Shown here piece after piece: positions 1 to 64,000 of a DNA stretch of 64,000 nucleotides (within the stretch, counting starts at the first letter, position 1; the number at the start of each line of letters is the position of its first letter). The position numbers and the translations under genes were made by a program. Source of the DNA: Candidatus Curtissbacteria bacterium RIFCSPLOWO2_02_41_11 (lineage in GTDB: Bacteria; Patescibacteriota; Microgenomatia; Curtissbacterales; GWA2-41-24); assembly GCA_001775055.1 (NCBI GenBank), contig MFBU01000009.1, positions 382-64,381 of the forward strand, read 5' to 3'. The notes under the pieces are model-generated. The model had not been told where the DNA came from, did not search any database, and worked only from the letters and a program-made list of their open reading frames with translations.

Positions 1-83
1 GAATCTTTCAGTCATATAGACTAAACTTACACAAGCTAACATTATTTTGCTTGACTTTGTGCCGACTTTTGCCTGACAAAAAG

Positions 84-112
84 CTGACAAAGTGCCTTTC
101 GCTTGTTATGAT
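84..112 (+). promoter_or_regulatory. candidate sigma70-like promoter (CTGACA, 17 nt, TATGAT) upstream of first CDS
   Basis: Seen directly: -35-like CTGACA at ~84-89 and -10-like TATGAT at ~107-112 with 17-nt spacing; the first ORF starts at 121 (GTG). Pattern match only. Confidence 0.3.
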
Positions 113-120
113 TAAAGATC

Positions 121-1437
121 GTGGACAGCCCGATTATCGAGGTTAAATATCCAATTAAGTTTAGAGAGGCAGATGCCAAAGTTTTGGGAGAGCACATACG
201 CTTGCGGCATAATGTTGATCTTGTTGGCGTTAAAAGGGTAGGTATCGGCGATTTTTTGAATTTCTTCCTTTATCATAAAGATATTGTTAAAAAATATATC
301 GAAAAGGACCAAAAGCATTTATTGATCCCGATTGATCTTAATGATTTGGTCGAAATCGAACTTTTTGCCTTCTGGATTTTAACCTTAAAACGAGTCGTTG
401 ATTTTCTTGAAAAAGTTGCTATTGATCAAAAAATCAAAAAACACGCCAACACGCTTTTTTTATCAGCGATTCAATCGCAAGATCTCTTTTTAACTATCGA
501 GAGCTTAAGAGAAGTTTTGAGTCAAATTGTTAAAATTGGGTTTTTCCCGACAATTTTCTTTCTTCGCTTTGACCGCATCAGCAATTTAGCAACGGCCGAT
601 TTTTTTGCAAACTTACAGGGACTGCGGGAGTCAACAGGCCAAAAGCTTTGTTTTATTTTTACCAGTTTTCGCTCAATTTCCCGGTTGTCACCGCAAGCTT
701 TCGAGGAAAAATTGCTGTCCCTTTTTTCGCATGTGATGTATCTTAAGCCGGCAAACGAAAAAGATTCCAAAATTATACTGCGCCAAATTAGCAAGAAATA
801 CCGAATCAGAACTAGCGGCAAGACAGCTCGAAGCTTAATTAAAATTTCCGGCGGCCATGCCCAATATCTTTATTTATCTTTGATAATTTTTAATCAACTT
901 AGCCGTGAAATGAAGGTTACTGTTGATAATATCTTGAGTTTGATTCTAGAGGATGAGCGTATTTCTTTGCAATCCGAGGAAATTTGGGAAAGTCTTACAG
1001 ATGTTGAGGAAAAAATAATTGCTGATGTTGCTGGCGGCAAGAAAATCACGTCTAATGATAGGAAAGAAGCCAAGTATCTTTGGGAAACGGGATTGGTTGT
1101 AGACCAAGGAGGACTTTCTGTTTTTAGTCCCTTGTTGGCATCTTATATGCGCGAAAATGGACGAGAGAAGCAAGAGGAGAGCGTGGAGTTGACCAGAAAG
1201 GAAAACCTTTTGTTTTCGCTACTTTTTGAAAATCTTGGCAATCTTTGTGAACGGGAGAAAATTGTCGAGGTGGTTTGGGGGGAATATGAGGATTTGGGTG
1301 TTTCCGATTGGACCATTGATAGATTAGTGGCTAGACTGCGCAATAAACTGAATGATCAGAAGAGCCAATTTGAATTGCTAACAGTCAAAACCCGAGGTTT
1401 TAAATTGGTGAAGGCAAAGTATCAGCAAGAAGGTTGA
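121..1437 (+). CDS. transcriptional regulator with C-terminal OmpR/PhoB-type winged-helix DNA-binding domain; ~350-aa N-terminal domain of unknown function
   Basis: C-terminus LCEREKIVEVVWGEYEDLGVSDWTIDRLVARLRNKL...FELLTVKTRGFKL matches the trans_reg_C wHTH consensus. N-terminal region has no receiver or Walker motifs I can recognise. Start codon uncertain (GTG at 121). Confidence 0.6.
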   Translation: MDSPIIEVKYPIKFREADAKVLGEHIRLRHNVDLVGVKRVGIGDFLNFFLYHKDIVKKYIEKDQKHLLIPIDLNDLVEIELFAFWILTLKRVVDFLEKVAIDQKIKKHANTLFLSAIQSQDLFLTIESLREVLSQIVKIGFFPTIFFLRFDRISNLATADFFANLQGLRESTGQKLCFIFTSFRSISRLSPQAFEEKLLSLFSHVMYLKPANEKDSKIILRQISKKYRIRTSGKTARSLIKISGGHAQYLYLSLIIFNQLSREMKVTVDNILSLILEDERISLQSEEIWESLTDVEEKIIADVAGGKKITSNDRKEAKYLWETGLVVDQGGLSVFSPLLASYMRENGREKQEESVELTRKENLLFSLLFENLGNLCEREKIVEVVWGEYEDLGVSDWTIDRLVARLRNKLNDQKSQFELLTVKTRGFKLVKAKYQQEG

Positions 1438-1454
1438 TCTGTTAAAATATCCTC

Positions 1455-2069
1455 ATGGTAAAGCAAGATCACAAAATCCAGATTATTGACCCCAAAACTA
1501 CTTATATTGATGAACAAGCTAAGGTCGGTGAAGGCACGACGATTTATCCCAACACGACCATTTTGGGAAAAACCACAATTGGCAAAAACTGTGAAATTGG
1601 GCCAAATTCAATTATTCAAGATAGCGTTATTGGTGATGATTGTGTCATTTTCTTTTCGGTAGTTAAAGGGTCCCAGATTGCGGATGATGTTGACATCGGC
1701 CCATTTTCGCATTTGCGCGGTGATGTCAAAATCGGTAAAGGTGTGCATATCGGTAATTATGTGGAAATGGTCAGGTCGACAGTCGGTTCTCAAAGTAAAA
1801 TCGGCCATCAAGCCTATTTGGGCGATACAACGGTGGGAGAACGCGTCAATATTGGCTCCGGTACTTTAACTGCCAATTTTGACGGAGTTAGCAAGCATCA
1901 AACAATTATTGAAGACGAGGTTTTTATCGGTGCTAATACGGTTTTGGTGGCACCGGTTAAAGTAGGCAAGGGTGCTAAAACCGGAGCAGGAGCAGTAGTT
2001 AAACAGGATGTACCAGAAAAAACTTTAGTTGCGGGAGTGCCGGCAGAGGTTAAGAAAAAGCTATCTTAA
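1455..2069 (+). CDS. hexapeptide-repeat (left-handed beta-helix) acyl/acetyltransferase, GlmU C-terminal-domain-like
   Basis: Repeated [LIV]GxxxxI hexapeptide motifs throughout (IGKNCEIGPNSIIQDSVIGDDCVI..., VDIGPFSHLRGDVKIGKGVHIGN...). Confidence 0.7.
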   Translation: MVKQDHKIQIIDPKTTYIDEQAKVGEGTTIYPNTTILGKTTIGKNCEIGPNSIIQDSVIGDDCVIFFSVVKGSQIADDVDIGPFSHLRGDVKIGKGVHIGNYVEMVRSTVGSQSKIGHQAYLGDTTVGERVNIGSGTLTANFDGVSKHQTIIEDEVFIGANTVLVAPVKVGKGAKTGAGAVVKQDVPEKTLVAGVPAEVKKKLS

Positions 2070-2076
2070 ATTACTC

Positions 2077-3312
2077 ATGAAGCTTTACGAATTTGAAGGG
2101 CATCGAATTTTGGCAAAAGCCGGGATCGAGAGTCCCTTTTTTATTGTTTGTTCAAGTATTGACGAGGTCAAGCAGGCCAGAAAAAGGCTTAAATTTCCGA
2201 TTGTTGCCAAGGTTCAAGTCCTCACCGGTCGTCGGGGCAAAGCAGGTGGAGTCAAATTTTTTACAAAAGAAAAACAGCTGTTAACATTTGCCAAAGAACA
2301 TTTCGGCCAGGATTTTATGGGCGAAAAGGTGCGTTTTGTTAGTCTTTCCCAAAAAGTTGAAATTAAAAAGGAATATTACATGTCTATTACTTACGATACC
2401 GTCAAAAAACTGCCATTTCTAATTTTTTCTTTTCAGGGCGGGATAGATATTGAAGAAATCAAAAAAAAAGATCCCAGCTTAATAAAAACTTTTGATATCG
2501 ATCCAATTTCCGGCCCAAAAGACAAGGATTTAGCCAAATTCTTTGAGCAGGATAAAACAGTTCTTGCAGATTTTGCCCTACGACTTTGGGATGCTTTTAG
2601 TCGCTATGACTTGCGCCTGATTGAGGTTAACCCGATTGGTTTAACAGCTGATGGTTACCTTATGGCAATCGATGCCAAAATAATTCTTGACGACGCGGGG
2701 CTTTTGCGCCATCGGGATTTGGACATTTTGCCAAAAGGAGCGATTTCGGCAATTCCCACGGATCGTGAGATACTGGCCAAAAAGATTGACGAGGATGACT
2801 ACCGCGGGTCGGCCGGCTCAACTTTTATCGAATTTGACGGGGATGTTGTTGTCTTGGCGTCTGGTGGAGGCGCCTCGCTTTTGGTGATGGATTCGGTGAT
2901 TGATGCTGGTGGACGGCCTGCCAATTACACCGAATACTCGGGTAATCCGCCGGCTGAAAAAGTTCAGAAGTTAACTAAGATTGCTTTGGATCGTGAGGGT
3001 TTATCTGGTTGTTTGGTAGCTGGGGCGGTAGCCAACTTTACTGATATTTATGAGACATTGAGAGGTTTTATTGAGGGATTGCGCCAAGTGCGTCCAAAGC
3101 CAACTTACCCGATTGTGATCAGGCGCGGAGGGCCAAGACAGGAAGAGGCTTATGAGATGATCAAAAAAGTTGCCAGGCGTGAGGGTTTTGATATTCATCT
3201 TTTTGGACCGGAAACGCCGATTTCGGTGGCTTGCCAAAAGATGGTGGAGTTAGCAAACGATTATAAAATTCGGAACCCGAAGCACGAAAGCCGAATCGAT
3301 TCGTATCATTAG
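2077..3312 (+). CDS. ATP-grasp subunit of an acyl-CoA synthetase (ADP-forming), SucC / citryl-CoA synthetase beta-like
   Basis: N-terminus MKLYEFEGHRILAKAGIESP...FPIVAKVQVLTGRRGKAGGVKFF resembles SucC/AclB ATP-grasp N-termini. Start moved to ATG 2077, directly after the upstream stop at 2067-2069; the track ORF from 2029 overlaps the previous gene. Confidence 0.8.
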   Translation: MKLYEFEGHRILAKAGIESPFFIVCSSIDEVKQARKRLKFPIVAKVQVLTGRRGKAGGVKFFTKEKQLLTFAKEHFGQDFMGEKVRFVSLSQKVEIKKEYYMSITYDTVKKLPFLIFSFQGGIDIEEIKKKDPSLIKTFDIDPISGPKDKDLAKFFEQDKTVLADFALRLWDAFSRYDLRLIEVNPIGLTADGYLMAIDAKIILDDAGLLRHRDLDILPKGAISAIPTDREILAKKIDEDDYRGSAGSTFIEFDGDVVVLASGGGASLLVMDSVIDAGGRPANYTEYSGNPPAEKVQKLTKIALDREGLSGCLVAGAVANFTDIYETLRGFIEGLRQVRPKPTYPIVIRRGGPRQEEAYEMIKKVARREGFDIHLFGPETPISVACQKMVELANDYKIRNPKHESRIDSYH

Positions 3313-3378
3313 TATCCATTAGTATATTGGTATCGATGCTAATATACGAATTCATACTAATTATACAAATATAAGTAT

Positions 3379-4272
3379 ATGGCTATTTTGGTTGATAGAG
3401 AAACTAGAGTTTTAATTCAGGGAATTACCGGCCGCTCCGGAGTTCAGGTTACTTCCGAGCTGTTGGATTACGGCACGAAAGTAGTCGCTGGGGTGACGCC
3501 TGGCAAGGGTGGGCAAGAGATAGATACGGTGCCGGTTTTTAATTCGGTTAGTGAGGCGATTAAAACTGTCGGTGAGGTTGATGTGGCGATGGTTTATGTA
3601 CCGCCTCTTTCGGCACACGCAGCGGCGATGGAGGCGATTGAGGCTAAAATTGCGCTGGTCCATATTTTTGTAGAAAAAATGCCGGTTTTCGATGTTTGTC
3701 AAGTTTTATCACTGGCTGTCAAAAATCAGGTTCGGGTTTTGGGGCCGGCCTCGGTTGGTGCAATTTCACCGGGAGAAGGTAAAATCGGCTCGATAGGCGG
3801 GCCGGCTCCAGATAACGTTTTTAGTAAAGGTCCTATTGGCGTTATTTCCAGATCTGGTGGTATGTGTTCAGAATTGGGACTTCTAATTACCAATTCTGGA
3901 TTTGGTCAGTCGACGGTGGTGGGTATTGGCGGCGATTTGATTGTTGGGACAACCTTTTCTGATTTATTGATCGAGTTCGAGCAAGATCGAGATACAAAAG
4001 CAGTTGTCGCTTTTGGGGAAGTCGGGGGCTCAAGCGAAATTGAAGTGGCAAGGTTAATCGAGGAAGGGAAATTTACTAAACCATTTATCATTTTTCTGGC
4101 TGGCAAATTTGCCGAAAAATTACCGCGCGATACCAGTCTTGGCCATGCCGGGGCAATCGTGGGGATGGAGTCAACAATGGCTCAAAAAATTAAGGCATTA
4201 AGAGATGCTGGTGCAATTGTTGCCGAGAATTTTGAGGAAATACCAGATTTAATTAAAAAGGCAGTCGGGTAG
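3379..4272 (+). CDS. CoA-binding subunit of an acyl-CoA synthetase, SucD / citryl-CoA synthetase alpha-like
   Basis: MAILVDRETRVLIQGITGRSGVQ...VVAGVTPGKGGQEIDTVPVFNSVSEA is a typical SucD N-terminus with CoA-binding Rossmann fold and GVTPGKGG motif. Confidence 0.85.
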   Translation: MAILVDRETRVLIQGITGRSGVQVTSELLDYGTKVVAGVTPGKGGQEIDTVPVFNSVSEAIKTVGEVDVAMVYVPPLSAHAAAMEAIEAKIALVHIFVEKMPVFDVCQVLSLAVKNQVRVLGPASVGAISPGEGKIGSIGGPAPDNVFSKGPIGVISRSGGMCSELGLLITNSGFGQSTVVGIGGDLIVGTTFSDLLIEFEQDRDTKAVVAFGEVGGSSEIEVARLIEEGKFTKPFIIFLAGKFAEKLPRDTSLGHAGAIVGMESTMAQKIKALRDAGAIVAENFEEIPDLIKKAVG

Positions 4273-4318
4273 GTAGGTTGGTAGGTAAGGAGGTAATTAG
4301 GTATACTTAAGTTGGAAT

Positions 4319-5056
4319 ATGTCTAAGCAATATAGAACTGCAATTACTACTCATATTGACGGTAAACCCCATGTTTACGGTTATGATTTAAACAAACTTG
4401 CCGGAAATAGCTCTTTTGCCCGTACTATCTACCTTATTTTGAAAGGGGAGATGCCGGACAAAAATTCCGAGAAGATGTTAGACGCGATGCTTTCAATTGC
4501 TATTGATCACGGAGTCGAGCCGGCGTCGGTGGTTGCTGCCCGCAATGTTTATTCGGGTGGCAGTCCTCTGCAGGCGGCGGTAGCAGCAGGGGTCTTGGCA
4601 TTTGGTGAATATCATGGTGGGGCGATCGAGATGGCTATGGAGAACTTTAAGAAGTATCAGCCTTTTGGAGTCAAAAAATTGGTTGAGGATTTTGCCAAAA
4701 CGGGCGTTCGAGTTTCTGGATTTGGTCACCGTCTTTATACTGTTGATCCCAGGACTCAAAGACTTTTAGAACTCGCCAAAGAGTTCGGTTTTTGGGGTAA
4801 ATATGTTAGGTTCGCAGTGGATTTGGAAAGTGAATTATCCAAAGGGGTAAAACTCTTACCTCTTAATATTGACGGCGTTTTTGCAGCACTACTTTTGGAG
4901 ATGGGTTTTAATCCCAAAGTCGGCAAAGGCGTTTTTATTATCGCCAGAACACCTGGTCTGGTGGCCCATGTAGTTGAGGAGGCATTAAGAGAGAAGCCGG
5001 TGAGAAGACTAAATGAAAAAGATATTGAGTATGATGGACCAAGACCGAGAAAATAA
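4319..5056 (+). CDS. citrate-synthase-fold protein, short form (citryl-CoA lyase-like)
   Basis: Citrate synthase signature region SGFGHRLYTVDPRTQRLLELAKEFG (compare GFGHRVYK.DPRA) and an upstream HGG...A-rich segment. At 245 aa it is far shorter than a full citrate synthase and resembles Ccl or the ACL C-terminal domain. Confidence 0.7.
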   Translation: MSKQYRTAITTHIDGKPHVYGYDLNKLAGNSSFARTIYLILKGEMPDKNSEKMLDAMLSIAIDHGVEPASVVAARNVYSGGSPLQAAVAAGVLAFGEYHGGAIEMAMENFKKYQPFGVKKLVEDFAKTGVRVSGFGHRLYTVDPRTQRLLELAKEFGFWGKYVRFAVDLESELSKGVKLLPLNIDGVFAALLLEMGFNPKVGKGVFIIARTPGLVAHVVEEALREKPVRRLNEKDIEYDGPRPRK

Positions 5057-5206
5057 AAATTCGAAATCCGAAGCACGAAATCCTAAACAAATTCAAATGA
5101 TCTAAATTCAAAAGTACAAATTAAATAGTATGAAATTTTGTATTTTGAGAATTTGGATTTTAAAAATTGTTTCGAGTTTCGAAATTAGAATTTCGGATTT
5201 ACAAAT

Positions 5207-5710
5207 ATGGTAATATTTGGAGTTGATCCCGGTACAGCTACTACTGGTTATGGGATTATAAAAAGTCAGAAATCAATGTCGAAGCCGGCAGCTGAACTGA
5301 TCGATTATGGGTGTATAGTTACCCCAAAGGAGAAGGAAATGCCTCTGAGGCTATATATTATCCAAAAAGCGCTTAAAAGTCTTTTGAGACAATATAAACC
5401 TGATTGTGTTATTGTCGAACAATTGTTCTTCGGAATTAATTCCAAAACAGCAATGACAGTAGGGCAGGCTAAAGGGGTAGTTCTTTCGACTGCCGCAGGC
5501 TATAGGCTACCAGTGATTGAATATCAGGGACTTCATGTAAAACATACTTTAACCGGCAGTGGACGGGCTGACAAAAAACAAGTCCAAAAATCGGTGATGA
5601 AGTTTTTGGGGAAGCGAAAATTGAAAAAGCCTGCCAATGGATATTTAGATGATGCTGCCGATGCGCTGGCGGTGGCGATCTGTCATGCGATTAAGGTCGC
5701 TAAAGGCTAA
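5207..5710 (+). CDS. ruvC: crossover junction endodeoxyribonuclease RuvC
   Basis: MVIFGVDPGTATTGYGII...CVIVEQLFFGINSKTAMTVGQAKGV...LDDAADALAVAICHA matches the RuvC catalytic motifs. Confidence 0.9.
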   Translation: MVIFGVDPGTATTGYGIIKSQKSMSKPAAELIDYGCIVTPKEKEMPLRLYIIQKALKSLLRQYKPDCVIVEQLFFGINSKTAMTVGQAKGVVLSTAAGYRLPVIEYQGLHVKHTLTGSGRADKKQVQKSVMKFLGKRKLKKPANGYLDDAADALAVAICHAIKVAKG

Positions 5711-5789
5711 AAGACTAACGACTAACGCCTTAAAATCCAAGCATTAGTCGTTTAGCATTAGACATTAGTCGATAGGAGGAAGTGGGGAA

Positions 5790-6614
5790 GTGACTAACTT
5801 TGAGAATCTTCGCAAAACTTTCAAAAAAATAACTTCATACGAGATTACCAAAAGACAGAAGTTAATACTGATGTCCTTTTTTCTGACGGTTATTTTGTTG
5901 GCAACGCAAACAGTGGGCGAGGATATTAGATATCAGGTAATGGGCTTCATGGCGATTGCCACGGTTTTTTTGGCCGTTTTTTCTCTTTGGGGAGAACTTT
6001 CCGGTATCAAGTACTTTTTACTTTTGCTTTTACCGATCTATTTTGTGGCTGGAGCCTCCTTATTTTACTTTTTGCTGCCGGTTAGGTGGTTGACCAGGGT
6101 GCCATATGCATTTTTATTTGGGATTTCGGTCTATCTTTTGATGCTTACTTCCAATATTTATAATGTGGCGGCAATTAGAACTATTGCTTTGCTTCGCGCA
6201 GCGCATGCTGTTGGCCTTTTGTTTTCGCTGATTGCCACTTTTTTTCTTGCCAATGTTTTATTTTCTTTTCACTTGCCGTTTTATTTGCTAGTTGCTGGGA
6301 CAATTGCTATTGTCTTTCCGCTTTATCTGGTTGGATTATGGTCATATGAACTTGAGGAATTTATCTCCAAAAAAGTTTTTATTTACGCTGTTATTTTTAC
6401 CTTTGTTTCGGCGCAAGTTATACTTACTCTTTCTTTTTGGCCGATTGCGCCGATAAACGGGGCACTCGCTTTGGCAACTATTATGTATGTCTTGCTGGGG
6501 CTTTCCAGGTTGGATTTTGAGGAGAAATTAAAAAAAAGAGTAGTCTGGGAGCATGTGGCGGTTGCTTTGGTGGTTTTTGTGATTATTCTGATGACTACCA
6601 GATGGGGAGGGTGA
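5790..6614 (+). CDS. polytopic integral membrane protein, function unknown
   Basis: At least 7 hydrophobic helices. GTG start at 5790 with AGGAGGA Shine-Dalgarno (SD) 8 nt upstream. Confidence 0.6.
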   Translation: MTNFENLRKTFKKITSYEITKRQKLILMSFFLTVILLATQTVGEDIRYQVMGFMAIATVFLAVFSLWGELSGIKYFLLLLLPIYFVAGASLFYFLLPVRWLTRVPYAFLFGISVYLLMLTSNIYNVAAIRTIALLRAAHAVGLLFSLIATFFLANVLFSFHLPFYLLVAGTIAIVFPLYLVGLWSYELEEFISKKVFIYAVIFTFVSAQVILTLSFWPIAPINGALALATIMYVLLGLSRLDFEEKLKKRVVWEHVAVALVVFVIILMTTRWGG

Positions 6615-6733
6615 ACCAAGCTTCGCTTGGTAATTTTCAATTTCCAATTTTCAATTTCTAATTTCCAAAGTAATCCACGGTGTCAAGTTGGTATCAACAT
6701 CAACCACGCGAGATGTGTAATCGGTTGTAGGCT

Positions 6734-7354
6734 TTAATTTTCTATTGGGGGTCGATGGACAAATCTTTCTAGCTTTCCTTTTAATGTCGATGGTTGTAGC
6801 AATTGATGGATGTTCCTCAAATCTATTACTTCTGAAGTGAGCTCATTTAACCATTGTCGATCAATAGTTATTCCTTGAATTTGTTGGGTAGATTCTGCTC
6901 CAAATAGAAGCGTTCTTCTGGCTGTTAATAACAATGATTCAGTAATTCGTGGGTTTTTGCAAGAGAAGAGTTGTCTAGCTATAATATGGATCAGCAAAGA
7001 ACTGACAGCACTTTTACATGTCCAGCGGACAAATTGTGACTTTCTTTCTGCTGGCCAATCTTTGCCTTCTTGGTTCAAGATGCTGTTTACAAAGTCACGG
7101 AGTTTCTCGTCAAACTTGACCTCCCCGTTTCTATAGTGCTCATACCCCAATTTTTCTTTGATTGGAGCGGGGGCGGGGAAAATACGTTGAAAGTCTTCGT
7201 CAATTTCTAAATCTTTTGTATAACCGTTGACTATTTTATAAACCGTATCGGAAAGTTTTCTGAACCTTTTGGATCCAAGAAAGGCTGACAAATTTTCGAA
7301 AGCAATTTCGCCGATGGCTCTTTCTTGTACCATTTTAGAAGCGGATTTTAGCAC
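6734..7354 (-). CDS. hypothetical protein (206 aa), no recognisable motif
   Basis: Long clean ORF with an N-terminus consistent with a start; the 5' side faces an ~840-bp non-coding region. A REP-like fragment (GGTGTCAAGTTG) lies just downstream at ~6685. Confidence 0.5.
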   Translation of the reverse strand: MLKSASKMVQERAIGEIAFENLSAFLGSKRFRKLSDTVYKIVNGYTKDLEIDEDFQRIFPAPAPIKEKLGYEHYRNGEVKFDEKLRDFVNSILNQEGKDWPAERKSQFVRWTCKSAVSSLLIHIIARQLFSCKNPRITESLLLTARRTLLFGAESTQQIQGITIDRQWLNELTSEVIDLRNIHQLLQPSTLKGKLERFVHRPPIEN

Positions 7355-8222
7355 ATAGGTTTGACTAAGTCAAGCCCTATAGTGTTAATTGGGGAAGAGA
7401 AGAATTTAACAAATTTCTAATTTCTAAATCCTAACTTCTAAAATTTTAGCTTCAATTTATAAAAAATTCCCGCAAAAAAAATATGATAGAGGAGGCGGAG
7501 TAGGGGGTATAGGTTTACACTGAGCGAAAGCGAAGTGATATAGTTTGATACATTTCGTGAAAACGAGAAGAAAAAAAGCGTGAAAAATTGATCAAGCTAT
7601 AGATTATCAACTATAAGGTTTTAATTACACGGCTAAAAGGATATAGTCAGGTATAAATCAGGTATAAATATAGAGGACTATGAGGCTCTTTATCCTCTAT
7701 AAGTTGTCCAATTTGGCAATTTTAGCAAGCGATGACCATGAATGCTAATGGCTAAAGTGCTGTTTTTGAGGGTTTTTGGGGAGGGGGTCTTTTAGGACAC
7801 AATTGACAATTGACATTTAACCTTTAACATTTTTTTCTACATCTTTTGCACCATTACTCCCCACAGAATAAGGGATAATGTTGCCGTCGCCTATGCGTCG
7901 CACAATGATACTTTTGCGACATAGATTGAGGCCGAGAGAGCAGGCGAAGCTCAATTTTGGTTTCTGGTTTCCAGTTTCAGGTTTCTAGTTATATTATTGT
8001 TGTTTCTTTATTTTTGACTTTTAACTTTTAATTTTTAACTTATCCAGTTTGTTCCATTTATCCCCTATTTGTTTTTATTTGCGTATTTTAGATTCTCTTT
8101 GCTCTTAAATTAATTAAAATAATGGTGGGAAATATCTAATTAATATAAAACGGCCGTTAAAAGGGCAATAATAGGCTTGGTGAACTTGAAAAAGCTTGTT
8201 GGAAAGCCTAAAATTAAAACTT

Positions 8223-9713
8223 ATGGATGTTAAAAATATAGAGACGGAGCTTTCAAAATTTATTTACGAACTGGAAACCGAAGATCGATTGGTTCGGGTT
8301 GGTTTAAAAGAAAAAGCCGAGACTTCAAAGATTTATAAGAAGTATCAAAATCTTTTTACTAGGGAAGTTCTTGACGGTCTTAAAAAACAAATTAATAAAA
8401 CCGGCAACGCCAAAACTCGTGAGATTTTACAGCGGATTTACTTTACAATAGCGGGCAGTTTTATTGGTCTTAAAACAGCAGTCTTGGATGACAGCATCAA
8501 AACTTACTTTTCACAAGCTAAAGTCAAGGTTAGAAATGAGGAACTTGCCTATTTCCAAATTAGTCCGAAAATAGCCAAAGAGCCAGTTTTTGATCAACGC
8601 GAACTATATAGTGATGCGATTGACTATGTAATAACCAAAATAAGCCCAAAACAGCTAGAACTTTTAAACACTGAAGTAAAACTTATCCAAAATTTGGGCT
8701 ATGGCAATTACCTTGCTTTTTATGCCAAAGCCAAGAAAATGGATTACGCAAACTTTAACAAGATAGCTGACAAAATTAAAAAAGAAACTGATAATCTTTG
8801 GCAGCGAACAATTGAGAAAGTGTCAAAAGAGATATTAGGAAGGTCCTTTAAAAATCTTCGATCTTGTCACATGGTTTATCTTAGATCACTTTCGATGTTT
8901 GATAACCTTTATCCGAAGGAAAAAGTCGTCTCGACCTTTTTGCAGTTTGCAAATGACCTGGGACTGGCCGATTTACTATCAAGGGTTAAAATTGATGATA
9001 AGGACAGACCGCGAAAGAATCCAAGGGCAGTTTGTTACTGGCCAAAGCCGCCGCAAGAAGTTCACTTGGTTATTAAACCAATTGGCGGCGAGCAGGATTT
9101 TGAAGCGATGTTTCATGAAGGCGGGCATGCGCTTCATGGAGCAGCGGTTGATACCAAACTTCCTTATGCTTTAAAAACACTTTCTCGCTCCGGAGCATTG
9201 ACCGAAACTTATGCTTTTATTCTTGAAGATTTAGTTTTTAATCCCCTATGGCTTTCAACATTTTTGAATGTTTCTGCAAATAGCGCCCAGCGTATTCAGA
9301 AACAGGCTTATTTTGTCAATTTGATGATGCTGAGGCGATACCTGGGCAAATTCTCATATGAATATGAGATGTTCTCGCAGAATGCAATTGCTAAGGGTCC
9401 GGCTCTCTATGCTAAAAATTTACAGAACTTAACAGGATTTATAACCAAAAAGATCTACTGGCTTTCTGACATGGATAGTGGTTTTTACAGTGCCGATTAT
9501 TTGCGGGCTTGGATTGGGGCGGCGCAGATTAAAGATTATTTGAAGCGCAAATTTGGTCAAAAATGGTTTTTAAACCCCAAAGCCGGCAAGTTTTTGCGAG
9601 GGTTATTTGCACGAGGTGTCAGCGATGAAGTTGAGGATGTGGTGAGAAAGCTTAGCTATAGACCTTTTGATATTTCCCTATTGGTTTCCGGCTATAAAAA
9701 AGTTTTGTCCTAA
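8223..9713 (+). CDS. M3/M32-family zinc metallopeptidase (oligoendopeptidase/carboxypeptidase-like)
   Basis: HExxH zinc motif in context MFHEGGHALHG. Size ~500 aa. Start moved to in-frame ATG 8223 (MDVKNIETEL); the track start 8196 is TTG. Confidence 0.6.
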   Translation: MDVKNIETELSKFIYELETEDRLVRVGLKEKAETSKIYKKYQNLFTREVLDGLKKQINKTGNAKTREILQRIYFTIAGSFIGLKTAVLDDSIKTYFSQAKVKVRNEELAYFQISPKIAKEPVFDQRELYSDAIDYVITKISPKQLELLNTEVKLIQNLGYGNYLAFYAKAKKMDYANFNKIADKIKKETDNLWQRTIEKVSKEILGRSFKNLRSCHMVYLRSLSMFDNLYPKEKVVSTFLQFANDLGLADLLSRVKIDDKDRPRKNPRAVCYWPKPPQEVHLVIKPIGGEQDFEAMFHEGGHALHGAAVDTKLPYALKTLSRSGALTETYAFILEDLVFNPLWLSTFLNVSANSAQRIQKQAYFVNLMMLRRYLGKFSYEYEMFSQNAIAKGPALYAKNLQNLTGFITKKIYWLSDMDSGFYSADYLRAWIGAAQIKDYLKRKFGQKWFLNPKAGKFLRGLFARGVSDEVEDVVRKLSYRPFDISLLVSGYKKVLS

Positions 9714-10153
9714 GCGGCGGTTTTAACAGTTACAAGATCGTTTTCAAACTCGCTGATTACGATTGGATTGCCTTTTTGAAAATCTTTGAGGGAGCGGTAA
9801 ATATGAATTGGTAATTCATTTGCTTGAGGGTAGAAAAAATACAAGAATGTCGGCAGTTCTTTGGCCACCTGTTCAAGAGTTAATTCTTTGCACTCAACCA
9901 CCATTTCCCAGGGCTTATCCGGTTCATCGATTTCTGGAATAGTTATTGCGGTTCTGGGAACGGCTTCTATAAAATGACAGTTTGCTCCTTCTCTATTCTG
10001 CATAATTCTTAAGGCAATTATTGCTGGTTTTGGCCATGAAGTGATGACTAGGTTGACTCGACCGATTCGAACGGATCTTTTAATGCCTTTGTCAATTTCT
10101 CTTCGCCAATTTGCAAATTCGGCCTCTGATGGTATAAGGCTTCTTCTTTCCAT
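9710..10153 (-). CDS. hypothetical protein (147 aa)
   Basis: ORF only; no motif recognised. Confidence 0.45.
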   Translation of the reverse strand: MERRSLIPSEAEFANWRREIDKGIKRSVRIGRVNLVITSWPKPAIIALRIMQNREGANCHFIEAVPRTAITIPEIDEPDKPWEMVVECKELTLEQVAKELPTFLYFFYPQANELPIHIYRSLKDFQKGNPIVISEFENDLVTVKTAA

Positions 10154-10201
10154 AGAGGAAGAATTTTAGCATATTTTGGAATAGATTACTATGGGTTGAT
10201 A

Positions 10202-10918
10202 TTAGGAGATCAGGGTGCCGATTTTTTGGCCGGAGACCGCTTTTTCGATATTGCCTTCTTTGCCCAAGTCAAAAACCAGAATCGGAATTTTGTGTTCCAT
10301 ACAAAGAGAAATTGCATTGTTATCAAGAACTTCAATTTGTTTGTCGGTAAGGGCTTGTTTAAAAGTCAGATTTTCTAATTTTTTAGCATCTTTATAAACT
10401 TTGGGATCTTTGTCATAGACAGCGTCGACTTTGGTGCCTTTTAAGATAATTTCGCATTTGGTTTCTAAGGCCCGAAGGGCAGCTGTGGTATCAGTAGTAA
10501 AAAAAGGATTGCCGGTGCCGCCGGCAAAAATAACCACTCTACCCTTTTCCAAATGGCGGATAGCCCGACGTCTGACATAAGGTTCGCAGACATCTTTAAC
10601 TTCAATTGCCGAAAGAACTCGGGTATCTTGCTTTTCTTTTTCCAAAGCCGCCTGCAGGGCCAGTGAATTCATGATGGTTGCCAGCATGCCGATATAATCC
10701 CCGACTGTGCGCTCAAGACCATGTTCGGCTGCCCGCTCGCCCCTGAAAATATTGCCGCCGCCGACAACTACCGCAATTTGGACGCCACTTTTAGTCGCCT
10801 TGATGATTTCGCGGGCCAGCCATTGGCAAAAGACTGGATCAATGCCGTATTCTCTTTTTCCCAGAAAAGTTTCACCGGAAAGTTTCAGAAGCACGCGTTT
10901 GTATTTAGGTTGGGCCAT
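10202..10918 (-). CDS. pyrH: UMP kinase
   Basis: KRVLLKLSGETFLGKREYGIDP...IAVVVGGGNIFRG matches PyrH. Confidence 0.9.
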   Translation of the reverse strand: MAQPKYKRVLLKLSGETFLGKREYGIDPVFCQWLAREIIKATKSGVQIAVVVGGGNIFRGERAAEHGLERTVGDYIGMLATIMNSLALQAALEKEKQDTRVLSAIEVKDVCEPYVRRRAIRHLEKGRVVIFAGGTGNPFFTTDTTAALRALETKCEIILKGTKVDAVYDKDPKVYKDAKKLENLTFKQALTDKQIEVLDNNAISLCMEHKIPILVFDLGKEGNIEKAVSGQKIGTLIS

Positions 10919-11100
10919 TTAAGGTTATTTTAGCAGTTTCACCCTGATCATGTCGACTTTACGTCAGTTGTTGGTGAAAATAGGATTTGGGACACAGAGT
11001 CGAAGACCCTGAGCGAGTGAAACGAGTCGAAGGGTCGCAGAATTTTGGGGATAGCTTCCCCACTTCTTGATTTTTACTTTGAGAGCGTCGTACAATTGTA

Positions 11101-11156
11101 ACTGACAACTGACAACTGACAACTGACAACTGACAACTGACAACTGACAACTGACA
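11101..11156 (+). repeat. 8 perfect tandem copies of heptamer ACTGACA ending 3 nt before the xerC-like ATG
   Basis: Counted directly: 56 nt = 8 x 7. Spurious ORFs 10959..11150 and 10964..11239 are artefacts of this tract. Confidence 0.9.
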
Positions 11157-11159
11157 AAA

Positions 11160-12095
11160 ATGGCTTTTGATCTGCCCTCTTTGATTGATGAGTTTTTAGA
11201 GTATTTAGAGATTGAGCGCAATCTCTCCCCTCTTACCATTCGCGATTACCGGCATTACTTAAATCATTTTGCTGATTGGTCAAAAAACCATTCTCCGATT
11301 TTGCGACCTCAGGATATAACAGTCGAGTTAATCCGCAAATATCGAGTGTATTTAGCCCATTACAACAGCCCGAACGGCCAATTACCTCTTAAAAAAGTCA
11401 CCCAGAATTATTATGTTATTGCCTTGCGGTCGTTTCTTAAATATTTAATAAGAAAAGATTTACCGGTGATATCGCCTGATAAAATTGAGCTTCCCAAAAC
11501 CGAAAGCCGTTCTTTGAAGTTTTTGGATCGGGATCAAGTTGATCGACTCTTGGTTCAACCGAATGTATCAAGCGAGCGAGGGATTCGTGATAAGGTTATC
11601 ATGGAGATGCTTTTTTCAACGGGACTTAGGGTTTCGGAATTGTGTCGGCTGAATCGGGACCAAGTTAATCTAGAGCGAGGTGAATTTGGAGTTGTCGGCA
11701 AAGGTCAACGCTTGCGGGTGGTTTTTCTTTCTGATAGGGCTAAAATTTGGCTGGAGAAGTATTTGGCAAGAAGAACGGATAGTTTTAAGCCGCTTTTTAT
11801 TCGGTATGCCGGTAATCAGGAACCTGTGGTTAATGGGGAGAAGATGAGATTGACTCCCCGATCTGTTCAGCGAATCATTGACAAATATGTGCGAAAAGCC
11901 CGTTTGCCGGTGAAGGCCACGCCCCATGTTCTTCGTCATTCATTTGCAACCGATCTTTTAATGAATGGAGCGGATTTAAGATCAGTGCAAGAGCTTTTGG
12001 GTCACAAGAATGTTTCTACCACCCAAATTTACACCCATGTAACAAATCAACAGTTGAGAGACGTACACAAGGCCTTTCATTCAGGGAATAAATAG
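11160..12095 (+). CDS. tyrosine site-specific recombinase XerC/XerD family
   Basis: N-terminal core-binding domain (FLEYLEIERNLSPLTIRDYRHYL) and C-terminal catalytic motifs (RHSFATDLLMNGADLRSVQELLGHKNVSTTQIYTHV). Confidence 0.88.
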   Translation: MAFDLPSLIDEFLEYLEIERNLSPLTIRDYRHYLNHFADWSKNHSPILRPQDITVELIRKYRVYLAHYNSPNGQLPLKKVTQNYYVIALRSFLKYLIRKDLPVISPDKIELPKTESRSLKFLDRDQVDRLLVQPNVSSERGIRDKVIMEMLFSTGLRVSELCRLNRDQVNLERGEFGVVGKGQRLRVVFLSDRAKIWLEKYLARRTDSFKPLFIRYAGNQEPVVNGEKMRLTPRSVQRIIDKYVRKARLPVKATPHVLRHSFATDLLMNGADLRSVQELLGHKNVSTTQIYTHVTNQQLRDVHKAFHSGNK

Positions 12096-12184
12096 GCAAA
12101 ATTATTTTTAAAACGTCAAAGTATTCTTGTTTGATGCCATTAAGATGAGTGACTGGTTGACTGTTGTTGCTGGGAAGTGGTTGG

Positions 12185-12817
12185 TCATTGTTTTTCAACG
12201 AGGACGAATTTGCCGGCAGTGAATACTATTTGCAGCTGACAAATTTCCAGTAGAGCGCGCATTTGAGTGACGTGATTAATTGGTTTTTCAATTGAATCAA
12301 GAAATATAAGGGCAGAAGCACCATGCAGGAGCAGCCTACTATAAATGGGAATAACTGATTGGCCTTGTATTTCAACTGAAGTCTGTCGGTCATAGTAGGC
12401 GGCTCCGCAAAGGTCTAGGATAAAGTGGTAACCTTGGACGAATAGTCCTTTCTCCCAACAAGTCTGAATAGGACCAATGATTAACCTGTCAATTCCACAG
12501 TCGGGATTTTTTGGAATGTGGCGTTCGGCAAGAGTAATTCCGGTGGTAGTGATTGGTTTACCAATTTTTGTTTCTAGTCTTTTGAATCCTTTTAAGGCAA
12601 GACCATAACCACAACCTCCTTCCAAAACCAGCAGAGCGGAGCTGTCTGGGAAGCGACTAGCTAAACCACGAAAATGTTCCTGGAAGTCAAAGCGGATTCC
12701 CTTTTGGGCAAGGCCAAGTTCAATTTCCCCTAAGGTCCGTGATTCAAACTCGCCGTTCAGACGAACAGCCCAGGGTTCTCGCTGATCAGTTGGTTGAAAT
12801 CTAACAATTTCGGTCAT
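12185..12817 (-). CDS. putative class I SAM-dependent methyltransferase-like protein
   Basis: Motif-I-like LVLEGGCGYGLAL followed by an acidic residue ~20 aa later (ITLAE). Weak assignment. Confidence 0.4.
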   Translation of the reverse strand: MTEIVRFQPTDQREPWAVRLNGEFESRTLGEIELGLAQKGIRFDFQEHFRGLASRFPDSSALLVLEGGCGYGLALKGFKRLETKIGKPITTTGITLAERHIPKNPDCGIDRLIIGPIQTCWEKGLFVQGYHFILDLCGAAYYDRQTSVEIQGQSVIPIYSRLLLHGASALIFLDSIEKPINHVTQMRALLEICQLQIVFTAGKFVLVEKQ

Positions 12818-12914
12818 TGCCCATCAAAAATGGCTGACCGTCTGGTATCAGCCAATTGTAATGTATGATAAACTAGATTATTCCCAAAATCAACTATGGG
12901 GTTAATTTCCCGAG

Positions 12915-15900
12915 TTAATTTTTGAAGGTTACATACTGATTCCAGGGAAGAATTTTGAGATCGGCGGGTTTTTTGAGGGAAATTGCCTTGACAAAAAGCT
13001 GAGCGGCTTGCATGTTGGCAAGTAGCGGTATGCCAAAGTCAATTGATGCTCGGCGGATTAAATAATCATCATCGAACTCTTTTTTAAAGTAAGGATCAAA
13101 GATATTGATGACCAGATCAATCTTTTTGGCCAAAAGAAAGTCCAGGACATTGGGTTTTTGATGTTCGTGAATTTTATAAAGTTTGGTAACATCAATACCG
13201 TGGTTTTTGAAAAATTGGGCGGTGCCGGCCGTGGCATAAATTTTAAGACCCATTTTAAAAAGAGTTTTGGCGGCTTCTTGGAATTTGATCTTGTTTTCTT
13301 CACCAGCCAGGGAGATAAAGACCGATTTTTTGGGTAAGGAGACACCGGTTGCTATTTGCGATTTTAAATAGGCCTCATAGATATCATCACCAAAACAGGC
13401 GACTTCACCGGTTGAGGCCATTTCGACTCGCAAAATCGGATCTGCGCCTTTGATACGGGCGAACGAAAACTGGGGAGCTTTGACCGCGACATAATCTGGT
13501 CTCTGGTCTCTGGTCTCTGGTCTCTGGTCAATGCCTAGTATTGCTTCGGTGGCTAATTTGGCAAAGTTGATGCCGGTGACTTTAGAGACAAAAGGAAGTG
13601 AGCGGCTGGCACGCAAATTGCACTCAATAACCATTACCCGGTTGTTTTCGGCCAAAAATTGGATGTTGAAAGGACCAGTGATGTTAAGTTCCCTAGCAAT
13701 TTTTTGGGCAATTTTTTTGATTTGTTCAATTGTTTGAGTGTAGAGCTTTTGGGCGGGCAAAACCATACTGGAGTCTCCGCTGTGTACGCCGGCATTTTCG
13801 ACGTGTTCTATGATCGCCTGACATAAAACTTTGCCGTTTTTGGCCACAGCATCGATTTCGATTTCTTTGGAATTTTGATGGAACTGAGAAATAACTACAG
13901 GGTATTCTGCGGAAACTTGTGAAGCAGCCAAAAGATAAGCTTCAAGGTCCTGCGGGTTAAAGGCCACATTCATGGCTGCTCCGGAAAGAACATATGATGG
14001 GCGTACTAAAACCGGATAGCCGATTTTTTGGGCAAAGACAATTGCCTCCCCGACATTTTTAAGTTTGGCCCAAACGGGTTGAGCGATATCAAGCTCGTCG
14101 CAAAGCTTGGAAAATTTGCTTCTGTCCTCTGCCCTATCGATTGAAGTGACTTTAGTTCCTAAAATTGCCAAGCCCCTTTGGGTAAGTTTGGTGGCCAGAT
14201 TGTTGGGGGTTTGGCCGCCCATGGAAACAATTAGGCCGCTCGGTTTTTCTTTGTGGTAAATTTCTGTGATTGTCTCTTCGGTTAATTCTTCAAAATAGAG
14301 TTTTTGGGCCATGTCAAAGTCGGTAGAAACAGTTTCGGGGTTACAGTTGATAATGATTGTCGAAAAATTGCAACTTTCGGCTGTTTGGGCACAAGTGACC
14401 GAACACCAGTCAAATTCGACAGAGGAACCAATGCGGTAAGGACCGGAGCCCAAGACGATAACCTTTGACATTTGACCTTTGACATTTGACCTTTGACTTA
14501 CAACATCATCTGATTCTCCATTGTAAGTCAGATAAAGGTAATTAGTCTCGGCCGGGTATTCGGCAGCTAAAGTGTCGATTTGTTTGACGGATGGATGAAT
14601 GTCGAATTTGTGTCGAAGTTGGCGGATTTTGTCTTTCGTTGAACCCGTTAAAGTTGTTAATCGTTTATCGGAAAACCCAAGTTGTTTGGCTAAAAGAAGA
14701 GCATCACGGCTATTAAAAGTATCAGGGGTACCATGAGTTTTTTGTTTTGAGACTTTGATACTTTTTTCAAAATCGCAGATATTCTTAAGTTTGTAAAGGA
14801 AGAATGGATCGATACCGGTGGCTTGGGCAATTTTTTCGACGGCAGTTTTTTGGCGGATAGCGCGGGCGATGGCAAAAATCCGCCAAGGGGTTGGTTTGGC
14901 CCAGGAAACCTTTGGTGCCTTTTCATCCAAAATTCCCTCAAAACCGATATCAAGCATACGCACGGCTTTTTGAATTGCCTCTTCAAATTTTCGACCGACA
15001 GCCATAACTTCGCCAACCGATTGCATCGAGGAGCCGATTTCTGTTTGGCTTTTTAAGAATTTGGCAAGATCCCATCTGGGGAACTTGACGACCAGATAAT
15101 CAAGAGCCGGTTCAAAGCAGGCAATGGTTTTTTTGGTAACCGAGTTTTGAAGATCGGTTAGTGAGTAGCCCAGCGCCAATTTGGCGGCAATATAGGCTAA
15201 GGGATAACCAGTGGCTTTGGAGGCCAATGCCGAGGAGCGGGAAAGACGGGCATTAACTTCGATGATGCGGTAGTCGAGGCTGGAAGTGAGAGATGAGAAG
15301 TGAGAAGCTGGATCCCACTTCGGATTTGGGTTCAGAGCGAATTGGATATTGCATTCGCCGACAATACCCAGGTGTCTAATGACTTTGATAGAAATCTCAC
15401 GAAGCTTGTGATATTCGAAGTTGTTAAGGGTTTGGGAAGGAGCAACGACGATTGATTCGCCCGTGTGGATGCCCATTGGGTCGATATTTTCCATGTTGCA
15501 AACAGTGATGCAGTTGTCAAATTTGTCTCTGACTACTTCATATTCAACCTCCTTCCACTTATCGAGATATTCCTCAATTAAGATTTGGCCAACTTTGGCA
15601 AGAGCCCGAGTGGCAATTTCCACAAGTTGTTTTCGATTTTGAGCCATACCGCTGTCTTGACCGCCTAGTGAAAAGCCGCCTCTTATCATTATCGGGTAGC
15701 CGATTGTGGTGGCGACAGCCAATGCTTGTTTGACGGTTTTAACTGCCTGACTTTGAGGGCACTTCAGGTTAATTTGATCTAAGGTGTTGACAAAAAGTTG
15801 TCGGTCTTCAGTCTTCTCGATTGTTTCAATGGATGTTCCTAATACTTCGACTTGGTATTTTTGAAAAATCCGATCCTTGGCCAGTAATAGACCGCAATTT

Positions 15901-16178
15901 AAGGCGGTTTGACCGCCAAAGGAAAGGATAATGCCGTCGGGTTTTTCTTTTTGGATGATTTTCTTAACGAAATAAGGTTCAATTGGCAAGAAATAAACGG
16001 TGTTGGCAAAGCCTTGAGAAGTCTGGATGGTGGCAATGTTGGGATTGACCAGAATGACTTTGATGCTTTCCTCTTTTAAGGCTTTAATGGCTTGTGAGCC
16101 GGAGTAATCGAATTCGCCGGCTTGGCCGATTTTGAGGGCTCCGGAGCCAAGAAGCAGAACTTTTTTGATTTTTTTCAT
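12915..16178 (-). CDS. carB: carbamoyl-phosphate synthase large subunit
   Basis: 1087 aa with duplicated ATP-grasp halves; N-terminus KKVLLLGSGALKIGQAGEFDYSGSQA. Contains in-frame heptamer-repeat-encoded insertions (RPETRDQ repeats; SQRSNVKGQM; HFSSLTSSL). Confidence 0.95.
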   Translation of the reverse strand: MKKIKKVLLLGSGALKIGQAGEFDYSGSQAIKALKEESIKVILVNPNIATIQTSQGFANTVYFLPIEPYFVKKIIQKEKPDGIILSFGGQTALNCGLLLAKDRIFQKYQVEVLGTSIETIEKTEDRQLFVNTLDQINLKCPQSQAVKTVKQALAVATTIGYPIMIRGGFSLGGQDSGMAQNRKQLVEIATRALAKVGQILIEEYLDKWKEVEYEVVRDKFDNCITVCNMENIDPMGIHTGESIVVAPSQTLNNFEYHKLREISIKVIRHLGIVGECNIQFALNPNPKWDPASHFSSLTSSLDYRIIEVNARLSRSSALASKATGYPLAYIAAKLALGYSLTDLQNSVTKKTIACFEPALDYLVVKFPRWDLAKFLKSQTEIGSSMQSVGEVMAVGRKFEEAIQKAVRMLDIGFEGILDEKAPKVSWAKPTPWRIFAIARAIRQKTAVEKIAQATGIDPFFLYKLKNICDFEKSIKVSKQKTHGTPDTFNSRDALLLAKQLGFSDKRLTTLTGSTKDKIRQLRHKFDIHPSVKQIDTLAAEYPAETNYLYLTYNGESDDVVSQRSNVKGQMSKVIVLGSGPYRIGSSVEFDWCSVTCAQTAESCNFSTIIINCNPETVSTDFDMAQKLYFEELTEETITEIYHKEKPSGLIVSMGGQTPNNLATKLTQRGLAILGTKVTSIDRAEDRSKFSKLCDELDIAQPVWAKLKNVGEAIVFAQKIGYPVLVRPSYVLSGAAMNVAFNPQDLEAYLLAASQVSAEYPVVISQFHQNSKEIEIDAVAKNGKVLCQAIIEHVENAGVHSGDSSMVLPAQKLYTQTIEQIKKIAQKIARELNITGPFNIQFLAENNRVMVIECNLRASRSLPFVSKVTGINFAKLATEAILGIDQRPETRDQRPDYVAVKAPQFSFARIKGADPILRVEMASTGEVACFGDDIYEAYLKSQIATGVSLPKKSVFISLAGEENKIKFQEAAKTLFKMGLKIYATAGTAQFFKNHGIDVTKLYKIHEHQKPNVLDFLLAKKIDLVINIFDPYFKKEFDDDYLIRRASIDFGIPLLANMQAAQLFVKAISLKKPADLKILPWNQYVTFKN
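13495..13529 (+). repeat. 5 tandem copies of heptamer TCTGGTC inside the carB coding sequence
   Basis: Counted directly; encodes QRPETRDQRPETRDQRP on the minus strand. Confidence 0.85.
14465..14499 (+). repeat. 5 tandem copies of heptamer TTTGAC[A/C/T] inside carB
   Basis: Counted directly; encodes the VVSQRSNVKGQM segment between the two CarB halves. Confidence 0.8.
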
Positions 16179-17242
16179 TTAAATTTCTCCATAAAGTAAT
16201 CAAACAGCCATTCGGTGTCGGTTGGGCCGGGAGTTGCCTCCGGATGAAATTGGACGGAGAAAAAAGGCAGCTTCTCATGAATAATCCCCTCATTGGTGTT
16301 GTCGTTAGCATTATAAAACCATCTTTTGAAACCATCAGGTAGTTTTTTTTCGTCAACCGCATAGCCGTGATTTTGGGTGGTGATGTAACAGCGTTTGGAG
16401 TTTACCTCGATTGTTGGTTGATTTTGGGCGCGATGACCGAATTTAAGTTTATAAGTGTTGCCACTGGCAGCAAGAGCTAAAAGTTGATTGCCCAGACAAA
16501 TGCCAAAAGTGGGGATTTTTTTATCTAGAGCTTTTTTAATAATAGCAATTGATTCTTTGGCCATTTTGGGGTCACCCGGGCCGTTGGAGATAACCAGACC
16601 GTCAATTGGTAGATTGTTTTCAAATGGATCATAATTCCATGGAAGTTCATAGACAGTAACCCCTCGAGAGAGAAAACTGCGAAGGATATTTCTTTTTGCA
16701 CCGCAGTTTAATAAGCCAATTTTTATACCTTTAAAGGAGTCTCCTTGAAATGGGGTGTGAATGATAGGTTTTGTTGGTGAGACTTTAGCAACGAGGTTTT
16801 CGGTATTGGGGTCCCAAAAATCGACATTTTGATTATCTGCGACTATTTTGCCAAGCATAACTCCCTTTTCTCGGAGTTTTTGAGTTAGGCGTCTGGTGTC
16901 GATACCAACAATTGCTGATATATTTTCTTTCTTTAACCACTGATCAAGCGTCATTTGGGATTGCCAGTGAGAAGGAATTATAGTCAGATCGCTGATGACA
17001 AGGCCGGCAACCTGGATTTTTTCGGATTCCCAATAATCTTTAGGTGGTACTCCCCAATTGCCAATTAAGGGATAGGTAAAAGTTAAAACTTGGCCGGCGT
17101 ACGATGGGTCAGTTAGGCTCATGTCATAGCCGACCATACCGGTGGCAAAAACCACCTCCCCGGCCACCGATCGTTTGGAGCCGGCAGCTTGACCATGGAA
17201 AATTGTTCCGTCTTCCAGGATTAATTTTGCTTTTTGCATCAT
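16175..17242 (-). CDS. carA: carbamoyl-phosphate synthase small subunit (glutamine amidotransferase)
   Basis: GICLGNQLLALA triad-Cys motif, VQFHPE. 4-nt ATGA overlap with carB. Confidence 0.93.
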   Translation of the reverse strand: MMQKAKLILEDGTIFHGQAAGSKRSVAGEVVFATGMVGYDMSLTDPSYAGQVLTFTYPLIGNWGVPPKDYWESEKIQVAGLVISDLTIIPSHWQSQMTLDQWLKKENISAIVGIDTRRLTQKLREKGVMLGKIVADNQNVDFWDPNTENLVAKVSPTKPIIHTPFQGDSFKGIKIGLLNCGAKRNILRSFLSRGVTVYELPWNYDPFENNLPIDGLVISNGPGDPKMAKESIAIIKKALDKKIPTFGICLGNQLLALAASGNTYKLKFGHRAQNQPTIEVNSKRCYITTQNHGYAVDEKKLPDGFKRWFYNANDNTNEGIIHEKLPFFSVQFHPEATPGPTDTEWLFDYFMEKFK

Positions 17243-17324
17243 TTTTCAAAAAAAAGAAGCCCCTCGGCTTCTTTTGTCGGATACTTTAGTTTTTGGCCTA
17301 TTGGCATTTCTTTAAGTTACAACC

Positions 17325-19997
17325 TTACCTCTTTTTAACTTTTTTGACAACCCTAGTTTTAGTTTTTGGTTTGGCTTTTGGCTTTGCCTTTTTGGCTTTA
17401 ATCTTGAGTTTGTGTTTAGGCCTATTCTTGACTATAGATTTAGTTTTTGCTTTTGGTTTAGGTTTTGGCTTTTGTTGGGTTTTCGTTTGGGCGGCTACCT
17501 TTGAAGATTCGGGTTTTACAGATCCGTTTTCTACCTCCTCATCCTCCTTCTTTTTTTGAATGACAGTGGTGGCTGCGACTTTGTCGCCTACTGACAAGCG
17601 CATAATAATTACGCCCTGAGTATCCCGAGTAAGCCTAGGAATAGACCGTAGAGTTGTCCGCATGACCTGGCCTTTTTGGGAAGTCAAAATTAAGGCTTCA
17701 TCGGCCTTAGTTAGAATTTGGGCGCAGACAATCTCACCGGTTTTTTCGGTTAAGTTTGCCGCTTTTACACCGACGCCACCCCGAAGCTGCAATGGCCAGG
17801 CCAAAACCTGGGTTTTCTTACCAATTCCTTTATCGGTAATGACCAAAAGGTCAGCTTTTACGTCTCCTTTATCAATTACATCCATGCCGATTAGTTCATC
17901 ATTCGGTTTTAGTTTTATGCCGCGAACCCCCATGGTATCCCGAGCCATTGGTCGGACATCTTTTTCAGCGAATTTAATGGACAAGCCGTGCTTGGAAATC
18001 AGAAAAATGAGGTTGTCGCCGGCTGTTAATTTAGCCCAGCGCAGATGATCGCCGGAGGCAAGTTTAATAGCGATTATGCCTGATCTTCTAATCGATTCGT
18101 ATTGGGAAATTGCGGTTTTTTTGACAACGCCGTTTTTGGTTGCCATCAGCACATATTTGTGATTACTGGTCATTTGAGTCTTTTGTTTTTTAACTGGCAA
18201 GATCGATAGAACTTTTTCATTTTGTTGCAGGTCTAAAAGATTGACAATTGCTACCCCTTTGGAAACTCTGGAACTTTCAGGGAGATCATAGACTTTAAGC
18301 TGAAATACGCGGCCTATATTGGTAAAGAAAAGAAGGTTGTCATGGGTGTAGGCGGCAAATAGATGGGCAACGGTGTCCTCTTCTTTGGTGGTGATACCAG
18401 AGATACCCTTGCCGCCGCGGCGTTGAGTGCGGAAAGAAGAAAGATCTTGTCTTTTGACATAACCGCCCACGGTAACGGTAACGATAGTCGATTCATTGGC
18501 AATTAAATCCTCTTCGGAGAATTCACCGATTTTTTGTTTAAACACACGGGTGCGCCTGTCATCGCCGAAACGCTCTTTAAGCTTTAAAAGTTCTCCTTTG
18601 GCGACTGTTAAGATTTTTTCAGGGTGACTCAAGAGATCTTCCAAATAGGTAATTTCCTCAAGAGTCATGGTCAGTTCTTCCTCGATTTTTTGCCGCTCAA
18701 GACCCGAAAGCCTTTTGAGCTGCATATCCAGAATCGCCAGAGCCTGGACTTCGGTTAATTTAAATTTTTGCATTAGGTTGACTTTGGCGACTTGAGGATC
18801 CTGGCTTTTTTTAATGGTTTCGATGACGGCATCAATATTGTCAACGGCAATTTTTAAACCTTCCAAGATATGAGCTCGTTTTCTGGCTTCATCGAGTTCA
18901 AACTGGCTTCTTCTCTTAATGACTTTTTGGCGGTGTTTAATAAACTCACTCAAGATCATTTTGAGGGTTAGTGTTTGGGGAGTGCCATCAACAAGAGCCA
19001 CCATGTTGACCGGGAAGGATTGTTGCAGAGAGGTATGCTTGTAAAGATTATTTAGAACCGATTGCGGGCGGGCATCGCGCTTAAGTTCGATAACAATGCG
19101 CATACCTCGACGGTCGGATTCATCGCGAAGATCAGAAATCCCTTCCAGTTTCTTATCCTTGGCAAGCTCGGCAATTCTGGTGACAAGCGTTGCTTTGTTT
19201 ACCTGATATGGGATTTCGGAAACGGTTATTTGGAATTTAGCGCCTTTTGTTTCTTCAATATCGGCTTTGGCGCGCATTAAAATTTTACCGCGACCGGTGG
19301 CATAGGCGGCTGTAATTTCGGAAATGTCATAGATCTGGGCAGCAGTTGGGAAATCCGGTCCCTTAATATGTTCCATTAAATCCTCGACAGATAATTCCGA
19401 GTTGTCGATTAAAGCGCAGGCGGCATCAATGACTTCTGCCAAATTATGAGGCGGAATGTTGGTTGCCATACCGACGGCGATACCGGAGGCGCCGTTAATT
19501 AAAAGGTTTGGCAAAAGCGCCGGTAAAAATACCGGCTCTTTTAAAGTGCCGTCGAAATTCTCGGTAAAATCAACGGTTTTTTTATCGAGGTCGTAAAGCA
19601 GAGTTTCGGTAATGAGAGCCATGCGAGTTTCGGTGTAGCGCATAGCAGCCGGCGGGTCACCATCGATTGAGCCAAAGTTGCCTTGGCCATCGATTAACGG
19701 GTAACGCATGGAAAAGTCCTGAGCCATGCGCACCAGCGCCTCATAGACCGGAGCGTCGCCATGGGGATGGTATTTGCCTAAAACCTCACCGACAACTTTG
19801 GCGCTTTTGGAGTAGTGGGCACTGTGAGTTGTGCCCATTCGCTGCATGGCGTAGATGATTCGTCGGTGAACCGGTTTTAAGCCGTCGCGAACATCTGGCA
19901 GCGCGCGGGAAACAATAACCGACATAGCGTAGTCGAGATACGACCTTTGCATTTCATCTATAATTTCGACTTGCTGGATTTTGCCGATATCAGCCAT
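17325..19997 (-). CDS. gyrA: DNA gyrase subunit A, with lysine-rich C-terminal tail
   Basis: [21 protein letters not shown] and the rest of the GyrA N-terminus. ~50-aa KPKAKPK-type tail at the C-terminus. Confidence 0.95.
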
Positions 19998-20043
19998 GAT
20001 TAGTTTTGGGTTATGAGTGATGAGTCCTGAGTTTTTAGGAATT

Positions 20044-20538
20044 TCATTTCGAAAGATCTATAAACGAAAACGCAACTTTAGGAAGATTGGGCGCGTCTTC
20101 AATTAATGGGTTAGGTTCGGTAGAAGGATGACCAGATTGTTCCTGTTCTACAAATTGCTGCGGACTAGCCCATCTATCAAAGATAATTTTTTGAAAGTCA
20201 AGCTTACTAGGGTTTGGTTGTTGGAACCCTAGAAGAGTTTTTTTATTAAGGAGAGTGACTTTTACTTCAAGGTATTGATGCCAATTGGCTAGTTCTCGAC
20301 TGGTGAGTCGTGGAGATAATTGGACTTCTACAGTAACACAATAGGGTTTCGAAAAAAGAGATGTTTTGAGATTATCATCGGGCTGAGTTGCTTGAAGCTT
20401 GAAGATCGCTTCACCGATACCAGGTAGTACTTGTGGTTCTGTTGCGAAATCAGGAGGAATGGCATCAGTATCTAAGTCCTTAAATGGTGTAAAGGTATGT
20501 GTTTCTGAATGTGGTTGTTCGGCTGTAACTTCTGGCAT
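20044..20538 (-). CDS. hypothetical acidic, Pro/Gln-rich protein translationally coupled to gyrB
   Basis: Start moved to ATG at 20538, 1 nt after the gyrB TAA (TAAAATG). The track ORF 20044..20652 overlaps gyrB by 113 nt. Confidence 0.45.
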
Positions 20539-20539
20539 T

Positions 20540-22507
<1,968 letters not shown>

Positions 22508-22586
22508 TTAGCTGATACATTAATTAATTTTATCAGAAACGGTTTGGCAATTGCAAGCTGTTTTGAAGCTATTTTAGTGACTTTAT

Positions 22587-23255
22587 TTAAAGAGAATTTA
22601 TTTGAAAAAACAAATTTGCCAGAACGAATTTGGCGTTGACATTAGCCTCAATCATTGTCTTAGCCTTGGCGCTTTTTTCGATTATTTCGGCAAGATCCTC
22701 TGGCGTAAAGTTCGAATTTCCTCCACCTATTTTTTTTAAGAGTTTTGTGTAAGCCATTTGAATTTGGCTACTTAGCCAGATACTTGGGTTTTCAACTTGG
22801 ACAATTTTTTCAATAGCGGCTAAAGTGTCTGATTCGTCCAAAATATTAAAATCCGAACTAGCTGATAGCTTGGGTTGTTTGGCCCTTTTAATAATTACTC
22901 TTGAGAGAATTGTCGGCAAAAATTGTTGTTTATTGTCGGCTTCCAAAACAATAATGGCAGATGCCGGAGGCTCCTCGAGGATTTTTAAAAGGGCGTTTTG
23001 AGCCTCATCGGTCAGCTTGTTTGCCTCTTCAATAATTACAAACTTGAAATTAGATTTTAACGGTTTTTGAAATATATGTCTTTTAAGATTTCGAACTTGA
23101 TCAATGGTTATAAATTGGCCTTGCGGCTCAATTATAAAAATATCCGGGGAAGTTTTCAGAAGGTTGATACCAAAGCTTTTGGCAAGATCTTTGGCTTCGC
23201 TCCGCCTAGTTATTTGATCTCCGATGATTAAATAGCTTTGGAATATTGTCTTCAT
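22587..23255 (-). CDS. holB: DNA polymerase III delta-prime subunit-like clamp-loader protein
   Basis: FVIIEEANKLTDEAQNALLKILEEPP...LPTILSRV matches delta-prime sensor motifs. Confidence 0.7.
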   Translation of the reverse strand: MKTIFQSYLIIGDQITRRSEAKDLAKSFGINLLKTSPDIFIIEPQGQFITIDQVRNLKRHIFQKPLKSNFKFVIIEEANKLTDEAQNALLKILEEPPASAIIVLEADNKQQFLPTILSRVIIKRAKQPKLSASSDFNILDESDTLAAIEKIVQVENPSIWLSSQIQMAYTKLLKKIGGGNSNFTPEDLAEIIEKSAKAKTMIEANVNAKFVLANLFFQINSL

Positions 23256-23399
23256 TGCAAATTTGATTTTACAGTGATTGGACTAATATTTCCAATTTAT
23301 ATCCGAGATTTGTTATGATCAAATTAGAGTCAAGATATGAGCTAGCGTTTAGCGTCTAGCCATTTTATGGCACCTAAAAGTAAGGAGAACTGAATTATC

Positions 23400-25151
23400 A
23401 TGGCTGATTCTGCCCAAGGCGCAAACATTAAGAGAGATATTCAGACTAAAGCAAAACCTTCATTTATCGAAGATGTTTTAGAATTCCGTGGTTTACTGAC
23501 TGCCCAGCAACTTAGCTTTGTTAAGAACGAGGCTAAAAGAAGACAGGAATCTGTTGAGAAAATTTTAACGCAGATGGGTTGGGTAACTGATGAACAGTTA
23601 GCCGCAGCCAAGAGTGACGTACTTGGTGTGCCTTATGTTGATCTTTCGCAGCAGCCAATTTCTCCTGAAGTTCTAGCTTATCTACCTGAAGAGGTGGCCA
23701 GAAGATTTATAGTTATTCCGATTGCCAGGGAAGGCGAAACGTTATCAGTAGCCATGTCAGACCCCCTAGACTTGCAAGTCTTAGAGTTTATCGAGAAAAA
23801 ATCTGGTCTGGCTGTTCGGCCGTATATGGCTACTGTTGGTTCAATTCAAAGGGCGATAGCAGAACAATACAGCCGCGGTCTTTCTTTTGAAGTCGGTGAA
23901 GCTTTAAAAGAAGCGGCGCCGGGACTGACTACGCCTTTGGCAATTCAAACCGGAGTTTCCGGAATTTTGGGTGAAGCTCCGGTTGCCAGGATTGTTTCGA
24001 CACTTCTTGAGTATGGTATTAAAGTCAGAGCCTCTGATATCCACATCGAGCCACTCGAGAATGAAACTAGGATTCGTTATCGAATCGACGGAATTTTGCA
24101 TGAAAAGCTGATTTTACCAAGACGCATTCATGATGCGATAGTTTCCAGAATTAAAATTTTGGGTAATATGAAGATTGACGAAAAACGCTTACCCCAAGAC
24201 GCCCGTTTTAACTTTAAAGTCGGCCAAGAAGAGTTAGATTTGAGGCTTTCAACAATGCCTACCGCCTATGGAGAGAAAGTGGTAATGAGGCTTCTTAAGA
24301 AAACCGGTGGCGTGCCGACACTGCCGGAATTGGGGCTTCGCGGCAGCGCGCTTAAACATTTAGATGAAAATATTGCCAGACCACACGGAATTATTCTGAT
24401 TTGTGGTCCAACCGGTTCGGGAAAAACGACTAGCTTGTATTCGATTCTTTCAAAGTTAAATTCGACAAAAGTTAATATCATGACCTTGGAGGATCCGATT
24501 GAATATCAAATACCGGGGGTTAATCAGGTTCAGGTAAATACTCAGGCGGGATTAAACTTTGCTTCTGGACTGCGCTCATTTTTACGGCAAGACCCTAATA
24601 TTATTATGGTTGGAGAGGTTCGCGATTCTGAAACTACTGATTTGGCTATTCAGGCTGCTCTAACCGGTCATTTAGTTTTTTCGACTCTGCACACTAACGA
24701 TGCCGCCGGAGCTCTTCCCCGACTGTTGGATATGCAGGCAGAACCTTATTTAATTGCTTCAACGGTTACCTGTGTTGCCGGCCAGCGGGTTGTGCGTAGA
24801 GTTTGTGCGGCTTGTAAAATTGCTAAAGCTCCGTCTGAGGAAATATTTATAGAAATTAAAAAAACTTTAGGTGATCTTTATAAATTTGAAAAAAGTAACC
24901 CCCCAACTTTTTTTGTGGGTAAAGGATGCAGGGAGTGTAATAATACCGGCTATTTAGATCGAATTGGTATATTTGAGGTATTGGTTGTTTCAGAAAAAAT
25001 TGCCAGGATGATTCTTACTCGTGAACCGGTCCAAGCAATTGCCAATCAAGCGATCAGCGAAGGCATGATTACGATGAAACAAGACGGTTTTTTGAAAGTG
25101 ATTGAGGGTATAACGACTGTTGAGGAAGTCTTGAGAGTAGCGGAAGAATAA
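23400..25151 (+). CDS. pilB: type IV pilus assembly ATPase PilB (GspE family)
   Basis: Walker A GPTGSGKTTSLYS, Asp and His boxes, tetracysteine CxxC...CxxC. Confidence 0.92.
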   Translation: MADSAQGANIKRDIQTKAKPSFIEDVLEFRGLLTAQQLSFVKNEAKRRQESVEKILTQMGWVTDEQLAAAKSDVLGVPYVDLSQQPISPEVLAYLPEEVARRFIVIPIAREGETLSVAMSDPLDLQVLEFIEKKSGLAVRPYMATVGSIQRAIAEQYSRGLSFEVGEALKEAAPGLTTPLAIQTGVSGILGEAPVARIVSTLLEYGIKVRASDIHIEPLENETRIRYRIDGILHEKLILPRRIHDAIVSRIKILGNMKIDEKRLPQDARFNFKVGQEELDLRLSTMPTAYGEKVVMRLLKKTGGVPTLPELGLRGSALKHLDENIARPHGIILICGPTGSGKTTSLYSILSKLNSTKVNIMTLEDPIEYQIPGVNQVQVNTQAGLNFASGLRSFLRQDPNIIMVGEVRDSETTDLAIQAALTGHLVFSTLHTNDAAGALPRLLDMQAEPYLIASTVTCVAGQRVVRRVCAACKIAKAPSEEIFIEIKKTLGDLYKFEKSNPPTFFVGKGCRECNNTGYLDRIGIFEVLVVSEKIARMILTREPVQAIANQAISEGMITMKQDGFLKVIEGITTVEEVLRVAEE

Positions 25152-25247
25152 GGGTATCACGGGCGCCAAGGGTATCACGAGTACCACAGGCTTAAAACAA
25201 AAAGCTCTTGATACTTTTGGTACATTTGATACCTTTGGTACTCTTAA
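25152..25247. repeat. copy A of a ~95-nt dyad-symmetric intercistronic repeat family (GGGTATCACGAG...AGCTCTTGATAC...GGTAC arms)
   Basis: Shares >60% identity and the same arm order with the copies at 37605, 40886 and 50511. Confidence 0.7.
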
Positions 25248-25254
25248 CATAAAC

Positions 25255-26319
25255 ATGTCTATCCAAGAGTATTTAGAAATTGTTGTTAAAAAGGAAGCTT
25301 CAGACCTTCATTTGGTTACCGGAATGCCGCCAATGGTGCGTATTGACGGGCAACTATTACCTGTTACCGGTTCTTTCTTGACACCAGAGGATACGGAAAG
25401 CCTGGTTTTTGAGCTTCTCTCCCCTGAGCAAAAGGAGATGCTTTTGGTTAACAGGGAGCTCGACTTTTCTTTTGCTCTTGGTGAAGTGGCTCGCTTTCGC
25501 GTCAATGCCTACTTTCAGAAAGGTTATCTGGCGGCAGCTTTAAGGCTGATTCCTTCATACATTAAGACGATTGAAGAACTAAACCTGCCCAAAATTTTGC
25601 ATAATTTTGCTAGACTTCGTCAAGGATTTATTTTGATTACAGGACCGACCGGTCACGGCAAGTCAACGACTTTGGCTTCGGTAATTAATGAAATTAACCA
25701 GACACGCGCGGTACACATAGTGACGATTGAAGATCCGATTGAGTATGTTTACCCTAAAGGCAAATCCCTAATTTCCCAAAGAGAGATGCATCTGGATACT
25801 CATTCATGGGAAATATCTTTGCGATCGGCTCTTCGAGAGGATCCTGATGTGGTTTTGGTTGGCGAGATGCGCGATTATGAAACAATCGCCTCGGCAATTA
25901 CCATCGCCGAGACTGGTCATTTGGTTTTTGCCACTCTGCACACCAATTCGGCTGCCCAGTCGGTCGACCGAATAATTGACGTTTTCCCCCAAAATCAACA
26001 GGCCCAAGTCCGGTTGCAACTTGCCGAGACAATTGCAGCTATTGTTTCGATGAGGTTGGTTCCAGCAATAGGTGGTGGAAGATTGCCAGCCGTAGAAATT
26101 CTTTTGACCAGTGGTGCAGTGCAGACGGTAATTAGAGAGGCCAAGAGTCACATGATTGACAATATTATTCAAACTTCGGGTGAAGCAGGCATGATTCTAC
26201 TTGATGCCTCTTTGGCCTATTTGGTTCGTTCTGGCAGGGTATCTCTGGATGTTGCCAAAAGTTACTGCATTAGGCCGGAGGAATTGGATCGCTTAGTGGG
26301 AAACAACACTAGTTCCTAG
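25255..26319 (+). CDS. pilT: type IV pilus retraction ATPase PilT
   Basis: ITGPTGHGKSTTLAS Walker A, AIRNLIRE-like segment VIREAKSHMIDNIIQTS. Confidence 0.92.
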   Translation: MSIQEYLEIVVKKEASDLHLVTGMPPMVRIDGQLLPVTGSFLTPEDTESLVFELLSPEQKEMLLVNRELDFSFALGEVARFRVNAYFQKGYLAAALRLIPSYIKTIEELNLPKILHNFARLRQGFILITGPTGHGKSTTLASVINEINQTRAVHIVTIEDPIEYVYPKGKSLISQREMHLDTHSWEISLRSALREDPDVVLVGEMRDYETIASAITIAETGHLVFATLHTNSAAQSVDRIIDVFPQNQQAQVRLQLAETIAAIVSMRLVPAIGGGRLPAVEILLTSGAVQTVIREAKSHMIDNIIQTSGEAGMILLDASLAYLVRSGRVSLDVAKSYCIRPEELDRLVGNNTSS

Positions 26320-26343
26320 CGACTAGTGACTAGCGTCTAGATT

Positions 26344-27558
26344 ATGTCACTTTACCGTTATACAGCCAAGGATTTAAGCGGCAAAAAGTTTACCGGCGAA
26401 GTCGAAGCAATTGACGAGAAAGCCTTGGTAACCACTCTTCAAGGCGAAGGGCTGGTGCCGATTGAGGTTAGAGAACGCAATGCCCAAGGTTCTATAACTA
26501 TTGAGAAAGTCTTGCCTAAGACTGGCGGAGTTTCTTCCTCTGAAATTGTGGGTTTTACCAGACAGCTTTCGACAATGATTTCAGCAGGTCTTCCTTTAAC
26601 CGATGCCTTGGTAATTTTGGAAAAACAGGCTAAAAATAAGCATTTTGCGCGGGTACTTGCAGAAGTTGTGGCTGATGTCGAAGGCGGTACGTCGCTTTCG
26701 GCGGCTTTTGCCAAACATCCCAGAGTTTTTGACATTATCTATGTGAAACTGGTTGAGGCCGGTGAAACCGGCGGAGTTTTGGATAAGATTTTAAATAAAC
26801 TGGCCGAGTCTTTAGAGAAAGAAAGGGAATTTAAGGCGAAAACCCGGGGCGCTTTTATTTATCCGGCAATTGTGGTTGTGGTTATGATTATCGTAATGAG
26901 TATTATGATGATTTTTGTAATCCCCAAACTGACCAGTCTTTACACTGAAATCGGAGCAGCCCTGCCGCTTCCAACGAGAATTTTAATTGTCATGTCTAAT
27001 TTCATGAGGTCGTTCTGGTGGCTTTTAATAATGATGGTAATAGCCGGTACTTATAGCTTTAGGACATATTCCAAAACAGTCAGGGGCGGCCAGATTGTCT
27101 CAAAATTTGTTTTATGGTTGCCCATTTGGGGAAAAATCCGCAAAACCTTAATTTTAGCTCAATTCACGCGCACGCTTGGACTTTTAATCGGTAGTGGAAT
27201 CCCAATTATTACTGCCCTAAAAGTGGTGGCCGATCTTTTGGCCGCTCCTACTTATAAGGAAGGTATTGAATTTGCAATTTCCCGGGTGGAGCGTGGTGCG
27301 CCGCTTTATCAACCGCTGGCTGCCAGTCCCGATTTTCCGCCGATTATCGGGCAAATGATCAGAGTTGGTGAGGAAACAGGTAAGATGGACGAGGTCTTGA
27401 TTAGACTTTCTGTTTACTTTGAAGCGGAAAGCGAGAATTTGATTCGAAATTTAACAACGGCACTCGAGCCGGTAATTTTAGTGATTTTGGGTGCGGGCGT
27501 TGGTGTTTTAGTGCTTTCTATTATCCTGCCGATCTACAATTTGACAGCGCAATTCTAA
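26344..27558 (+). CDS. pilC: type IV pilus platform protein PilC (GspF family)
   Basis: Two GspF repeats and three transmembrane segments. Confidence 0.9.
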   Translation: MSLYRYTAKDLSGKKFTGEVEAIDEKALVTTLQGEGLVPIEVRERNAQGSITIEKVLPKTGGVSSSEIVGFTRQLSTMISAGLPLTDALVILEKQAKNKHFARVLAEVVADVEGGTSLSAAFAKHPRVFDIIYVKLVEAGETGGVLDKILNKLAESLEKEREFKAKTRGAFIYPAIVVVVMIIVMSIMMIFVIPKLTSLYTEIGAALPLPTRILIVMSNFMRSFWWLLIMMVIAGTYSFRTYSKTVRGGQIVSKFVLWLPIWGKIRKTLILAQFTRTLGLLIGSGIPIITALKVVADLLAAPTYKEGIEFAISRVERGAPLYQPLAASPDFPPIIGQMIRVGEETGKMDEVLIRLSVYFEAESENLIRNLTTALEPVILVILGAGVGVLVLSIILPIYNLTAQF

Positions 27559-27580
27559 CTGGAAACTAGAAACTATAAAC

Positions 27581-27946
27581 TTGGAACCAGACACAGTAAA
27601 TTTTAGATTCTTAAATTTTAAGGTCTACAAAGACGCAAAAAAATTTTATCATGAGATTGTTAGGATAACTGCTAACTTTCCTAGGCAATATTGGGAGTTG
27701 GGAGACCAGATGAGAAGAAGCGCTCTTTCTGTAATTCTTAATCTAGCAGAGGGTTCAGCCAAGAAGTCAGACAGAGATTTTAACCGTTACATTAAAAATA
27801 GTTTAGGGTCAATAAATGAGTGCGCAGCGGGTATTGACGTGGCTTTTGGCGAAAAACTTGTAAATGAGGAGGTTTTTAAAAATCTAATGATTAAAGCGTC
27901 AGAAATCGCAAATCAATTAGGCGGGTTCTCAAAATCTTTGAGGTAA
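27581..27946 (+). CDS. four-helix-bundle protein (23S rRNA IVS protein / Avd-like family)
   Basis: FRFLNFKVYKDAKKFYHEIVRITANFP...RRSALSVILNLAEGSAK...SLGSINEC fits the TIGR02436/Avd pattern. TTG start. Confidence 0.75.
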   Translation: MEPDTVNFRFLNFKVYKDAKKFYHEIVRITANFPRQYWELGDQMRRSALSVILNLAEGSAKKSDRDFNRYIKNSLGSINECAAGIDVAFGEKLVNEEVFKNLMIKASEIANQLGGFSKSLR

Positions 27947-28124
27947 CTCGAAACATTAAACCTTAAACTTGAAACCATAAACTGAACAGAGACTAAGTGG
28001 TGGTAGCTTGTGAAGTATTTCATGTTTCCAGTTTATTGTTTCCTGTTTCACGTTAGGTATCTTGACAACAGTTAACTTATCCCCAATACTTAAATAGAAG
28101 AGGAAATTTGAAAAGTTTATCCTC

Positions 28125-28136
28125 AGGAGGAGGTGA
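28125..28136 (+). promoter_or_regulatory. strong Shine-Dalgarno AGGAGGAGGTGA for the major pilin gene
   Basis: 10 nt upstream of ATG 28147. Confidence 0.5.
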
Positions 28137-28146
28137 ATAAATTTTT

Positions 28147-28623
28147 ATGGTTATTCCTGCCCGAAAGAAATTATTCAGGGGCTTCACATTAATTGAGCTT
28201 TTAATCGTCATTGCTATTCTGGGAATTTTGGCAGCCGCTGTTTTGGTTGCAGTCAATCCGAAAAAGAGACAAGATCAGGCTAAAGATGCAAATATTAAAG
28301 CTGATGTTGGATCAATTGCAACAGGACTTCAGGCATACTTTACTTCACCTGGTCAAGGATCTTACCCGCTTACTTTGCTAAAACTCGAAGAAAATAAAGA
28401 TTTGGTGAAGGTTCCAACACCTCCTGCTGGAGCCGGTGCCGAGTACGTATATGCAGTAAACCCATCAGCGACTTGTGATGGTACGGCAACAGCTCAATGT
28501 ATATCTGCAAGCGTTTCTGCGCCATTATTTGATAAGACTGCAACAGATGAGGTATGGTGTTGGCAATCATCAACCGGTAAGGGTCAGCCTGTGACTGCCG
28601 CTGTAGGTTGTCCGGCAAACTGA
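28147..28623 (+). CDS. type IV pilin (prepilin with class III signal)
   Basis: Leader MVIPARKKLFRG|FTLIELLIVIAILGILAA, with Glu at +5 and a C-terminal Cys pair. Confidence 0.9.
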   Translation: MVIPARKKLFRGFTLIELLIVIAILGILAAAVLVAVNPKKRQDQAKDANIKADVGSIATGLQAYFTSPGQGSYPLTLLKLEENKDLVKVPTPPAGAGAEYVYAVNPSATCDGTATAQCISASVSAPLFDKTATDEVWCWQSSTGKGQPVTAAVGCPAN

Positions 28624-28659
28624 TAATTTAACAATAAGTCTTTTAAGAGTTAAGTTATT

Positions 28660-29115
28660 ATGTGTCGGCAACATGGATTTACATTAATCGAGCTTTTGAT
28701 TGTTGTTGCAATCTTGGGAATATTAGCCTTGGTGGCGTTCATGGCAATTAATCCGGCAAAACGCCAAAATCAGGCCAAAGATGCTAGGACTAAAGCTGAT
28801 ATTGACCAAATAGCCACTGGGCTCGGAGTCTACTTTACCACGCATCAACCACAAACCTACCCCGTGGATCTTTCAGAGGTTGTCAATAACAAAGATCTTA
28901 AATCTTTACCTACCCCTCCTAATAGTGGTACATACGGGAGTGGATACGCGGCAGTTGCCGAGGATGGAGGGACGTGTGACGGAGGTACGATTGTTTGTAG
29001 CCGGGCAAAGCTTTCATGGACCCTTAATGACCCTCAAAATGGTAATAGCGTATGGTGTTGGCAATCATCAACCGGCAAAGCACAACCTCTTACTCCCGTT
29101 TTGTGCACCCCTTAG
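28660..29115 (+). CDS. type IV pilin paralog
   Basis: MCRQHG|FTLIELLIVVAILGILA; C-terminal WCWQSSTGK segment shared with the preceding pilin. Confidence 0.9.
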   Translation: MCRQHGFTLIELLIVVAILGILALVAFMAINPAKRQNQAKDARTKADIDQIATGLGVYFTTHQPQTYPVDLSEVVNNKDLKSLPTPPNSGTYGSGYAAVAEDGGTCDGGTIVCSRAKLSWTLNDPQNGNSVWCWQSSTGKAQPLTPVLCTP

Positions 29116-29152
29116 TTGCGCCAGTTTTTAAATTTGGCTATTCTTAGATTTA

Positions 29153-29920
29153 GTGGTTTTATTTCTTATTCTCTTTTTTATTCTAGGAACCGCCGTTGGC
29201 AGTTTTTTGAATGTGGTTATTGACAGGACTACTCAAGGCCAGTCGATACTCGGCAGGTCTTATTGCGATTACTGCCGCGCGACGCTTGGGGTAGTCGATC
29301 TTATTCCCATTTTAAGTTTTACGGCGCTTTCTGGCCGATGCCGGCATTGTCGAAAAAAACTTTCATGGCAATATCCAATTGTAGAGACGGTGACAGGCTT
29401 ACTTTTTGTTCTCTCATTTCTTATATTGACAGTAAGTGGCCAGCTTACGATTACTACTCTACTCTACTATTTTTTTCTCATATCAATTTTAATCGTGGTG
29501 GCGGTTGTTGATTTTAAATTCTCGCTAGTACCGACAACTTTGGTTTTTTTGGCATCACTGCTCGCGCTTTTTTATAATTATTTTTTTCTAACATCAGGTC
29601 AATTTGTCCAAAGTGTAGCGGCAGCATTTGGCACAGCTGTTTTTTTTCTGGTGATTGTTATTTTAACTCGCGGCCGGGGCATGGGCGAAGGCGATGTGGT
29701 GCTTGGTTTTTTGATCGGCATGGTTTTGGGCCTAAAAGAGTCGGTGCTGGCCATATTTCTGGCGTTTTTAATAGGAGCAATTATTTCACTTTTTCTTATA
29801 ACACTTGGCAAAAAGCACTTTGGTCAGACTGTTCCCTTTGCCCCGTTTTTGTCTTTGGGATTTTTGATTAGTCTTTTTTGGGCAAAGGAGATTATTAACT
29901 GGTATTTAATGCTATATTGA
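29153..29920 (+). CDS. pilD: prepilin peptidase (A24 family) PilD
   Basis: GSFLNVVIDR...CDYC...CRHC zinc-binding N-terminus and a polytopic membrane domain. GTG start. Confidence 0.88.
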   Translation: MVLFLILFFILGTAVGSFLNVVIDRTTQGQSILGRSYCDYCRATLGVVDLIPILSFTALSGRCRHCRKKLSWQYPIVETVTGLLFVLSFLILTVSGQLTITTLLYYFFLISILIVVAVVDFKFSLVPTTLVFLASLLALFYNYFFLTSGQFVQSVAAAFGTAVFFLVIVILTRGRGMGEGDVVLGFLIGMVLGLKESVLAIFLAFLIGAIISLFLITLGKKHFGQTVPFAPFLSLGFLISLFWAKEIINWYLMLY

Positions 29921-29924
29921 TGTT

Positions 29925-30539
29925 ATGAGGAAGGGTTTTGGTCTGATCGAATTTATGATCGTGATTACGGTTTTTGGAATCGCGACTGCCGTTATCACCG
30001 CCTCATTTTTAACATTTGAGCGCAATCAACGCCTAAAAAGCGCCGCCAGTATGTTAAAAAATGACATCAGGCTAATTCAAAACAAGGCACTCGGTGGGGA
30101 TAAAAGTACACCTAACTGTTCCAAAGTAACCGATCCTGCTCCGGTTTTGGTTGGTTGGTACCTGAACGTGGTTAAAGGTTCGAGTGAGTATACGTTAAAT
30201 AGCGATTGTAGAAATAAAGATAGTATTGAAGACCCTGATATTCTAATTAAAATTGTTTCATTGCCACGGGGGGTTAAAATTAGCGATGTACAATACGGGA
30301 ACAGTTCTCCTGTTTCAAAGGATGCCATCAACGTTTTATTCCAACCTTTAACACATAACACATCATTCCATGATGCTTTGCTGGCAATTACTCCCCCTTT
30401 TCTTGATAATTCGGGAAATCTAAAAGATCTATTGGGTTCATTACCTCAGGAAATGCTTAGTATTATTTTAGCCGGAGACCAAGGTGGAACTTATAAAGTT
30501 ATTGTCCAGCCTTCAGGAGAAGTTAATGAGCAAAAATAA
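29925..30539 (+). CDS. pseudopilin/minor pilin with prepilin-type N-terminus
   Basis: MRKG|FGLIEFMIVITVFGIA. Confidence 0.75.
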   Translation: MRKGFGLIEFMIVITVFGIATAVITASFLTFERNQRLKSAASMLKNDIRLIQNKALGGDKSTPNCSKVTDPAPVLVGWYLNVVKGSSEYTLNSDCRNKDSIEDPDILIKIVSLPRGVKISDVQYGNSSPVSKDAINVLFQPLTHNTSFHDALLAITPPFLDNSGNLKDLLGSLPQEMLSIILAGDQGGTYKVIVQPSGEVNEQK

Positions 30540-31017
30540 GCCAGATACCAGATACCAGATACCAGATACCAAATTTCTCGGTCAATCTCTCATCGAGGTT
30601 GTCATCGCCATGGCTGTTATTGTCGGTTTGGCTGTGGCTTTGGTGACTACGACTTTGGTTGTCCAGAAAGCATCAAGGACGGCCAAAAATAATACTCAGG
30701 CTACGAAGTTAGTCCAGCAAAATATCGAGCAGGTAAGAGTTTATAGGGACCGCAAAGGCTATGCTTCTATCCCCGATGGAGGTAGCTGTTATACACTATC
30801 CTCAGGTGATCCAGATCCCCTTAGCTGGTTCTTTTCTGCTTCTTTTGACTGTTCTGGAAGTGGGCAGCAAATTACTTTGGGTAAGACCAATTTCGACAGA
30901 AAAATAAAGATTGAAACTGATGCTAGTACAAAAAAGGTTACTGTTACCGTTTCTTGGACAGATTCTGGCGGAACCCAGTCGGTTAGTAATCAAACCATTC
31001 TATCTTCAGGCCTCTAG
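30526..31017 (+). CDS. minor pilin-like protein; leader region contains 4x heptamer CAGATAC
   Basis: ...KFLG|QSLIEVVIAMAVIVGL prepilin-like. ATG 30526 preferred over the track start 30484. Heptamer tract at 30541-30568. Confidence 0.65.
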   Translation: MSKNKPDTRYQIPDTKFLGQSLIEVVIAMAVIVGLAVALVTTTLVVQKASRTAKNNTQATKLVQQNIEQVRVYRDRKGYASIPDGGSCYTLSSGDPDPLSWFFSASFDCSGSGQQITLGKTNFDRKIKIETDASTKKVTVTVSWTDSGGTQSVSNQTILSSGL

Positions 31018-31061
31018 GTTTTTTTGCCTCTCGAATCCTCATTTGTGGTAAATTGTAATTA

Positions 31062-31739
31062 ATGCCCTTCCATAAAGTATCTAGTATCTGGTATCTAGTA
31101 TCTGGTATTAAATATACTAAATACAAAATACTAAATACAAAATACTGTAAAACCAAAGGCTTTACCCTCATTGAGCTTTTGGTTGTTTTGGGGATTTTGG
31201 CGGCGGCTGTTGGGGCTTCCATGATTTTTCTTACCTCTGTTTTAAAAGGGACTAATCAGGCTAATGTGACGGCCGAAGTTAAGCAAAACGGCCAAGTAGT
31301 TTTAGATTCACTGGAAAAACAGATTCGTGGTGCTACTGATGTGGAGTGTGCCAATAGTGCGGGGAACTCCGTTGATTGTTCCGATGCATCTGCTTCTCTT
31401 AAATACTTAAAGCTTGTGAGATCGGATGAAGACCCGTTACATATCGGGTGTTTTTTGGATAGTCTACCCAAAACAGAAAATGGCTGGATAGGCATTGTTG
31501 AGTCAGCTCTAGCTTATCCTTCATCAACAAACTATGTATCGGTTACAAATAAAGATGCTATTTCAGGAGTTGATATTCAGGATTGTAATTTTAAGGTATC
31601 CTCTGCATCTTCTGGAACAACTTCGCCATCGGTAGTTTCCATTAGCTTTATAGTCAATCAAGGAATTGACGCACCTTCACGCGCGGATTTTTTGGCTAAT
31701 GCTAAATTCGAGACGACGATATCGCTGAGAAACTATTAA
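31062..31739 (+). CDS. pilin-like protein with unusually long, repeat-encoded leader
   Basis: ...CKTKG|FTLIELLVVLGILAAA. The 33-aa leader is encoded by heptamer/14-mer tandem repeats at 31080-31145. True start uncertain. Confidence 0.65.
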   Translation: MPFHKVSSIWYLVSGIKYTKYKILNTKYCKTKGFTLIELLVVLGILAAAVGASMIFLTSVLKGTNQANVTAEVKQNGQVVLDSLEKQIRGATDVECANSAGNSVDCSDASASLKYLKLVRSDEDPLHIGCFLDSLPKTENGWIGIVESALAYPSSTNYVSVTNKDAISGVDIQDCNFKVSSASSGTTSPSVVSISFIVNQGIDAPSRADFLANAKFETTISLRNY

Positions 31740-31832
31740 AGTTACAACTGACATTTGACCCACCTTCGCTAAAGCTACGGTGGGCAAGCAATTGACAACA
31801 GAGGGCTATTCTACCTAAACTGGAGTTAGGAG

Positions 31833-32618
31833 ATGAAAAAGAAGAAGGGACAGGTTTTGGTACTTGTTTTATTGGTTGTCGTAGTAGCCTTGGCTGTTGG
31901 CCTTTCGGTGGCTAGCAGAAACCTGACCAATCTTAGAACGACTACTCAAACCGAACAGTCTCAGAGAGCCTTTAATGCAGCCGAAGGCGGGATAGAGAGT
32001 ATTCTTCCAAATTTAGCTACAGTTGCGGAAGGGCCTCAACCAGCAATTCAAGTGGGTAATCTTGAAGCCAATGTCACTGTTAATAAAGAGACTGAATACT
32101 TCTGGACGATTCCAGAAGGAGAAGTTGGTCAGGTTAAATTGGATGACGCAACCGGTAGCCCGACTGAGATTCAAATTGAGTGGGTCAAAACCGGTGATCC
32201 TCAAGAAGATCCGACACCGCCGCTCAGCGGTACTCCTGCCTCGGTTGAGATTACGAGAATCGATGAGACTGCAGGTAATTTTACCCAACAGAGATTTGCC
32301 TTGACAGGTGGATCGGCAGGGGTAAACGAGCAGGGTTTTGATTCTCCAAGTAATTGTTCTGCCGACTTTGTGAAATGTACAAAAATTGGTTTTCCAAGTA
32401 ATTCGCGAATTTTAAGAATCAGACCCTTTTGGAATCAGGCGACGGTTAAGGTAACATCTGTTGGCGGTAGCCTTCCCGATCAGCAATATACTATTACTTC
32501 ATCGGCAACGTCCGAACTTGGATTGACTAGAAAAATTGAAGTTACCAAAACAGTTTTGCCGCAGCTGCCGGCGGTTTTTGACTATGTTTTGTATTCTGAA
32601 CGAGATATTGTTAAGTAA
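31833..32618 (+). CDS. hypothetical membrane-anchored protein in pilus locus
   Basis: N-terminal transmembrane segment VLVLVLLVVVVALAVGL, rest T/S/G-rich. Confidence 0.55.
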   Translation: MKKKKGQVLVLVLLVVVVALAVGLSVASRNLTNLRTTTQTEQSQRAFNAAEGGIESILPNLATVAEGPQPAIQVGNLEANVTVNKETEYFWTIPEGEVGQVKLDDATGSPTEIQIEWVKTGDPQEDPTPPLSGTPASVEITRIDETAGNFTQQRFALTGGSAGVNEQGFDSPSNCSADFVKCTKIGFPSNSRILRIRPFWNQATVKVTSVGGSLPDQQYTITSSATSELGLTRKIEVTKTVLPQLPAVFDYVLYSERDIVK

Positions 32619-32647
32619 CAACTGACAACTGACATTTGACAAAAAAT

Positions 32648-32902
32648 ATGAATAAACGGACAAAATTGATACTTTCCATAATTGGCGCCAGCGCTATTAT
32701 AATTCCGGTGATTTTACTTTTAGTGTTAACTAAAAATCCCGGTCAAGATCTTCAACTTTCCTCCGACAAAAGATCGATTGATACAAAAACCATCGAGGAG
32801 TCCGTTAAGAATGTTCCAAAGCAACAACAAATTTTTCCCACGCCTAGTCCAGCAACTCCTTCGGCAAGTCCAGCCTCCGAAGGAAGCCCTTCTGCTAACT
32901 AA
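32648..32902 (+). CDS. small membrane protein with Pro/Ser/Ala-rich tail
   Basis: ATG 32648 preferred over TTG 32636. Confidence 0.45.
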   Translation: MNKRTKLILSIIGASAIIIPVILLLVLTKNPGQDLQLSSDKRSIDTKTIEESVKNVPKQQQIFPTPSPATPSASPASEGSPSAN

Positions 32903-32976
32903 ATATTATGTCTGCCCGCACATTTGGTCTTGATATAAATTTCAGGTATGTTTTTTAGATTGTTTTAAAAGTATTT

Positions 32977-33999
32977 ATGAGTGCTAAATCATTTGGCCTT
33001 GATATTGGAAGATCGTTTATTAAAGCTGTGCAAGTCGAGGCCAAAAATAATAAAAAGGTCTTAATGGCGGCTGTCAGTAAACAAACACCTTCAGGCGGTA
33101 TACAGTCAGAATCGCCAGTTGATTTAGGTAAGGTATCCGATGCCATTAAGGCTTGTGTTGATGAAGCTAAAATAAGTACGGACAAATGTGTTGTTTCACT
33201 AATTGAATCTCAAGTGGTGGCCAGATTAATACAATTGCCCACTCTAACAGATAAAGAGCTTGCAGCAGCAATTAATTGGGAAGCGGAACAGTATATTCCT
33301 TTGCCGATTAAAGATGTTTTTCTTCAATACAAAGTTGTCTCGCGGCCTCAAGAATCAAGCACCTCCGGCAAGATGGATGTACTTTTAATTGCTTCGCCAA
33401 AAAGAGTTATTCAAAAATACTTAAATGTGGTTAGAAATGCCAATCTTCGACCAGAGATACTTGAAACTGAATCAATTGCTCTTGTTAGGGCTCTTACCAA
33501 GAGTGAGGATCCTGCTACTATTGTTGTCTCGCTGGGAGCGCTTTCCAGTGAATTAATTATTGCTTACGGAGGCAACGTGCTTTTTACCAGATCAATCGCA
33601 ACCGGGGGCGTGACTTTGACGCGCGCGGTTATGGCTGAATTTAACCTGCCTCAGGCTCAAGCAGAAGAATATAAGCAAACATATGGTATTTTAGAGGATA
33701 AGCTATCTGGAAAGGTTGCGGCAGTCCTCAAGCCAATTTTAGATATTTTAATTTCCGAAATTCTTAAAGCAGTTGAATTTGCCCACTCTCATGTCGAAAA
33801 TTCTCAGATATCACGCATTGTCATCTGCGGCGGGGGTGCTTATTTACCTGGACTCCCAGAATTTTTAGCAGAGAGGACTAGCTTTGAAGTTTCATTAGGT
33901 GATGCTTGGACTGATTTTGTCAAAGAGGGTTTGATATTAAAACTACCGGGTCAAGGCAGTTTCTATTGTGTAGCGACTGGTCTTGCACTGAGACGTTAG
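32977..33999 (+). CDS. pilM: type IV pilus assembly protein PilM (actin-like)
   Basis: FGLDIGRSFIKAVQV... actin-fold N-terminus, followed by pilN/pilO. Confidence 0.88.
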   Translation: MSAKSFGLDIGRSFIKAVQVEAKNNKKVLMAAVSKQTPSGGIQSESPVDLGKVSDAIKACVDEAKISTDKCVVSLIESQVVARLIQLPTLTDKELAAAINWEAEQYIPLPIKDVFLQYKVVSRPQESSTSGKMDVLLIASPKRVIQKYLNVVRNANLRPEILETESIALVRALTKSEDPATIVVSLGALSSELIIAYGGNVLFTRSIATGGVTLTRAVMAEFNLPQAQAEEYKQTYGILEDKLSGKVAAVLKPILDILISEILKAVEFAHSHVENSQISRIVICGGGAYLPGLPEFLAERTSFEVSLGDAWTDFVKEGLILKLPGQGSFYCVATGLALRR

Positions 34000-34050
34000 G
34001 TTTGGACAAATAGAATGAGTTTTTGTTACTCTTAAAAGAGAGAGTCTAGT

Positions 34051-34590
34051 ATGGCAGACATAAATTTATTGCCAAGTGAAGAAAGAACCGCGGAAAGGAT
34101 TGATTTAGCCAGAAAAAAATTACTGGCAGTGTCAATTGTAATATTGGTTTTTACGGCTATATCAACTTTAGCAACACTTGGTTTTTATACCTCGCTTGTT
34201 TCTAAAAGGTCGCAGTTTGTAAAAGATGTTCAGAGCAGTTCAGTTGCCATCAGTGATCTCCAGGCAACCGAAGAGTTAATTACTGTTCTTAAAGCTAAAG
34301 CCTCAATTGCAGACAAAATTCTTTCAACAAGGAGTAACCTGCCTAGTTTTTTTAGTCAACTGGAAGAACTTGTTCCACAGAGTCTGTATTTTTCAGATCT
34401 CAGGCTATCCGCTGATAAGGTAGTAATTTCCGGAAAAGCCAGATCATCTGCAGATATGGCTGGGTTTGTTACTGGGCTTTCATCACAAAAAGGGGCACAG
34501 ATTGTTTCAAATGTAACTATTGATTCTTTAAGTTCAGACGAGTCAGGGGCCTATACTTTTGTGGTTTCTGCTCAACTTGTGGGTAAGTAA
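34051..34590 (+). CDS. pilN: type IV pilus assembly protein PilN
   Basis: MADINLLPSE motif and one transmembrane segment. Confidence 0.8.
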   Translation: MADINLLPSEERTAERIDLARKKLLAVSIVILVFTAISTLATLGFYTSLVSKRSQFVKDVQSSSVAISDLQATEELITVLKAKASIADKILSTRSNLPSFFSQLEELVPQSLYFSDLRLSADKVVISGKARSSADMAGFVTGLSSQKGAQIVSNVTIDSLSSDESGAYTFVVSAQLVGK

Positions 34591-34592
34591 AA

Positions 34593-35375
34593 ATGAATTT
34601 ACCAACCGTTGCACTGCCAAAAATCGGTAATGAGGTTGATTTATCAAGATGGATAAGTTTAGGGGCGCCTGGAGGTGCGATAGCGATCTCTTTAATTATA
34701 TTGCTATTTATCATTTGGCCGAAGTTCACCCAAATATTGCAGCTAAAAAGCGATAATCAAGAACTTTCTGGACGAGTTCAAAATCTTAATTTAAAAGCCC
34801 AAAAATTGGCAAGTTTTGATAAAGAATCTCTTGATTTGAAACTGGGAGCAAGTGAGCAGCTTTTGCCTTCAGACAAGGGCGTTTTTTCTTTGGTTACGCA
34901 AATAGAAAGGACAGCAGCTACATCTGGCGTTCTCCTTAATAGGGTAGATCTTGCTCCGGGATCGTTACATGATACTGGAGACAGTAAAAAAACAGCCAGT
35001 AGCTCTAAACCGGGTTCCCAAGCTGATATAGGCCAAAATTTTCAGTTAAAGGTGTCGGTAACGGGCGATTATAAATCATTTGAACAATTTTTAAAAAACA
35101 TATTTTCTGTTTCTCGGATTTTGGCAATTAAGGATTTAAATCTTTCTGCCTCCACTTCATCATCCGGCGAAGGTTCTCAGATGAGGGCTGCAATGACCAT
35201 AGATGCTTATTGGCAACCGTTGCCAAAAGAACTCAATTCTATTGAATCTCCTATCGAGGATTTAACGGAGACTGAGCTTGCTATTTTAAATCAAGTAAGT
35301 TCAACTGGAACAGTTAGCACACCTTCGATTCCTTCAGTGCCCACAGGAAAAACCGATCTCTTTTCTTCATTTTAA
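34593..35375 (+). CDS. pilO: type IV pilus assembly protein PilO-like
   Basis: Position after pilN, single transmembrane segment, coiled coil. Confidence 0.65.
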   Translation: MNLPTVALPKIGNEVDLSRWISLGAPGGAIAISLIILLFIIWPKFTQILQLKSDNQELSGRVQNLNLKAQKLASFDKESLDLKLGASEQLLPSDKGVFSLVTQIERTAATSGVLLNRVDLAPGSLHDTGDSKKTASSSKPGSQADIGQNFQLKVSVTGDYKSFEQFLKNIFSVSRILAIKDLNLSASTSSSGEGSQMRAAMTIDAYWQPLPKELNSIESPIEDLTETELAILNQVSSTGTVSTPSIPSVPTGKTDLFSSF

Positions 35376-35392
35376 GAACCGTTTACTTTCTT

Positions 35393-36088
35393 TCATTTAT
35401 TTTTATCTATTTTTATCAAATCCGGCCGATACTTTCTGGTGCGTTTGGCAGCTTGTTTCCGTCGCCAATCGGATATTTGTTGATGATTGCCGGATAGAAG
35501 GATTTTAGGAATTTTGAGGCCACGGAAGTTTGCTGGACGGGTGTATTGAGGATATTCGAGATTACCCCACGCTTCGCGTGGGGACCCCAAAGAGAAGGAC
35601 TCGGACTTTAGAGATTCCGGGTGGATGACATCTGGAATGAGCCGGGCGACCGAATCGACTACGGCCATGGCAGCGATTTCGCCGCCTGTCAGGATAAAAT
35701 CGCCGATTGAGATTACTTCGTCGACATATTTTTCAATTCGGGCGTCAGTGCCTTCGTAATGGCCGCAAATGATTGACAATCGTTTCTTTCTCGAAAAAAA
35801 GACTGCTTTCTGCTGGTCATATTTTTTACCAGACGGCGAAAGAAGAACCGTATATGGCTTGGGTTTGATAGTTTCCAGCGCATTGACCAAAACATCAACT
35901 TTAAGGATCATGCCTTTTCCTCCACCATACGGTTTGTCATCAACGATTTTGTGTTTATCTTTGGTAAAGTCACGAATATTGACCAATTTAATCTTGATTA
36001 TCTTTTTTTCTCTTGCACGCTTGAGGATGCTCGATGCGGTAATCGTCTCAAACATTTCGGGGAAAAGAGTTAAGATGAAGAATGTCAT
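35393..36088 (-). CDS. trmD: tRNA (guanine37-N1)-methyltransferase
   Basis: LTLFPEMFE...PYGGGKGMILK matches TrmD. Confidence 0.92.
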   Translation of the reverse strand: MTFFILTLFPEMFETITASSILKRAREKKIIKIKLVNIRDFTKDKHKIVDDKPYGGGKGMILKVDVLVNALETIKPKPYTVLLSPSGKKYDQQKAVFFSRKKRLSIICGHYEGTDARIEKYVDEVISIGDFILTGGEIAAMAVVDSVARLIPDVIHPESLKSESFSLGSPREAWGNLEYPQYTRPANFRGLKIPKILLSGNHQQISDWRRKQAAKRTRKYRPDLIKIDKNK

Positions 36089-36115
36089 TTGCGTTTTTAC
36101 AGAAACTTCGAAGAC

Positions 36116-36349
36116 TTAGGCCTCTTGAACTTCTACAGTTGCAAAAATATTTTCTTTAATAGCTCTAATTTTAAGAAGATTTTTAATAGATTTAATCATT
36201 TTGCCGTCTTTGCCGATAACTTTAGCAATATCGTCCTTGGGAATGGTTATTAAATATTTGAGACCGTTTTCTTGCTGAATTGGATCTATTTTGATTTTTT
36301 TGATATCAGAAACCAAAGGCTCGATTAAGGTTTTGAGAAGATCTTCCAT
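36116..36349 (-). CDS. KH-domain RNA-binding protein (YlqC/UPF0109-like)
   Basis: VIGKDGKMIKSIKNL GxxG KH motif; sits between rpsP and trmD. Confidence 0.75.
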   Translation of the reverse strand: MEDLLKTLIEPLVSDIKKIKIDPIQQENGLKYLITIPKDDIAKVIGKDGKMIKSIKNLLKIRAIKENIFATVEVQEA

Positions 36350-36372
36350 AAGATTTGTCTAATGCAGAATGA

Positions 36373-36660
36373 CTAAGGTCTAATGCTTGATTTTTCTTCT
36401 GGTTTTGCGTTGGTCGTTCGTCTTTTGTCATTTAGCTCACTGAGAAGTTTGGTTACTGCTTCGGTTGGTTTTGCTCCTCGCAAAATCCAAAAATTCATTC
36501 TATCATCTTTAATCTTTAACTCGGGTTTGGCATGCGGATTATAAAAACCCAGGTTCTCCAAAAATTTACCGTCTCTTTTGCTCTTGGCATCTTGGGCAAC
36601 TATGCGAAAAGAAACTTGATGTTTTTTACCAACTTTTGTAAGACGAATTCTGACGGACAT
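36373..36660 (-). CDS. rpsP: 30S ribosomal protein S16
   Basis: MSVRIRLTKVGKKHQVSFRIVAQDAKSKRDGKFLENLGFYNP. Confidence 0.92.
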   Translation of the reverse strand: MSVRIRLTKVGKKHQVSFRIVAQDAKSKRDGKFLENLGFYNPHAKPELKIKDDRMNFWILRGAKPTEAVTKLLSELNDKRRTTNAKPEEKSSIRP

Positions 36661-36679
36661 TTTGCAATTATCTCAAACT

Positions 36680-37384
36680 TTAGCCTTTTAGTCTAGCTAA
36701 GGCATTTTCGGCGGCATTTTGAGCAGCTTCCTGTTTATTTTTACCGACACCTTTGCCTAGCAGTTTTTCTTCCAAATAAACGCCGATTTCAAAAATGCGG
36801 GCATGATCGGGTCCCCAACTGCTTTGCAGCCGATAGGTGGGAGAATGATGGTATTTGCGTTGCAGAAATTCTTGAAGTTTGGATTTATTGTCAGAAACGG
36901 CTGATTTGGCCAGAGTTTGCCAATTTGTCAGCATCATTTTTTTCAAAAATTCCTCGGTTTTTTCGATTCCTTGATCAATAAAGATTGCTCCGACTAATGC
37001 CTCGAAACAATTAGCCAGAATTGAACTATTAATCCTGCCGCCGGATTCTTCTTCCCCCTTTGAAAGATATAAATAATTGCCCAGTTTTAGACTTTGAGCC
37101 AATTTTGCCAAAGTTTCGGTTCGAACCAGCGATGCGCGGATTTGAGTTAATCTTCCTTCGGTACTTTTTGGTAACTTTTCATACAAAAAGCGCGAAACTA
37201 CCAGTGAAAGAATCGAATCTCCAAAAAATTCAAGGCGTTCATTTGAAGGGCCTTTATAGTCCTTATGCTCGTTTAGATATGACCGATGGACAAAAGCATT
37301 TTTAAGGAGCTTTTGGTCGTTGAACTGAAATTTTAGGTCTTTTTGAAGGTCCAACAATTTAGCCGGCATTGTCAATGTTTTCAA
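36680..37384 (-). CDS. rnc: ribonuclease III
   Basis: ERLEFFGDSILSLVV signature and a C-terminal dsRBD. Confidence 0.92.
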   Translation of the reverse strand: MKTLTMPAKLLDLQKDLKFQFNDQKLLKNAFVHRSYLNEHKDYKGPSNERLEFFGDSILSLVVSRFLYEKLPKSTEGRLTQIRASLVRTETLAKLAQSLKLGNYLYLSKGEEESGGRINSSILANCFEALVGAIFIDQGIEKTEEFLKKMMLTNWQTLAKSAVSDNKSKLQEFLQRKYHHSPTYRLQSSWGPDHARIFEIGVYLEEKLLGKGVGKNKQEAAQNAAENALARLKG

Positions 37385-37604
37385 AGAGATAATTAACTAT
37401 ATCGGAAACTTTTTTGAAAGTTGAAACCTTTTCAGGCGGAATTTGAATTTGGTATTTATCCTGAATAGTTTCTATCAAATCTTCAAGATCAAGCTCGGTA
37501 ATATTAAGGTCCGCCTCAAGTGAGGAATCTTCCTCGATATTTTCCGGATCAATGCCAAATTGTTTTACGATTAAGTTTTTAAGATCTTCGAGATAATCGA
37601 CCAT
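37359..37604 (-). CDS. acyl-carrier-protein-like small acidic protein
   Basis: ACP-like helix pattern EEDSSLEADLNITELDLEDLIETI. The canonical DSL serine position is not obviously conserved. Confidence 0.55.
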   Translation of the reverse strand: MVDYLEDLKNLIVKQFGIDPENIEEDSSLEADLNITELDLEDLIETIQDKYQIQIPPEKVSTFKKVSDIVNYLFENIDNAG

Positions 37605-37700
37605 GGTTTAAGGGTATCACGAGTTGTCAGAGTACCACGAGTATCAGGAGCTCTCTTGACTTTTCAGCTCGTGGTACTTTTGATACTCTTGGTACCCATA
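37605..37700. repeat. copy B of the dyad-symmetric intercistronic repeat; overlaps the last 11 codons of nusB
   Basis: GGGTATCACGAGTTGTCAGAGTACCACGAG...AGCTCGTGGTACTTTTGATACTCTTGGTACCC. Confidence 0.7.
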
Positions 37701-38065
37701 ATACTCTTTGATTTGACTATTGAGCCTAAAACGCCATTAACAAAGCTACCGGATGCTTCAGAACCATATTGTTTGGCGATTTCGACTGCTTCATCAATGA
37801 CAACTTTATACGGTTCTTTGTTTTTTTTGAACAAGAGTTCAAAGATAGCAAGCCTAAGCGTTGCCAGGTCAATTGGGGCGATTTGGTTAAGTGGCCAGGT
37901 AGGTGCGTGTTGGGTAATTAGCTTGTCGATTGCTTTTTGTTTGGTAATAATCTTTGCGACCATTGAGGTTTTGGCAATTTTCAAATTTGATCTAAAGTTT
38001 TTTTCAAACAAAGCTTTAACTGTTTGAACTCTCATTTTATGTCTTGGATCACTTTTTCTTTTCAT
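37664..38065 (-). CDS. nusB: transcription antitermination factor NusB
   Basis: RHKMRVQTVKALF...VIDEAVEIAKQYGSEASGSFVNGVL. Confidence 0.88.
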   Translation of the reverse strand: MKRKSDPRHKMRVQTVKALFEKNFRSNLKIAKTSMVAKIITKQKAIDKLITQHAPTWPLNQIAPIDLATLRLAIFELLFKKNKEPYKVVIDEAVEIAKQYGSEASGSFVNGVLGSIVKSKSIMGTKSIKSTTS

Positions 38066-38243
38066 TGGCCATTTTTAACGCTACCCCCTCTTTATAGAAC
38101 CCGCAGGTAGGACAGACTCGATGTGGTAATTTGAGATTTTGACATTTTGAGCAGGTTACAAGATGCGGTAAGGATAGGTTAATTGCAGCCTTTCTGGTTT
38201 TGGTTCTGGCCTTAGCGTGTTTTTTCTTAGGTAAGGGAGCCAT
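38049..38243 (-). CDS. rpmF: 50S ribosomal protein L32
   Basis: MAPLPKKKHAKARTKTRKAA...CSKCQNLKLPHRVCPTCGFY zinc ribbon. Confidence 0.9.
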   Translation of the reverse strand: MAPLPKKKHAKARTKTRKAAINLSLPHLVTCSKCQNLKLPHRVCPTCGFYKEGVALKMANEKKK

Positions 38244-38405
38244 ATAAATAATTTAAAATTTAAAATTTAAAATTTTTTCTACCACCTACTAACTATCTAA
38301 CTACAAACTAATCTGGGGTATCAAGGAGTCAAGGGATCAAAAAATTGCTTTTGGCTCTTTGACTTTTCGATACCGGTTGGCATTATATCAGAAATAGCTT
38401 TGTCG

Positions 38406-38777
38406 TCAACTTCTTCGTCTTGATTTCCTTTTTGCCCTACGGATTGCTTCATAACTAGTACCTCCGCCGATAGTTCTGGTGCCTCCGACAGGTATTTTCT
38501 TTGGCGGGAGGAGCGGTTTGATCCCCGTGGGTACTAAGGATACAGCTTTTATGATACCTCTTTTGGAATCGTGAATTGTTGTTTCTGTCAATTGCATTCG
38601 GCATTCCGGTTGAAAACAAGATCCGGGATTAGGGATAATCATTTCGATTTCTCTAAACAGAAGCGGATCAGGAGAAATACAATCTTGTGGATTGTTGACT
38701 GGTTTTGATTCTCGACCCCTTTGAGGATATATTCGTCGCGTGTATAATTGACGTTCGTTTCTCATTTTTCCAAACAA
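38406..38777 (-). CDS. hypothetical protein upstream of rpmF (possibly a degenerate YceD/DUF177-like protein)
   Basis: Position only. Composition is odd (Gly/Arg-rich C-terminus), so this may not be a real gene. Confidence 0.3.
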   Translation of the reverse strand: MFGKMRNERQLYTRRIYPQRGRESKPVNNPQDCISPDPLLFREIEMIIPNPGSCFQPECRMQLTETTIHDSKRGIIKAVSLVPTGIKPLLPPKKIPVGGTRTIGGGTSYEAIRRAKRKSRRRS

Positions 38778-38845
38778 AAAACTGCTAAGTTTTCCCTTGC
38801 AGTTGTGGTAATCTTACTATTTTTGTGAAAAATGTGTCAACTAAG

Positions 38846-40885
38846 TCAATTTGGTTGGGCGAGTTCGGATTGGAAACGGGAGAGTTTATTAGCGAGTAAG
38901 GGGTATTTGGTAAGCTGCCAATCTTCTTCGATAAGTTTTTTGGCCTCACTTTGGGCCTGGCTGATCATTTTTTGATCGGAAAGATCGGCGATTTTGAGAT
39001 TGACAAAGCCGGATTGTTTAAGGCCGAAAACTTCGCCAGGGCCGCGCATTTTAAGATCGATTTCAGCAAGTTCAAAACCAACGTGGATTTTTTCCATGCT
39101 TTTTAAGCGCCTGAGAGAGTTTTCGGCGCGTGAATCGGTAAAGAGAAGACAATATGACTGATATTTACCCCTACCGACTCTTCCGCGCAACTGATGGAGT
39201 TGGGCCAGCCCAAAGCGTTCTGCTGATTCAATCATCATAACAACCGCATTGGGTACATCAATACCGACTTCAACAACGGGTGTGGCAACTAGAATGTCGA
39301 TCTTACCCTCTCTGAACTCTTTGATGATTTTCTCTTTCTCTTTTGATTTGAGACGACCATGCAAAAGTCCTAGTTTAATTTTTGAAGAGAACTTAGTCTT
39401 TAACTTTTCAAATTCATCGGTGGCAGCTTTCACAGAAAGCATTGTTTCTGAAGGTTCAACAAAAGGGGTAATGATAAAAGCCTGTCGTTTGTTTGCAATT
39501 TGCTTTTCGATAAATTTATAGGCGTCGGCTCTTTTGTAATTTGGGACAACATATGTTGCGATTTTTTGACGGCCGGCGGGCATTTCATCAAGAACAGAAA
39601 GATCAAGATCTCCATACAAGGTTAAGGCGAGTGTTCTGGGAATAGGTGTGGCTGTCATTGTTAGAAGATGAGGGGTTAGATCTTTTGCTTGACCAAGAAA
39701 AAGTTTGGCCCTTTGGGCAACTCCAAAGCGATGTTGTTCGTCGACAACGACTAAGCCGATTTGTCTTTCATCTTTATAGCTTAAGAGAAGGGCATGAGTA
39801 CCACAGGTGATGTGACCTTTGATTTTTTTACTGCCTGTCCAGATACCGACTTTCATGCCTAAAGGCGAAAGAATATCCTCAAGGGTTTTTTGGTGCTGGA
39901 ATGCCAGTATTTCCGTAGGTGCGGCCAAAAGCGTATCAAAACCGTTTAAATAAGCGACATAAGCGGCAATGGCGGCAACCACTGTTTTTCCAGAGCCGAC
40001 GTCTCCTTCCAAAAGGCGATTAGTTGGAATTTCCCTTTGCATATCGGAAAGAATTTCTTTGGTTGCTTTTAACTGGGCTGAAGTTAGCTTAAAGGGAAGT
40101 TTTTTTACAAAATTATTGATTTTTGGTATATCAATTTTCATTTTGTGAGCAATTTTAGTCTCTTGCCGATCTTTTTTTCGCATCAGTGCCAAAAACTGAA
40201 GTAAAAAAAGCTCGTCAAAAGAAAGCCTGTGTCTTGCCCTTTCAACCTCTTGATAATTTTTAGGAAAGTGGATTTTATAAAGTGCTTCTTTTAAATCCAA
40301 AAATTTTTGGTGAGGTACGATCTTGTTGGGTATAAAATCCTTGACTGATTTTAGGTAAGAGGGAAAAATTTGAGCGATCTTGGCACGGATCCATTTTGAG
40401 GAGACTCCTTCGGTTTCCGGATAAATTGGAACCAATCGACCGGTGTGCAAGGTTGAATTTTCCATTTTCAAATTTGAATGTCTGATTATTTCATATGCAG
40501 GTGAGATGAGTTGAAGATGGTTGCCCTTAATCTCAACTTTTCCAGAGAGCGATATTTGCATGCCGGATTTGATGTTTTTGGTTAAAAAAGGTTGATTGAA
40601 CCAGATAATATCAATAGCCCCTGATTGATCGGCAACAGTAGCAGTAGTTACGAATTTGCCTCTTGGAGTTCTGATATTTTTTATTTGCCAGACGACTCCA
40701 TGGACACTTAGTTTTTCGCCAGGTGCTACATTTTGGATTTTTTCAATCTTTGAAAAATCGTCGTAACGAAACGGTAAATGATAGATTAAATCCTCAACTG
40801 TTTTAATCTCAAGCCTTCTTAATTTTTGGGAAAAGTACCTACCGATGCCTGGTAATTTTTCAATTGGAGTTTGTGGATTCATCAT
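38846..40885 (-). CDS. recG: ATP-dependent DNA helicase RecG
   Basis: Wedge domain N-terminus; helicase motif I GDVGSGKTVVA, DEQHRFGV, and motif VI. Confidence 0.93.
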   Translation of the reverse strand: MMNPQTPIEKLPGIGRYFSQKLRRLEIKTVEDLIYHLPFRYDDFSKIEKIQNVAPGEKLSVHGVVWQIKNIRTPRGKFVTTATVADQSGAIDIIWFNQPFLTKNIKSGMQISLSGKVEIKGNHLQLISPAYEIIRHSNLKMENSTLHTGRLVPIYPETEGVSSKWIRAKIAQIFPSYLKSVKDFIPNKIVPHQKFLDLKEALYKIHFPKNYQEVERARHRLSFDELFLLQFLALMRKKDRQETKIAHKMKIDIPKINNFVKKLPFKLTSAQLKATKEILSDMQREIPTNRLLEGDVGSGKTVVAAIAAYVAYLNGFDTLLAAPTEILAFQHQKTLEDILSPLGMKVGIWTGSKKIKGHITCGTHALLLSYKDERQIGLVVVDEQHRFGVAQRAKLFLGQAKDLTPHLLTMTATPIPRTLALTLYGDLDLSVLDEMPAGRQKIATYVVPNYKRADAYKFIEKQIANKRQAFIITPFVEPSETMLSVKAATDEFEKLKTKFSSKIKLGLLHGRLKSKEKEKIIKEFREGKIDILVATPVVEVGIDVPNAVVMMIESAERFGLAQLHQLRGRVGRGKYQSYCLLFTDSRAENSLRRLKSMEKIHVGFELAEIDLKMRGPGEVFGLKQSGFVNLKIADLSDQKMISQAQSEAKKLIEEDWQLTKYPLLANKLSRFQSELAQPN

Positions 40886-40985
40886 GATAAGAGTATCACG
40901 AGTTTCAAGTGAATCAAGAGCATCAAAAGCTTTTTGATTAATTATAGCCAGTGGTACCCGTGGTGTTTTTGGAGTTCGTATTGCT
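40886..40985. repeat. copy C of the dyad-symmetric intercistronic repeat
   Basis: AGAGTATCACGAG...AGCTTTTTGAT...GGTACCCGTGGTG. Coordinates are ±10 because of the display inconsistency. Confidence 0.6.
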
Positions 40986-40990
40986 TTTAT

Positions 40991-41107
40991 TTAATTAAAT
41001 CCGTACAAAAGATAGATAGCAAATTGGCCAATAATAAAGCTTAAGCCGGCAATAACAATAATGGCAATCCAGATTTTTTTAAGATAAGAGCGTTTGAATA
41101 ATTTCAT
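40991..41107 (-). CDS. 38-aa single-TM peptide overlapping the tyrS stop by ATGA
   Basis: Hand translation gives MKLFKRSYLKKIWIAIIVIAGLSFIIGQFAIYLLYGFN. Coordinates are approximate (±10) because the display line 41101 carries only 50 nt. Confidence 0.35.
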   Translation of the reverse strand: MKLFKRSYLKKIWIAIIVIAGLSFIIGQFAIYLLYGFN

Positions 41108-42306
41108 TTTTCTTCCTTTTCAAGTTTAACAATATTTATGCCCTTTTTGACGTATATATCACTCTCAAAGGGTGCTTTGGGGTTTGTTATCGGCTTAAAC
41201 GGTTCTTGGAGACTCGTAGTCCCGCTAAGTCCGCTTTGGTTTATCAATTGCTTCGTTTGAGAAATACTGCTACTAACTCCAGAACTTACTATTGCTTCCG
41301 AAATTGTTGCACCCGATGCCCTAACAGTTGGAATAAAAGTAGGGAGTTCTTTTTTTTGAACAACTTTTTCAAATTCTTCTTGCGTCCTTTGGGCCGTGAT
41401 TTGACCATCGAGTTGTTTGACTACCTCAAATGCCAGCGTCTTTTTGAATTGTAGCGGATTCTGGCCGCGCTGGATTGCGTTTTTCGCGGATTTAATCTCT
41501 TCATGGGGTACATTGGTTAAACATTCAAGACCTTTGACTATAACATCATCGGGGACATTCATGATGGCTCCGAATATTTTTTGAGGAGTGTCTGTCAGCG
41601 CAATCGCATTTCCTTCTGTTTTGCCTATCTTGTTCCCTTGACTGTCAACTAGAAGTTGGGTTGTCATCACAAATTTGTTTTTGTGTTTCATCTTATGCAT
41701 TAAATCCCTTCCTATCATCATATTGAACAATTGATCACGGCCGCCCACCTCGACATCAACGTCCATGGCGACAGAGTCATAACCCTGCATGATTGGGTAA
41801 GTAATTTCATTGAATGAGATGTCTTCGTCTTTTTCGAGCCTTTTTTTAAACATTCCTCTTTTAATAATTTGTTGATAGGTGACCTGTGAGTATAAATTTA
41901 AAATTTCCGGGACAGAAAGTTTTTCCAGCCACTCGCTGTTAAACTTAATTTTGACTGGATTCTTGCCTGAAAAATCTAAAATTTTTCCTGCCTGTTCTTG
42001 GTATGTTTTCGCGTTTTCTTCTACGGTCTTTTTAGACAGAAGCGGCCTAGTTTTTTCCCTACCGGTCGGGTCGCCGATTCTTCCGGTAAAATCACCGATT
42101 AAGAAAATGACTTCGTGACCAAGGTCTTGCCACTCTCTAAGTTTTCGCAGCCCAATCATATGGCCGATATGCAAAAGTGGTGATGACGGATCAAATCCCT
42201 GGTAAACGCGTAGCTTCTTACTGGTTCTTAAAACATTTCTAAGCTTCTGTTTTGAGGGAATGACTTGGTCTACCCCCCTGTTTAACAATTCCTCAATTTT
42301 ATCCAT
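41104..42306 (-). CDS. tyrS: tyrosyl-tRNA synthetase
   Basis: HIGH motif (PLLHIGHMIGL) and a KMSKS-like KIGKTEGNAI. Confidence 0.9.
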   Translation of the reverse strand: MDKIEELLNRGVDQVIPSKQKLRNVLRTSKKLRVYQGFDPSSPLLHIGHMIGLRKLREWQDLGHEVIFLIGDFTGRIGDPTGREKTRPLLSKKTVEENAKTYQEQAGKILDFSGKNPVKIKFNSEWLEKLSVPEILNLYSQVTYQQIIKRGMFKKRLEKDEDISFNEITYPIMQGYDSVAMDVDVEVGGRDQLFNMMIGRDLMHKMKHKNKFVMTTQLLVDSQGNKIGKTEGNAIALTDTPQKIFGAIMNVPDDVIVKGLECLTNVPHEEIKSAKNAIQRGQNPLQFKKTLAFEVVKQLDGQITAQRTQEEFEKVVQKKELPTFIPTVRASGATISEAIVSSGVSSSISQTKQLINQSGLSGTTSLQEPFKPITNPKAPFESDIYVKKGINIVKLEKEEK

Positions 42307-42374
42307 GTCTGAATCTTAGCTTGTTTTAGACTTTATATCAACGCTTTGTAAAAATTAAAATGTGATTGGGGAAA

Positions 42375-43463
42375 TTATTTTCTTTTTTGGACTTTGACTA
42401 CTTGAAAACCTTGTTCTCTCAGGTTGATGATTGTTTGATCGATTGCTGCTTGAGGAGTACCGCGGTCTTGGCCAAACATAAACTTGACGCCCCCATCTGG
42501 TGTATGTGAATCGGCTGCTGTTAAATTAATCCCATTTTGGGCAAAAACTCCCGTAATTTGATGGAGGACACCAGGCTGGTCTATTGGTCCAAGTACCCGA
42601 ATCGATTGAATTCTCAAGTTAGCCATTCTTTCAAGGATTATGGTGGTACTTTCGGTCATTTCACTGGCCATGTTGTCTTTGTTTAGTGCATCGAATGTTT
42701 GCTTTAACATTGCTGCAAGTTTTTCCTCGTCTGGCGCTTGGGTTATTTCTTGGAGACTTGATATTAGGAGATGGACTATTTTTCTTCCATCCTCATCTTC
42801 TAGGTAGTTTTGGATAATATTTGCTGATATGTTTGGGTCTTGGATTAGAGTTCTCCAAGTGCTCAAGAAAAATAGTTCGGCATTGGCTGGTGCTAAATCC
42901 CAGAGCTCGCGCGGGCTGTCTCCTAATTTTTCAAGTACTCTACCAACTGTTCTCATTACCAAATGAGGGAGCAGTTGTTCCCTGATCATTCTTCGGTCAT
43001 GTTCTTCAAGGGAATGGTCAATGATTATCATGCCGGAGGTATCATAAAAATCTTCAGCAAAAAGTCTAGCTGGTTTTGAATTTTTCCCAACATCCATTAC
43101 TACTACCTTTTGACCTCTGGGAGGCAGATCATGGCGCGCTAAAGGGTGGATTGAGCAAACGCTTACCCCACGTGCATCAAGTCCCTGTAAGACTGGAATT
43201 ATTCTTCTTTTAATGGTGGTATTGTCCAGTACTCTTTGGTCTTCCCTAATCTTTTGCCCATGTTTTTCGAGGACTTCAAGTAAATCTTTTGGGAATAACG
43301 AAAAATAGATGACAGTTGCCCATGCAATGGCTTCTTCTGGATCTATTTGAATTTCGGCACGTGGGTCAACAACTTTTGTTTCGTGACCTTGCTTTTGAGC
43401 TTCGTTATTAGTGCGGTTGCCCATATTGCCGGCACCGCCAAAAATTACAATTCGTTCAGTCAT
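42375..43463 (-). CDS. prephenate/arogenate dehydrogenase-like NAD(P)-binding protein with C-terminal ACT domain
   Basis: IVIFGGAGNMG Rossmann motif; C-terminal ACT-like RVLGPIDQPGVLHQITGVFAQNGINL. Confidence 0.55.
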   Translation of the reverse strand: MTERIVIFGGAGNMGNRTNNEAQKQGHETKVVDPRAEIQIDPEEAIAWATVIYFSLFPKDLLEVLEKHGQKIREDQRVLDNTTIKRRIIPVLQGLDARGVSVCSIHPLARHDLPPRGQKVVVMDVGKNSKPARLFAEDFYDTSGMIIIDHSLEEHDRRMIREQLLPHLVMRTVGRVLEKLGDSPRELWDLAPANAELFFLSTWRTLIQDPNISANIIQNYLEDEDGRKIVHLLISSLQEITQAPDEEKLAAMLKQTFDALNKDNMASEMTESTTIILERMANLRIQSIRVLGPIDQPGVLHQITGVFAQNGINLTAADSHTPDGGVKFMFGQDRGTPQAAIDQTIINLREQGFQVVKVQKRK

Positions 43464-43510
43464 AGCTAAATTGTGCCTTATAGTTTATCACGGGTGTCAA
43501 GAAATGCAAA

Positions 43511-43569
43511 ATCCGAAGGTGTCAAGCTACTTCACCCTTGGGGTGAATTAGGTTTACACCTGCGGATTA
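43511..43569. repeat. REP-like imperfect palindrome, left flank of the RAYT
   Basis: ATCCGAAGGTGTCAAGCTACTTCACCCTTGGGGTGAATTAGGTTTACACCTGCGGAT. Terminal arms are inverted, with a central CACCCTTGGGGTG palindrome. Confidence 0.75.
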
Positions 43570-44214
43570 TTTAGGTAAATCAAGTGTTTGATGCTTGATT
43601 CTTTCGAGCTCCTTTCCGTAATTTTCTTGATCAAGGACGAATTGTTTATACTTTTGTGATGATTTAAATTGTTTGACGATTATGTCTTTTGAGCAAACTG
43701 AGGTTTTGTTTATACCAATGTACTCCAAATAAGAGGACAGTGGGTATAATTCTAAATTGTCTGTTAAATAACTGACAAGCGGATTAAGATGAATGTATCT
43801 TGACAGGTGAACAAGTTGTTCATTAGTTTCAACGAGGACCGATTTAAACTCCCCTTGCAGTATGGGTCCTGCCCTTTCATTTTTGGTGTTAAAGTATTTG
43901 GTGTAGCTATTGCTAATCTTGCTGGTAAATTCCGTGATACCGCCATTAACTTTTTGCTGAAGTAGAAAATGGAAATGATTAGGCATTAGACAGTAGCAGA
44001 CTAATTCAACAATTTTATTGTGTGTATCCAACTTATTATTATCAGGGTTAAAAATAGAGAATTTTGGCTTGGGTCCTTTAAGCTGATAATAAAGAAATGT
44101 TTTGATGAATCTTTTGTAGTCCCATTTGTCATTGAATATTGGCATATGAGCCACGCCTCTATTGAAGATATGGTAAAAATGGTTATTGACGAAAGGAATA
44201 ATCCTTGATGGCAT
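43567..44214 (-). CDS. IS200/IS605-family Y1 transposase (REP-associated tyrosine transposase, RAYT-like)
   Basis: HUH motif in CLMPNHFHFLL; catalytic-Tyr region SRYIHLNPL. Size 215 aa. Flanked by REP-like palindromes. Confidence 0.75.
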   Translation of the reverse strand: MPSRIIPFVNNHFYHIFNRGVAHMPIFNDKWDYKRFIKTFLYYQLKGPKPKFSIFNPDNNKLDTHNKIVELVCYCLMPNHFHFLLQQKVNGGITEFTSKISNSYTKYFNTKNERAGPILQGEFKSVLVETNEQLVHLSRYIHLNPLVSYLTDNLELYPLSSYLEYIGINKTSVCSKDIIVKQFKSSQKYKQFVLDQENYGKELERIKHQTLDLPK

Positions 44215-44247
44215 TGTTTTTAGGATTTGAGGCTAATAAATCATATA

Positions 44248-44310
44248 AATCCGCAGGTGTCAAGTTGAATCACCCTTGGGGTGGATTCCGTTGGCACCTT
44301 GGGCAGATTC
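44248..44310. repeat. REP-like imperfect palindrome, right flank of the RAYT
   Basis: ATCCGCAGGTGTCAAGTTGAATCACCCTTGGGGTGGATTCCGTTGGCACCTTGGGCAGATTC, ~80% identical to the left copy. Confidence 0.75.
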
Positions 44311-44435
44311 TGTTTTATTGTTAGAAAAATGGAAGTACAAAAGTTATATTTTCCTTGTTTGTTGCGAAAAAGCGATGTATCTCAACTTTTCTTGGAGCAA
44401 AATTAAGTTATAATATCCGTTAGGCCTAAAAGTTT

Positions 44436-46997
44436 ATGAAGTTTTCAGCATATCGACCGGGGGGCCGCAAGTTTTCATCAAGACTTGCCAAACTTTCCTC
44501 CCGAACTTCTTCTCATCCGTTCTTGCGCCAAGGAAGTTTTAACAAGCGGCGGTTTTGGATTCGTTTTTTTGGCTTAGTTTCAACTCTTGTCTTCTTTTCA
44601 TTAATCGGCCTAGTTATTTTTACCATTTTTTCGTTTATAGTATTTGCCAAAGATTTGCCCTCACCGTACAAATTAACAACCAGAGATGCTTCTCTTTCGA
44701 CCAAAATTTATGACCGAAACGGTAAGCTTCTATACGATATTTTCGGTGAGAAAAATCGCGCACTGGTTAACTGGAATAATTTACCGCCTTATGTAAAGCA
44801 AGCGACAATTTCCATTGAGGATAAGGATTTCTATAAACATCGGGGATTTTCCTTTTTGGGTATTTTTAGGGCTTTTTTTAATATTTTAATTTTCCATAAA
44901 CTGCAGGGAGGTTCGACCATAACCCAGCAGGTTGTCAAAAATACCCTGCTTTCACCAGAGCGCACTCTGACTCGCAAAATTAAGGAATTTATTCTCTCCA
45001 TTCAGGTTGAGCGTAAATACACCAAAGATGAGATTTTACAAATTTATTTAAATGAGGTTCCTTACGGCGGTACTGCTTGGGGGATCGAAGCGGCTGCCCA
45101 AGCTTATTTTAACAAAGAGGCCAAGGATTTAACCTTACCAGAAGCGATAATTTTAGCGGGTATGCCGCAGCGACCATCATATTATTCGCCTTTTGGATCA
45201 AATCCTAAAGCATATATTAGTCGGGCCGAAGATGTCGCCAGAAGGATGCGGGAAGATGATTATATTTCCCGTGATCAGCAAGATCAGCTCAAAAAGCAAG
45301 TAACGGATGTTAAATTTTCAGCTAACGAGCAGGGTATCCGTGCTCCCCATTTTGTCTTTTATGTCCGTGATCTTTTGGCAGAAAGATACGGTGAGAAATT
45401 TTTAGAGCAGGGCGGTCTTAAAGTAACGACTTCACTTGATCTTGACTTGCAGGAAAAAGTTCAAAAAATCGTGACTGAAGAGGTTGCTAAAGTTGCCGAT
45501 CTTCGTGTCGGCAACGGTGCGGCAGTAGTCATCGATCCTGCGAATGCCGAAGTTTTGGCTATGATCGGCTCCAAGGATTATTTTGCCAAAGAGTACGATG
45601 GACAAGTTAATGTAACAATGTCTCTTCGCCAGCCGGGTTCGGCACTAAAACCTTTTACTTATGCTACGGCTTTTAAGGCCGGTTACACGCCTTCCTACGT
45701 TTTAATGGATGTAGCGACTGAGTTTCCCGGAGGCGCCGGTCAACCGTTCTATAAACCGGTCAATTACGACGGAAAATACCGCGGGCCGGTCCAAATCCGC
45801 TTTGCTCTGGGTAATTCGATCAATATCGCGGCTGTTAAAATGACAGCTTTGGTCGGTATTAAAAACATGCTGCGGACTGCCTATGAGGCCGGACTTAAGT
45901 CATTGGAGCCAACCGACGAAAATCTTAAACGATTCGGTCTTTCAATTACCCTTGGAGGTGGTGAAGTTAGGCTTTTGGATCTAACTTCCGGCTATGCCAC
46001 TTTGGCAAATCGCGGCAAATACCTCGAGCCTGCTGCCATTTTAAAAGTTGAGGACAAAAACGGGAAAGTGCTTGAGGAGGTTAAGGATAGACGCGCCAAG
46101 CAGGTTATTGATGAGGATATTACTTTTTTGATTTCGCACATTCTTTCCGACAACAACGCCAGAAGTCTGGTTTTTGGCCCTTCTTCACTTTTAAACATTG
46201 GGGGGAAAACAGTTGCCGTTAAAACCGGAACTACCGATGACAAACGCGATAACTGGGCTGTTGGCTACACGCCGTCGGTAGTGGTTGGCACCTGGGTTGG
46301 CAACAATGATAATTCAGAGATGGATCAAAAAGTTTCCTCAGGTGTAACCGGTGCGACGCCGATTTGGAATCGGGTGATGTCAGAAATTTTAAAAAATAAG
46401 AGTGCGGAAAATTTTGCTAAACCCGATAATGTTACTGCTTTGGAAATTGACGCTCTTGGAGGTGGACTCCCCTGCCGGGATTATCCAAAAAGAAGCGAGT
46501 ATTTCATTCGCGGAACCGAGCCTACCCGCGATTGCTTAGTAGAAAAGACTTTAGACGGTAAAGAATATTTTGTTTTTGTCGAGTTTGATCCGGTTTCAAC
46601 TGATGGTAAAAATCGCTGGCAGGAAGGTATTGACGCTTGGTCGCAGAGCCAGTCAGATCCGAAGTACAAACCGCCGAGTGAACTTAAAAACGAGCCAACT
46701 AAAAATCCGGATGAAATAACAGTTAATATTAAAAAACCTTCTGACCATGATCAAGTCGATTATACTTTTGAGACTGAGGTAGAGGTTTCAACCGGCCGTA
46801 AAGTAACTAAAATCGAGTTTTACATAGACGGATCAATTAGGGATACCAAGACTTCTGATGCTTCCTATAAGTTTAATTTCACTTTTGCTGAGGCTAACAA
46901 GGGTAAGCATAAGATAAAAGCGAAAGCTTATAACGAAGCGGGGCGCGACGCCGAAAGGGAGATTACCGTTTCCGTCGGACAGCCTTGGACTGACTAG
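44436..46997 (+). CDS. class A penicillin-binding protein (PBP1A: glycosyltransferase + transpeptidase) with C-terminal extension
   Basis: GT51 motifs (ISIEDKDFYKHRGFSF, GGSTITQQ) and transpeptidase motifs (SALKPF, SxN, KTGT). Confidence 0.9.
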   Translation: MKFSAYRPGGRKFSSRLAKLSSRTSSHPFLRQGSFNKRRFWIRFFGLVSTLVFFSLIGLVIFTIFSFIVFAKDLPSPYKLTTRDASLSTKIYDRNGKLLYDIFGEKNRALVNWNNLPPYVKQATISIEDKDFYKHRGFSFLGIFRAFFNILIFHKLQGGSTITQQVVKNTLLSPERTLTRKIKEFILSIQVERKYTKDEILQIYLNEVPYGGTAWGIEAAAQAYFNKEAKDLTLPEAIILAGMPQRPSYYSPFGSNPKAYISRAEDVARRMREDDYISRDQQDQLKKQVTDVKFSANEQGIRAPHFVFYVRDLLAERYGEKFLEQGGLKVTTSLDLDLQEKVQKIVTEEVAKVADLRVGNGAAVVIDPANAEVLAMIGSKDYFAKEYDGQVNVTMSLRQPGSALKPFTYATAFKAGYTPSYVLMDVATEFPGGAGQPFYKPVNYDGKYRGPVQIRFALGNSINIAAVKMTALVGIKNMLRTAYEAGLKSLEPTDENLKRFGLSITLGGGEVRLLDLTSGYATLANRGKYLEPAAILKVEDKNGKVLEEVKDRRAKQVIDEDITFLISHILSDNNARSLVFGPSSLLNIGGKTVAVKTGTTDDKRDNWAVGYTPSVVVGTWVGNNDNSEMDQKVSSGVTGATPIWNRVMSEILKNKSAENFAKPDNVTALEIDALGGGLPCRDYPKRSEYFIRGTEPTRDCLVEKTLDGKEYFVFVEFDPVSTDGKNRWQEGIDAWSQSQSDPKYKPPSELKNEPTKNPDEITVNIKKPSDHDQVDYTFETEVEVSTGRKVTKIEFYIDGSIRDTKTSDASYKFNFTFAEANKGKHKIKAKAYNEAGRDAEREITVSVGQPWTD

Positions 46998-47002
46998 CTA
47001 AT

Positions 47003-49039
47003 TTATCTTCTAATTATTGCCTGGAAGGATTTGGAAAAAGCATCGATAATTTTTTCGCGAACTATTATTACCTCTTCTTGTGTTGGGGTTCGGTCGGATC
47101 GTTGATAAGTTAGTCTGAGGGTCACCGATTTTTTATCCTTACCGATTTTTTCGTCTTTAAAAATGTCGATCACATCAACCTTTTTAACTAATGGACTGCC
47201 GGCTTTTTTGACTTGGGCAATAATTTCTGCAAGTAGTGTTTTTTGGTTAAATATCGCTGAAATATCTTCAATTACAGCTGAGTATTTAGGTACCGGTTTA
47301 TACGAAAGTTGGAAGGTTGGTAGTTGGTAGATTGTCGATAAATTGATCTCGCAAGCAGCGACTTGACCTTCGAGATTAAAGTAATCGATGATCTGGTCAT
47401 TTAAGATGCCGCAAGTTCCAACAAGACTTTCTCCTACTTTGATTTGAGCAACCTCTTCTTTTTCAAAAAGATGATTTTCTCCTGTGAACTTTTGAAATTT
47501 GGGAATGCGCAAGAGTATCTCAAAAACATTTTCAACTAGGCCTTTAATCTGATAAAAATCGGCATTTTGCCAAGCGATAGCCAGCATCAAGTCTTGTTTG
47601 GGTAGATCGCCTTCATTTTTAATATAGGTTTTGGCCACTTCAAAAACTTTAATATCTTTCTCTATATTTTGATTTTCGGCAATAACTTGGGCAAGAGATA
47701 CTAGAACGGTCGGTCTCATAAATTGCCACTCGGAAGTTAAAGGGTTGGCGAGCTCAACCGCTTCTTTTTCTTTAGTTTTGGAAAGTTCAAACAGTTCTTT
47801 CGCGATAATCGAATAAGAGATAACTTCTGTTAGGCTTAAATATTTAAGGGCTTTTTTAAGCTCAATGACGCCAGCTAAATCACTCTCTCCTCCTTGGGGA
47901 ATTTGGCCTTCAGGTAGATTGGAAGGCAAATGATGATAGCCGTAAACTCTAGCAATTTCTTCAATTAAATCAACATCATCTTTAACATCAAGAATGCGCC
48001 AGCTCGGGACAACCGCACTGATAACTTGTGGTGTTGTTTTAACCGCAAACCCTAAAAGCCCCAAAATTTTAGTAGTTTTTTCGACGGAAATTTCCACACC
48101 AAGATAATTTTTAAGTTTATTTAGGGAAAGAGAAATAGTTTTTTCTACGGATTTTACGGCCGTTATATCAATTAGTTCAGAAGCAATTTTGGCATTTGAA
48201 ACTTGTTTAGTAAGATAAACTGCACGCGAGAGCGCCGGTACAATTCCTTCAAGATCAATACCCTTTTCGAATCTGGTAGCCGCTTCGGTTCTAAAAGCAA
48301 GAGCCTGACAGGTTTTTCTGATGGTTTGCGGATCGTAGGCTTGGACAAAAAGAACTACCTTTTTGGTCCTTCTGGTAATTTGGGAGTTTTCGCCTCCCAT
48401 GATCCCGCAAAGATCAATTAGTCTGCCTTCGTCTTCAATAACGATTGCTCCTTTTGGAAGTTTTTGTACTTTGCCGTCTAAAGTTTTGATTTTTTCTCCT
48501 TCGCGTGATGGGCGAAGGGTCATTTTGTGGTTTTTGATTTTGTCGAAGTCGAAGGTATGCATTGGTTGTCCGAGCTCAAGCATTATGTAATTGGAAATAT
48601 CCACAATATTATTGATTGCGCGGATACCTACGGATTCCAGTCTTTTGCAAATAATTGCCGGTGAAGGTTTTATTTTGACATTATCAACAATAATAGCTGT
48701 AAAGCGGGGGCAAAGCCGATGGTCTGTGATTTTAACATCCAAAGTTAGAGGGTTGGTTCTGTCCGGTTCTAGAGGCAAATTCAAACCTTTAGGTGAAATC
48801 AGTTCTGACTTGATGTTTTCATTTGTAAGTATGGCGTTAGCTTCACGGGCTATACCAAAGACGGAAAAAGCATCGCTGCGGTTACTGGTTACTTCGACAT
48901 CAAAAATGTAATCATCGCCGCGCTTTTCGACTCTTTCAATCGATGGGCCGGAAAGTGAAAGTAAATTGGCAATTGTTTTGGCAGCAATATTGGCCTTTAA
49001 ATAATCTCTAAGCCAAGAGACGGGAACGCGAATATTCAT
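47003..49039 (-). CDS. pheT: phenylalanyl-tRNA synthetase beta subunit (short form)
   Basis: MNIRVPVSWLRDYL...B3/B4, B5 and catalytic-like domains. 678 aa, lacking the N-terminal tRNA-binding domain. Confidence 0.88.
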   Translation of the reverse strand: MNIRVPVSWLRDYLKANIAAKTIANLLSLSGPSIERVEKRGDDYIFDVEVTSNRSDAFSVFGIAREANAILTNENIKSELISPKGLNLPLEPDRTNPLTLDVKITDHRLCPRFTAIIVDNVKIKPSPAIICKRLESVGIRAINNIVDISNYIMLELGQPMHTFDFDKIKNHKMTLRPSREGEKIKTLDGKVQKLPKGAIVIEDEGRLIDLCGIMGGENSQITRRTKKVVLFVQAYDPQTIRKTCQALAFRTEAATRFEKGIDLEGIVPALSRAVYLTKQVSNAKIASELIDITAVKSVEKTISLSLNKLKNYLGVEISVEKTTKILGLLGFAVKTTPQVISAVVPSWRILDVKDDVDLIEEIARVYGYHHLPSNLPEGQIPQGGESDLAGVIELKKALKYLSLTEVISYSIIAKELFELSKTKEKEAVELANPLTSEWQFMRPTVLVSLAQVIAENQNIEKDIKVFEVAKTYIKNEGDLPKQDLMLAIAWQNADFYQIKGLVENVFEILLRIPKFQKFTGENHLFEKEEVAQIKVGESLVGTCGILNDQIIDYFNLEGQVAACEINLSTIYQLPTFQLSYKPVPKYSAVIEDISAIFNQKTLLAEIIAQVKKAGSPLVKKVDVIDIFKDEKIGKDKKSVTLRLTYQRSDRTPTQEEVIIVREKIIDAFSKSFQAIIRR

Positions 49040-50061
49040 TAAAATTGTTCTAAGAATCTTATGTCGTTTTGATATAAAAGCCTGATATCGCCGATTCCGG
49101 TTTTTATGGCAATCGTGCGTTCAATACCCCAACCGAAAGCAAAACCTGTATATTTATGAGGATTAATGTTGCCGGCTTCAAGGACTTTCGGATGGACCAT
49201 GCCGGCTCCTCCTAACTCGACCCAACCGGATTTACAAAAACGACAGCCAGATCCTTGGCAGACTCCGCAAGTAACATCTACTTCAAATGACGGTTCAGTG
49301 AAACGGAAATAATGCGGTCTAAGACGCATCTGGCGTTTTGGCCCGAAAAATTTTGCGGTGAAATAATTAAGAGTACCCTTGAGATTAGCAATGGTGATGT
49401 ATTCATCAATAAAAAGCCCTTCGAATTGATGAAACATCGGTGTATGAGAAACATCAATTTGTCTCCTGTAGCAACGGGCGATATTAAGCATTCTAATAGG
49501 CGGTTTTTTTAACTTTTCCATTTCCCTTACTTGACCGTTAGAGGTATGGGGGGTTAAGACTTGACTGCCAAAATGAGGTTTGGGTGCAGATTTTATGAAA
49601 AAGGTTTCCCAATCGTCTCTGGCTGGATGATTTTTGGGCATGTTTAAAGATTCAAAAGCATACCAGTCCCAATCCACTTCCGGGTAACTCTCAAGAGAAA
49701 AGCCGAGTTTAGAAAAAATGGCAACTATTTCGTCAATTGCTTGGGAAATTAGATGAAGATGGCCTAATTTTAATTTTTTGCCGGGAGCAGTTATGTCGAT
49801 AAATTCCTTCGGCCTTTTCTTTTTGAGAAAGTTGTGTCTTTGTTCAAATGTTTTCTCTATTTCCTTTTTAGCTTCGTTGAGAAGTTGGCCTATTTTGGGC
49901 TTTTTTGATTTGGGTATTGAGGAGAGTTGTTTGGTAAGATTTGTGAATGTTCCACTTTTACCGAAAATTTCAAGGTATATTTTTTCTAGATCGGCAAGGA
50001 CACTTGCTGAGTTAATACCTGTACGGGCATGTGTTGCTAACTTTTTTATTTCTTTATCCAT
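49039..50061 (-). CDS. pheS: phenylalanyl-tRNA synthetase alpha subunit
   Basis: HPARDDWETFF and class II motifs 2 and 3 (FRFTEPSFEVD, GFAFGWGIERT). Confidence 0.92.
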   Translation of the reverse strand: MDKEIKKLATHARTGINSASVLADLEKIYLEIFGKSGTFTNLTKQLSSIPKSKKPKIGQLLNEAKKEIEKTFEQRHNFLKKKRPKEFIDITAPGKKLKLGHLHLISQAIDEIVAIFSKLGFSLESYPEVDWDWYAFESLNMPKNHPARDDWETFFIKSAPKPHFGSQVLTPHTSNGQVREMEKLKKPPIRMLNIARCYRRQIDVSHTPMFHQFEGLFIDEYITIANLKGTLNYFTAKFFGPKRQMRLRPHYFRFTEPSFEVDVTCGVCQGSGCRFCKSGWVELGGAGMVHPKVLEAGNINPHKYTGFAFGWGIERTIAIKTGIGDIRLLYQNDIRFLEQF

Positions 50062-50164
50062 GGGGAAATTTTAACACAAAAATACCTCTCGAACTTAAAA
50101 AATGCTTTAAGAACGAGAGGCGAAATGATTTATATCAATTGAAAATTTTTTTGTCAACTCCGCA

Positions 50165-50506
50165 CTAGCTAACTTTTTTGACAATTTCATCAAAAGCTTG
50201 CGGGTCTTCGATGGCAATTTGAGAAAGAATTTTACGGTCCAGTTCTATTTTTTTGGATTTAAGCTTGTTAATGAATTGACTGTAAGAAAGATTGTGGGGT
50301 GTAAGCGCACCGTTGATTCTGGTAATCCAAAGAGACCTATTTGTGCGTTTTTTTTCTTTTCGACCGCGGTAGGCATCGACTCCGGCATGAATGACTGCTT
50401 CTTTGGCGAGTTTTATAAGTTTTGATCTGCCACCACGATAACCTTTGGCATGAGCTAAAAGCTTTTTATGTCTTTTGTGAGTGGTTACTCCTCGTTTGAC
50501 GCGCAT
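50165..50506 (-). CDS. rplT: 50S ribosomal protein L20
   Basis: MRVKRGVTTHKRHKKLLAHAKGYRG. Confidence 0.93.
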   Translation of the reverse strand: MRVKRGVTTHKRHKKLLAHAKGYRGGRSKLIKLAKEAVIHAGVDAYRGRKEKKRTNRSLWITRINGALTPHNLSYSQFINKLKSKKIELDRKILSQIAIEDPQAFDEIVKKVS

Positions 50507-50510
50507 AATG

Positions 50511-50608
50511 GTAAGAGTACCATGGGAATCAAGGGTATCAAGAGTATCATGAGCTTTTTGATTTATAGCTCTTGGTACCCGTGGTACTCTTGGAACCCGT
50601 GATACTTT
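50511..50608. repeat. copy D of the dyad-symmetric intercistronic repeat, filling the rpmI–rplT spacer
   Basis: AGAGTACCATGGG...GGGTATCAAGAGTATCATGAGC...AGCTCTTGGTACCCGTGGTACTCTTGG; long imperfect hairpin. Confidence 0.75.
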
Positions 50609-50610
50609 TT

Positions 50611-50805
50611 CTAATCATAGGGCATTAGTCTTTCAATTCTTTTCTTTTCCGGTTTTGAAATGTAGGCAATTCGTTTGTATCGCACCTTGGCGCTTTTGGT
50701 TTTTGCGGCTTTGAGATGACCGGCCATTTGGCGTCTTCTTAAAATTTTGCCGCTTTTTGTAATTTTAAAGCGTTTGGCTGCTGCTTTCTTGGTTTTTTGT
50801 TTCAT
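50611..50805 (-). CDS. rpmI: 50S ribosomal protein L35
   Basis: MKQKTKKAAAKRFKITKSGKI. Confidence 0.92.
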   Translation of the reverse strand: MKQKTKKAAAKRFKITKSGKILRRRQMAGHLKAAKTKSAKVRYKRIAYISKPEKKRIERLMPYD

Positions 50806-50846
50806 ATTCGAACTTTAAACTGTAAACTTTAAACTTGAAACTAATT

Positions 50847-51419
50847 TTATGTTGCAGGTTTATTGTTTCCGGTTTCTGGTTGTTTTGAGTGAGTTCTTAC
50901 TGGTTTGATTATAGTGACAAACCTTCTTCCTTCGAATTTTGCTTCTCTTTCCGTTACGGCTATATCTGAAAGCTCTCTTAGAATTCTTTCCAAAAGTTTT
51001 GGCCCGAATTCAGTATGAGCCATCTGTCTTCCCATAAAGACTATTGATATTTTAACCAGATCGCCTACAGAAAGAAATTTTTTAACTCTTTCCAGCGCGG
51101 TTTGTAAATCATGCTCGCCTATAAACGGCGAAAAACGAACTTCTTTAAGTTCTGCCTGCTTGGTGTGTTTTCTGGCTTCTTTTTCCTTTTTTTCTTCTAA
51201 ATATCTGAATTTTTTAAAATCGACTATTTTGACGACCGGTGGCTTGGCGTTTGATGCTATTTCAACTAAATCCAAATTTATTTCTTGAGCTTTTTTTAAA
51301 GCTTCAGGAAGCGATAAAATTCCAATTTGTTTATGTTCTTGGTCGATGACCCGAACTTGATTTGCCCTAATTTGGTGATTTATTCTAAATTGTTTCTTGA
51401 CGGCCAGCCTCCTAATAAT
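50847..51419 (-). CDS. infC: translation initiation factor IF-3, probably with a non-AUG (AUU/AUC) start
   Basis: The track ORF starts at an internal TTG (MDLVEIASNAKPPVVKIVDFKKF). The frame stays open upstream and encodes the IF3 N-domain (...RINHQIRANQVRVIDQEHKQIGILSLPEALKKAQEINLDLVE) with no in-frame ATG. Candidate ATT at 51419/51416, ATC at 51431. 5' end uncertain. Confidence 0.7.
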   Translation of the reverse strand: MIRRLAVKKQFRINHQIRANQVRVIDQEHKQIGILSLPEALKKAQEINLDLVEIASNAKPPVVKIVDFKKFRYLEEKKEKEARKHTKQAELKEVRFSPFIGEHDLQTALERVKKFLSVGDLVKISIVFMGRQMAHTEFGPKLLERILRELSDIAVTEREAKFEGRRFVTIIKPVRTHSKQPETGNNKPAT

Positions 51420-51464
51420 AGACTTGGCGATATTATCATGTTTAGTGAATCGTTGGCAAGAAAA

Positions 51465-52649
51465 TTATGTGTTGGAGTTTTCACCGGCGATCTTTTTTTT
51501 AAAGGCGCTGATTTCCATTTGTCCAAGATCTTTGCCCTCACGAGTACGCACGGCAATTTTTTGGCCCTCTTTTTCTTTTTCTCCGATTACCAAAAGATAA
51601 GGAATTTTTTGCAAAGTTGCATTTCTGATTTTTGCCTCTAGTCTTTCGTTTCTTAAGTCAATTTCTGTGCGGATGTTGGCGACTTTAAGTTCTTCAAAAA
51701 CTTTATGGGCGTATGAGGCGACTTTATCGGAAATTGGCAAGATGACTACCTGAATGGGTGAAAGCCAAAAAGACAGATTGCCTTGAGTGTGTTCAAGCAA
51801 AATACCGATGAAGCGCTCGAGGGATCCAAAAATTCCCCGATGGATCATGGCAGGCCGCTCCTTTTGTCCGTCTTGATTGATAAAGGAAAGGTTCATGCTT
51901 TGGGGGATTTGAAAATCAAGCTGGATGGTAGCTAGTTGCCAGTCGCGGCCTTGGGAGTCATTGATGTGGATGTCGATTTTTGGACCATAAAAGGCGCCCT
52001 CCTTGAGTTTCATGCCAAATTTGACCTTAGCGCTCTTGAGGGCTTCTTCTAAATCTTTCTCGGCCTCTTGCCAGCTTTTTGTATCCCCCATTGCTTTTTC
52101 AGGTCGGGTCGCCAGATAGAATTTTGGTACAAAATCCAGTGTTTTATAAACATCCATTACCAAGAGTAATAATTTGTGTATTTCTTCTTGGATTTGATCT
52201 CGTCTAACAAAAAGATGGGCATCATCAATAACGAATTGACGGACCCGCAATAAGCCCCCTAAAACACCCGAAAGTTCATTTCTATGGAGAATTCCAAACT
52301 CGGAAAGCTTGAGTGGTAAATCATGGTAGCTTCTGATTTTAGAAGAATAAACAATTGTTGATTCTGGGCAATTCATTGGTTTTAAGGAATAATCCTCTTT
52401 ATCAACTTTTAGATTGAAGATGTCATCGCCAAAGTGTTCCCAGTGGCCTGATTGTTTAAAAAGAGCGGATTTAACCATAACGGGTGTGGAGGTTTCCATA
52501 TAACCTTCATCTTTGGTTTTTTCTCTAATGAAGTTGACAAGGGTCTGATAGATCAACCAGCCTTTTGGGTGCCAGAAAATCGCACCTGGTGCGAATTGGT
52601 GGAATGAAAAAAGATCGAGTTCGCGGCCAATTTGCCGGTGGTCTTTCAT
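51465..52649 (-). CDS. thrS: threonyl-tRNA synthetase, catalytic + anticodon-binding core only (394 aa)
   Basis: Starts MKDHRQIGRELDLFSF (class II core); no room upstream for the N-terminal TGS or editing domains. Confidence 0.85.
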   Translation of the reverse strand: MKDHRQIGRELDLFSFHQFAPGAIFWHPKGWLIYQTLVNFIREKTKDEGYMETSTPVMVKSALFKQSGHWEHFGDDIFNLKVDKEDYSLKPMNCPESTIVYSSKIRSYHDLPLKLSEFGILHRNELSGVLGGLLRVRQFVIDDAHLFVRRDQIQEEIHKLLLLVMDVYKTLDFVPKFYLATRPEKAMGDTKSWQEAEKDLEEALKSAKVKFGMKLKEGAFYGPKIDIHINDSQGRDWQLATIQLDFQIPQSMNLSFINQDGQKERPAMIHRGIFGSLERFIGILLEHTQGNLSFWLSPIQVVILPISDKVASYAHKVFEELKVANIRTEIDLRNERLEAKIRNATLQKIPYLLVIGEKEKEGQKIAVRTREGKDLGQMEISAFKKKIAGENSNT

Positions 52650-52658
52650 TGTTTTCGG

Positions 52659-52928
52659 TTATTGGACTGGCATTTGTACTTTAGAAGTTGCATCCTGAAG
52701 GATTTGGGCAACCCAAGTACCAATGATTGGAATAAGGTTTATTTTTGAAACAAAGTATCCGGCAGCCATTGCCAAAATAGCTAGACCTACAAAAGTCCCA
52801 AAACTCCAGGCAAGTCCGCCCAGAAAATTATCAAGCAAAATCTTCCAGCGGCTTTTGTAGGGCTGCAAGTATTTATTGGCACCGGTTGCCTTTTGTGGTT
52901 CCTGTTCTGCTTGTTGGTTAGGGTCCAT
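52659..52928 (-). CDS. small two-TM membrane protein
   Basis: ORF plus hydrophobic segments. Confidence 0.45.
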   Translation of the reverse strand: MDPNQQAEQEPQKATGANKYLQPYKSRWKILLDNFLGGLAWSFGTFVGLAILAMAAGYFVSKINLIPIIGTWVAQILQDATSKVQMPVQ

Positions 52929-52974
52929 AAGTTAATTCTAAGCTAAATTATTGAAGTACTGCAAGGAAATAATG

Positions 52975-53331
52975 TTAGACTGGTGTCTCGATGGGAGTTG
53001 ATTTTCTTTGTTTTTCTAGTTCTTTTCTGTTTCTAATTTGATAGTAAAGTTTAACTCTGCTTTCCAGATCATAAGGCGGCTCTTTATTTAAAAGTTCATA
53101 ATATACTTCTACCCATTGGGATTTTCCAAGAGCTACTTCGTCACCAGTTTCAGGATCTACAGCTTTATAAGGGAAGTTAGCGATATCTGTACCTACGATT
53201 TGTACCATTCTTATACTTTTTATTGTACCGTCCCTTCTTCGTGTTAGTTTTTGATAAAAGACTGGGTTAGAACGACCATCAGGGTTAGGACCTATTTCTT
53301 GCGATGATTCATTCATTTCTATCCCCACCAA
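52975..53331 (-). CDS. hypothetical protein (118 aa)
   Basis: ORF, overlaps the upstream gene by 13 nt. Confidence 0.45.
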   Translation of the reverse strand: MVGIEMNESSQEIGPNPDGRSNPVFYQKLTRRRDGTIKSIRMVQIVGTDIANFPYKAVDPETGDEVALGKSQWVEVYYELLNKEPPYDLESRVKLYYQIRNRKELEKQRKSTPIETPV

Positions 53332-53669
53332 ATTTCCTTTATGCGGCTATTTTCTTTATCAACGCCAAAGAATTTTAGACAATAATCAAGGGCGAGTTCT
53401 TTATTAAATTCCTTACAAGAGAAGATATCAATGAGGGCTTCATCGTATTTGGTAAATGAGTGAACCGAGATATCGGAATAATCAATGATGACAACAGCTG
53501 ATAGACCGGGGTTTTCGGGAAGACCTTCGGCAATTATTGGCCCTTCCAAAATTGTCATATTAAGCATTTTGACAAAACCTTCGAGGAATTCGCGGATAGC
53601 CTGTTTATCTTTGATTTTTTCGTTGCAGTTTTTAAGATCGCAGATGATGTGGTAGCGTTTTGTTTGCAT
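53319..53669 (-). CDS. speH: S-adenosylmethionine decarboxylase proenzyme, small bacterial/archaeal type (SpeH-like)
   Basis: RYHIICDLKNCN (compare HIIAELYGCD) and AVVIIDYSDISVHSFTKYDEALIDIFSCKEF (compare [29 protein letters not shown]), including the processing-site Ser region. Confidence 0.7.
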   Translation of the reverse strand: MQTKRYHIICDLKNCNEKIKDKQAIREFLEGFVKMLNMTILEGPIIAEGLPENPGLSAVVIIDYSDISVHSFTKYDEALIDIFSCKEFNKELALDYCLKFFGVDKENSRIKEIWWG

Positions 53670-53763
53670 TTCAAGTTTTATTGTAAGTGAAAATGCTTAC
53701 TTGAGCAAGAAGAGATGATTTGAATGTATTTGAGATTTCTTGTAAAATCATCTGTGGCTCATC

Positions 53764-53837
53764 GGGCTCATAGCTCAGTTGGTTAGAGCGTCACGTTGAC
53801 ATCGTGGAGGTCAGAGGTTCAAATCCTCTTGAGCCCA
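53764..53837 (+). tRNA. tRNA-Val (anticodon GAC)
   Basis: Cloverleaf folded by hand: acceptor GGGCTCA/TGAGCCC, D-arm GCTC-AGTTGGTTA-GAGC, anticodon arm TCACG-TTGACAT-CGTGG, T-arm AGAGG-TTCAAAT-CCTCT, discriminator A. CCA not encoded. Confidence 0.9.
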
Positions 53838-53872
53838 CATTGTGAAACTTTGGAGCATTTCTATTTTGGGAT

Positions 53873-54355
53873 TTACTCCACCCCACCTATATGATCAATC
53901 ATTTCTTGAGTAGGACCCTTTATGGAGTAATTTGTTGCGAGTCTTCGGAGTTGTTCTTCGCTTGTATCAGTAGTATTTCCTACGGGACTATAAAAATAAG
54001 GTAATCCTTGTTCATTCAATCTTAAAGAAACAACATAGTATTCAATTTTCTTCCAATAAGGTTTGTACTGGTCAATAGTTCTTTCGACAGTCCAGCTGGC
54101 AAGCAAGCTATTATCAAAAGGACGGAATTCTGAATTAAATAAAACAGCCTGTCCATCTAATTGGAAGACTTCATCGTTTTGTCTGAACGTTGTTCTGTAT
54201 CCAAAACGCCCCCATCCTTTTCGAGCTAAGTTTCTAATAACCGCATCCGTGTATTTTTTAACTGGCGTTAAATGTTCTGCAACTTTTTTTCTTTGAGCAG
54301 AAGTTTGTTCTTCATTTTTAATTAAATTTCTTGGTAGGCTTTCTTGATCTTTCAT
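53873..54355 (-). CDS. hypothetical protein (160 aa), last gene of the 7-gene operon
   Basis: ORF only. Confidence 0.5.
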   Translation of the reverse strand: MKDQESLPRNLIKNEEQTSAQRKKVAEHLTPVKKYTDAVIRNLARKGWGRFGYRTTFRQNDEVFQLDGQAVLFNSEFRPFDNSLLASWTVERTIDQYKPYWKKIEYYVVSLRLNEQGLPYFYSPVGNTTDTSEEQLRRLATNYSIKGPTQEMIDHIGGVE

Positions 54356-54420
54356 TGTTATACGGCGTCTATTGTTATCCTTGGAGTTGTAAAGTGTCCT
54401 TCGGTAGCGCTCAGGATACT

Positions 54421-55032
54421 TTACCCTTGCAATTGTAAAGTACCTTGTTCGTAGACTTTCATTTGCTTACCAGAAACCCAAGCCAGCATGCCGGTCGTGC
54501 GTTTGGCATTTTGTCTTTGGGCAACAAGCTCTTGAGCGCTTTTTGACTCTTCCGCTTTAATCCTTAAATATCTGACAATTGAAGTTAGTCTTTTTATGTC
54601 CAAGATCCCCACTTTTTTAGGTGTTGTTTCGATATGTGCTTTGGTTTCAACTCCAGCTGCTTTGGCCAATTTGGCGACTTCTGTCTGAAGCTGGCCGAAT
54701 TCTTCTTTCAGTTGTGTCTGTTCCTTTTGTGATCTGTTTTCTTGAACTCTGTATTCGTTTTGAATGACGCTAAATAATTCCGAAGCTTTTGATTGTGAGT
54801 CTTGATCGTCTTTATTTCCCATCTCATCAAGTCTTTGTTTATTTCTGGCCCTTTGCAGTTCTTCATGGGCAATAGCTTGGGGATTCTTGCCAACTCCCCT
54901 TTTAGTACCAAAAAAACTACCCAGTTCCGAAGCTGCTTCCTCAAGCATTGGCCCGGCAACTTGAGATTTAAGAGTTTCCAATGGCTCAAATGCGGCTTGT
55001 GCCACACCTTTAGCAACCTGTGTTGGTTTCAT
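54421..55032 (-). CDS. hypothetical coiled-coil protein (203 aa)
   Basis: ORF; charged, heptad-like regions, no transmembrane segment. Confidence 0.5.
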   Translation of the reverse strand: MKPTQVAKGVAQAAFEPLETLKSQVAGPMLEEAASELGSFFGTKRGVGKNPQAIAHEELQRARNKQRLDEMGNKDDQDSQSKASELFSVIQNEYRVQENRSQKEQTQLKEEFGQLQTEVAKLAKAAGVETKAHIETTPKKVGILDIKRLTSIVRYLRIKAEESKSAQELVAQRQNAKRTTGMLAWVSGKQMKVYEQGTLQLQG

Positions 55033-55047
55033 GTCATGCGTATTTTA

Positions 55048-55452
55048 TTACTTTTCAAAGCTAATATCAAGTTGGACTTGGGGAGACGCTAATTTTTTTT
55101 GATAGTCGCGAAAATTATCGAGTTGATTATTATAAGTTTCTATTTCTTTTGAAAGATCGGCAAATTGCGGATTAATCAAAGACTTGGGACTGGTTGTTGT
55201 TGTTAGCGGTGGAGGTGCCGTGACGATTTCGTCTTGGCCTTTTGATGAAAGCAAAAGCAATCCGAGGTAAATAACAAAAATAAGACCAACAAGACTAACC
55301 AAGGTAATTAACTTTGGCTTTTTAAGCGTAAGATGAATCTTAATTTTCGGCAGTTTCAGCTTAGGACATTCATTTTTCTGATTAACTGGTTCTGAAATGT
55401 TCTCTTCAGTAATGATTTCTTGTTCCATTGGGCCGGTACTTTCAATGTTCAT
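55048..55452 (-). CDS. hypothetical single-TM membrane protein
   Basis: Transmembrane segment LITLVSLVGLIFVIYLGLLLL; 4-nt overlap with the upstream gene. Confidence 0.5.
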   Translation of the reverse strand: MNIESTGPMEQEIITEENISEPVNQKNECPKLKLPKIKIHLTLKKPKLITLVSLVGLIFVIYLGLLLLSSKGQDEIVTAPPPLTTTTSPKSLINPQFADLSKEIETYNNQLDNFRDYQKKLASPQVQLDISFEK

Positions 55453-56297
55453 AGAATTCCGATTACCTCCTTAAATAAAGGTTTTGACCTCAGAAGTTCA
55501 TTTTTAGCAAGTTGGGCAAAGCTTGAAATGTCTTTAAGTTCGTCCCCAGACGCTGTTTGCTCTTTGGTTTTTTCAAGTAATTCTTTTGCTTTTGTCAGGT
55601 AATTTTGGGTTTTAGCCTTGATATTTGTGATTTCCGAGATCCAGTTGGCAAGGATCGATTGGTTTTGGTCTTTTTCAATTTTTGATGTGATAATTTTGTC
55701 CAAATCTCGGGCGAGTTTGTTGAAATCGGCAATTGCCGACTGTGCTTCAATTACCTCGAAAGTAGCCAAAATTTTATTGATTTTTAGATTAAATTCTTTG
55801 TCACGGTGGCTGCGAAGATCAGTTGCCAGATCGGGTAACTGCTCAAGAGTTTTGGCATCTTTAACTTTTTTTCGGTGATTGTCAAAAAAGGCAATTTCCT
55901 CATCAATAATTTGATTGATATGATCTTTTGAGATATCGCTATTTTGCCAACCGAGGCTGTTGCCGTTTTCATTAACTAAAAATAAATAGGCGTGATAAAG
56001 ATCGTCGATTTTTAAAAGGTAATCACTGGTTGCAAGATAGGCATTATTTTTGGCAGTTGCCGTCTGAAAAGTTAGATAACTTGAGCGAGCATTTATATAC
56101 TTATTTTGTGCTTCTCGATACTTAGTGAACTGGAAAGTATAGTCGTTTTGAGCTTTATCAAGCGCAGTCAAAGGCACAGGTGACTGCGCCAGTGAATAGT
56201 TAATAGTCAATAGTGAATAGATTGCGAGTAGTATAAAAAGTTTGATAAATGTATGGACTATTTTGTTTTTGAAATTAGAAATTTGAAGAGTGGGCAT
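55449..56297 (-). CDS. hypothetical secreted/membrane-anchored coiled-coil protein
   Basis: N-terminal signal/anchor FIKLFILLAIYSLLTINYSLA. Confidence 0.5.
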   Translation of the reverse strand: MPTLQISNFKNKIVHTFIKLFILLAIYSLLTINYSLAQSPVPLTALDKAQNDYTFQFTKYREAQNKYINARSSYLTFQTATAKNNAYLATSDYLLKIDDLYHAYLFLVNENGNSLGWQNSDISKDHINQIIDEEIAFFDNHRKKVKDAKTLEQLPDLATDLRSHRDKEFNLKINKILATFEVIEAQSAIADFNKLARDLDKIITSKIEKDQNQSILANWISEITNIKAKTQNYLTKAKELLEKTKEQTASGDELKDISSFAQLAKNELLRSKPLFKEVIGIL

Positions 56298-56314
56298 TAC
56301 TCCAATTTTAGTGC

Positions 56315-57508
56315 TTATTCGTGGCGAAGAGCAACAATCGGTTCAAGCCGAGACGCTCGAATAGCTGGAGCAACTCCAAAGATAATACCAACTAGTGACG
56401 AGAAACCAAAGCCTAATAAAACTGCCCATAGGGGTACGGCAGTTTGGATAAATCTGGCAAGAGCAAGTGAGCCCAAGTATCCAATTAAAATGCCGATTGC
56501 GCCGCCCGAAATTGAAAGAATAACGGCTTCTGTTAAAAACTGTCCGAGGATGTCGCCCGATCTGGCACCGACAGCTTTCCTAAGGCCAATTTCGCGAGTC
56601 CTTTCAGTTACCGAGACTAACATAATATTGGAAATGCCGACCCCACCGACGATTAGAGAAATAGCAGCAATGCCACCGAGTGCAAAAGTTAAAACCCCTA
56701 AGATTTGCAAGATTGAAGATAGCAATTGTTCTTGGGTAAGAATGGAAAAATCATCCTCGGATAAGGTACGTTTGAGAATTTTTTCAACATGAGTTTTAGC
56801 TGTTGGAATAGTTTGAGCTGATGTGGTTCTCACTAAAATCGAGTTGACCTGATCGCTGCCTGTTAGGGCGCGCGCCGAATTTAAGGGGATAATGGCTTGG
56901 TTATCGACGTCGACTCCGCCAACGTTGCCTTGAGGTTCTAAAACACCAATGACAGTAAAGGATTTTTTGGAAAGCGAGATTGTTTGGCCTATCGGATCCT
57001 GTGCTGAATAGAGGTCGCTGGCTAATGTTTTACCAATGACTGCGACTTTTCTGGAGGTTTGATTATCCTTTTCGCTAAAAGGTCTGCCGCTTTCGGTTTT
57101 GATGTCAAAGATTGAAAAATAAGTGCTCCTGGTACCTGCCAACGTTGTCACTTTACTTTTATTTCGGTAAGTGGCTGTGATGTTTATTTCAATAAAAGGT
57201 GCAATGTCAATAATGGCTTCACTTTTTTCTTTTTCGAGTTTTTCGGCCAGCTTGAAGGTGATTTTGTTGACTGCTCGTGGAGGTCCTCCCTGGGGTCCAA
57301 ATTGGACCTTGCCCGGTAAAATAAAAATGGTGTTGGTGCCCAGTTTTTCAAATTGAGCCGAAATGTAGCTTTGGAGTCCCGAGCCAATCGATATCAAAAG
57401 AATAATTGCCGCCACACCAATAATTATTCCAAGAGAAGTCAAAAATGATCTGAGTTTATTTATTCTTAGTGCTTCTTGAGCGCTGTTAATTGTTTCAAGA
57501 ATTTCCAT
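56315..57508 (-). CDS. ABC transporter permease, FtsX/MacB family
   Basis: N-terminal transmembrane segment, large periplasmic domain, three C-terminal transmembrane helices ending in a VALRHE-like motif. Confidence 0.85.
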   Translation of the reverse strand: MEILETINSAQEALRINKLRSFLTSLGIIIGVAAIILLISIGSGLQSYISAQFEKLGTNTIFILPGKVQFGPQGGPPRAVNKITFKLAEKLEKEKSEAIIDIAPFIEINITATYRNKSKVTTLAGTRSTYFSIFDIKTESGRPFSEKDNQTSRKVAVIGKTLASDLYSAQDPIGQTISLSKKSFTVIGVLEPQGNVGGVDVDNQAIIPLNSARALTGSDQVNSILVRTTSAQTIPTAKTHVEKILKRTLSEDDFSILTQEQLLSSILQILGVLTFALGGIAAISLIVGGVGISNIMLVSVTERTREIGLRKAVGARSGDILGQFLTEAVILSISGGAIGILIGYLGSLALARFIQTAVPLWAVLLGFGFSSLVGIIFGVAPAIRASRLEPIVALRHE

Positions 57509-57519
57509 ATTTGACCTCT

Positions 57520-58224
57520 TTATGCTCTGATTCTTGTCGATCTGTTCTTTTTATCACTTACGATTTGGCCATCGCGAATGGTGATAATTCGCGAGGCATT
57601 TTTGGCAATATCAGCTTCGTGAGTAATCATGATGATGGTTCGGCCCTCTCGATTGAATTTTTTAAAAATTGCCATGATTTCAGCTGATGATTTAGTGTCT
57701 AGGTTGCCGGTCGGTTCATCGGCAAAGATGACCAGAGGATTGTTAATCAGGGCTCGGGCAATGGCCACTCTTTGTTGTTGACCGCCGGAAAGTTGGGCGG
57801 GGGTAGACTCAAGTTTATCAGAAAGACCCACTTCTTTGAGGGCTTGGATTGTTCTCTTTAGTCTTTCCTGTTTTCCGACTCCAGCATAAACAAGCGGTAG
57901 TTGAACATTTTTAATAGATGTTGTTCTGGGCAAGAGATTGAAGAATTGGAAGACAAAACCGATCTTTTGGCTTCTAATTTTGGCAAATTCGTTATCTGAT
58001 AGTTTTGAGGCGAGTTTGCCGTCAAACAAATACTCACCCGAGGTTGGTTTATCAAGGCAGCCTAAAATATGCATCAGCGTTGATTTACCTGATCCTGAAG
58101 GACCGATAATAGCCACAAACTCCCCCTTTTTGACCTCAAGTGAAACTTTATTTAAGGCAACTGTTTCATTGGGGGATTCCCCATATATTTTTATTAAATT
58201 TTTGGCAGAAATTATGCCACTCAT
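57520..58224 (-). CDS. ABC transporter ATP-binding protein (MacB/LolD-type)
   Basis: Walker A GPSGSGKST, signature LSGGQQQRVAIARAL, Walker B IIFADEPT. Confidence 0.9.
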   Translation of the reverse strand: MSGIISAKNLIKIYGESPNETVALNKVSLEVKKGEFVAIIGPSGSGKSTLMHILGCLDKPTSGEYLFDGKLASKLSDNEFAKIRSQKIGFVFQFFNLLPRTTSIKNVQLPLVYAGVGKQERLKRTIQALKEVGLSDKLESTPAQLSGGQQQRVAIARALINNPLVIFADEPTGNLDTKSSAEIMAIFKKFNREGRTIIMITHEADIAKNASRIITIRDGQIVSDKKNRSTRIRA

Positions 58225-59327
58225 TTAAAGAAGCTTAGAATTTTTTGGACTAAGTTTTTCTTGTCAATTTGATCAAAACCGGAAATGGCAAGTTGATCAC
58301 CTTTATTAAGTCCTGAAGTGATTTGAACTTCCAGTTCCGACTCAAGGCCTTTCTGGATCTCTCTTTTTTGAAAAGTATCATTGGTTTTAAGCCAAACGTA
58401 TTTATCATTGACTAGGGCGTCAAGGGGGATCGTCAGGGATTGTGGGACCTCTTGGATAATAATTTCGGCTTCGCCGTTCATGCCCAGACGTAAGTTTTCA
58501 GGCGGATCAAGGTTGATTTTAACTTCAAAGGCAGTTGCACCGGTTGAAGTGGTGATAGTTTTGGGACCGATAAAGTCGACTTGGGTTTCAATTGGCTGAT
58601 TGTCAAAAGCATCCAAAGTAATATAGGCTTTTTGGCCGACTTTGACTTGGCCGATTTCAGACTCGTCAACTTCGGCTACGAATTGCAGTTTACCAAAATC
58701 GGCAACTGTCGCAATGGTGTCGGTTGGGAAAACAAAATTACCGGCAAAAAACTCTCCCTTGTTGATAATGTATCCATTGATCGGCGAAGTTAGTCTTGAA
58801 AACTGAATTGCCAAATCTCGTATTTCAACATCAATAACAGAGTTATCCAAATCAGCCTGAGACCTTTGAGCAATTCTTTTTAAAGTGTCAGTGATGACTT
58901 TATCTTTTTGCGAATCTTTAACATCCTCAAAATCAAGGCGAGTTTTAAAATAAGTATTCAGATCTCTCCTTAATCTTTTTTCAAGCTCTTGGGAATCTAG
59001 TGAAGCGATTGTTTGACCCCTTCTGACATAATTCCCTTCTTTAGCGCTAATCCAGGCTAGTTTGCCGGAAGTTAAAAAACGCAAAGTACTTTCATTTTCG
59101 GAAGCTATTTTACCCGAGGCCGTTACCTGAGTTTCCAAAGTTTTTTCGGTAACTTGGGTAGTTTTGATTTTGCTGGTCTCTGCCCCACCGCGGGTGGCAA
59201 AAAAGATGATAAGAACAACGGCAACGACTGCCACGATTGTCCTTCGTGATTTGGCAAATTTGGTTAGCTTTTTAAAGATGTTATTGTTCGAGCCTCGTCG
59301 AGAACTTTTTATGCTTGGAATTTTCAT
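58221..59327 (-). CDS. periplasmic adaptor (HlyD/MacA membrane-fusion protein family)
   Basis: N-terminal transmembrane segment, coiled coil, biotinyl-lipoyl-like and beta-barrel segments. 4-nt overlap with the ATPase gene. Confidence 0.75.
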   Translation of the reverse strand: MKIPSIKSSRRGSNNNIFKKLTKFAKSRRTIVAVVAVVLIIFFATRGGAETSKIKTTQVTEKTLETQVTASGKIASENESTLRFLTSGKLAWISAKEGNYVRRGQTIASLDSQELEKRLRRDLNTYFKTRLDFEDVKDSQKDKVITDTLKRIAQRSQADLDNSVIDVEIRDLAIQFSRLTSPINGYIINKGEFFAGNFVFPTDTIATVADFGKLQFVAEVDESEIGQVKVGQKAYITLDAFDNQPIETQVDFIGPKTITTSTGATAFEVKINLDPPENLRLGMNGEAEIIIQEVPQSLTIPLDALVNDKYVWLKTNDTFQKREIQKGLESELEVQITSGLNKGDQLAISGFDQIDKKNLVQKILSFFK

Positions 59328-59390
59328 AGGCCGATATTATAGCCTAAATTATAGGTTATATCAAGTGCTGGATTTGTGGATGTGATAAAT

Positions 59391-60182
59391 TTAAACTACA
59401 AGCTCTAAGGTGTCAAAGGCGATGTGGAAGGATGGGCCGGCGTTTTGGCGCAAGTACTCTTCTAAAAATTTATGCGTGCCGGTTTTGTGGCCGATGTGCA
59501 CAAAATAAACGTTTTTGGCGCGTAAATTTTTGGCGATTTGGATGCCATCATTAATTGAAATGTGACCTTTTGTCTGTCCTATTTTGGAAAGTGATGATCC
59601 GTCAATTATTAAAACATGACAGTCACGGATAATTTTTTGGGAGGAGGGCAAAATTTTGTTGAAATCCGGAATGTACGCAAGGATAGGTCCATCCTTGACT
59701 TTAATTCCAAAAGCCGGAGTTTTGCCATGGATTACCGGGAAATACTCAACTTTTGCATGGTTGATCTCAAACGGCTGATTGGGTTTGACTACATGTGTTT
59801 TAAGGTTTTGTCCATGGATGCCAATAAATTTGCGGACATCATTTAAGACAGATTGGACAATATAGACAGGTATTGGTTTGTAAGCGTTGTAAATATGAGT
59901 TAGATCCCAGAAGCCTTCTATATGATCAAGGTGGGCATGAGAGACGAGAATTGCTTCTATTTTTGTCGGATCAACGCTCCTGTCATTCTGAGCCTTTGGC
60001 GAAGAATCTCCTGTAAGATGATGATAAGTGTCTGGACCGGCGTCAAGAAGAATTGATTCATTTATCAAAATTTGGGTTCTGGTTCGCCTGTCTTTGGGAT
60101 CGGTCGATTTGCAGATTTCGCAATTGCAGCCAAGTCGTGGCAGCGGCCATCCGGCAGAGGTTCCCAAAAACTTAATTTTCAT
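59391..60182 (-). CDS. MBL-fold metallo-hydrolase
   Basis: HAHLDHIEG (HxHxDH) motif. Confidence 0.75.
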   Translation of the reverse strand: MKIKFLGTSAGWPLPRLGCNCEICKSTDPKDRRTRTQILINESILLDAGPDTYHHLTGDSSPKAQNDRSVDPTKIEAILVSHAHLDHIEGFWDLTHIYNAYKPIPVYIVQSVLNDVRKFIGIHGQNLKTHVVKPNQPFEINHAKVEYFPVIHGKTPAFGIKVKDGPILAYIPDFNKILPSSQKIIRDCHVLIIDGSSLSKIGQTKGHISINDGIQIAKNLRAKNVYFVHIGHKTGTHKFLEEYLRQNAGPSFHIAFDTLELVV

Positions 60183-60212
60183 TGTGTCTGGTTCTTGTGG
60201 GTGGTTTGAGAT

Positions 60213-60449
60213 TTAAAAAATACTTCTAATTTGTTTTCTCAGCTCCGTAATAAGCTTATGTGTTTGATGCCAATGTTTTAAAGCCTGATCCTTTCTTTCA
60301 TTTGTACCGGGTTGAACTTGTGTTTTCCATCCTTCGACTTCACTAATGTTTTGGTCAATTTGATCCAGTGTTCCGTCAAAAGTGTCCTCGATTCGCACTA
60401 GGATTTCTTGAGAAGTTGGTGATTGATCAGTTTTATGCTCAGGACTCAT
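60213..60449 (-). CDS. hypothetical small protein
   Basis: Start trimmed to internal Met (MSPEHKT) to avoid overlap with tRNA-Leu. Confidence 0.35.
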   Translation of the reverse strand: MSPEHKTDQSPTSQEILVRIEDTFDGTLDQIDQNISEVEGWKTQVQPGTNERKDQALKHWHQTHKLITELRKQIRSIF

Positions 60450-60470
60450 AAGTTTGATTTTGATAAAAAG

Positions 60471-60552
60471 TGCCGAGGACAGGAGTCGAACCTGCACACC
60501 TTGCGGTACACGGTCCTAAACCGTGCGCGTCTGCCAGTTCCGCCACCTCGGC
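60471..60552 (-). tRNA. tRNA-Leu (anticodon TAG)
   Basis: Hand-folded class II tRNA: acceptor GCCGAGG/CCTCGGC, anticodon arm CACGG-TTTAGGA-CCGTG, long variable arm, T-loop TTCGACT. Confidence 0.88.
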
Positions 60553-60580
60553 GTAAGAAGAATTCTACCAAATTTTGGAC

Positions 60581-61390
60581 TTATGGGCGAGTTCTGTCGA
60601 TTGCTGCTTGATGGGCTTGCCATTCGATTGAATCATCAAGTGGCTCAAGTTTTACCTTGCCGTAACGTCGCTCTAAAGCCTTTGAGATTAAGAAGTCTGC
60701 AAAATGGGGATTTTTGGGCAGAAGTGAACCATGTAAATAACAGCCGAAGGCATTTTTATAGATTGCTCCTTCTGTTTGGTCTTCCCCATTATTGCCTGTA
60801 CCGATAATTACTTTGCCAAGCGGCTGGACTGCTTGGTCTAGATAAGTTTTGCCGCTATGATTTTCAAATCCTATTAAGTTAGTTGTCAATTGTCCGTTGT
60901 CAATTGTTGGATAGATTTCCTTAATTTCCTTTACTAAATTTTCTTCCAAGTCTATCCACAGGTTTTGGATCATGCGATCATGTGAGCCGATGGTATAAGC
61001 ATTAAATAGACCAATGCCTTTGATGATTTTCCCATCAAGAGTTTTAAAGTACTTTTGAAGTAGTTGATAGCCGCCACAAATTGATAAAAGGACACAACCA
61101 TTCTCAATAGCTTTTTTAAGATAATTAGCCTTAGATTGCAGATCACGGCCGACAATTATTTGCTGTCTGTCTTGACCTCCGCCGAAGAAATAAAAGTCCC
61201 AGCCGAGGGCTGGTCCGCCTTTGGCGGAAAAATCAGATAGCGAATCCCCTACACTGATATTGGTAATTTTTACATTTATCCCCCGCCATTGGCATCTCTT
61301 AACAAGATCGATGATATTACCTTTGTCTCCATAAGTGTCCATTAAATCAGGGTACAAATGACAGATATTTAGGCTTATTGGTTTTGCCAT
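60581..61390 (-). CDS. gatD: lipid II isoglutaminyl synthase glutaminase subunit GatD (CobQ-type GATase)
   Basis: ...ICGGYQLL... catalytic Cys context and ...GCYLHGSLLPKNP His. Overlaps murT. Confidence 0.75.
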   Translation of the reverse strand: MAKPISLNICHLYPDLMDTYGDKGNIIDLVKRCQWRGINVKITNISVGDSLSDFSAKGGPALGWDFYFFGGGQDRQQIIVGRDLQSKANYLKKAIENGCVLLSICGGYQLLQKYFKTLDGKIIKGIGLFNAYTIGSHDRMIQNLWIDLEENLVKEIKEIYPTIDNGQLTTNLIGFENHSGKTYLDQAVQPLGKVIIGTGNNGEDQTEGAIYKNAFGCYLHGSLLPKNPHFADFLISKALERRYGKVKLEPLDDSIEWQAHQAAIDRTRP

Positions 61391-62787
61391 TGAGTTTTGC
61401 CCCCCATTTTATTTAAGGATTTTTGGACTTCAAGCATGGCGGTATAGGTTGGCAAAACTAATAGAGTATCTTTCTTATTCATATTTTTAAGGGCTTGCTT
61501 TATTGAGTAATATATTTTCCTGTATATATTATTTTTACTCAATTTATAACCTGCGTACTTTAGTCTTGTAGCTAAGTCCCAAGCGCGCGTGCCGGCAATC
61601 TGAACCTTTTTAGTTTTTGAAGTTAATAACTCCCAATCGGTATCCCAAATCCAGGAAACGTCACGACCATCGGCAATATTGTCGTTTAAGATCAGCAGAA
61701 GATTTAATTTGTCTTTTTGCCCAAGAATTCTAATTACCTCGTTAGCGCCAGCCGGGTTTTTAATTAGAAAAATTATGATATTTTTGTTGTTGATTTTAAT
61801 CTTTTGAAATCTGCCAAAGGCAGATGTGTATTTTTCTATAGCATCTTTTGATATTTTGTGATCTATTTTGAAAATATTGGCAATGCAAAGTGCAGCCAGA
61901 ACGTTGTATACATTGTAAAGACCGGGCAAATTATAGTGAATACGAGAGCGTATTTTCGAGGAATCGAAAAGAGTAAATGGTGAATAGTCAATAGTGAGAT
62001 TAGCAGTAGTTGAGAAGTTGGGATTGAATATTAGATTTGAGGCTGTGATATTTGGATTTGGACGCTTGAAAGTGCAATTTGGGCAGGTGTAATGCCCCAT
62101 ATGGGCAGAAAGCAAAGCCGTATATTTCAGGCTTGATTGACAATTCAGACAATGTTTGATATCGGCGACGTTGGCAATTTTGGGTAGATCTATTTGCTTG
62201 TCATAGATCCCAAAATAGATAACTTTACCTCTAAAAGATTTTGTCAAAAAGCTAATGCCTGGATCGTCGGCATTGAGAATAAGAGTAGAGCTTTTCGGTA
62301 GTCTCGAGAGGCTCTTTTGCCATTTGGTTCTAATACTGTCAACTTCCCCGTATCTATCCAGTTGATCACGAAAGAGATTAAGAAGAACAATAATTTTAGG
62401 CGCTGTATTTTCAATTGCTTCAGGAAGAGTTGCTTCATCAACTTCCCAAATCGCCAGATTACTCTTAAGTTTACCTATAAGGCTGGACTTAGAAGTAAGT
62501 GTTGAGGCAATTCCTCTCAGCAGATTTGATCCTGCCCGATTATGGATAATGTTGTATTTTTTAGAAAGTATCGTCGAAATAAGTCTGGCAGTGGTCGTTT
62601 TACCGTTGGTACCCGAAATAATTATGGAACCTGATTGAATTTGTTTTGAGAGTTTTTTAACCAGTTGCGGGTCAACTTTAAGGGCAAAAAGACCAGGAGC
62701 TGTAGTTGCACCGGTTTTGCCAAATATTCTGATAATAAGGGCAATGAGCTTTCCAGCGAAAATAGCCAGTAATAATTTTAAGTCCAT
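61375..62787 (-). CDS. murT: lipid II isoglutaminyl synthase ligase subunit MurT (Mur ligase family)
   Basis: ISGTNGKTTT P-loop, Cys4 ribbon CLNCQ...CPNC, DUF1727-like C-terminus. Confidence 0.8.
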   Translation of the reverse strand: MDLKLLLAIFAGKLIALIIRIFGKTGATTAPGLFALKVDPQLVKKLSKQIQSGSIIISGTNGKTTTARLISTILSKKYNIIHNRAGSNLLRGIASTLTSKSSLIGKLKSNLAIWEVDEATLPEAIENTAPKIIVLLNLFRDQLDRYGEVDSIRTKWQKSLSRLPKSSTLILNADDPGISFLTKSFRGKVIYFGIYDKQIDLPKIANVADIKHCLNCQSSLKYTALLSAHMGHYTCPNCTFKRPNPNITASNLIFNPNFSTTANLTIDYSPFTLFDSSKIRSRIHYNLPGLYNVYNVLAALCIANIFKIDHKISKDAIEKYTSAFGRFQKIKINNKNIIIFLIKNPAGANEVIRILGQKDKLNLLLILNDNIADGRDVSWIWDTDWELLTSKTKKVQIAGTRAWDLATRLKYAGYKLSKNNIYRKIYYSIKQALKNMNKKDTLLVLPTYTAMLEVQKSLNKMGGKTQWQNQ

Positions 62788-62849
62788 TAGCTAGCTGATT
62801 CTACTCTTTTGGCAAGGTTTGCAGCAAGATTTATTGGGGATAGGAAAAA

Positions 62850-63416
62850 TTAAAGTTGTTCTAACTTCGAAAATAAGAAATTAATGTCTTGTGCCCACTT
62901 GCCTCCATTTTCAATCTGAGGCGGGGCGTAGACGGGCATGATTTCCTCGGGCGTTGTTAAGCCTTTAGCTATGTATTTTTCTTTAAGGGTTTTGGCGACT
63001 GTTTCGATGGCGCTTTCCCAGGAGTCAAACACAGTACGGCCGTTTTCAAAACCCCAGGCATTGTGGGTTACTTCTTTGATGGCATTGCCTCCTCCGGACT
63101 CTCTCATGGCTATTGCCGGAATTAGACGATAATCGATTCCGTATTTGTCGGAAGTTTCGACCATTAACTGGGCATAAGGTTCAAGCTTGGTGTTTTTAAG
63201 GAAATTGGCAACATAATATGGGCGCAGATCATGAATTTGAGTGCCTAAAACTTGTCCGTCAATATGGTTTTGAGAATTTAGTTCAATACCTATTTGTGAG
63301 GCGTCTGCATTTAATTTACCTGTGATGCTATTTTTTTGGAGTATTAAAAATCCCGATAGCAAAAGAACCAAGGGAGTAACAAGAAGCCAAAATAAAATTA
63401 GCCCGAGTTTAAACAT
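62850..63416 (-). CDS. membrane-anchored peptidoglycan hydrolase-like protein (glucosaminidase/lysozyme-like fold)
   Basis: N-terminal transmembrane segment; IAMRESGGGN...AWGF resembles muramidase/glucosaminidase catalytic-Glu regions. Weak assignment. Confidence 0.4.
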   Translation of the reverse strand: MFKLGLILFWLLVTPLVLLLSGFLILQKNSITGKLNADASQIGIELNSQNHIDGQVLGTQIHDLRPYYVANFLKNTKLEPYAQLMVETSDKYGIDYRLIPAIAMRESGGGNAIKEVTHNAWGFENGRTVFDSWESAIETVAKTLKEKYIAKGLTTPEEIMPVYAPPQIENGGKWAQDINFLFSKLEQL

Positions 63417-63514
63417 GAGGCCTTACTCTTTTAATATCGCATGTGGAAACGTAAGTGTCAATTGGTATGGACGGTAGTTATGAAGTTGATTTTATGCTAA
63501 AATTAGCCTCAGGC

Positions 63515-63598
63515 GCCGAAGTGGCGGAACCGGTAGACGCGCAGCGTTCAGAGCGCTGTGAGCATTAGCTCGTGGAGGTTCAAATCCTCTCTTCGGCA
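63515..63598 (+). tRNA. tRNA-Leu (anticodon CAG)
   Basis: Hand-folded: acceptor GCCGAAG/CTTCGGC, anticodon arm CAGCG-TTCAGAG-CGCTG, long variable arm, T-arm GGAGG-TTCAAAT-CCTCT. Confidence 0.88.
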
Positions 63599-63602
63599 CA
63601 GC

Positions 63603-63685
63603 GCGGACGTGGCGGAATTTGGTATACGCGTACGCTTGAGGTGCGTATCCCGCAAGGGTTGGAGGTTCGAGTCCTCTCGTCCGCA
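63603..63685 (+). tRNA. tRNA-Leu (anticodon GAG)
   Basis: Hand-folded: acceptor GCGGACG/CGTCCGC, anticodon arm TACGC-TTGAGGT-GCGTA, long variable arm, T-loop TTCGAGT. Confidence 0.88.
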
Positions 63686-63699
63686 CAACTGTTGACTTC

Positions 63700-64000
63700 T
63701 TTGCCGCAATGTCGGTGATTAGATTGAATGGAAGGGCTAATCGTTGGTTTGAAAACTCCCTGCCATCAAAACTAACTCCGTCCGGGAAAATTAGCCTCTG
63801 ATATTTTAGACGGGCATCAGAAAGACTGTCGTACCAGACTAAATCAGCGGTTCTAATAAAAGCATAAGCATAACTAAGAAGTGAATCTATACTCACTTCT
63901 TCTGCGTGCATATCCGTTAAAGAGAACTTAGACAGAGTTATTTTTTGTTCAAGATCTTTTAACTGCTTTTCGAGTAGATCGTCCGGAATAACTCCTTTTT
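63700..64000 (-). CDS. possible 3' part of a gene continuing beyond the window end
   Basis: Minus-strand frame is open to the window edge; the track's downstream continuation (to 63492) runs through both tRNA-Leu genes and is not credible. Confidence 0.25.

Follow-up and report, generated by a model that had tools for sequence, protein, structure and literature searches.

The window, that is, the whole 64,000-nt stretch analyzed here from Candidatus Curtissbacteria bacterium RIFCSPLOWO2_02_41_11, contains a gene for a Y1 HUH protein with a palindromic element on either side. This locus is probably a REPtron- or TIRtron-like cassette of a CPR bacterium, namely a class-2 Y1 HUH gene bracketed by two copies of its cognate element, and the palindrome is most likely the element recognized by the Y1 enzyme. 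Comparison of related loci supports the assignment of the flanking palindromes as conserved cognate elements of this protein.

The Y1 gene (43567..44214, minus strand), which we assign to the RAYT/TIRYT class on the basis of the ORF list, Pfam, the family alignment, profile comparison and the AF2 fold, encodes a protein of 215 aa. The preliminary description of this DNA had noticed the NHFHFLL motif and a downstream Tyr region in this ORF, and its identification as a Y1 HUH protein holds: the HUH motif is H80-F-H82, the candidate catalytic tyrosine is Y140, located in R-Y-I-H-L-N-P, and the Pfam profile PF01797 (Y1_Tnp) matches the window protein with 24.0 bits (cut-off, 23 bits) and 62 of the 62 aligned relatives (best E-value 2.8e-11). 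In the family alignment, H15, H80, H82 and G116 are invariant, Y140-x-H-L-N-P is conserved in at least 90% of the sequences, and N144-P145 is nearly invariant. The match to RAYT profiles that had also been anticipated was not obtained, NCBIfam NF047646 (REP_Tyr_transpos) giving 44.4 bits for the window protein, under its equivalog cut-off of 80 bits. A Pfam scan of the window protein at E ≤ 1 returned nothing besides Y1_Tnp, and hence no HTH, and no HTH family was detected in the 62 relatives at E ≤ 0.01; the tail of the protein is helical in the AF2 model, and a divergent HTH may exist there.

A single-sequence search of the PDB with the Y1 protein retrieved nothing relevant, and the relation to known structures was detected only with the family profile, for which the best hit is TnpA_REP (4ER8, E-value 6.8e-7; 1.6e-3 for ISDra2). 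In the profile alignment, H59-M-H61 and Y115 of 4ER8 correspond to H80/H82 and Y140. Likewise, the top PDB match found by Foldseek for the AF2 model (pLDDT 94) is 4er8_A (E-value 1.2e-6, TM 0.67), followed by ISDra2, IS608 and IS200 TnpA. By both profile and predicted fold, the Y1 protein is closer to TnpA_REP than to the TnpA of IS200/IS605. Its motifs, namely NHFH, LQ (FQ in the family consensus), YIHLNP and the 'SS' of the tail (S160-S161), fit TnpAY1 subclass 2.1 (TIRYT, or Bertels group 1), and it contains Y-x-x-x-N-P, not Y-x-x-x-Q. The window ORF list includes no tnpB-size ORF adjoining the Y1 gene. One Y1 gene was found in the 64-kb window and one in a 96-kb contig of a relative; another relative (L016) encodes two paralogues that are just 49% identical to each other.

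Palindromes of ~55 nt abut the Y1 gene on both sides; they are supported by sequence comparison, folding and an HMM, and no strand is assigned to them. The double-armed downstream element, 3' of the gene (43509..43570), consists of a distal arm, AAATCCGAAGGTGTCAAG (43509-43526), the core hairpin CACCC-TTG-GGGTG (43533-43545) and a proximal arm, ACACCTGCGGATTA (43556-43569), that contains the TAA stop codon (43567-43569). The upstream element, 5' of the gene (44245..44303), includes a gene-proximal arm, AAATCCGCAGGTGTCAAG (44247-44264), the same core hairpin (44271-44283) and a degenerate distal arm, GCACCTTGGGCAGAT (44293-44303). On each flank, then, a CACCC-NNN-GGGTG hairpin is accompanied by an TCCGCAGGTGT arm 10-11 nt away. 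The flanks had been described as ~80%-identical palindromes with inverted arms; indeed, 43509-43561 and 44247-44299 are 81% identical and each copy is self-complementary, but with respect to each other the two copies are direct repeats rather than a simple inverted pair. Folding, suggested in the preliminary description as a check, yields hairpins in both copies: the downstream one (43510-43568) is near-perfect (dG -21.1 kcal/mol, z -7.3, 0 of 200 shuffles as good), and the upstream one folds less well (dG -12.8, z -2.9) because its distal arm is degenerate. An isolated third arm fragment, ACGGGTGTCAAG (CTTGACACCCGT on the gene strand; 43490-43501, no strand assigned), lies 8 nt outside the downstream palindrome and may be the scar of an earlier copy. 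Partial 'ATCCG' head repeats likewise adjoin elements in two relatives (L139 and L011).

Elsewhere in the window, the palindrome is not found. The sequence TCACCCTTGGGGTG occurs at the two flanking sites only, ATCCGNAGGTGTCAAG with up to 3 mismatches has 6 matches against 0.92 expected, the 2 exact ones being the flanking copies, and neither an nhmmer HMM made from the two window copies nor a separate HMM built from 153 units detected further copies in the 64 kb. The REP-like fragment previously reported at ~6685 does exist as GGTGTCAAGTTG at 6679-6690, yet this 12-nt match is indistinguishable from chance (blastn E-value 0.16; nhmmer E-value 0.95 with the two-copy HMM) and escapes detection by the HMM of 153 units; a match at 25377, inside the ORF 25255-26319, was rejected as a palindrome copy, being at chance level. 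The suggestion that the palindromes explain the repeat families of the window has to be abandoned: there is no dispersal within it, and these families consist of intergenic repeats with periods of 7 nt and 9 nt that show no sequence similarity to the palindrome. The predicted further copies do occur in related Microgenomates genomes, although none lies elsewhere in the 64-kb window. No Rfam family matches the region.

Comparison with these genomes defines a basic element of ~40 nt that comprises an A-rich head, the arm (A)ATCCG[C/T]AGGTGT(CAA), or GCAGGTGT, a 10-11 nt spacer and the hairpin CACCC-NNN-GGGTG, in which compensatory changes are observed; in the Curtissbacteria form, a second, inverted arm turns it into a ~56-nt palindrome. 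GT[AG]G directly at the hairpin foot is absent from the unit: the conserved G[C/T]AG belongs to the arm and sits ~13 nt off, and the AGGTGT of the arm ends 10-11 nt before the CACCC stem. This sets the unit apart from canonical REPs, which are GTAG-footed.

The unit directly flanks the Y1 ORF at every locus examined (L011, L014, both L016 paralogues, L018, L019 and ~24 loci from the genome scan), and upstream of 28 of 30 homologous Y1 genes the hairpin is followed by an arm pointing at the start codon. As in the window, the arm overlaps the Y1 stop codon in L011, L016 and L076. The Y1 homologues around which units are kept are 35-94% identical and come from different candidate classes, and the gene together with the ~40-nt element is recognizable in MAGs labelled Daviesbacteria, Levybacteria, Gottesmanbacteria, Curtissbacteria and Shapirobacteria. 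In the window and 10 relatives, the flanking units form a direct pair, ~705-740 nt apart; by locus, flanking units are inverted at 7 and direct at 10, the self-palindromic copies of the window being both, and the downstream unit is armless or inverted in many relatives. In L016, the unit variants differ between the two paralogues; of two orphan units nearby, one matches the variant of a paralogue. The conservation of the arm upstream of the gene could reflect promoter function alone.

A genome scan with a 20-base pattern, for which we calculate ~2 chance matches in 596 Gb, returned at least 119 stretches, almost all of them in Microgenomates MAGs. Among the matches listed, 106 of 147 units do not adjoin a Y1 gene as recognized with the family HMM, and 22 of 66 genomes contain at least 3 elements; in the fetched tiles of one genome, at least 11 elements accompany a single Y1 ORF, all orphan counts being lower bounds from incomplete MAGs, some of which may be chimeric. 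Because the pattern fixed the arm, head and core, their conservation in the scan matches is partly ascertainment; at the positions left unfixed by the pattern, among the matches listed, identity is 69% within a genome vs 52% between genomes, a contrast reached in 0 of 500 label permutations. Most of the listed orphans lie between genes, have the orientation of their neighbors (40 vs 4) and are typically found downstream of co-directional genes; their flanks yielded no target-site consensus beyond the A-rich head. A metagenome scan with the pattern yielded the Curtissbacteria relative (in two samples) and two other contigs, and recovered no other contigs of the window organism. The REP/RAYT interpretation put forward in the preliminary description thus survives with respect to the TnpA_REP-like protein, the conserved cognate flanks and the orphans in relatives, but not with respect to a canonical REP foot or to REP_Tyr_transpos, which stays under cut-off.

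Collinearity with the window, over ~14.7 to 63.3 kb, is shown by contig MFBZ01000029.1 of the relative Curtissbacteria RIFCSPLOWO2_12_FULL_41_16. The Y1 gene of this contig is 78% identical to that of the window and has the orthologue of window gene 22587-23255 on one side and that of 20540-22477 on the other; the corresponding place in the window is empty. Where the window has its Y1 gene, this contig has a solo palindrome adjoining the conserved TyrRS leader, and two more solo palindromes occupy sites that are empty in the window, so that solo copies number about 3 per ~100 kb. In L014, the Y1 gene lies on the opposite side of the PBP1A gene compared to the window. The cassette and lone palindromes have changed position among related genomes, and the earlier term 'domesticated' was too strong for a cassette found at different sites in collinear relatives. 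Propagation is suggested by the within-genome homogeneity of the units and by their presence or absence at given sites of collinear genomes; the latter differences could be deletions rather than insertions. Across seven compared assemblies, the window locus shows 0 differences in 971 nt, and a search with the Y1 and PDH proteins revealed ten places, all with the same gene order, and no version of the locus that is rearranged or has an empty site. Given that the locus is identical in these assemblies and that there are no orphans in the 64 kb, current activity is not indicated. We offer only tentatively, as a conjecture that may well prove wrong, the possibility that the RAYT-type gene of Microgenomates is still mobile, in which case two direct units would be recombined on ssDNA, a circle of the gene and one unit would be excised, the donor site would keep a solo unit, and solo units in other places would serve as landing pads.

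Alternatively, the locus could be an autonomous IS of the IS200/IS605 type, with the direct hairpin ends as LE and RE, the Y1 protein as transposase and the orphans as PATE- or MITE-like derivatives. The direct flanking units of the window and 10 relatives, at an IS200-like distance, the different sites of the cassette in collinear genomes and the match of the fold to IS608 and ISDra2 TnpA are all compatible with such an element, but we consider it unlikely. The Y motif is that of class 2 and not the Y-x-x-x-Q of TnpA_IS200. At 215 aa and with a conserved tail, the window protein is longer than the TnpA of IS200/IS605, a dimeric enzyme of about 150 aa, and is RAYT-like. The gene is present once per 64-kb window and 96-kb relative contig, and in tiles one Y1 ORF is accompanied by up to 11 units. 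The identity of the gene to its counterpart in the collinear relative falls within the range of the neighboring housekeeping genes (46-85%), which suggests vertical descent. Excision of IS200/IS605 elements is seamless, whereas here a solo unit stays at the alternative site, and the inverted or armless downstream units of many relatives do not fit IS ends either.

The upstream element also has a promoter-like geometry with respect to the Y1 gene (44235..44263, minus strand), as read from the sequence: a putative -35 box, TTGACA (44263-44258), is part of the proximal arm and is followed, after a 17-nt spacer, by a -10-like TTTATT (44240-44235) that ends 20 nt before the ATG. A TT[GT]ACA-16/18-hexamer geometry is found at 24 of 26 homologous loci, and at 15 of the 26 the -10 hexamer also has at least 4 of 6 matches including A2 and T6; at the homologous loci, this hexamer mostly ends 7-8 nt ahead of the start codon. 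A generic promoter scan made no call at the window site because its -10 lacks an A at position 2. The Y1 gene, it appears, takes the -35 box of its promoter from the upstream arm.

This geometry is among the arguments for regarding the palindromes as host regulatory or structural elements (terminator, mRNA stabilizer, operator or promoter module) that flank a domesticated Y1 gene with another role and are not mobilized. Further arguments are the TTTTGCATTT directly after the downstream hairpin, where a scan calls a terminator-like site, albeit on the plus strand, opposite to the gene; the location of the orphans mostly downstream of co-directional genes, like that of transcribed REPs (PMC3733652); and the fixation of the locus in the population. 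Nevertheless, this explanation seems quite improbable. A T-run follows only 14 of the 144 listed units, and intrinsic termination was rejected as a general function of the unit on this ground; the TTGACA of most orphans points toward the 3' end of the gene upstream, for which it cannot act as a promoter; at every locus the unit goes together with the Y1 gene, and its variants track the paralogues; and the homogeneity within genomes and the differences between collinear ones argue for propagation. The presence of just two full copies in the window might suggest that the repeats beside the gene arose by chance or by local duplication and have no function, but this can be dismissed in view of their fold z-scores, the at least 119 pattern matches vs ~2 expected and, decisively, the conservation of the units across genomes and candidate classes.

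Under the preferred reading, a class-2 Y1 enzyme with its cognate elements, we infer a mechanism modelled on E. coli TnpA_REP and on the TnpA of IS608 and ISDra2. The Y1 protein would bind the hairpin and arm of single-stranded DNA, for example, in the lagging-strand template or the non-template strand, cleave it via Y140, H80/H82 holding the metal, and then rejoin the strands. Over evolutionary time, such reactions would have scattered solo elements into intergenic DNA; the gene, too, would have moved from site to site accompanied by one element, while the other stayed where it was. With the upstream arm as the -35 box, binding of the protein there could autoregulate Y1 expression.

The genomes of CPR bacteria (Patescibacteria) are ~1 Mb in size, tightly packed and generally held to be poor in mobile DNA, and REPs are normally species-specific, which makes the conservation of the Y1 gene and its element across Microgenomates unusually deep. 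Subclass 2.1, or Group 1, is the largest and least understood group of RAYTs. We found no paper that links RAYTs or REPINs with CPR bacteria. If the conjecture of a still-mobile RAYT-type gene is correct, a vertically inherited, clade-wide gene-plus-repeat system persists in streamlined ~1-Mb genomes, and the arm of its unit doubles as a portable -35 promoter box. The collinear Curtissbacteria genomes form a natural before/after pair, with the cassette in one and a solo element in the other at a single site, that bears on whether RAYT genes move and how REP-like elements are seeded; the unit should also be useful for MAG annotation and as a strain marker.

Among the known systems, the E. coli REPtron, which consists of TnpA_REP (RayT/YafM; TnpAY1 subclass 2.2) and REP/BIME sequences (PDB 4ER8; Messing 2012, PMC3479197), shares with the present locus the Y1 HUH fold, the positions of the HUH motif and the Tyr, the Y-x-x-x-N-P motif, and a single-copy gene flanked by hairpin elements with dispersed intergenic copies, here in relatives. 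It differs in that the proteins are only 12% identical over the fold alignment, have 165 aa compared to 215 and a different conserved tail, and in that the guide-binding motif W94/Q95 is replaced by F/L-Q in the Y1 family. The element, too, is distinct from E. coli REPs, having no GTAG foot but a conserved 11-nt arm 10-11 nt from a very short hairpin; its copies number tens at most, not hundreds, and the host is a CPR bacterium.

In the IS200/IS605 elements (IS608, ISDra2), the same fold and, as in many members of the Y1 family, one-strand hairpins at both ends are found, and the orientation bias of the orphans leads us to presume, by analogy, a single-strand, strand-biased mechanism. Y-x-x-x-N-P vs Y-x-x-x-Q is the criterion that separates class 2 among TnpAY1 proteins (PMC6006769), and the locus lacks Y-x-x-x-Q, as well as tnpB and multiple near-identical IS copies, and leaves a solo element at the alternative site. 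The Curtissbacteria form of the element, in which one end has the conserved arm and the other its reverse complement, resembles a 'double-foot' REP (subclass 2.4, PMC6006769) or a REPIN (Bertels & Rainey 2011, PMC3116915) collapsed onto one hairpin, and its solo copies are dispersed in a relative as those of REPINs are; unlike REPINs, with their two REP hairpins, it is built on a single central hairpin that both arms share, belongs with another protein subclass, and has a few solo copies in the relative and none in the window.

Another close counterpart is the TIRYT/TIRtron (Di Nocera 2013, PMC3733652), which is the same as TnpAY1 subclass 2.1 (Quentin 2018, PMC6006769) and RAYT Group 1 (Bertels 2017, PMC5581495); we found no coverage of Microgenomates in these surveys. 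The subclass 2.1 motifs, namely NH[YF]H, FQ (or W[EQ]), Y[IV]HLNP and SS in the proximal tail (Table 1 of PMC6006769), recur in the Y1 family, as do a length above 200 aa and a low gene copy number. As in TIRYT systems, the flanking repeats may extend into the ends of the ORF and make up families of moderate abundance, with some IS-like behavior. The hairpin (GGGGTGAA / GGGGTGGA) resembles GGGGWSAS, a motif present in many TIRs of TIRYT genes, at 7 of 8 and 6 of 8 positions. Unlike in TIRYTs, no C-terminal HTH (Bac_DnaA_C, HTH_23/28) is detectable with Pfam in the Y1 tail, and the window flanks are direct, self-palindromic repeats instead of plain TIRs. Moreover, subclass 2.1 has been reported without REP-like secondary structures, but the conserved core of the present element is a hairpin, so that this hairpin-paired lineage provides a defined substrate for biochemistry. 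The locus is a real, modestly novel variant of a known element type.

The ORF at 43567..44214 on the minus strand encodes a 215-aa protein containing NHFHFLL, and its assignment to the Y1 transposases in the preliminary description held up in the profile search (Pfam Y1_Tnp, 24 bits, cut-off 23 bits; also matched by 62 of 62 aligned family members); the NCBIfam REP_Tyr_transpos profile scored 44 bits, under its 80-bit cut-off. The family profile matched E. coli TnpA_REP (4ER8; E 6.8e-7) and ISDra2 TnpA (1.6e-3), and its alignment to 4ER8 puts the HUH motif on H59-M-H61 and Y140 on the Tyr of VDYIYINP (Y115 by our own count). The AlphaFold2 model (pLDDT 94, pTM 0.89) has 4er8_A as its top PDB fold match (E 1.2e-6, TM 0.67 on target), followed by Thg1 and the IS608, ISDra2 and IS200 transposases. 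Across an alignment of 62 sequences with 35-94% identity, H15, H80, H82 and G116 are invariant, and conservation reaches at least 90% at Y14, N18, R19, Y107, N109, R139, Y140, H142, L143, N144, P145, S160, S161 and Y165; the catalytic residues of the window protein are intact. Compared with the motif sets of Quentin et al. 2018 (PMC6006769, Table 1), the motifs NHFH, FQ (LQ in the window), YIHLNP and SS are consistent with TnpAY1 subclass 2.1, which is Bertels Group 1 and probably corresponds to the TIRYTs of Di Nocera et al. 2013. The protein belongs to a very large family (7,931 matches among 8,000 scored candidates in one homologue search; 17,123 cluster representatives at E<=1e-3, 344 of them at E<=1e-30, in a second). 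The nearest named homologue (94% identity) comes from Candidatus Curtissbacteria, and many relatives of ~215 aa with 60-70% identity are found in Levybacteria and other Patescibacteria.

The palindromes reported to bracket the ORF were confirmed: 43509-43561 and 44247-44299 are direct repeats with 81% identity, and both are self-complementary. Folded as ssDNA, the downstream palindrome forms a hairpin of -21.1 kcal/mol that none of 200 shuffles equalled (z -7.3); the upstream one, whose distal arm is degenerate, folds more weakly as a result (-12.8 kcal/mol, z -2.9). The same flanks are present at all homologue loci fetched, namely L011 (94% identity), L014 (71%), L016 (62%, with a second paralogue), L018 (61%) and L019 (67%), and comprise a unit of ~40 nt with an A-rich head, the arm ATCCG[C/T]AGGTGT(CAA), a spacer of 10-11 nt and the hairpin CACCC-NNN-GGGTG lengthened by 1-2 variable pairs. 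The hairpin varies in a compensatory manner, the innermost pair being C-G (119 units) or T-A (6), and the next pair outward C-G, A-T or T-A. The upstream unit has the order hairpin, arm, start codon in 28 of 30 genes; a hairpin lies 3' of the stop codon in nearly every locus, and the arm of this downstream unit is direct (10 loci), inverted (7) or lacking (10). The stop codon falls within this unit's head (TAA-TCCGCAGGTGT) in the window, L011, L016 and the related locus L076. No Rfam family matches the region. The flanking DNA is a conserved element, predicted to be cognate to the Y1 protein; the Curtissbacteria unit has gained a second, inverted arm, yielding the ~56-nt palindromes noticed originally.

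One genome encodes two Y1 paralogues, 49% identical and less than 7 kb apart (L016:2724-3395 and L016:10001-10645), with distinct unit variants (CCGCAGGTGT...ACACCCCAAGGGTGT versus CCCTAGGTG...CCACCCCTTAGGTGG). Within the next 8 kb there are two orphans, i.e., units not adjacent to a Y1 gene (14817-14856 and 18446-18486), one carrying the variant of the second paralogue and the other intermediate.

On the gene strand, the upstream arm reads TTGACACCTGCGGA and holds a TT[GT]ACA box, followed at 16-18 nt by a -10-like hexamer in 24 of 26 loci (spacing 17 in 22 of these). Because this arrangement recurs, the arm probably supplies the -35 box of the Y1 gene's promoter. Just 15 of the 26 loci also pass a more stringent -10 test (4/6 or better, with A2 and T6); the hexamer usually ends 7-8 nt from the start codon (20 nt in the window and L011), and a generic promoter scan of the window did not call this site.

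Within the window, ATCCGNAGGTGTCAAG has 6 matches with up to 3 mismatches versus 0.92 expected, the two exact ones being the flanking copies; TCACCCTTGGGGTG occurs at the two flanking sites only; and GGTGTCAAG occurs 5 times versus 0.28 expected (in both palindromes, in an arm fragment at 43493-43501, inside ORF 25255-26319 and at 6679). The last site corresponds to a REP-like fragment previously placed at ~6685, but with E values of 0.16 (blastn) and 0.95 (nhmmer) this 12-mer (6679-6690) is indistinguishable from chance, and an HMM of 153 units misses it. Neither nhmmer nor this HMM found palindromes in the 64-kb window beyond the two flanks; further copies are located at homologous loci and as orphans in related genomes. 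Partial head/arm copies lie directly beside full elements at L139:1111-1137 (in a collinear relative), L011:10700-10720 and window 43490-43501 (AATCCGAATTGATCCGAATC; GCGGATTCGGATG; CTTGACACCCGT), and may have been left by repeated rounds of insertion or excision.

Nor does the system explain the repeat families of the window, as had been suggested; these are intergenic repeats with periods of 7 nt or 9 nt whose sequences are unrelated to it. The latter are 44-63-nt elements of ~9-nt periods (GGTATCACGAGT / GGTACCACGAG-like), mostly intergenic, usually abutting gene ends and unrelated to the Y1 palindromes (14696-14739, 25141-25203, 37609-37711, 40880-40988 and 50504-50612). The former are tandem arrays of AACTGAC, AAACTNN, GTTTCNN, CCAGATA and TTTCAAT/TTTCCAA (11100-11160 and 32613-32645; 27557-27587, 27945-27989 and 50811-50841; 28017-28054 and 50844-50881; 6634-6670), some recurring at distant sites, with one inverted pair (30541-30574 and 31077-31108) bracketing ~500 nt that overlap ORF 30484-31017.

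Using the pattern TCCGNAGGTGT-N10-11-CACCCNNNGGGTG (20 fixed bases; by our own arithmetic, ~2 chance matches expected in 596 Gb), we detected at least 119 stretches in a species-representative genome collection, almost all in Microgenomates MAGs; the matches listed include Davies-, Levy-, Gottesman-, Curtiss- and Shapirobacteria. These tiles contain at least 147 units, 106 of the 147 more than 200 nt from any homologue of the window protein. Among the matches listed, just 30 of the 119 tiles have an ORF matching the family HMM, 85 of 107 orphans overlap no member of a crude ORF set, at least 22 of the 66 genomes contain three or more elements, and the richest has at least 11 with one Y1 ORF. 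Written arm to hairpin, orphans there are co-oriented with both neighbouring genes in 40 cases and opposed to both in 4, a bias that fits either a strand-specific mechanism or selection on the transcribed strand. A general role as intrinsic terminators is rejected since a T-run follows just 14 of 144 units listed. At the positions left free by the search pattern, units listed are 69% identical within genomes and 52% between genomes, a difference that none of 500 label permutations matched, as would be expected for propagation or homogenisation inside genomes. About half of the MAGs listed (loci L020-L138) bear the title 'uncultured Gammaproteobacteria' and come from binchicken and SRP co-assemblies; 19 of these have a family Y1 gene in their tiles and every one of the MAGs so titled carries a Microgenomates-type unit, which suggests that the submitters' labels are wrong.

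A second pattern scan, of metagenomes, recovered no contig of the window's organism and returned a 99.8-kb contig that we take to be the same sequence as MFBZ01000029.1 (Curtissbacteria RIFCSPLOWO2_12_FULL_41_16) because their units match. The genes of this relative are collinear with the window from ~14.7 to 63.3 kb. The relative carries its Y1 gene (78% identity), together with flanking units, in the gap separating the orthologues of window genes 22587-23255 and 20540-22477; the 109-nt spacer of the window (22478-22586) contains neither Y1 gene nor palindrome, and conserved sequence resumes past the relative's insertion. The window's gene site (PBP1A–TyrRS) is occupied in the relative by one double-armed palindrome that runs straight into the TyrRS leader found after the cassette in L011; in L014, the Y1 gene is found on the opposite side of PBP1A. 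Two more solo palindromes of the relative occupy sites empty in the window. One, in the L20–PheS alignment (equivalent to window 50062-50164), follows a conserved terminator-like hairpin; the other, between a gene end and tRNA-Leu (equivalent to ~60553-60580), is just upstream of the orthologue of Leu(tag) (60470-60552; the other tRNA genes are Leu(cag) 63515-63599, Leu(gag) 63603-63686 and Val(gac) 53764-53838). The L20–PheS leader (minus strand; conserved with L139:1030-1285 of the relative) has in both genomes TTGACA...TTGATATAA, the hairpin GCCTCTCG...CGAGAGG and a T-run, right after which the relative's palindrome sits; it could be a pheST attenuator-like leader.

Because the Y1 divergence falls inside the neighbours' range (46-85% identity), we interpret these differences as relocation inside the genome, with the system passed on vertically, and not as horizontal acquisition. 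Two direct units that recombined would leave behind a solo unit like the one at the alternative site; a gene inserting into a pre-existing solo unit would look alike, and the data would fit either direction.

The order PBP1A, cassette, PDH-ACT, TyrRS was found at 10 of 10 places returned for the Y1 protein and at 10 of 10 returned for the PDH-ACT protein, with no empty-site variant among them; seven compared assemblies are identical over 971 nt at the cassette locus (the places include GCA_000996905.1 and GCA_036841665.1, the latter among the seven compared in full). The gene between cassette and TyrRS encodes prephenate dehydrogenase with an ACT domain (42375-43463, minus strand); it is absent from that position in L011, with its 94% identical Y1 protein, and in the relative (L117), and L014 instead has a fused PDH-PDT-ACT gene within a shikimate operon.

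Among known systems, an IS200/IS605 element is rejected (no Y-x-x-x-Q motif, no tnpB, a single copy in the 64 kb). Our full-text searches found no paper joining RAYT or REPIN with Patescibacteria, CPR or Microgenomates, all three of which go unmentioned in Quentin et al. 2018. The REP/RAYT interpretation of the preliminary description stands insofar as a class-2 Y1 protein is accompanied by cognate repeats; the system departs from canonical REP/RAYT in the absence of GT[AG]G at the hairpin foot, the modest copy numbers and the score under the NCBIfam cut-off. The motifs of the window protein match subclass 2.1 (TIRYT), which reportedly lacks REP-like hairpins and has a C-terminal HTH, whereas here a hairpin is present and Pfam detected no such HTH in the window protein or the 62 family members. 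To judge from its composition, the system is predicted to work like a REPtron or TIRtron, in which a class-2 Y1 protein is associated with cognate structured repeats that also occur solo.

What the first reader, a model, noticed from the sequence alone, without database searches (positions are those of the whole stretch)
50511..50608. A ~95-nt dyad-symmetric element recurs at four intercistronic sites and shares motifs with the RAYT-flanking REPs
Copies lie at 25152-25247 (pilB|pilT), 37605-37700 (ACP-like|nusB), 40886-40985 (recG|small ORF) and 50511-50608 (rpmI|rplT). All have the same order of arms (GGGTATCACGAG / AGTACCACGAG ... AGCTCTTGAT ... GGTACCCGTGGTAC) and can fold into long imperfect hairpins. 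They sit inside operons between co-directional genes, so they are transcribed. The TATCACGGG and GTCAAG motifs recur in the REPs flanking the RAYT, which suggests these are the REP family that the transposase mobilises. In the rpmI–rplT spacer such a structure could also affect the known L20-mediated operon regulation.
Basis: seen in the sequence. Interest (0 to 1): 0.65.

Follow-up and report, generated by a model that had tools for sequence, protein, structure and literature searches.

The report
Hairpin repeat element invading operons and genes
The four ~100-base repeats are real copies of one palindromic element family in a Curtissbacteria (candidate phyla radiation) genome, and they appear to be gene-less versions of a hairpin element whose loop carries a small "23S rRNA intervening-sequence" four-helix-bundle protein gene, not repeats moved by the nearby RAYT transposase; relatives carry the same element in frame inside essential genes such as carB, obg and leuS.

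Summary
The repeat is real. Four full copies (25148-25250, 37606-37711, 40884-40992, 50509-50612) recover each other at E 1e-14 to 5e-23. A fifth, partial copy lies in frame inside carB (14693-14763).

Each arm is four tandem 9-nt units (GTAYCANGR) around an A-rich loop. The pilB|pilT copy is inverted relative to the other three, so every copy points the same way as its host transcript (8 of 8 independent loci once relatives are included).

The RAYT/REP link is not supported. The RAYT-flanking REPs are a different sequence, and the shared 9-mer and 6-mer are at chance level.

Three further results:
- **In-frame insertions.** Related genomes carry full copies in frame in carB, obg and leuS, always in the same reading frame. 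They add roughly 26-34 residues that solved homologues lack.
- **Link to a protein gene.** In five Microgenomates loci (four genomic contexts, four candidate lineages), the same nonamer arms flank a conserved PF05635/TIGR02436 gene that sits where the loop would be. On one contig the gene-less and gene-bearing copies share 43/46 and 36/43 arm bases.
- **A sister family.** The window's own PF05635 gene has heptamer arms, as do four cyanobacterial plasmid homologues.

Best reading: a gene-less derivative of an IVS-like hairpin element, behaving like Rickettsia palindromic elements. How it moves is unknown.

The parts
25148..25250 (+). Full copy between pilB (stop TAA 25149-25151, inside the element's 5' end) and pilT (ATG 25255). 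Sense orientation is the + strand.
   Evidence: sense 83.8 vs antisense 59.2 bits. Sense RNA fold z -5.9.
37606..37711 (-). Full copy between nusB and the ACP-like gene. The nusB stop TGA (37664-37666) lies in the loop, so the 5' arm encodes the NusB tail KSIMGTKSIKSTTS. The ACP-like gene's ATG follows the 3' arm directly.
   Evidence: Conserved at the same site in L014 (95%) and L028 (87%), while the flanking CDS are 65-68% identical.
40884..40992 (-). Full but decayed copy between a conserved 38-aa small ORF (40994-41108) and recG (ATG 40885).
   Evidence: Sense RNA fold z -1.3. The orthologous spacer is 11 nt in L010, a heptamer array in L009, and other heptamers in L028.
50509..50612 (-). 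Full copy (the flagged one). It fills the whole spacer from the rpmI stop (50611-50613) to the rplT ATG (50506-50504). There is no Shine-Dalgarno-like sequence before the rplT ATG.
   Evidence: Identical in six assemblies of the same population. The site holds a different element or no spacer in relatives.
14693..14763 (-). Partial copy (last 5' unit, loop, 3' arm) in frame inside carB, residues ~473-495 (EKSIKVSKQKTHGTPDTFNSRDA). It no longer forms a hairpin.
   Evidence: nhmmer E about 1e-7. Sense-oriented alignment. Translation and comparison with L025 carB, which is 9 residues shorter here. Fold z -0.6.
38303..38375 (-). Possible short relative: a three-unit nonamer hairpin (GTATCGAAA AGTCAAAGA GCCAAAAGC / inverse) at the 5' end of the rpmF leader, just downstream of a TTGACG-16-TATAAT promoter-like site.
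   Evidence: Fold z -4.8. Conserved in L028. The family profile scores it only at E about 2.5, so membership is uncertain.
27557..28054 (+). Sister element. A PF05635/TIGR02436 four-helix-bundle gene (27581-27946) is flanked by heptamer (AAACNNN) arrays at 27557-27587 and 27945-27989, with the inverted array at 28017-28054.
   Evidence: Pfam E 7.9e-25. TIGR02436 E 2.4e-23. Repeats.
50811..50881 (.). Gene-less heptamer dyad between infC and rpmI, 82-84% identical to the arms next to the window's PF05635 gene. The infC C-terminal codons and stop lie in one arm.
   Evidence: Families D4 and D18..

Best explanation
The ~100-nt element is the gene-less (MITE-like) form of an intervening-sequence-like hairpin element. 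The full form has the same two arms, each about four tandem 9-nt units GTAYCANGR in inverted orientation. In place of the short A-rich loop it carries a ~121-aa four-helix-bundle gene (PF05635 '23S rRNA intervening sequence protein' / TIGR02436, Avd-like).

Copies have been dispersed into transcribed DNA of Curtissbacteria and always point the way of the host transcript. I infer that they persist because they do little harm, for two reasons:
- Between cistrons, the hairpin fills the stop-to-start spacer. Its base brings the upstream stop and the downstream start together, so expression of a downstream gene that lacks its own Shine-Dalgarno sequence can stay coupled.
- Inside genes, the 9-nt (three-codon) arms are stop-free in the frame used. 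They are read through as a roughly 26-34-residue [K/T][S/G][I/T]x4 - K-rich loop - [F/L/R][D/G]Tx4 insertion.

Shown: family membership, sense-only orientation, in-frame insertions relative to solved homologues, and co-occurrence of the arms with the PF05635 gene.

Inferred: that the gene-less copies derive from the gene-bearing form, that the protein acts on the arms, that the elements are neutral or selfish, and the translational-coupling role. The mobility mechanism is unknown.
For: - **Family.** Leave-one-out E 1e-14 to 5e-23. Pattern hits 4/4 window copies and 0 of 100 shuffles. Ten copies from six genomes align at 76% mean column identity.
- **Orientation.** Sense beats antisense by 10-31 bits for all 10 copies, which represent 8 independent loci.
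- **Insertion, not ancestral sequence.** rpmI and rplT overlap in L010. The smORF-recG spacer is 11 nt in L010.
- **In-frame copies.** L025/L026 carB: a 31-aa stretch is aligned to no residue of CPS1. L024 obg: 26 and 52 aa where B. subtilis Obg has 2 and 6. L024 leuS. All coding occurrences use one frame.
- **PF05635 link.** L023 arms at 13017-13067 and 13439-13490 flank a PF05635 gene (E 6e-24). Homologues at 69-75% identity in Curtiss-, Roizman-, Davies- and Shapirobacteria sit in four different gene contexts. All are flanked by inverted nonamer arms that the element profile detects at E 1e-5 to 1e-11 for at least one arm of every locus.
- **Same-contig pair.** On L023 the gene-less and gene-bearing copies share 43/46 and 36/43 arm bases.
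- **Sister families.** The window's PF05635 gene has heptamer arms and a gene-less copy of them at 50811-50881. Four of four cyanobacterial plasmid homologues are flanked by heptamer arrays, and the opposing arrays are inverted complements in two of them.
- **Literature.** The Coxiella 23S rRNA IVS has a terminal-inverted-repeat stem, an S23p ORF in the loop and tandem heptamers before the ORF (PMC4990558). PF05635 ORFs and short ORF-less inserts occur in CPR rRNA genes (PMC11270868).
Against: - No catalytic mobility function is known for PF05635 proteins, and no transposase or reverse transcriptase is linked to the element here.
- No consistent target-site duplication was found.
- The PF05635 gene sits in a single, stable context within a species, and two candidate classes share a context. 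Recent mobility of the gene-bearing form is therefore not shown.
- I could not show that the window's own genome has a nonamer-type PF05635 gene.
- The nusB|acp copy is far more conserved (87%) than its flanking genes (65-68%). That fits function or homogenisation better than neutral junk.
- Sense-only orientation is not explained by stop codons, because the antisense frame A0 is open as often as the sense frame.
- The alternative that the gene homes into pre-existing hairpin loops is not excluded.
Confidence: 0.6

Rival explanations
1. One reading: the elements are the REP family of the neighbouring RAYT (Y1 transposase, 43567-44214) and are mobilised by it as single-stranded hairpins.
For: A RAYT-like gene is present (PF01797 E 4.6e-5; NF047646 44 bits) and is flanked by two hairpin repeats. 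One nonamer-like 9-mer, TATCACGGG, lies 20 nt from a REP.
Against: The flanking REPs (AATCCGNAGGTGTCAAG...CACCCTTGGGGTG...) share no significant similarity with the element (profile E 1-7; blastn-short finds only the two REPs). The shared 9-mer and 6-mer are at chance level. The RAYT score is below the curated cut-off (44 vs 80 bits). The element's orientation follows transcription on both strands of a window whose GC skew keeps one sign, not the replication strand expected for Y1 transposases. The arms travel with a PF05635 gene in relatives.
Confidence: 0.03
2. The hairpins are host cis-regulatory RNA structures selected at each site. Candidate roles are RNase III processing sites, mRNA stabilisers, or devices for translational coupling between cistrons. 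On this view they are not selfish insertions.
For: All copies are sense-oriented. They fill stop-to-start spacers of genes that lack Shine-Dalgarno sequences. The nusB|acp copy is 87% conserved against 65-68% for its flanking genes. A related hairpin sits at the 5' end of the rpmF leader and is conserved.
Against: The same sequence occurs in frame inside carB, obg and leuS, where cleavage would destroy the mRNA. Presence is unstable: at rpmI|rplT and recG, close relatives have other repeats or no spacer. There are no compensatory double changes in 29 consensus pairs across 10 copies. The recG copy no longer folds in the sense RNA. Wobble pairs favour the + strand whatever the gene direction.
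Confidence: 0.15
3. The nonamer hairpins are an independent repeat family. The PF05635 gene is a separate homing cassette that inserts specifically into their loops, as IVS elements sit at the tips of rRNA helices. On this view the gene-less copies are targets, not derivatives.
For: In L023 the gene cassette replaces the loop exactly, between GGGCT and AGCTC. Classical PF05635-bearing IVSs lie at the tips of rRNA helices (PMC4990558; PMC11270868). The gene is single-copy whereas gene-less hairpins are several per genome.
Against: Arms and gene co-occur in every one of five nonamer-type loci across four candidate lineages. Other PF05635 subfamilies have their own arm units. This is equally expected if arm and gene move together. 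No empty-loop/filled-loop pair at an orthologous site was found.
Confidence: 0.15
4. The copies arose independently at each site by local slippage of short tandem repeats in a genome prone to 7- and 9-nt arrays, with no movement of a unit element.
For: The window holds 29 period-7 arrays, strongly enriched in its ~9% non-coding DNA. Orthologous sites carry arrays with different units in different genomes.
Against: The copies share the order of alternating units, the loop sequence (TAAAnCAAAAAGCTC) and the ends over ~100 nt at unrelated loci and in different genomes. Convergence by slippage cannot give E 1e-14 to 1e-23 matches.
Confidence: 0.04

Closest known systems
23S rRNA intervening sequences (IVS) carrying an S23p / PF05635 ORF (Coxiella, Leptospira, Xanthomonas; also short ORF-less IVSs of Salmonella and of CPR rRNA genes)
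   Same: A stem made of terminal inverted repeats. A PF05635 four-helix-bundle ORF in the loop of the long forms, and ~100-nt ORF-less forms. Short tandem repeats next to the ORF (GACAGAT x3 in Coxiella; PMC4990558). Sporadic distribution. PF05635 ORFs are known in CPR rRNA inserts (PMC11270868).
   Different: The elements here lie in messenger-RNA regions (operon spacers, a 5' leader and protein-coding sequence), not in rRNA helices 9/25/45. The whole arm is a 9-nt tandem array. In-frame copies are evidently read through rather than excised. RNase III cleavage is untested.
Rickettsia palindromic elements (RPE)
   Same: Palindromic repeats of ~100-150 bp found both between genes and in frame inside unrelated housekeeping genes. 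They add a conserved peptide without destroying the host ORF (PMC10969869). No known mobilising enzyme.
   Different: A different phylum and sequence family. The arms here are built from tandem nonamers. All copies are sense-oriented. A cognate gene-bearing form with a PF05635 gene exists, which to my knowledge has not been reported for RPEs.
REP/BIME elements with RAYT (REPtrons)
   Same: Short, dispersed, hairpin-forming repeats, mostly between co-directional genes. A RAYT-like gene with its own flanking REPs is present in the window.
   Different: REPs are 20-40 nt, extragenic, and match the repeats that flank their RAYT. This element is ~100 nt, also occurs inside ORFs, and is unrelated to the RAYT-flanking repeats.
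Bacterial MITEs (Correia/NEMIS, ERIC, BOX, RUP)
   Same: Non-autonomous, ~100-150 bp, inverted-repeat ends, co-transcribed with neighbouring genes, occasionally fused in frame to ORFs (PMC10969869).
   Different: No target-site duplication is evident. The related long form encodes a four-helix-bundle protein rather than a transposase. The arms are internally periodic.
Heptamer tandem repeats of cyanobacteria (STRR) and TAACTGA repeats of Beggiatoaceae
   Same: Short-period tandem arrays of a few units, concentrated in intergenic DNA and often ending just before start codons (PMC4679880). The window is full of such arrays. Heptamer arrays flank PF05635 genes here and on four cyanobacterial plasmids.
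   Different: The flagged element has a 9-nt period, is a fixed dyad with a conserved loop, and recurs as a whole unit. No link between these heptamer repeats and PF05635 genes turned up in the papers I searched.

Membership tests
REP / RAYT system | The dispersed repeats have the same sequence as the repeats that flank the RAYT gene in inverted orientation. | tested here: not met
   The RAYT-flanking hairpins at 43505-43572 and 44243-44306 match only each other. The element profile scores that region at E 1-7.
REP / RAYT system | Short (20-40 nt) extragenic imperfect palindrome. | tested here: not met
   The element is ~100 nt with 36-nt arms. Copies lie inside carB, obg, leuS and the nusB 3' end.
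REP / RAYT system | A bona fide RAYT (REP-associated tyrosine transposase) in the genome. | tested here: inconclusive
   The gene at 43567-44214 matches PF01797 at E 4.6e-5 (24 bits, cut-off 23) and NF047646 at 44 bits (cut-off 80).
MITE | Short, non-coding, multi-copy element with terminal inverted repeats. | tested here: met
   ~100 nt. Five copies in 64 kb and further copies in five other genomes. The whole element is a dyad.
MITE | Target-site duplication flanking each copy. | tested here: inconclusive
   Reading the flanks of the aligned copies gives hints only: TATG on both sides at rpmI|rplT and AAAYCA at nusB|acp. There is no consistent duplication across eight loci, and no clean filled/empty pair in close relatives.
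MITE | A cognate autonomous element with the same ends that encodes a transposase. | tested here: not met
   The long form with the same arms encodes a PF05635 four-helix-bundle protein, not a known transposase.
Rickettsia palindromic elements | Palindromic repeat inserted in frame in unrelated protein-coding genes, as well as between genes, leaving the ORFs intact. | tested here: met
   carB (L025/L026), obg and leuS (L024), and carB and the nusB tail (window). The ORFs continue and align to solved homologues on both sides of the insert.
Rickettsia palindromic elements | Sequence membership in an RPE family, in Rickettsiales. | not tested
   No RPE sequences were compared. The host is a Curtissbacteria, so only the behaviour is claimed, not membership.
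23S rRNA intervening sequences | Located in 23S (or 16S) rRNA helices. | tested here: not met
   All copies lie in mRNA regions. The window has no rRNA gene. The rRNA genes of these genomes were not available.
23S rRNA intervening sequences | Stem of terminal inverted repeats enclosing, in the long forms, a PF05635 ORF. | tested here: met
   Five nonamer-type loci, the window's heptamer-type locus and a second type in L031.
23S rRNA intervening sequences | Excision from the transcript by RNase III without re-ligation. | not testable with these tools
   This needs transcript-end mapping. The in-frame, stop-free state of the coding copies argues that they are not excised there.
Intrinsic terminator / L20 leader | G+C-rich hairpin followed by a U tract, or a match to the L20 leader RNA family. 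| tested here: not met
   No terminator-like call on any copy in either strand. No Rfam match at E<=1 in 50040-50900.

The most novel reading that the evidence does not exclude
PF05635 / TIGR02436 four-helix-bundle proteins (relatives of the DGR accessory protein Avd) may be the trans-acting partners of a widespread, unrecognised class of hairpin elements whose arms are short tandem repeats. The class would unite classical rRNA intervening sequences, the cyanobacterial STRR-type heptamer arrays, and the nonamer and heptamer dyads of CPR bacteria.

On this reading each protein subfamily recognises its own repeat unit. The elements would spread by a transcription- or RNA-linked route, which would explain sense-only insertion, including insertion into essential coding sequences.
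Probability: 0.25. Interest if true: 0.85.

Novelty: new variant of a known kind. Interest (0 to 1): 0.72.

Why it matters
- **A partner for an orphan protein family.** PF05635/TIGR02436 is a large family with no known function. This would give it a concrete sequence partner and a testable role: binding or mobilising hairpins made of tandem 7- or 9-nt units.
- **A possible origin for heptamer repeats.** The heptamer repeats of cyanobacteria have been known for decades without an explanation. This offers one.
- **Selfish DNA in minimal genomes.** The tiny, gene-dense genomes of CPR bacteria would be shown to tolerate palindromic insertions inside essential proteins (CarB, Obg, LeuRS, NusB), as Rickettsia does. 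That would be a source of new surface loops.
- **Annotation.** Such insertions explain odd extensions and inserts in CPR proteins, and unusually long intercistronic spacers.

Tried and rejected
- **Covariation.** RNAalifold on 10 copies gave 29 pairs but no compensatory double change. There is thus no independent support for selection on pairing. The Y/R position of GTAYCA is even anti-correlated between arms (UG 5, CA 3, CG 2).
- **Strand asymmetry of folding.** The + strand folds better in all four window copies regardless of gene direction. I read this as G+T mutational skew, not RNA selection.
- **Stop-codon explanation for sense orientation.** Rejected. The antisense frame A0 is open in 6/10 copies against 4/10 for the sense frame.
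- **'Pentamer binds five units' idea.** Rejected. Heptamer arrays have about 4-5 units but nonamer arms about 4. What stays constant is an arm length of ~35 nt.
- **Target-site duplications.** No consistent pattern.
- **Genome-wide census.** The window's genome is not among the species representatives. The strict pattern gave 1 true and 2 chance hits there, 15 loci in metagenomes of which 12 are true copies, and none in viral contigs.
- **Peptide searches for further in-frame copies.**
  - The exhaustive search with the 34-aa conceptual peptide returned two weak, low-identity hits.
  - Short queries and 50% clustering make this uninformative.
- **Terminator and promoter scans.** Nothing on the elements.
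- **Rfam.** Only four tRNAs in the window.
- **TIGR arrays and CRISPR.** Considered only on architecture, from my own knowledge: a single dyad is not an array of many interspaced units. Not pursued.
- **Literature.** Searches found no paper linking PF05635 genes to tandem-repeat hairpins outside rRNA. The library is incomplete.

Full report
**1. Source and observation**

The L20 protein of the window is identical to one in GCA_000996905.1 and in several Rifle groundwater metagenomes. Its closest named homologues are from Candidatus Curtissbacteria, in the Microgenomates of the candidate phyla radiation.

- They align almost without gaps at 75% mean column identity.
- When any one copy is left out of the profile, it is recovered in the 64-kb window at E 1e-14 to 5e-23.
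- A pattern spanning the last 5' unit, the loop and the first 3' unit hits exactly these four sites and none of 100 shuffles.
- The profile also finds a fifth, partial copy inside the carB ORF (14693-14763, E about 1e-7).

The 'small ORF' upstream of recG is a conserved 38-residue membrane peptide.

**2. Anatomy**

Each arm consists of four tandem 9-nt units, GTAYCA plus a purine-rich triplet (TRF period 9). The other arm is their inverse. The loop reads TAAAnCAAAAAGCTC on one strand.

The dyad symmetry hid an important point. The pilB|pilT copy matches a model built from the other three better when reverse-complemented (75 vs 50 bits). With ten copies from six genomes, and orthologues excluded from the training set, every copy scores 10-31 bits higher in the orientation of its host transcript. 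That makes 8 of 8 independent loci. The chance is about 0.008 once the first locus sets the reference.

The window's GC skew keeps one sign throughout, while the copies lie on both strands. The orientation therefore follows transcription, not replication.

Folding of the sense RNA:

| Copy | z-score |
|---|---|
| pilB\|pilT | -5.9 |
| nusB\|acp | -5.8 |
| rpmI\|rplT | -4.7 |
| smORF\|recG (decayed) | -1.3 |
| carB partial copy | -0.6 |

**3. Position relative to genes**

The element fills the whole spacer at each intercistronic site:
- The pilB stop is the first three bases of the element.
- The rpmI stop abuts the element.
- The downstream ATG follows the 3' arm within 0-8 nt.
- No Shine-Dalgarno-like sequence lies between.
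- At nusB the stop codon is in the loop, so the 5' arm encodes the last residues of NusB (KSIMGTKSIKSTTS). This arrangement is conserved in L014 and L028.

No promoter-like or terminator-like site is called on any copy, and no Rfam family matches.

**4. Orthologous sites in relatives**

| Site | Relative | What is there |
|---|---|---|
| rpmI\|rplT | L010 | The two genes overlap by 11 nt, no spacer |
| rpmI\|rplT | L007/L008 (L20 96-98% identical) | A different, heptamer-based hairpin |
| rpmI\|rplT | L009 | A third, different sequence |
| smORF\|recG | L010 | 11-nt spacer |
| smORF\|recG | L009 | Heptamer array ACTTTNC x4.5 |
| smORF\|recG | L028 | Other heptamers |

The element is therefore an insertion, and these junctions are occupied by different periodic repeats in different lineages.

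The nusB|acp copy behaves differently. It is 87% identical between the window and L028, while the flanking nusB and acp coding sequences are 65% and 68% identical.

**5. In-frame copies**

A scan of metagenome contigs found full copies inside genes of related organisms:
- **carB.** In L025, and independently assembled in L026, a full copy lies in carB: QFALNPKS[SKSITGTKSTMGTTGLKEKAFDTFGTFDTPDTFL]DYRIIEVNA. About 31 of these residues face no residue of human CPS1, and the E. coli CarB match likewise breaks at this point.
- **obg.** In L024, one full copy and one 3'-arm fragment lie in obg. They give 26 and 52 residues where B. subtilis Obg has 2 and 6.
- **leuS.** Another full copy lies in leuS of L024.

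All coding occurrences, including the window's carB fragment and the NusB tail, use the same frame, AAG AGT ATC. One of the other two sense frames is closed by TGA in the 3' arm. The equivalent antisense frame is open at least as often as the sense frame, so stop codons do not explain the sense-only orientation.

This behaviour matches what is described for Rickettsia palindromic elements (PMC10969869).

**6. The partner gene**

On contig L023 the 5' arm (13017-13067) and the 3' arm (13439-13490) are 370 nt apart. They enclose a 121-residue ORF that sits exactly where the loop would be. The ORF is a PF05635 '23S rRNA intervening sequence protein' (E 6e-24), TIGR02436 four-helix-bundle, with a weaker match to the DGR protein Avd.

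Homologues at 69-75% identity occur in Curtissbacteria, Roizmanbacteria, Daviesbacteria and Shapirobacteria. I fetched five further loci lying in three additional gene contexts. Every one is flanked by inverted nonamer arms. In each locus the element profile detects at least one arm at E 1e-5 to 1e-11 in 42.6 kb.

On L023 itself, a gene-less copy 12 kb away shares 43/46 and 36/43 arm bases with the gene-bearing copy.

Other subfamilies have other arm units:
- The window's own PF05635 gene (27581-27946, E 8e-25) is flanked by AAACNNN heptamer arrays. A gene-less dyad 82-84% identical to them lies between infC and rpmI.
- A second PF05635 gene in L031 has TTGATAA-type arms.
- All four tblastn hits of the window's protein on plasmids are cyanobacterial, and all four genes are flanked by heptamer arrays.
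- In Nostoc edaphicum the gene lies between nrdB and nrdA, with AGTAGGG x8 on one side and CCCTACT x5 on the other. In the surrounding 25 kb almost all heptamer arrays are of that unit, including a gene-less dyad.

The classical Coxiella IVS has the same parts: a terminal inverted-repeat stem, an S23p ORF in the loop, and tandem heptamers before the ORF. It is cut out by RNase III (PMC4990558). PF05635 ORFs and short ORF-less inserts occur in CPR rRNA genes (PMC11270868).

**7. The RAYT hypothesis**

The gene at 43567-44214 is a distant RAYT-like Y1 transposase. It is flanked by two ~60-nt hairpin repeats, but these match only each other. The element profile does not detect them (E 1-7). The shared TATCACGGG (one occurrence nearby) and GTCAAG (42 occurrences in the window) are what chance gives. 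I therefore reject the REP/RAYT assignment.

**8. Mechanism, shown and inferred**

Shown:
- One homologous family.
- Sense-only orientation.
- Insertion relative to relatives and to solved homologues.
- One reading frame in coding copies.
- Constant association of the arms with a conserved four-helix-bundle gene.

Inferred:
- The ~100-nt copies are deletion derivatives or satellites of the gene-bearing form.
- The protein recognises the unit sequence. This would explain why GTAYCANGR is conserved across candidate classes, and why the nusB copy is more conserved than its neighbours.
- Intercistronic copies are tolerated because the hairpin base juxtaposes stop and start.
- Coding copies are tolerated as surface loops.

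Unknown:
- How copies are made and inserted.
- Why they are sense-only.
- Why the arms are periodic.

**9. Verdict**

The specific interpretation is wrong. The element works like an RPE, and in architecture it is an IVS-like hairpin element outside rRNA. It is not a REP.

I found no paper linking PF05635 genes with tandem-repeat hairpins outside rRNA, or with in-frame insertions in CPR. The library is incomplete, so I rate it a new variant of a known kind.

Noticed in passing
window, 29 sites (e.g. 6632-6668, 7958-7990, 11100-11157, 13495-13529, 14464-14497, 15283-15307, 30541-30571, 31076-31146, 56191-56220): Period-7 tandem arrays are everywhere. 18 of 29 lie in or at the edge of the ~9% non-coding DNA, and 11 lie inside ORFs. 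Arrays of 3.3 or more units are 24-37 nt long, apart from one of 58 nt. Three lie in frame in carB (for example TCTGGTC x5 = DQRPETRDQRPD). L025 carB has arrays at the same sites with different units, and with the same length at the one site compared directly.
   Followed up: partly
window 11100-11157 and 32613-32645: AACTGAC x8.3 ends 2 nt before the ATG at 11160. A related array ends just before the next start codon. This resembles the TAACTGA direct repeats that end just upstream of start codons in Beggiatoaceae (PMC4679880).
   Followed up: no
window 40994-41108 (-): Conserved 38-residue ORF MKLFKRSYLKKIWIAIIVIAGLSFIIGQFAIYLLYGFN between tyrS and recG. It is 80-84% identical in nucleotides to L009/L010, where neighbouring genes are ~70% identical.
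   Followed up: partly
window 50062-50164 (-): Between rplT and pheS there is a TTGACA-17-GATATAAAT promoter-like site. It is followed at once by a strong hairpin (CCTCTCGTTCTTAAAGCATTTTTTAAGTTCGAGAGG) and a U tract. The arrangement is conserved in L007, L009 and L010 and has no Rfam match. It may be a pheS leader/attenuator or a small RNA.
   Followed up: partly
window 38250-38409 (-): The rpmF leader starts with the best promoter-like site of the region (TTGACG-16-TATAAT with an extended TG). A three-unit nonamer hairpin follows, then TAGTTAG-type heptamers and AATTTAA x3.7, then the ATG. The whole leader is conserved in L028.
   Followed up: partly
window 43505-44306: RAYT-like Y1 transposase gene flanked by two ~60-nt hairpin repeats, with only these two copies in the window. 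A 12-mer of the repeat (GGTGTCAAGTTG) recurs at 6679.
   Followed up: partly
window 50847-50881 (-) and 37667-37711 (-): The last ~11 codons and the stop of infC lie in one arm of a heptamer dyad, just as the NusB tail lies in the nonamer 5' arm. C-terminal extensions of housekeeping proteins here are supplied by repeat arms.
   Followed up: partly
window, the four full copies: The + strand folds 7-13 kcal/mol better than the - strand in every copy, whatever the gene direction. The G-T wobbles follow the G+T-rich strand (positive GC skew throughout).
   Followed up: partly
L035-L038, L053 (cyanobacterial plasmids): Four-helix-bundle genes are wedged between operon partners (cas6|cas4 in Pseudanabaena, nrdB|nrdA in Nostoc edaphicum, two toxin-secretion genes in Calothrix). 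They are flanked by heptamer arrays. Pseudanabaena has AAAGCTA x15 and AAAGCCA x10.
   Followed up: partly
L043 1115-3684: One assembly shows a tandem duplication of the unit [269-aa ORF + PF05635 gene]. The nine other places for the same protein have one copy in the same context.
   Followed up: no
L024 3700-3900: The second insertion in obg (52 residues) combines AAACT-type heptamers with a nonamer 3' arm, so different repeat types can be stacked at one site.
   Followed up: no

Follow-up and report, generated by a model that had tools for sequence, protein, structure and literature searches.

Seven open reading frames, all on the minus strand, follow one another over about 5.5 kb (positions 53873-59327) of a 64,000-nucleotide stretch (the window) of a Candidatus Curtissbacteria (CPR) genome, next to a tRNA-Val gene. 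The earlier note, whose coordinates were confirmed, read the run as one operon coupled throughout by 4-nt overlaps or very short spacers, in which four proteins (here P4 to P7) were the cargo or partners of an ABC exporter. Do the seven genes form one system? The answer that we consider probable is that three unrelated units make up the run, as a mosaic: an exchanged exporter, a trio specific to Curtissbacteria (P4-P5-P6) and the ORFan P7. Down the run, the junctions measure -4, 11, 17, -4, 15 and 65 nt; the description of uniformly tight spacing holds for the first five but not for the last, which at 65 nt is not very short. A sigma-70-like, promoter-like site, TTGATA-17-TATAAT (59336-59364, minus strand), proposed from its consensus match only (11 of 12 positions), lies 9 nt upstream of the start of the first gene, within the 63-nt spacer that follows an MBL-fold gene. 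Since they are packed together, the three units are probably co-transcribed in this genome.

The assignment of the first three genes to a HlyD-like adaptor, an ABC ATPase and an FtsX permease agrees with their profile matches. The 368-aa HlyD/MFP adaptor (58221-59327, minus strand) matched HlyD_D23 (1.2e-18), HlyD_3 and TIGR01730 (137 bits, cutoff 94.9), and its best solved relatives are MacA structures (4dk1, 5nik). Its orthologue in locus L001 bears YknX-type Pfam domains, and a hydrophobic segment is seen at its own N-terminus; it is a membrane-anchored, YknX/MacA-like adaptor with a short hairpin. The ATPase gene (57520-58224, minus strand; 234 aa) overlaps the adaptor gene by 4 nt. Its product matched ABC_tran (2.8e-34) and, as top NCBIfam match, the N-terminal half of MacB (268 bits), and it carries a Walker A motif (GPSGSGKST), a signature motif (LSGGQQQR) and a Walker B motif (IFADEP), which places it in the MacB/LolD type. 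The permease (56315-57508, minus strand; 397 aa) matched MacB_PCD (3.8e-45) and FtsX (3.8e-19) in Pfam and, among solved structures, MacB 5nik (8e-57) and Spr0695 of Streptococcus pneumoniae (5xu1, 1.3e-42). Its predicted topology, TM1 followed by a large extracytoplasmic domain and three further TM segments, is supported by the orthologues. Judged from these matches, the three genes encode a standard MacAB / YknXYZ / Spr0693-0695-type (type VII) ABC exporter of the drug/peptide kind; against the equivalog models for FtsE and FtsX, the transporter scored far under the cutoffs.

In its organization the exporter resembles the MacAB-like efflux pump Spr0693-Spr0694-Spr0695 of S. pneumoniae (PMC5768738) and the Bacillus exporter YknWXYZ, which has a matching gene order (PMC4887032). 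As in these, the genes are arranged as adaptor, ATPase and permease, ATPase and permease are separate polypeptides, the permease combines four TM segments with a large MacB-type extracytoplasmic domain, and the HlyD-family adaptor is membrane-anchored in a single-membrane organism, with no outer-membrane channel. It differs from them in that a YknW-like fourth component is absent, the permease is closer in sequence to E. coli MacB, Spr0693 is not among the sequence matches of the adaptor, and the exporter is an optional cassette laterally exchanged within one CPR class. MacAB-TolC, a tripartite pump of Gram-negative bacteria (reviewed in PMC5985334), provides the nearest solved structures for the adaptor as well as for the permease (MacB 5nik, 5gko and 5lil), and the MacB fold of the permease would imply the same mechanotransmission mechanism. 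However, ATPase and permease are fused in E. coli MacB and encoded separately here, the adaptor hairpin is short, and no outer-membrane factor gene lies nearby, the CPR host being taken as single-membrane. By analogy with its family, the exporter would most likely clear the membrane surface of antimicrobial peptides or other amphiphilic toxins by ATP-driven mechanotransmission.

The synteny of the unknown genes with the transporter, on which the earlier note staked its reading, is missing in most relatives. Among 22 informative Curtissbacteria loci, the exporter was present at the locus in nine (the window, L001, L007, L012, L013, L020, L021, L023 and L024) and missing in 13 (L003, L005, L006, L008, L016, L017, L018, L019, L022, L025, L026, L027 and L028). 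In all nine carriers it forms a clean insertion directly upstream of P4 or, in L007, where P4 and P5 are lacking, of P6. All 13 loci without the exporter have P6, and in ten of them P4-P5 lie directly upstream of it; L019 and L022 have only P6, L027 keeps all three genes, and in L005, L006 and L008 P4 starts 5-20 nt past the MBL gene. With clade A, the window shares 69% identity in its threonyl-tRNA synthetase (ThrRS), 48% in the permease and 39% in the adaptor; with clade B, the values are 55%, 69% and 50%, respectively. In a distance-matrix test comprising only seven genomes, the transporter genes correlated with each other (r = 0.75-0.87) and poorly with the backbone (0.32-0.61), and for P4, P5 and P6 the mutual correlations were r = 0.90-0.94, those with the backbone r = 0.72-0.88. 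Because its phylogeny disagrees with the backbone, the exporter is regarded as an exchangeable accessory cassette, which sits in the short spacer upstream of P4, after the MBL-fold gene where this is present, and would have been gained, lost and exchanged among Curtissbacteria lineages. Horizontally acquired genes of Patescibacteria have been reported to include macB-type genes (PMC12455944).

The remaining four proteins gave no above-threshold Pfam, NCBIfam, PHROGs or PADLOC match in profile searches, and the claim that they belong to no known family was upheld by structure-prediction and fold searches as well, the one match of P6, to DUF5660, being sub-threshold. That they constitute one accessory module is borne out for P4-P5-P6 but not for P7. 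The trio is a conserved syntenic module, found only in Curtissbacteria, that has been passed on vertically whether or not the exporter is present. P4 (55449-56297, minus strand; 282 aa), with 27 homologues, all in Curtissbacteria, has a signal peptide with a conserved cleavage-like site between S-L-A and Q-S-P, followed, according to the alignment and the AF2 model (pLDDT 87, pTM 0.76, wholly helical), by a six-helix all-alpha domain. Fold and family searches with P4 found no match, and profile searches found no hydrolase or LytM-type domain in it. According to the alignment of 19 orthologues, P5 (55048-55452, minus strand; 134 aa) carries an acidic motif (MExEIxxEE) at its N-terminus and a conserved PxVDLxIxF at its C-terminus, and between them lie a single TM segment, a Pro/Thr linker and a short helix; no Pfam family was found for it. 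Across the loci P4 and P5 are always co-present or co-absent, and wherever both occur (20 loci: 19 and the window) their genes overlap by 4 nt. In L034, a P5-like C-terminus (PFPEVDFNVSF) precedes a distant DUF5660 gene.

Conservation within the trio is highest for P6 (54421-55032, minus strand; 203 aa; omega 0.11), a basic (pI 9.4) coiled-coil protein with neither signal peptide nor TM segment. Its 218 homologues have an invariant C-terminus, ...GKQMKVxEQGTLQLQG, ending in LQG, and the AF2 model has helices at residues 4-38, 51-126 and 143-175 and a C-terminal beta hairpin, residues 51-175 being confident. The match to DUF5660 (PF18904) is below threshold (E = 0.008, 16.7 bits vs a cutoff of 24). 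P6 and 18 of 25 aligned relatives match weakly in the same region, the P6-family profile retrieves proteins above the Pfam threshold, and a PxKxG motif, a basic helix and a G-x-Q-x-K...E...LQG C-terminus are common to all. The Curtissbacteria branch differs in its longer central coiled coil and in being usually preceded by P4-P5, whereas the distant members L031, L032, L036 and L037 lack P4-P5. These features identify P6, at the level of sequence, as a divergent member of DUF5660, an uncharacterised CPR family of which a literature search found no mention. Since P6 persists without P4 and P5 in four loci, as it does in other CPR lineages, it also functions without them. A second copy of the last seven P6 codons (TLQLQG-stop), with only synonymous differences, is located at 54375-54395 (minus strand), and a 46-nt insertion (about 54397-54442) lies upstream of it. 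In a 91%-identical relative (L035) the downstream copy alone is the real P6 end, and dS of P6 is 0.36 vs about 0.065 in the flanking genes. The segment 54375-54395 is a relic P6 end left downstream of the insertion.

P7 (53873-54355, minus strand; 160 aa) had only two matches in 5.8 billion proteins, both near-identical. A tblastn search (E<=1) across the loci, including 25 from a scan of species-representative genomes, gave no match except near-identical L035, in which P7 is frameshifted; its omega, resting on 25 substitutions, is 0.83. P7 is a strain-level ORFan, presumably young or decaying, that occupies the variable slot separating P6 from tRNA-Val and stands outside any conserved module. 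The tRNA-Val(GAC) gene (53764-53838, plus strand) is convergent with P7, its 3' end being 34 nt from the P7 stop, and recurs on the downstream side of P6 in each of the 19 related loci that were scanned for tRNAs. Its adjacency, taken by the earlier note as a sign of an accessory module, is conserved backbone synteny and not a signature of integration.

Insertion of the region, or part of it, as a genomic island or integrative element at the tRNA-Val 3' end is very improbable. It would account for the variability of the slot, which measures 37 to 3944 nt across the loci and holds unrelated genes, for the position of P7 exactly within it, and for the excess of inserts of at least 500 nt in loci whose tRNA has its 3' end towards P6 (8/11 vs 1/9 otherwise; Fisher p = 0.0098, uncorrected for phylogeny). 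Yet the search for att-like repeats that the earlier note proposed showed that the tRNA 3' end is not repeated directly anywhere in the window, even with three mismatches allowed, no integrase or recombinase was present among the genes scanned, and GC content is uniform (0.37-0.42), with no compositional shift; therefore the region is not an island. Moreover, transporter and trio lie beyond P7 as seen from the tRNA, the trio belongs to the backbone, an island comprising all seven genes is refuted, and no att-flanked copy of the 0.5-kb P7 segment was seen elsewhere in other genomes. At most, P7 alone could be the remnant of a small insertion. Somewhat less improbable, though still unlikely, is a single system in which P4-P7 serve the MacB-type transporter as cargo, regulators or extracellular partners, on an FtsEX-like model. 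FtsX-type extracytoplasmic domains bind secreted helical partners (FtsEX with EnvC, PcsB or CwlO), and P4, a secreted helical protein encoded beside MacB-superfamily transporter genes, could by analogy be such a partner; the tight spacing in the window and the position of the cassette in all carriers also speak for it. In contrast to FtsEX, however, an adaptor gene is present here, the equivalog scores argue against FtsE and FtsX, P4, with neither a hydrolase nor an activator domain, is not accompanied by the transporter in most relatives, and P7 is an ORFan. Because synteny is missing in most relatives (ten of the 13 loci without the transporter keep the whole trio), L007 has the transporter without P4 and P5, and the phylogeny of the transporter is at odds with that of P4-P6, a role of the unknown proteins as cargo or partners is unlikely, and the single-system reading is largely refuted by synteny. 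A functional link between exporter and trio may hold in the carrier genomes, since the exporter adjoins P4 (P6 in L007) in all nine.

The trio itself could be a highly divergent FtsQ/FtsL/FtsB-type divisome set, or a PspA/LiaH-type stress coiled coil with small membrane anchors, a proposal to which we give little credence. P5, with its short cytoplasmic tail, single TM segment and extracellular helix, resembles FtsL/DivIC in topology, P6 shows weak FtsL matches (TIGR02209, E = 0.0025; FtsL_2 in 1 of 26 members) and, as a helical-hairpin protein of about 200 aa, is similar to PspA, and MurT/GatD and a PBP are encoded in the neighbourhood. But all such matches are far under the family cutoffs and lie within coiled-coil segments, and P6 cannot be FtsL because it has no TM segment. 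P4 is all-alpha and not POTRA-like, no PspA_IM30 match was obtained, no ESCRT-III or PspA structure was among the Foldseek PDB matches, and a profile search of PDB sequences gave no match.

We thus return to the mosaic of three units. For its conserved part, P4-P5-P6, fold, family and literature searches gave no match pointing to function, and the conserved neighbours of the trio are MurT/GatD and a class A PBP, in view of which its role would lie in the envelope or cell wall. P4 leaves the cell by the Sec route, probably with cleavage. P5 crosses the membrane once, and its amount would be tied to that of P4 through the universally conserved 4-nt overlap. P6, the basic coiled-coil member of DUF5660, is under strong constraint and stays on the cytoplasmic side. 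Our best guess is that the trio is a membrane-spanning scaffold, in which secreted P4 would be kept at the cell surface by the conserved strand that P5 exposes outside the cell at its C-terminus, and P6 would dock on the acidic cytoplasmic N-terminus of P5.

The seven consecutive minus-strand ORFs have exactly the coordinates proposed in the earlier note: an HlyD-like adaptor (58221-59327, 368 aa), an ABC ATPase (57520-58224, 234 aa), a permease (56315-57508, 397 aa) and four uncharacterised proteins, P4 (55449-56297, 282 aa), P5 (55048-55452, 134 aa), P6 (54421-55032, 203 aa) and P7 (53873-54355, 160 aa). The junctions between them are, in order, -4, +11, +17, -4, +15 and +65 nt, and a good match to a sigma-70-like site (TTGATA-17-TATAAT) is located ahead of the adaptor gene, the first of the run. 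A tRNA-Val(GAC) gene (53764-53838) is encoded by the other strand; 34 nt separate its 3' end from the stop codon of P7. The earlier note interpreted the seven genes as one accessory system, in which the proteins of unknown function were the cargo or the partners of the exporter. This interpretation did not, for the most part, survive comparison with related loci, in most of which the uncharacterised genes were not syntenic with the transporter: the exporter was missing from 13 of the 22 informative loci, a result that the note had itself listed as refuting. The exporter is an ordinary accessory cassette, whose link to the adjoining genes of unknown function is not demonstrable.

The domain content of the three exporter proteins assigns them to the well-known MacB-type (type VII) kind with an HlyD-family adaptor. 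The ATPase (PF00005 at 2.8e-34) is complete, with Walker A (GPSGSGKST), signature (LSGGQQQR) and Walker B (IFADEP) motifs all intact in the translation; its nearest kin are the ATPase half of MacB and LolD, and the top NCBIfam match was the N-terminal half of MacB (268 bits). In the permease, TM1 and TM2 flank the extracytoplasmic core domain that is diagnostic of MacB (MacB_PCD, 3.8e-45, residues 21-243); the C-terminal FtsX transmembrane bundle follows (3.8e-19, residues 280-390), and searches against the PDB matched it to MacB (8e-57) and to Streptococcus pneumoniae Spr0695 (1.3e-42). The adaptor, whose gene overlaps that of the ATPase by 4 nt, scored 137.1 bits for TIGR01730 (cutoff 94.9) and contains the HlyD barrel-sandwich domains HlyD_D23 and HlyD_3; MacA structures were its top PDB matches. 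No TolC/OEP protein was found among the ten proteins scanned between 52659 and 59327. A TolC-type outer-membrane factor defines only the Gram-negative tripartite form, and CPR bacteria are regarded as having just one membrane. The Spr0693-0695 (PMC5768738) and YknXYZ (PMC4887032) systems have the same gene order with split ATPase and permease; as in the exporter described here, their adaptor is membrane-anchored and their hosts have a single membrane. By analogy with the family, the exporter probably uses ATP to expel antimicrobial peptides or other amphiphiles. The alternative of an FtsEX pair acting with a coiled-coil hydrolase activator was rejected: scores for FtsE (212, cutoff 265) and FtsX_Gpos (25, cutoff 225) were below the cutoffs, and P4, the candidate partner, had no domain match, whether LytM, CHAP or NlpC, in 20 homologues.

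To compare the region between relatives, loci were gathered by exact-protein look-ups and by scanning species-representative genomes with a P6 profile, which yielded 25 loci; all proteins of the window were mapped onto the collected loci, and tRNA genes were also scanned for in 19 of them. The backbone order was MurT, GatD, tRNA-Leu(TAG), the MBL-fold gene where present, the adaptor-ATPase-permease cassette where present, P4, P5 and P6, then a variable slot, tRNA-Val(GAC) and, further on, DUF5665, ThrRS, IF3, L35, L20, PheST and PBP. The three transporter genes behaved in an all-or-none manner across the loci and were found in nine of the informative ones (the window, L001, L007, L012, L013, L020, L021, L023 and L024). 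P4 and P5 were jointly present or jointly absent in all loci, and their genes overlapped by 4 nt in the window and in 19 of the 19 loci containing both. Locus L007 has the transporter and P6 but not P4 and P5. In the transporter-less loci L005, L006 and L008 the MBL-fold gene directly precedes P4, whose start is 5-20 nt past it. This position makes a shared operon possible, and the MBL-fold gene may belong to one operon with P4-P5-P6 (the trio). In the window this hydrolase gene (59391-60182, minus strand) encodes an N-terminal CxCxxC motif; the gene is kept in 12 of the 22 informative loci, and Pfam matches of its orthologue were Anti-Pycsar Apyc1 and Lactamase_B_2.

Pairwise identities, computed for seven transporter-bearing genomes, differed between the cassette and its surroundings. 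Compared with clade A (L001, L012, L013) and clade B (L020, L021, L023), the ThrRS of the window was 69% and 55% identical and P6 61% and 51% identical, respectively, whereas for the permease (48% and 69%) and the adaptor (39% and 50%) the order was reversed. The distances of P4, P5 and P6 correlated among themselves (r = 0.90-0.94) and also with the backbone (0.72-0.88); those of the transporter genes correlated with each other (0.75-0.87) but weakly with the backbone (0.32-0.61). The L007 cassette is a mosaic, its adaptor being nearest to that of the window and its permease clade A-like. Taken together, the discordant identities and distances and the mosaic cassette indicate that the cassette has been exchanged laterally at a fixed site, and that P4-P6 have been inherited vertically. 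Such exchange agrees with a report that horizontally acquired genes of Patescibacteria include macB-type genes (PMC12455944). The locus offers a clean natural case of a macB-type pump that streamlined Patescibacteria have gained, lost and exchanged as a cassette, at one fixed position in the chromosome.

The neighbouring tRNA gene might point to an integrated element, and a tRNA-targeted island spanning the seven genes was considered. The seven-gene region proved not to be an island, and the adjacency is a conserved feature of the locus rather than a mark of integration: tRNA-Val(GAC) was a conserved neighbour of P6 in 19 of the 19 loci scanned, and the trio and the tRNA gene are adjacent in all related loci, where only P7 and its slot vary. 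The 24-nt 3' end of tRNA-Val, with up to 3 mismatches allowed, matched only itself in the 64 kb. Apart from a duplicated P6 3' end, the repeats in 53600-60700 were short and at chance level, and none was a flanking direct repeat; no integrase or recombinase domain was detected in the genes scanned, and the GC content across 53-60 kb (0.37-0.42) was like that of the rest of the window, with no compositional shift. The slot between P6 and tRNA-Val measures 37 to 3944 nt in relatives and contains unrelated genes; that of the window (53838-54421) is occupied by P7. Across L001-L028 and the window, the slot acts as an insertion hot spot for small, unrelated genes (0 to about 3.9 kb). Inserts of at least 500 nt were found in 8 of the 11 loci in which the tRNA 3' end faces P6 and in one of nine otherwise (p = 0.0098, uncorrected for phylogeny). 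P7 itself had only two matches, both near-identical, among 5.8 billion proteins, and no homologue in any compared locus except L035, the 91%-identical relative, in which it is frameshifted. Its omega value was 0.83 (19 non-synonymous and 6 synonymous changes), as opposed to 0.11 for P6. P7 is an ORFan, either very young or decaying.

P6 is the best conserved member of the trio, with 45-66% identity across the class, 98% identity to the nearest homologue and the low omega mentioned above relative to a close relative; all named homologues were from Curtissbacteria. It is a basic protein (pI 9.4) without signal or transmembrane segment. In the AF2 model helices (4-38, 51-126 and 143-175) are followed by a C-terminal beta hairpin, and the final 30 residues are nearly invariant, always ending in ...QGT(L/M)xLQG. 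P6 matched DUF5660 (PF18904) with 16.7 bits (E = 0.008), below the 24-bit Pfam gathering threshold; matches at E<=0.1 were obtained for 19 of 26 P6-family members, the best being 1.4e-4. Conversely, the P6-family profile retrieved the distant proteins P0167-P0173 (E 5e-11 to 5e-5), and five of six distant proteins retrieved in this way reached at least 24 bits for DUF5660. An invariant G, W and G-x-Q and the terminal QG of the LQG end are common to P6 and the distant DUF5660 proteins. The profile retrieval and the shared motifs identify P6 as a divergent Curtissbacteria branch of the small, CPR-restricted DUF5660 family. When 1.84 billion representatives were searched exhaustively with a profile, just 29 clusters were returned; a metagenome scan with a three-sequence alignment of distant DUF5660 proteins returned one locus only, and an IMG/VR scan revealed no P6 relatives in viral contigs. 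In the literature library searched, no paper mentioned DUF5660 or DUF5665.

The distant members in L031, L032, L036 and L037 are without P4/P5 and are often located near ThrRS or DUF5665; in L034 the distant DUF5660 gene is preceded by an ORF with a P5-like end (PFPEVDFNVSF). Clearly, P6 functions also without P4 and P5. At the 3' end of P6 in the window (54375-54442, minus strand) there is a 46-nt insertion relative to L035, which brings a new TLQLQG-stop; the ancestral copy of the last seven codons, differing at synonymous sites only, is left 25 nt downstream. The dS of P6 between the window and L035 (0.36) is five times higher than in the flanks (about 0.065). Together, the insertion and the raised dS resemble a scar left when recombination replaced the allele.

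P4 had 27 detectable homologues, all Curtissbacteria-like, and is 100% identical to a protein from Candidatus Curtissbacteria bacterium RIFCSPHIGHO2_12_41_11. This identity and the Curtissbacteria origin of the named P6 homologues place the window in a CPR/Microgenomates genome. P4 begins with a signal sequence whose peptidase-type site (S-L-A|Q-S-P) is conserved in the alignment, and its AF2 model of six helices is confident (pLDDT 87, pTM 0.76). Conserved across the 19 orthologues of P5 are an acidic N-terminus (MExEIxxEE), a PK pair ahead of the single transmembrane segment, a linker rich in Pro and Thr, a short helix and, at the C-terminus, PxVDLxIxF. In L015 (4353-6029) and L019 (8103-8807), transposase-like genes (an rve-type integrase fragment and IS200/REP-associated Y1-type transposases) occupy the usual place of P4/P5, directly upstream of an intact P6.

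Searches for known relatives of these proteins gave only noise. Family scans of P4-P7 (PHROGs, PADLOC) returned coiled-coil matches such as a holin (0.011) and PD-T4-9_A (0.0015), and when PDB sequences were searched with profiles of the P6 and P4 families, nothing scored below E = 0.008, a value belonging to a coiled-coil match to keratin. Foldseek gave no match at E <= 0.001 for the P6 model against PDB and BFVD or for the P4 model against PDB, the top matches being PRC1, GPCRs and BAR domains with TM-scores below 0.4. Several specific assignments were weighed against these data. A PspA/IM30/ESCRT-III nature of P6 was rejected, there being no PspA_IM30 match and no PspA or ESCRT-III structure among the Foldseek PDB matches, and the FtsL matches that would make P5 or P6 a FtsL/DivIC protein were sub-threshold (17.7 bits vs 42.45). 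The terminal glycine of P6 is reminiscent of Pup- and ubiquitin-like modifiers; against this, the protein is 200 aa long and coiled-coil, and no ligase is encoded nearby. A WXG100/T7SS assignment was dismissed for lack of an EssC-type ATPase and because the W-x-x-G lies outside the hairpin turn, and a ClyA-type pore-forming toxin was dropped for want of a fold match. As for P4, a helical-bimodular sensor domain was discarded (TM-score of the McpS match 0.15).

Topology and gene coupling led us to envisage P4-P5-P6 as a scaffold that spans the membrane. Outside the cell, the C-terminus of P5 would retain the secreted P4; in the cytoplasm, the acidic P5 tail would serve as the docking site for the basic P6. 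The chances that P4 and P5 pair physically seem about evenly balanced; a full three-part complex is doubtful. It is rather unlikely that the trio forms an undescribed, Curtissbacteria-specific membrane-spanning apparatus in which the invariant free C-terminus of P6 (...LQG) is essential for activity, and a more speculative variant, in which the invariant terminal glycine would mark P6 as a conjugated or processed protein, is highly improbable.

It is the neighbours MurT/GatD and PBP, and only these, that suggest an envelope-related role of the trio. Gram-positive bacteria use MurT/GatD to amidate lipid II. The pair (60581-62787, minus strand) consists of a Mur-ligase-like protein, with MurT_C in orthologues, and a GATase_3 protein, and is upstream of the locus in all relatives. 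Three tRNA-Leu genes (TAG, CAG and GAG) are found in 3.3 kb (60470-60552, 63515-63599 and 63603-63686), two of which form a tandem pair with a 3-nt gap; ORFs called mechanically across these tRNA genes (60213-60497 and 63492-63911) are unlikely to be real genes. On the other side, the ThrRS (51465-52649, minus strand) has 394 aa, comprises the catalytic core and anticodon-binding domains only and appears to lack the TGS and editing domains that typical bacterial ThrRS enzymes have at the N-terminus; the enzymes of relatives have 400 aa (L001, L003) and 466 aa (L031). Directly upstream of ThrRS, abutting or overlapping it, is a small membrane protein of the CPR family DUF5665 with one or two predicted transmembrane segments; ahead of it lies a hydrophilic ORF of 94-170 aa that is poorly conserved. 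In the window the two genes are at 52659-52928 and 52975-53331 (minus strand). DUF5665 had this position next to ThrRS in the window, in most related loci covering the region (L001 and L003 among them) and, among more distant lineages, at least in L037. The presence of DUF5665 upstream of ThrRS in DUF5660 loci indicates that the two families travel in the same neighbourhood.

The outcome mostly lowers the priority of the locus, the eye-catching ABC exporter being ordinary. The interest that remains is modest and lies in the strongly conserved uncharacterised trio and its DUF5660 component. An envelope complex of P4, P5 and P6, if shown, would supply a context for one uncharacterised CPR-restricted family; the apparatus, if true, would be the first functional context for the CPR-specific DUF5660, for example in how these ultra-small bacteria grow their envelope, divide or attach to a host.
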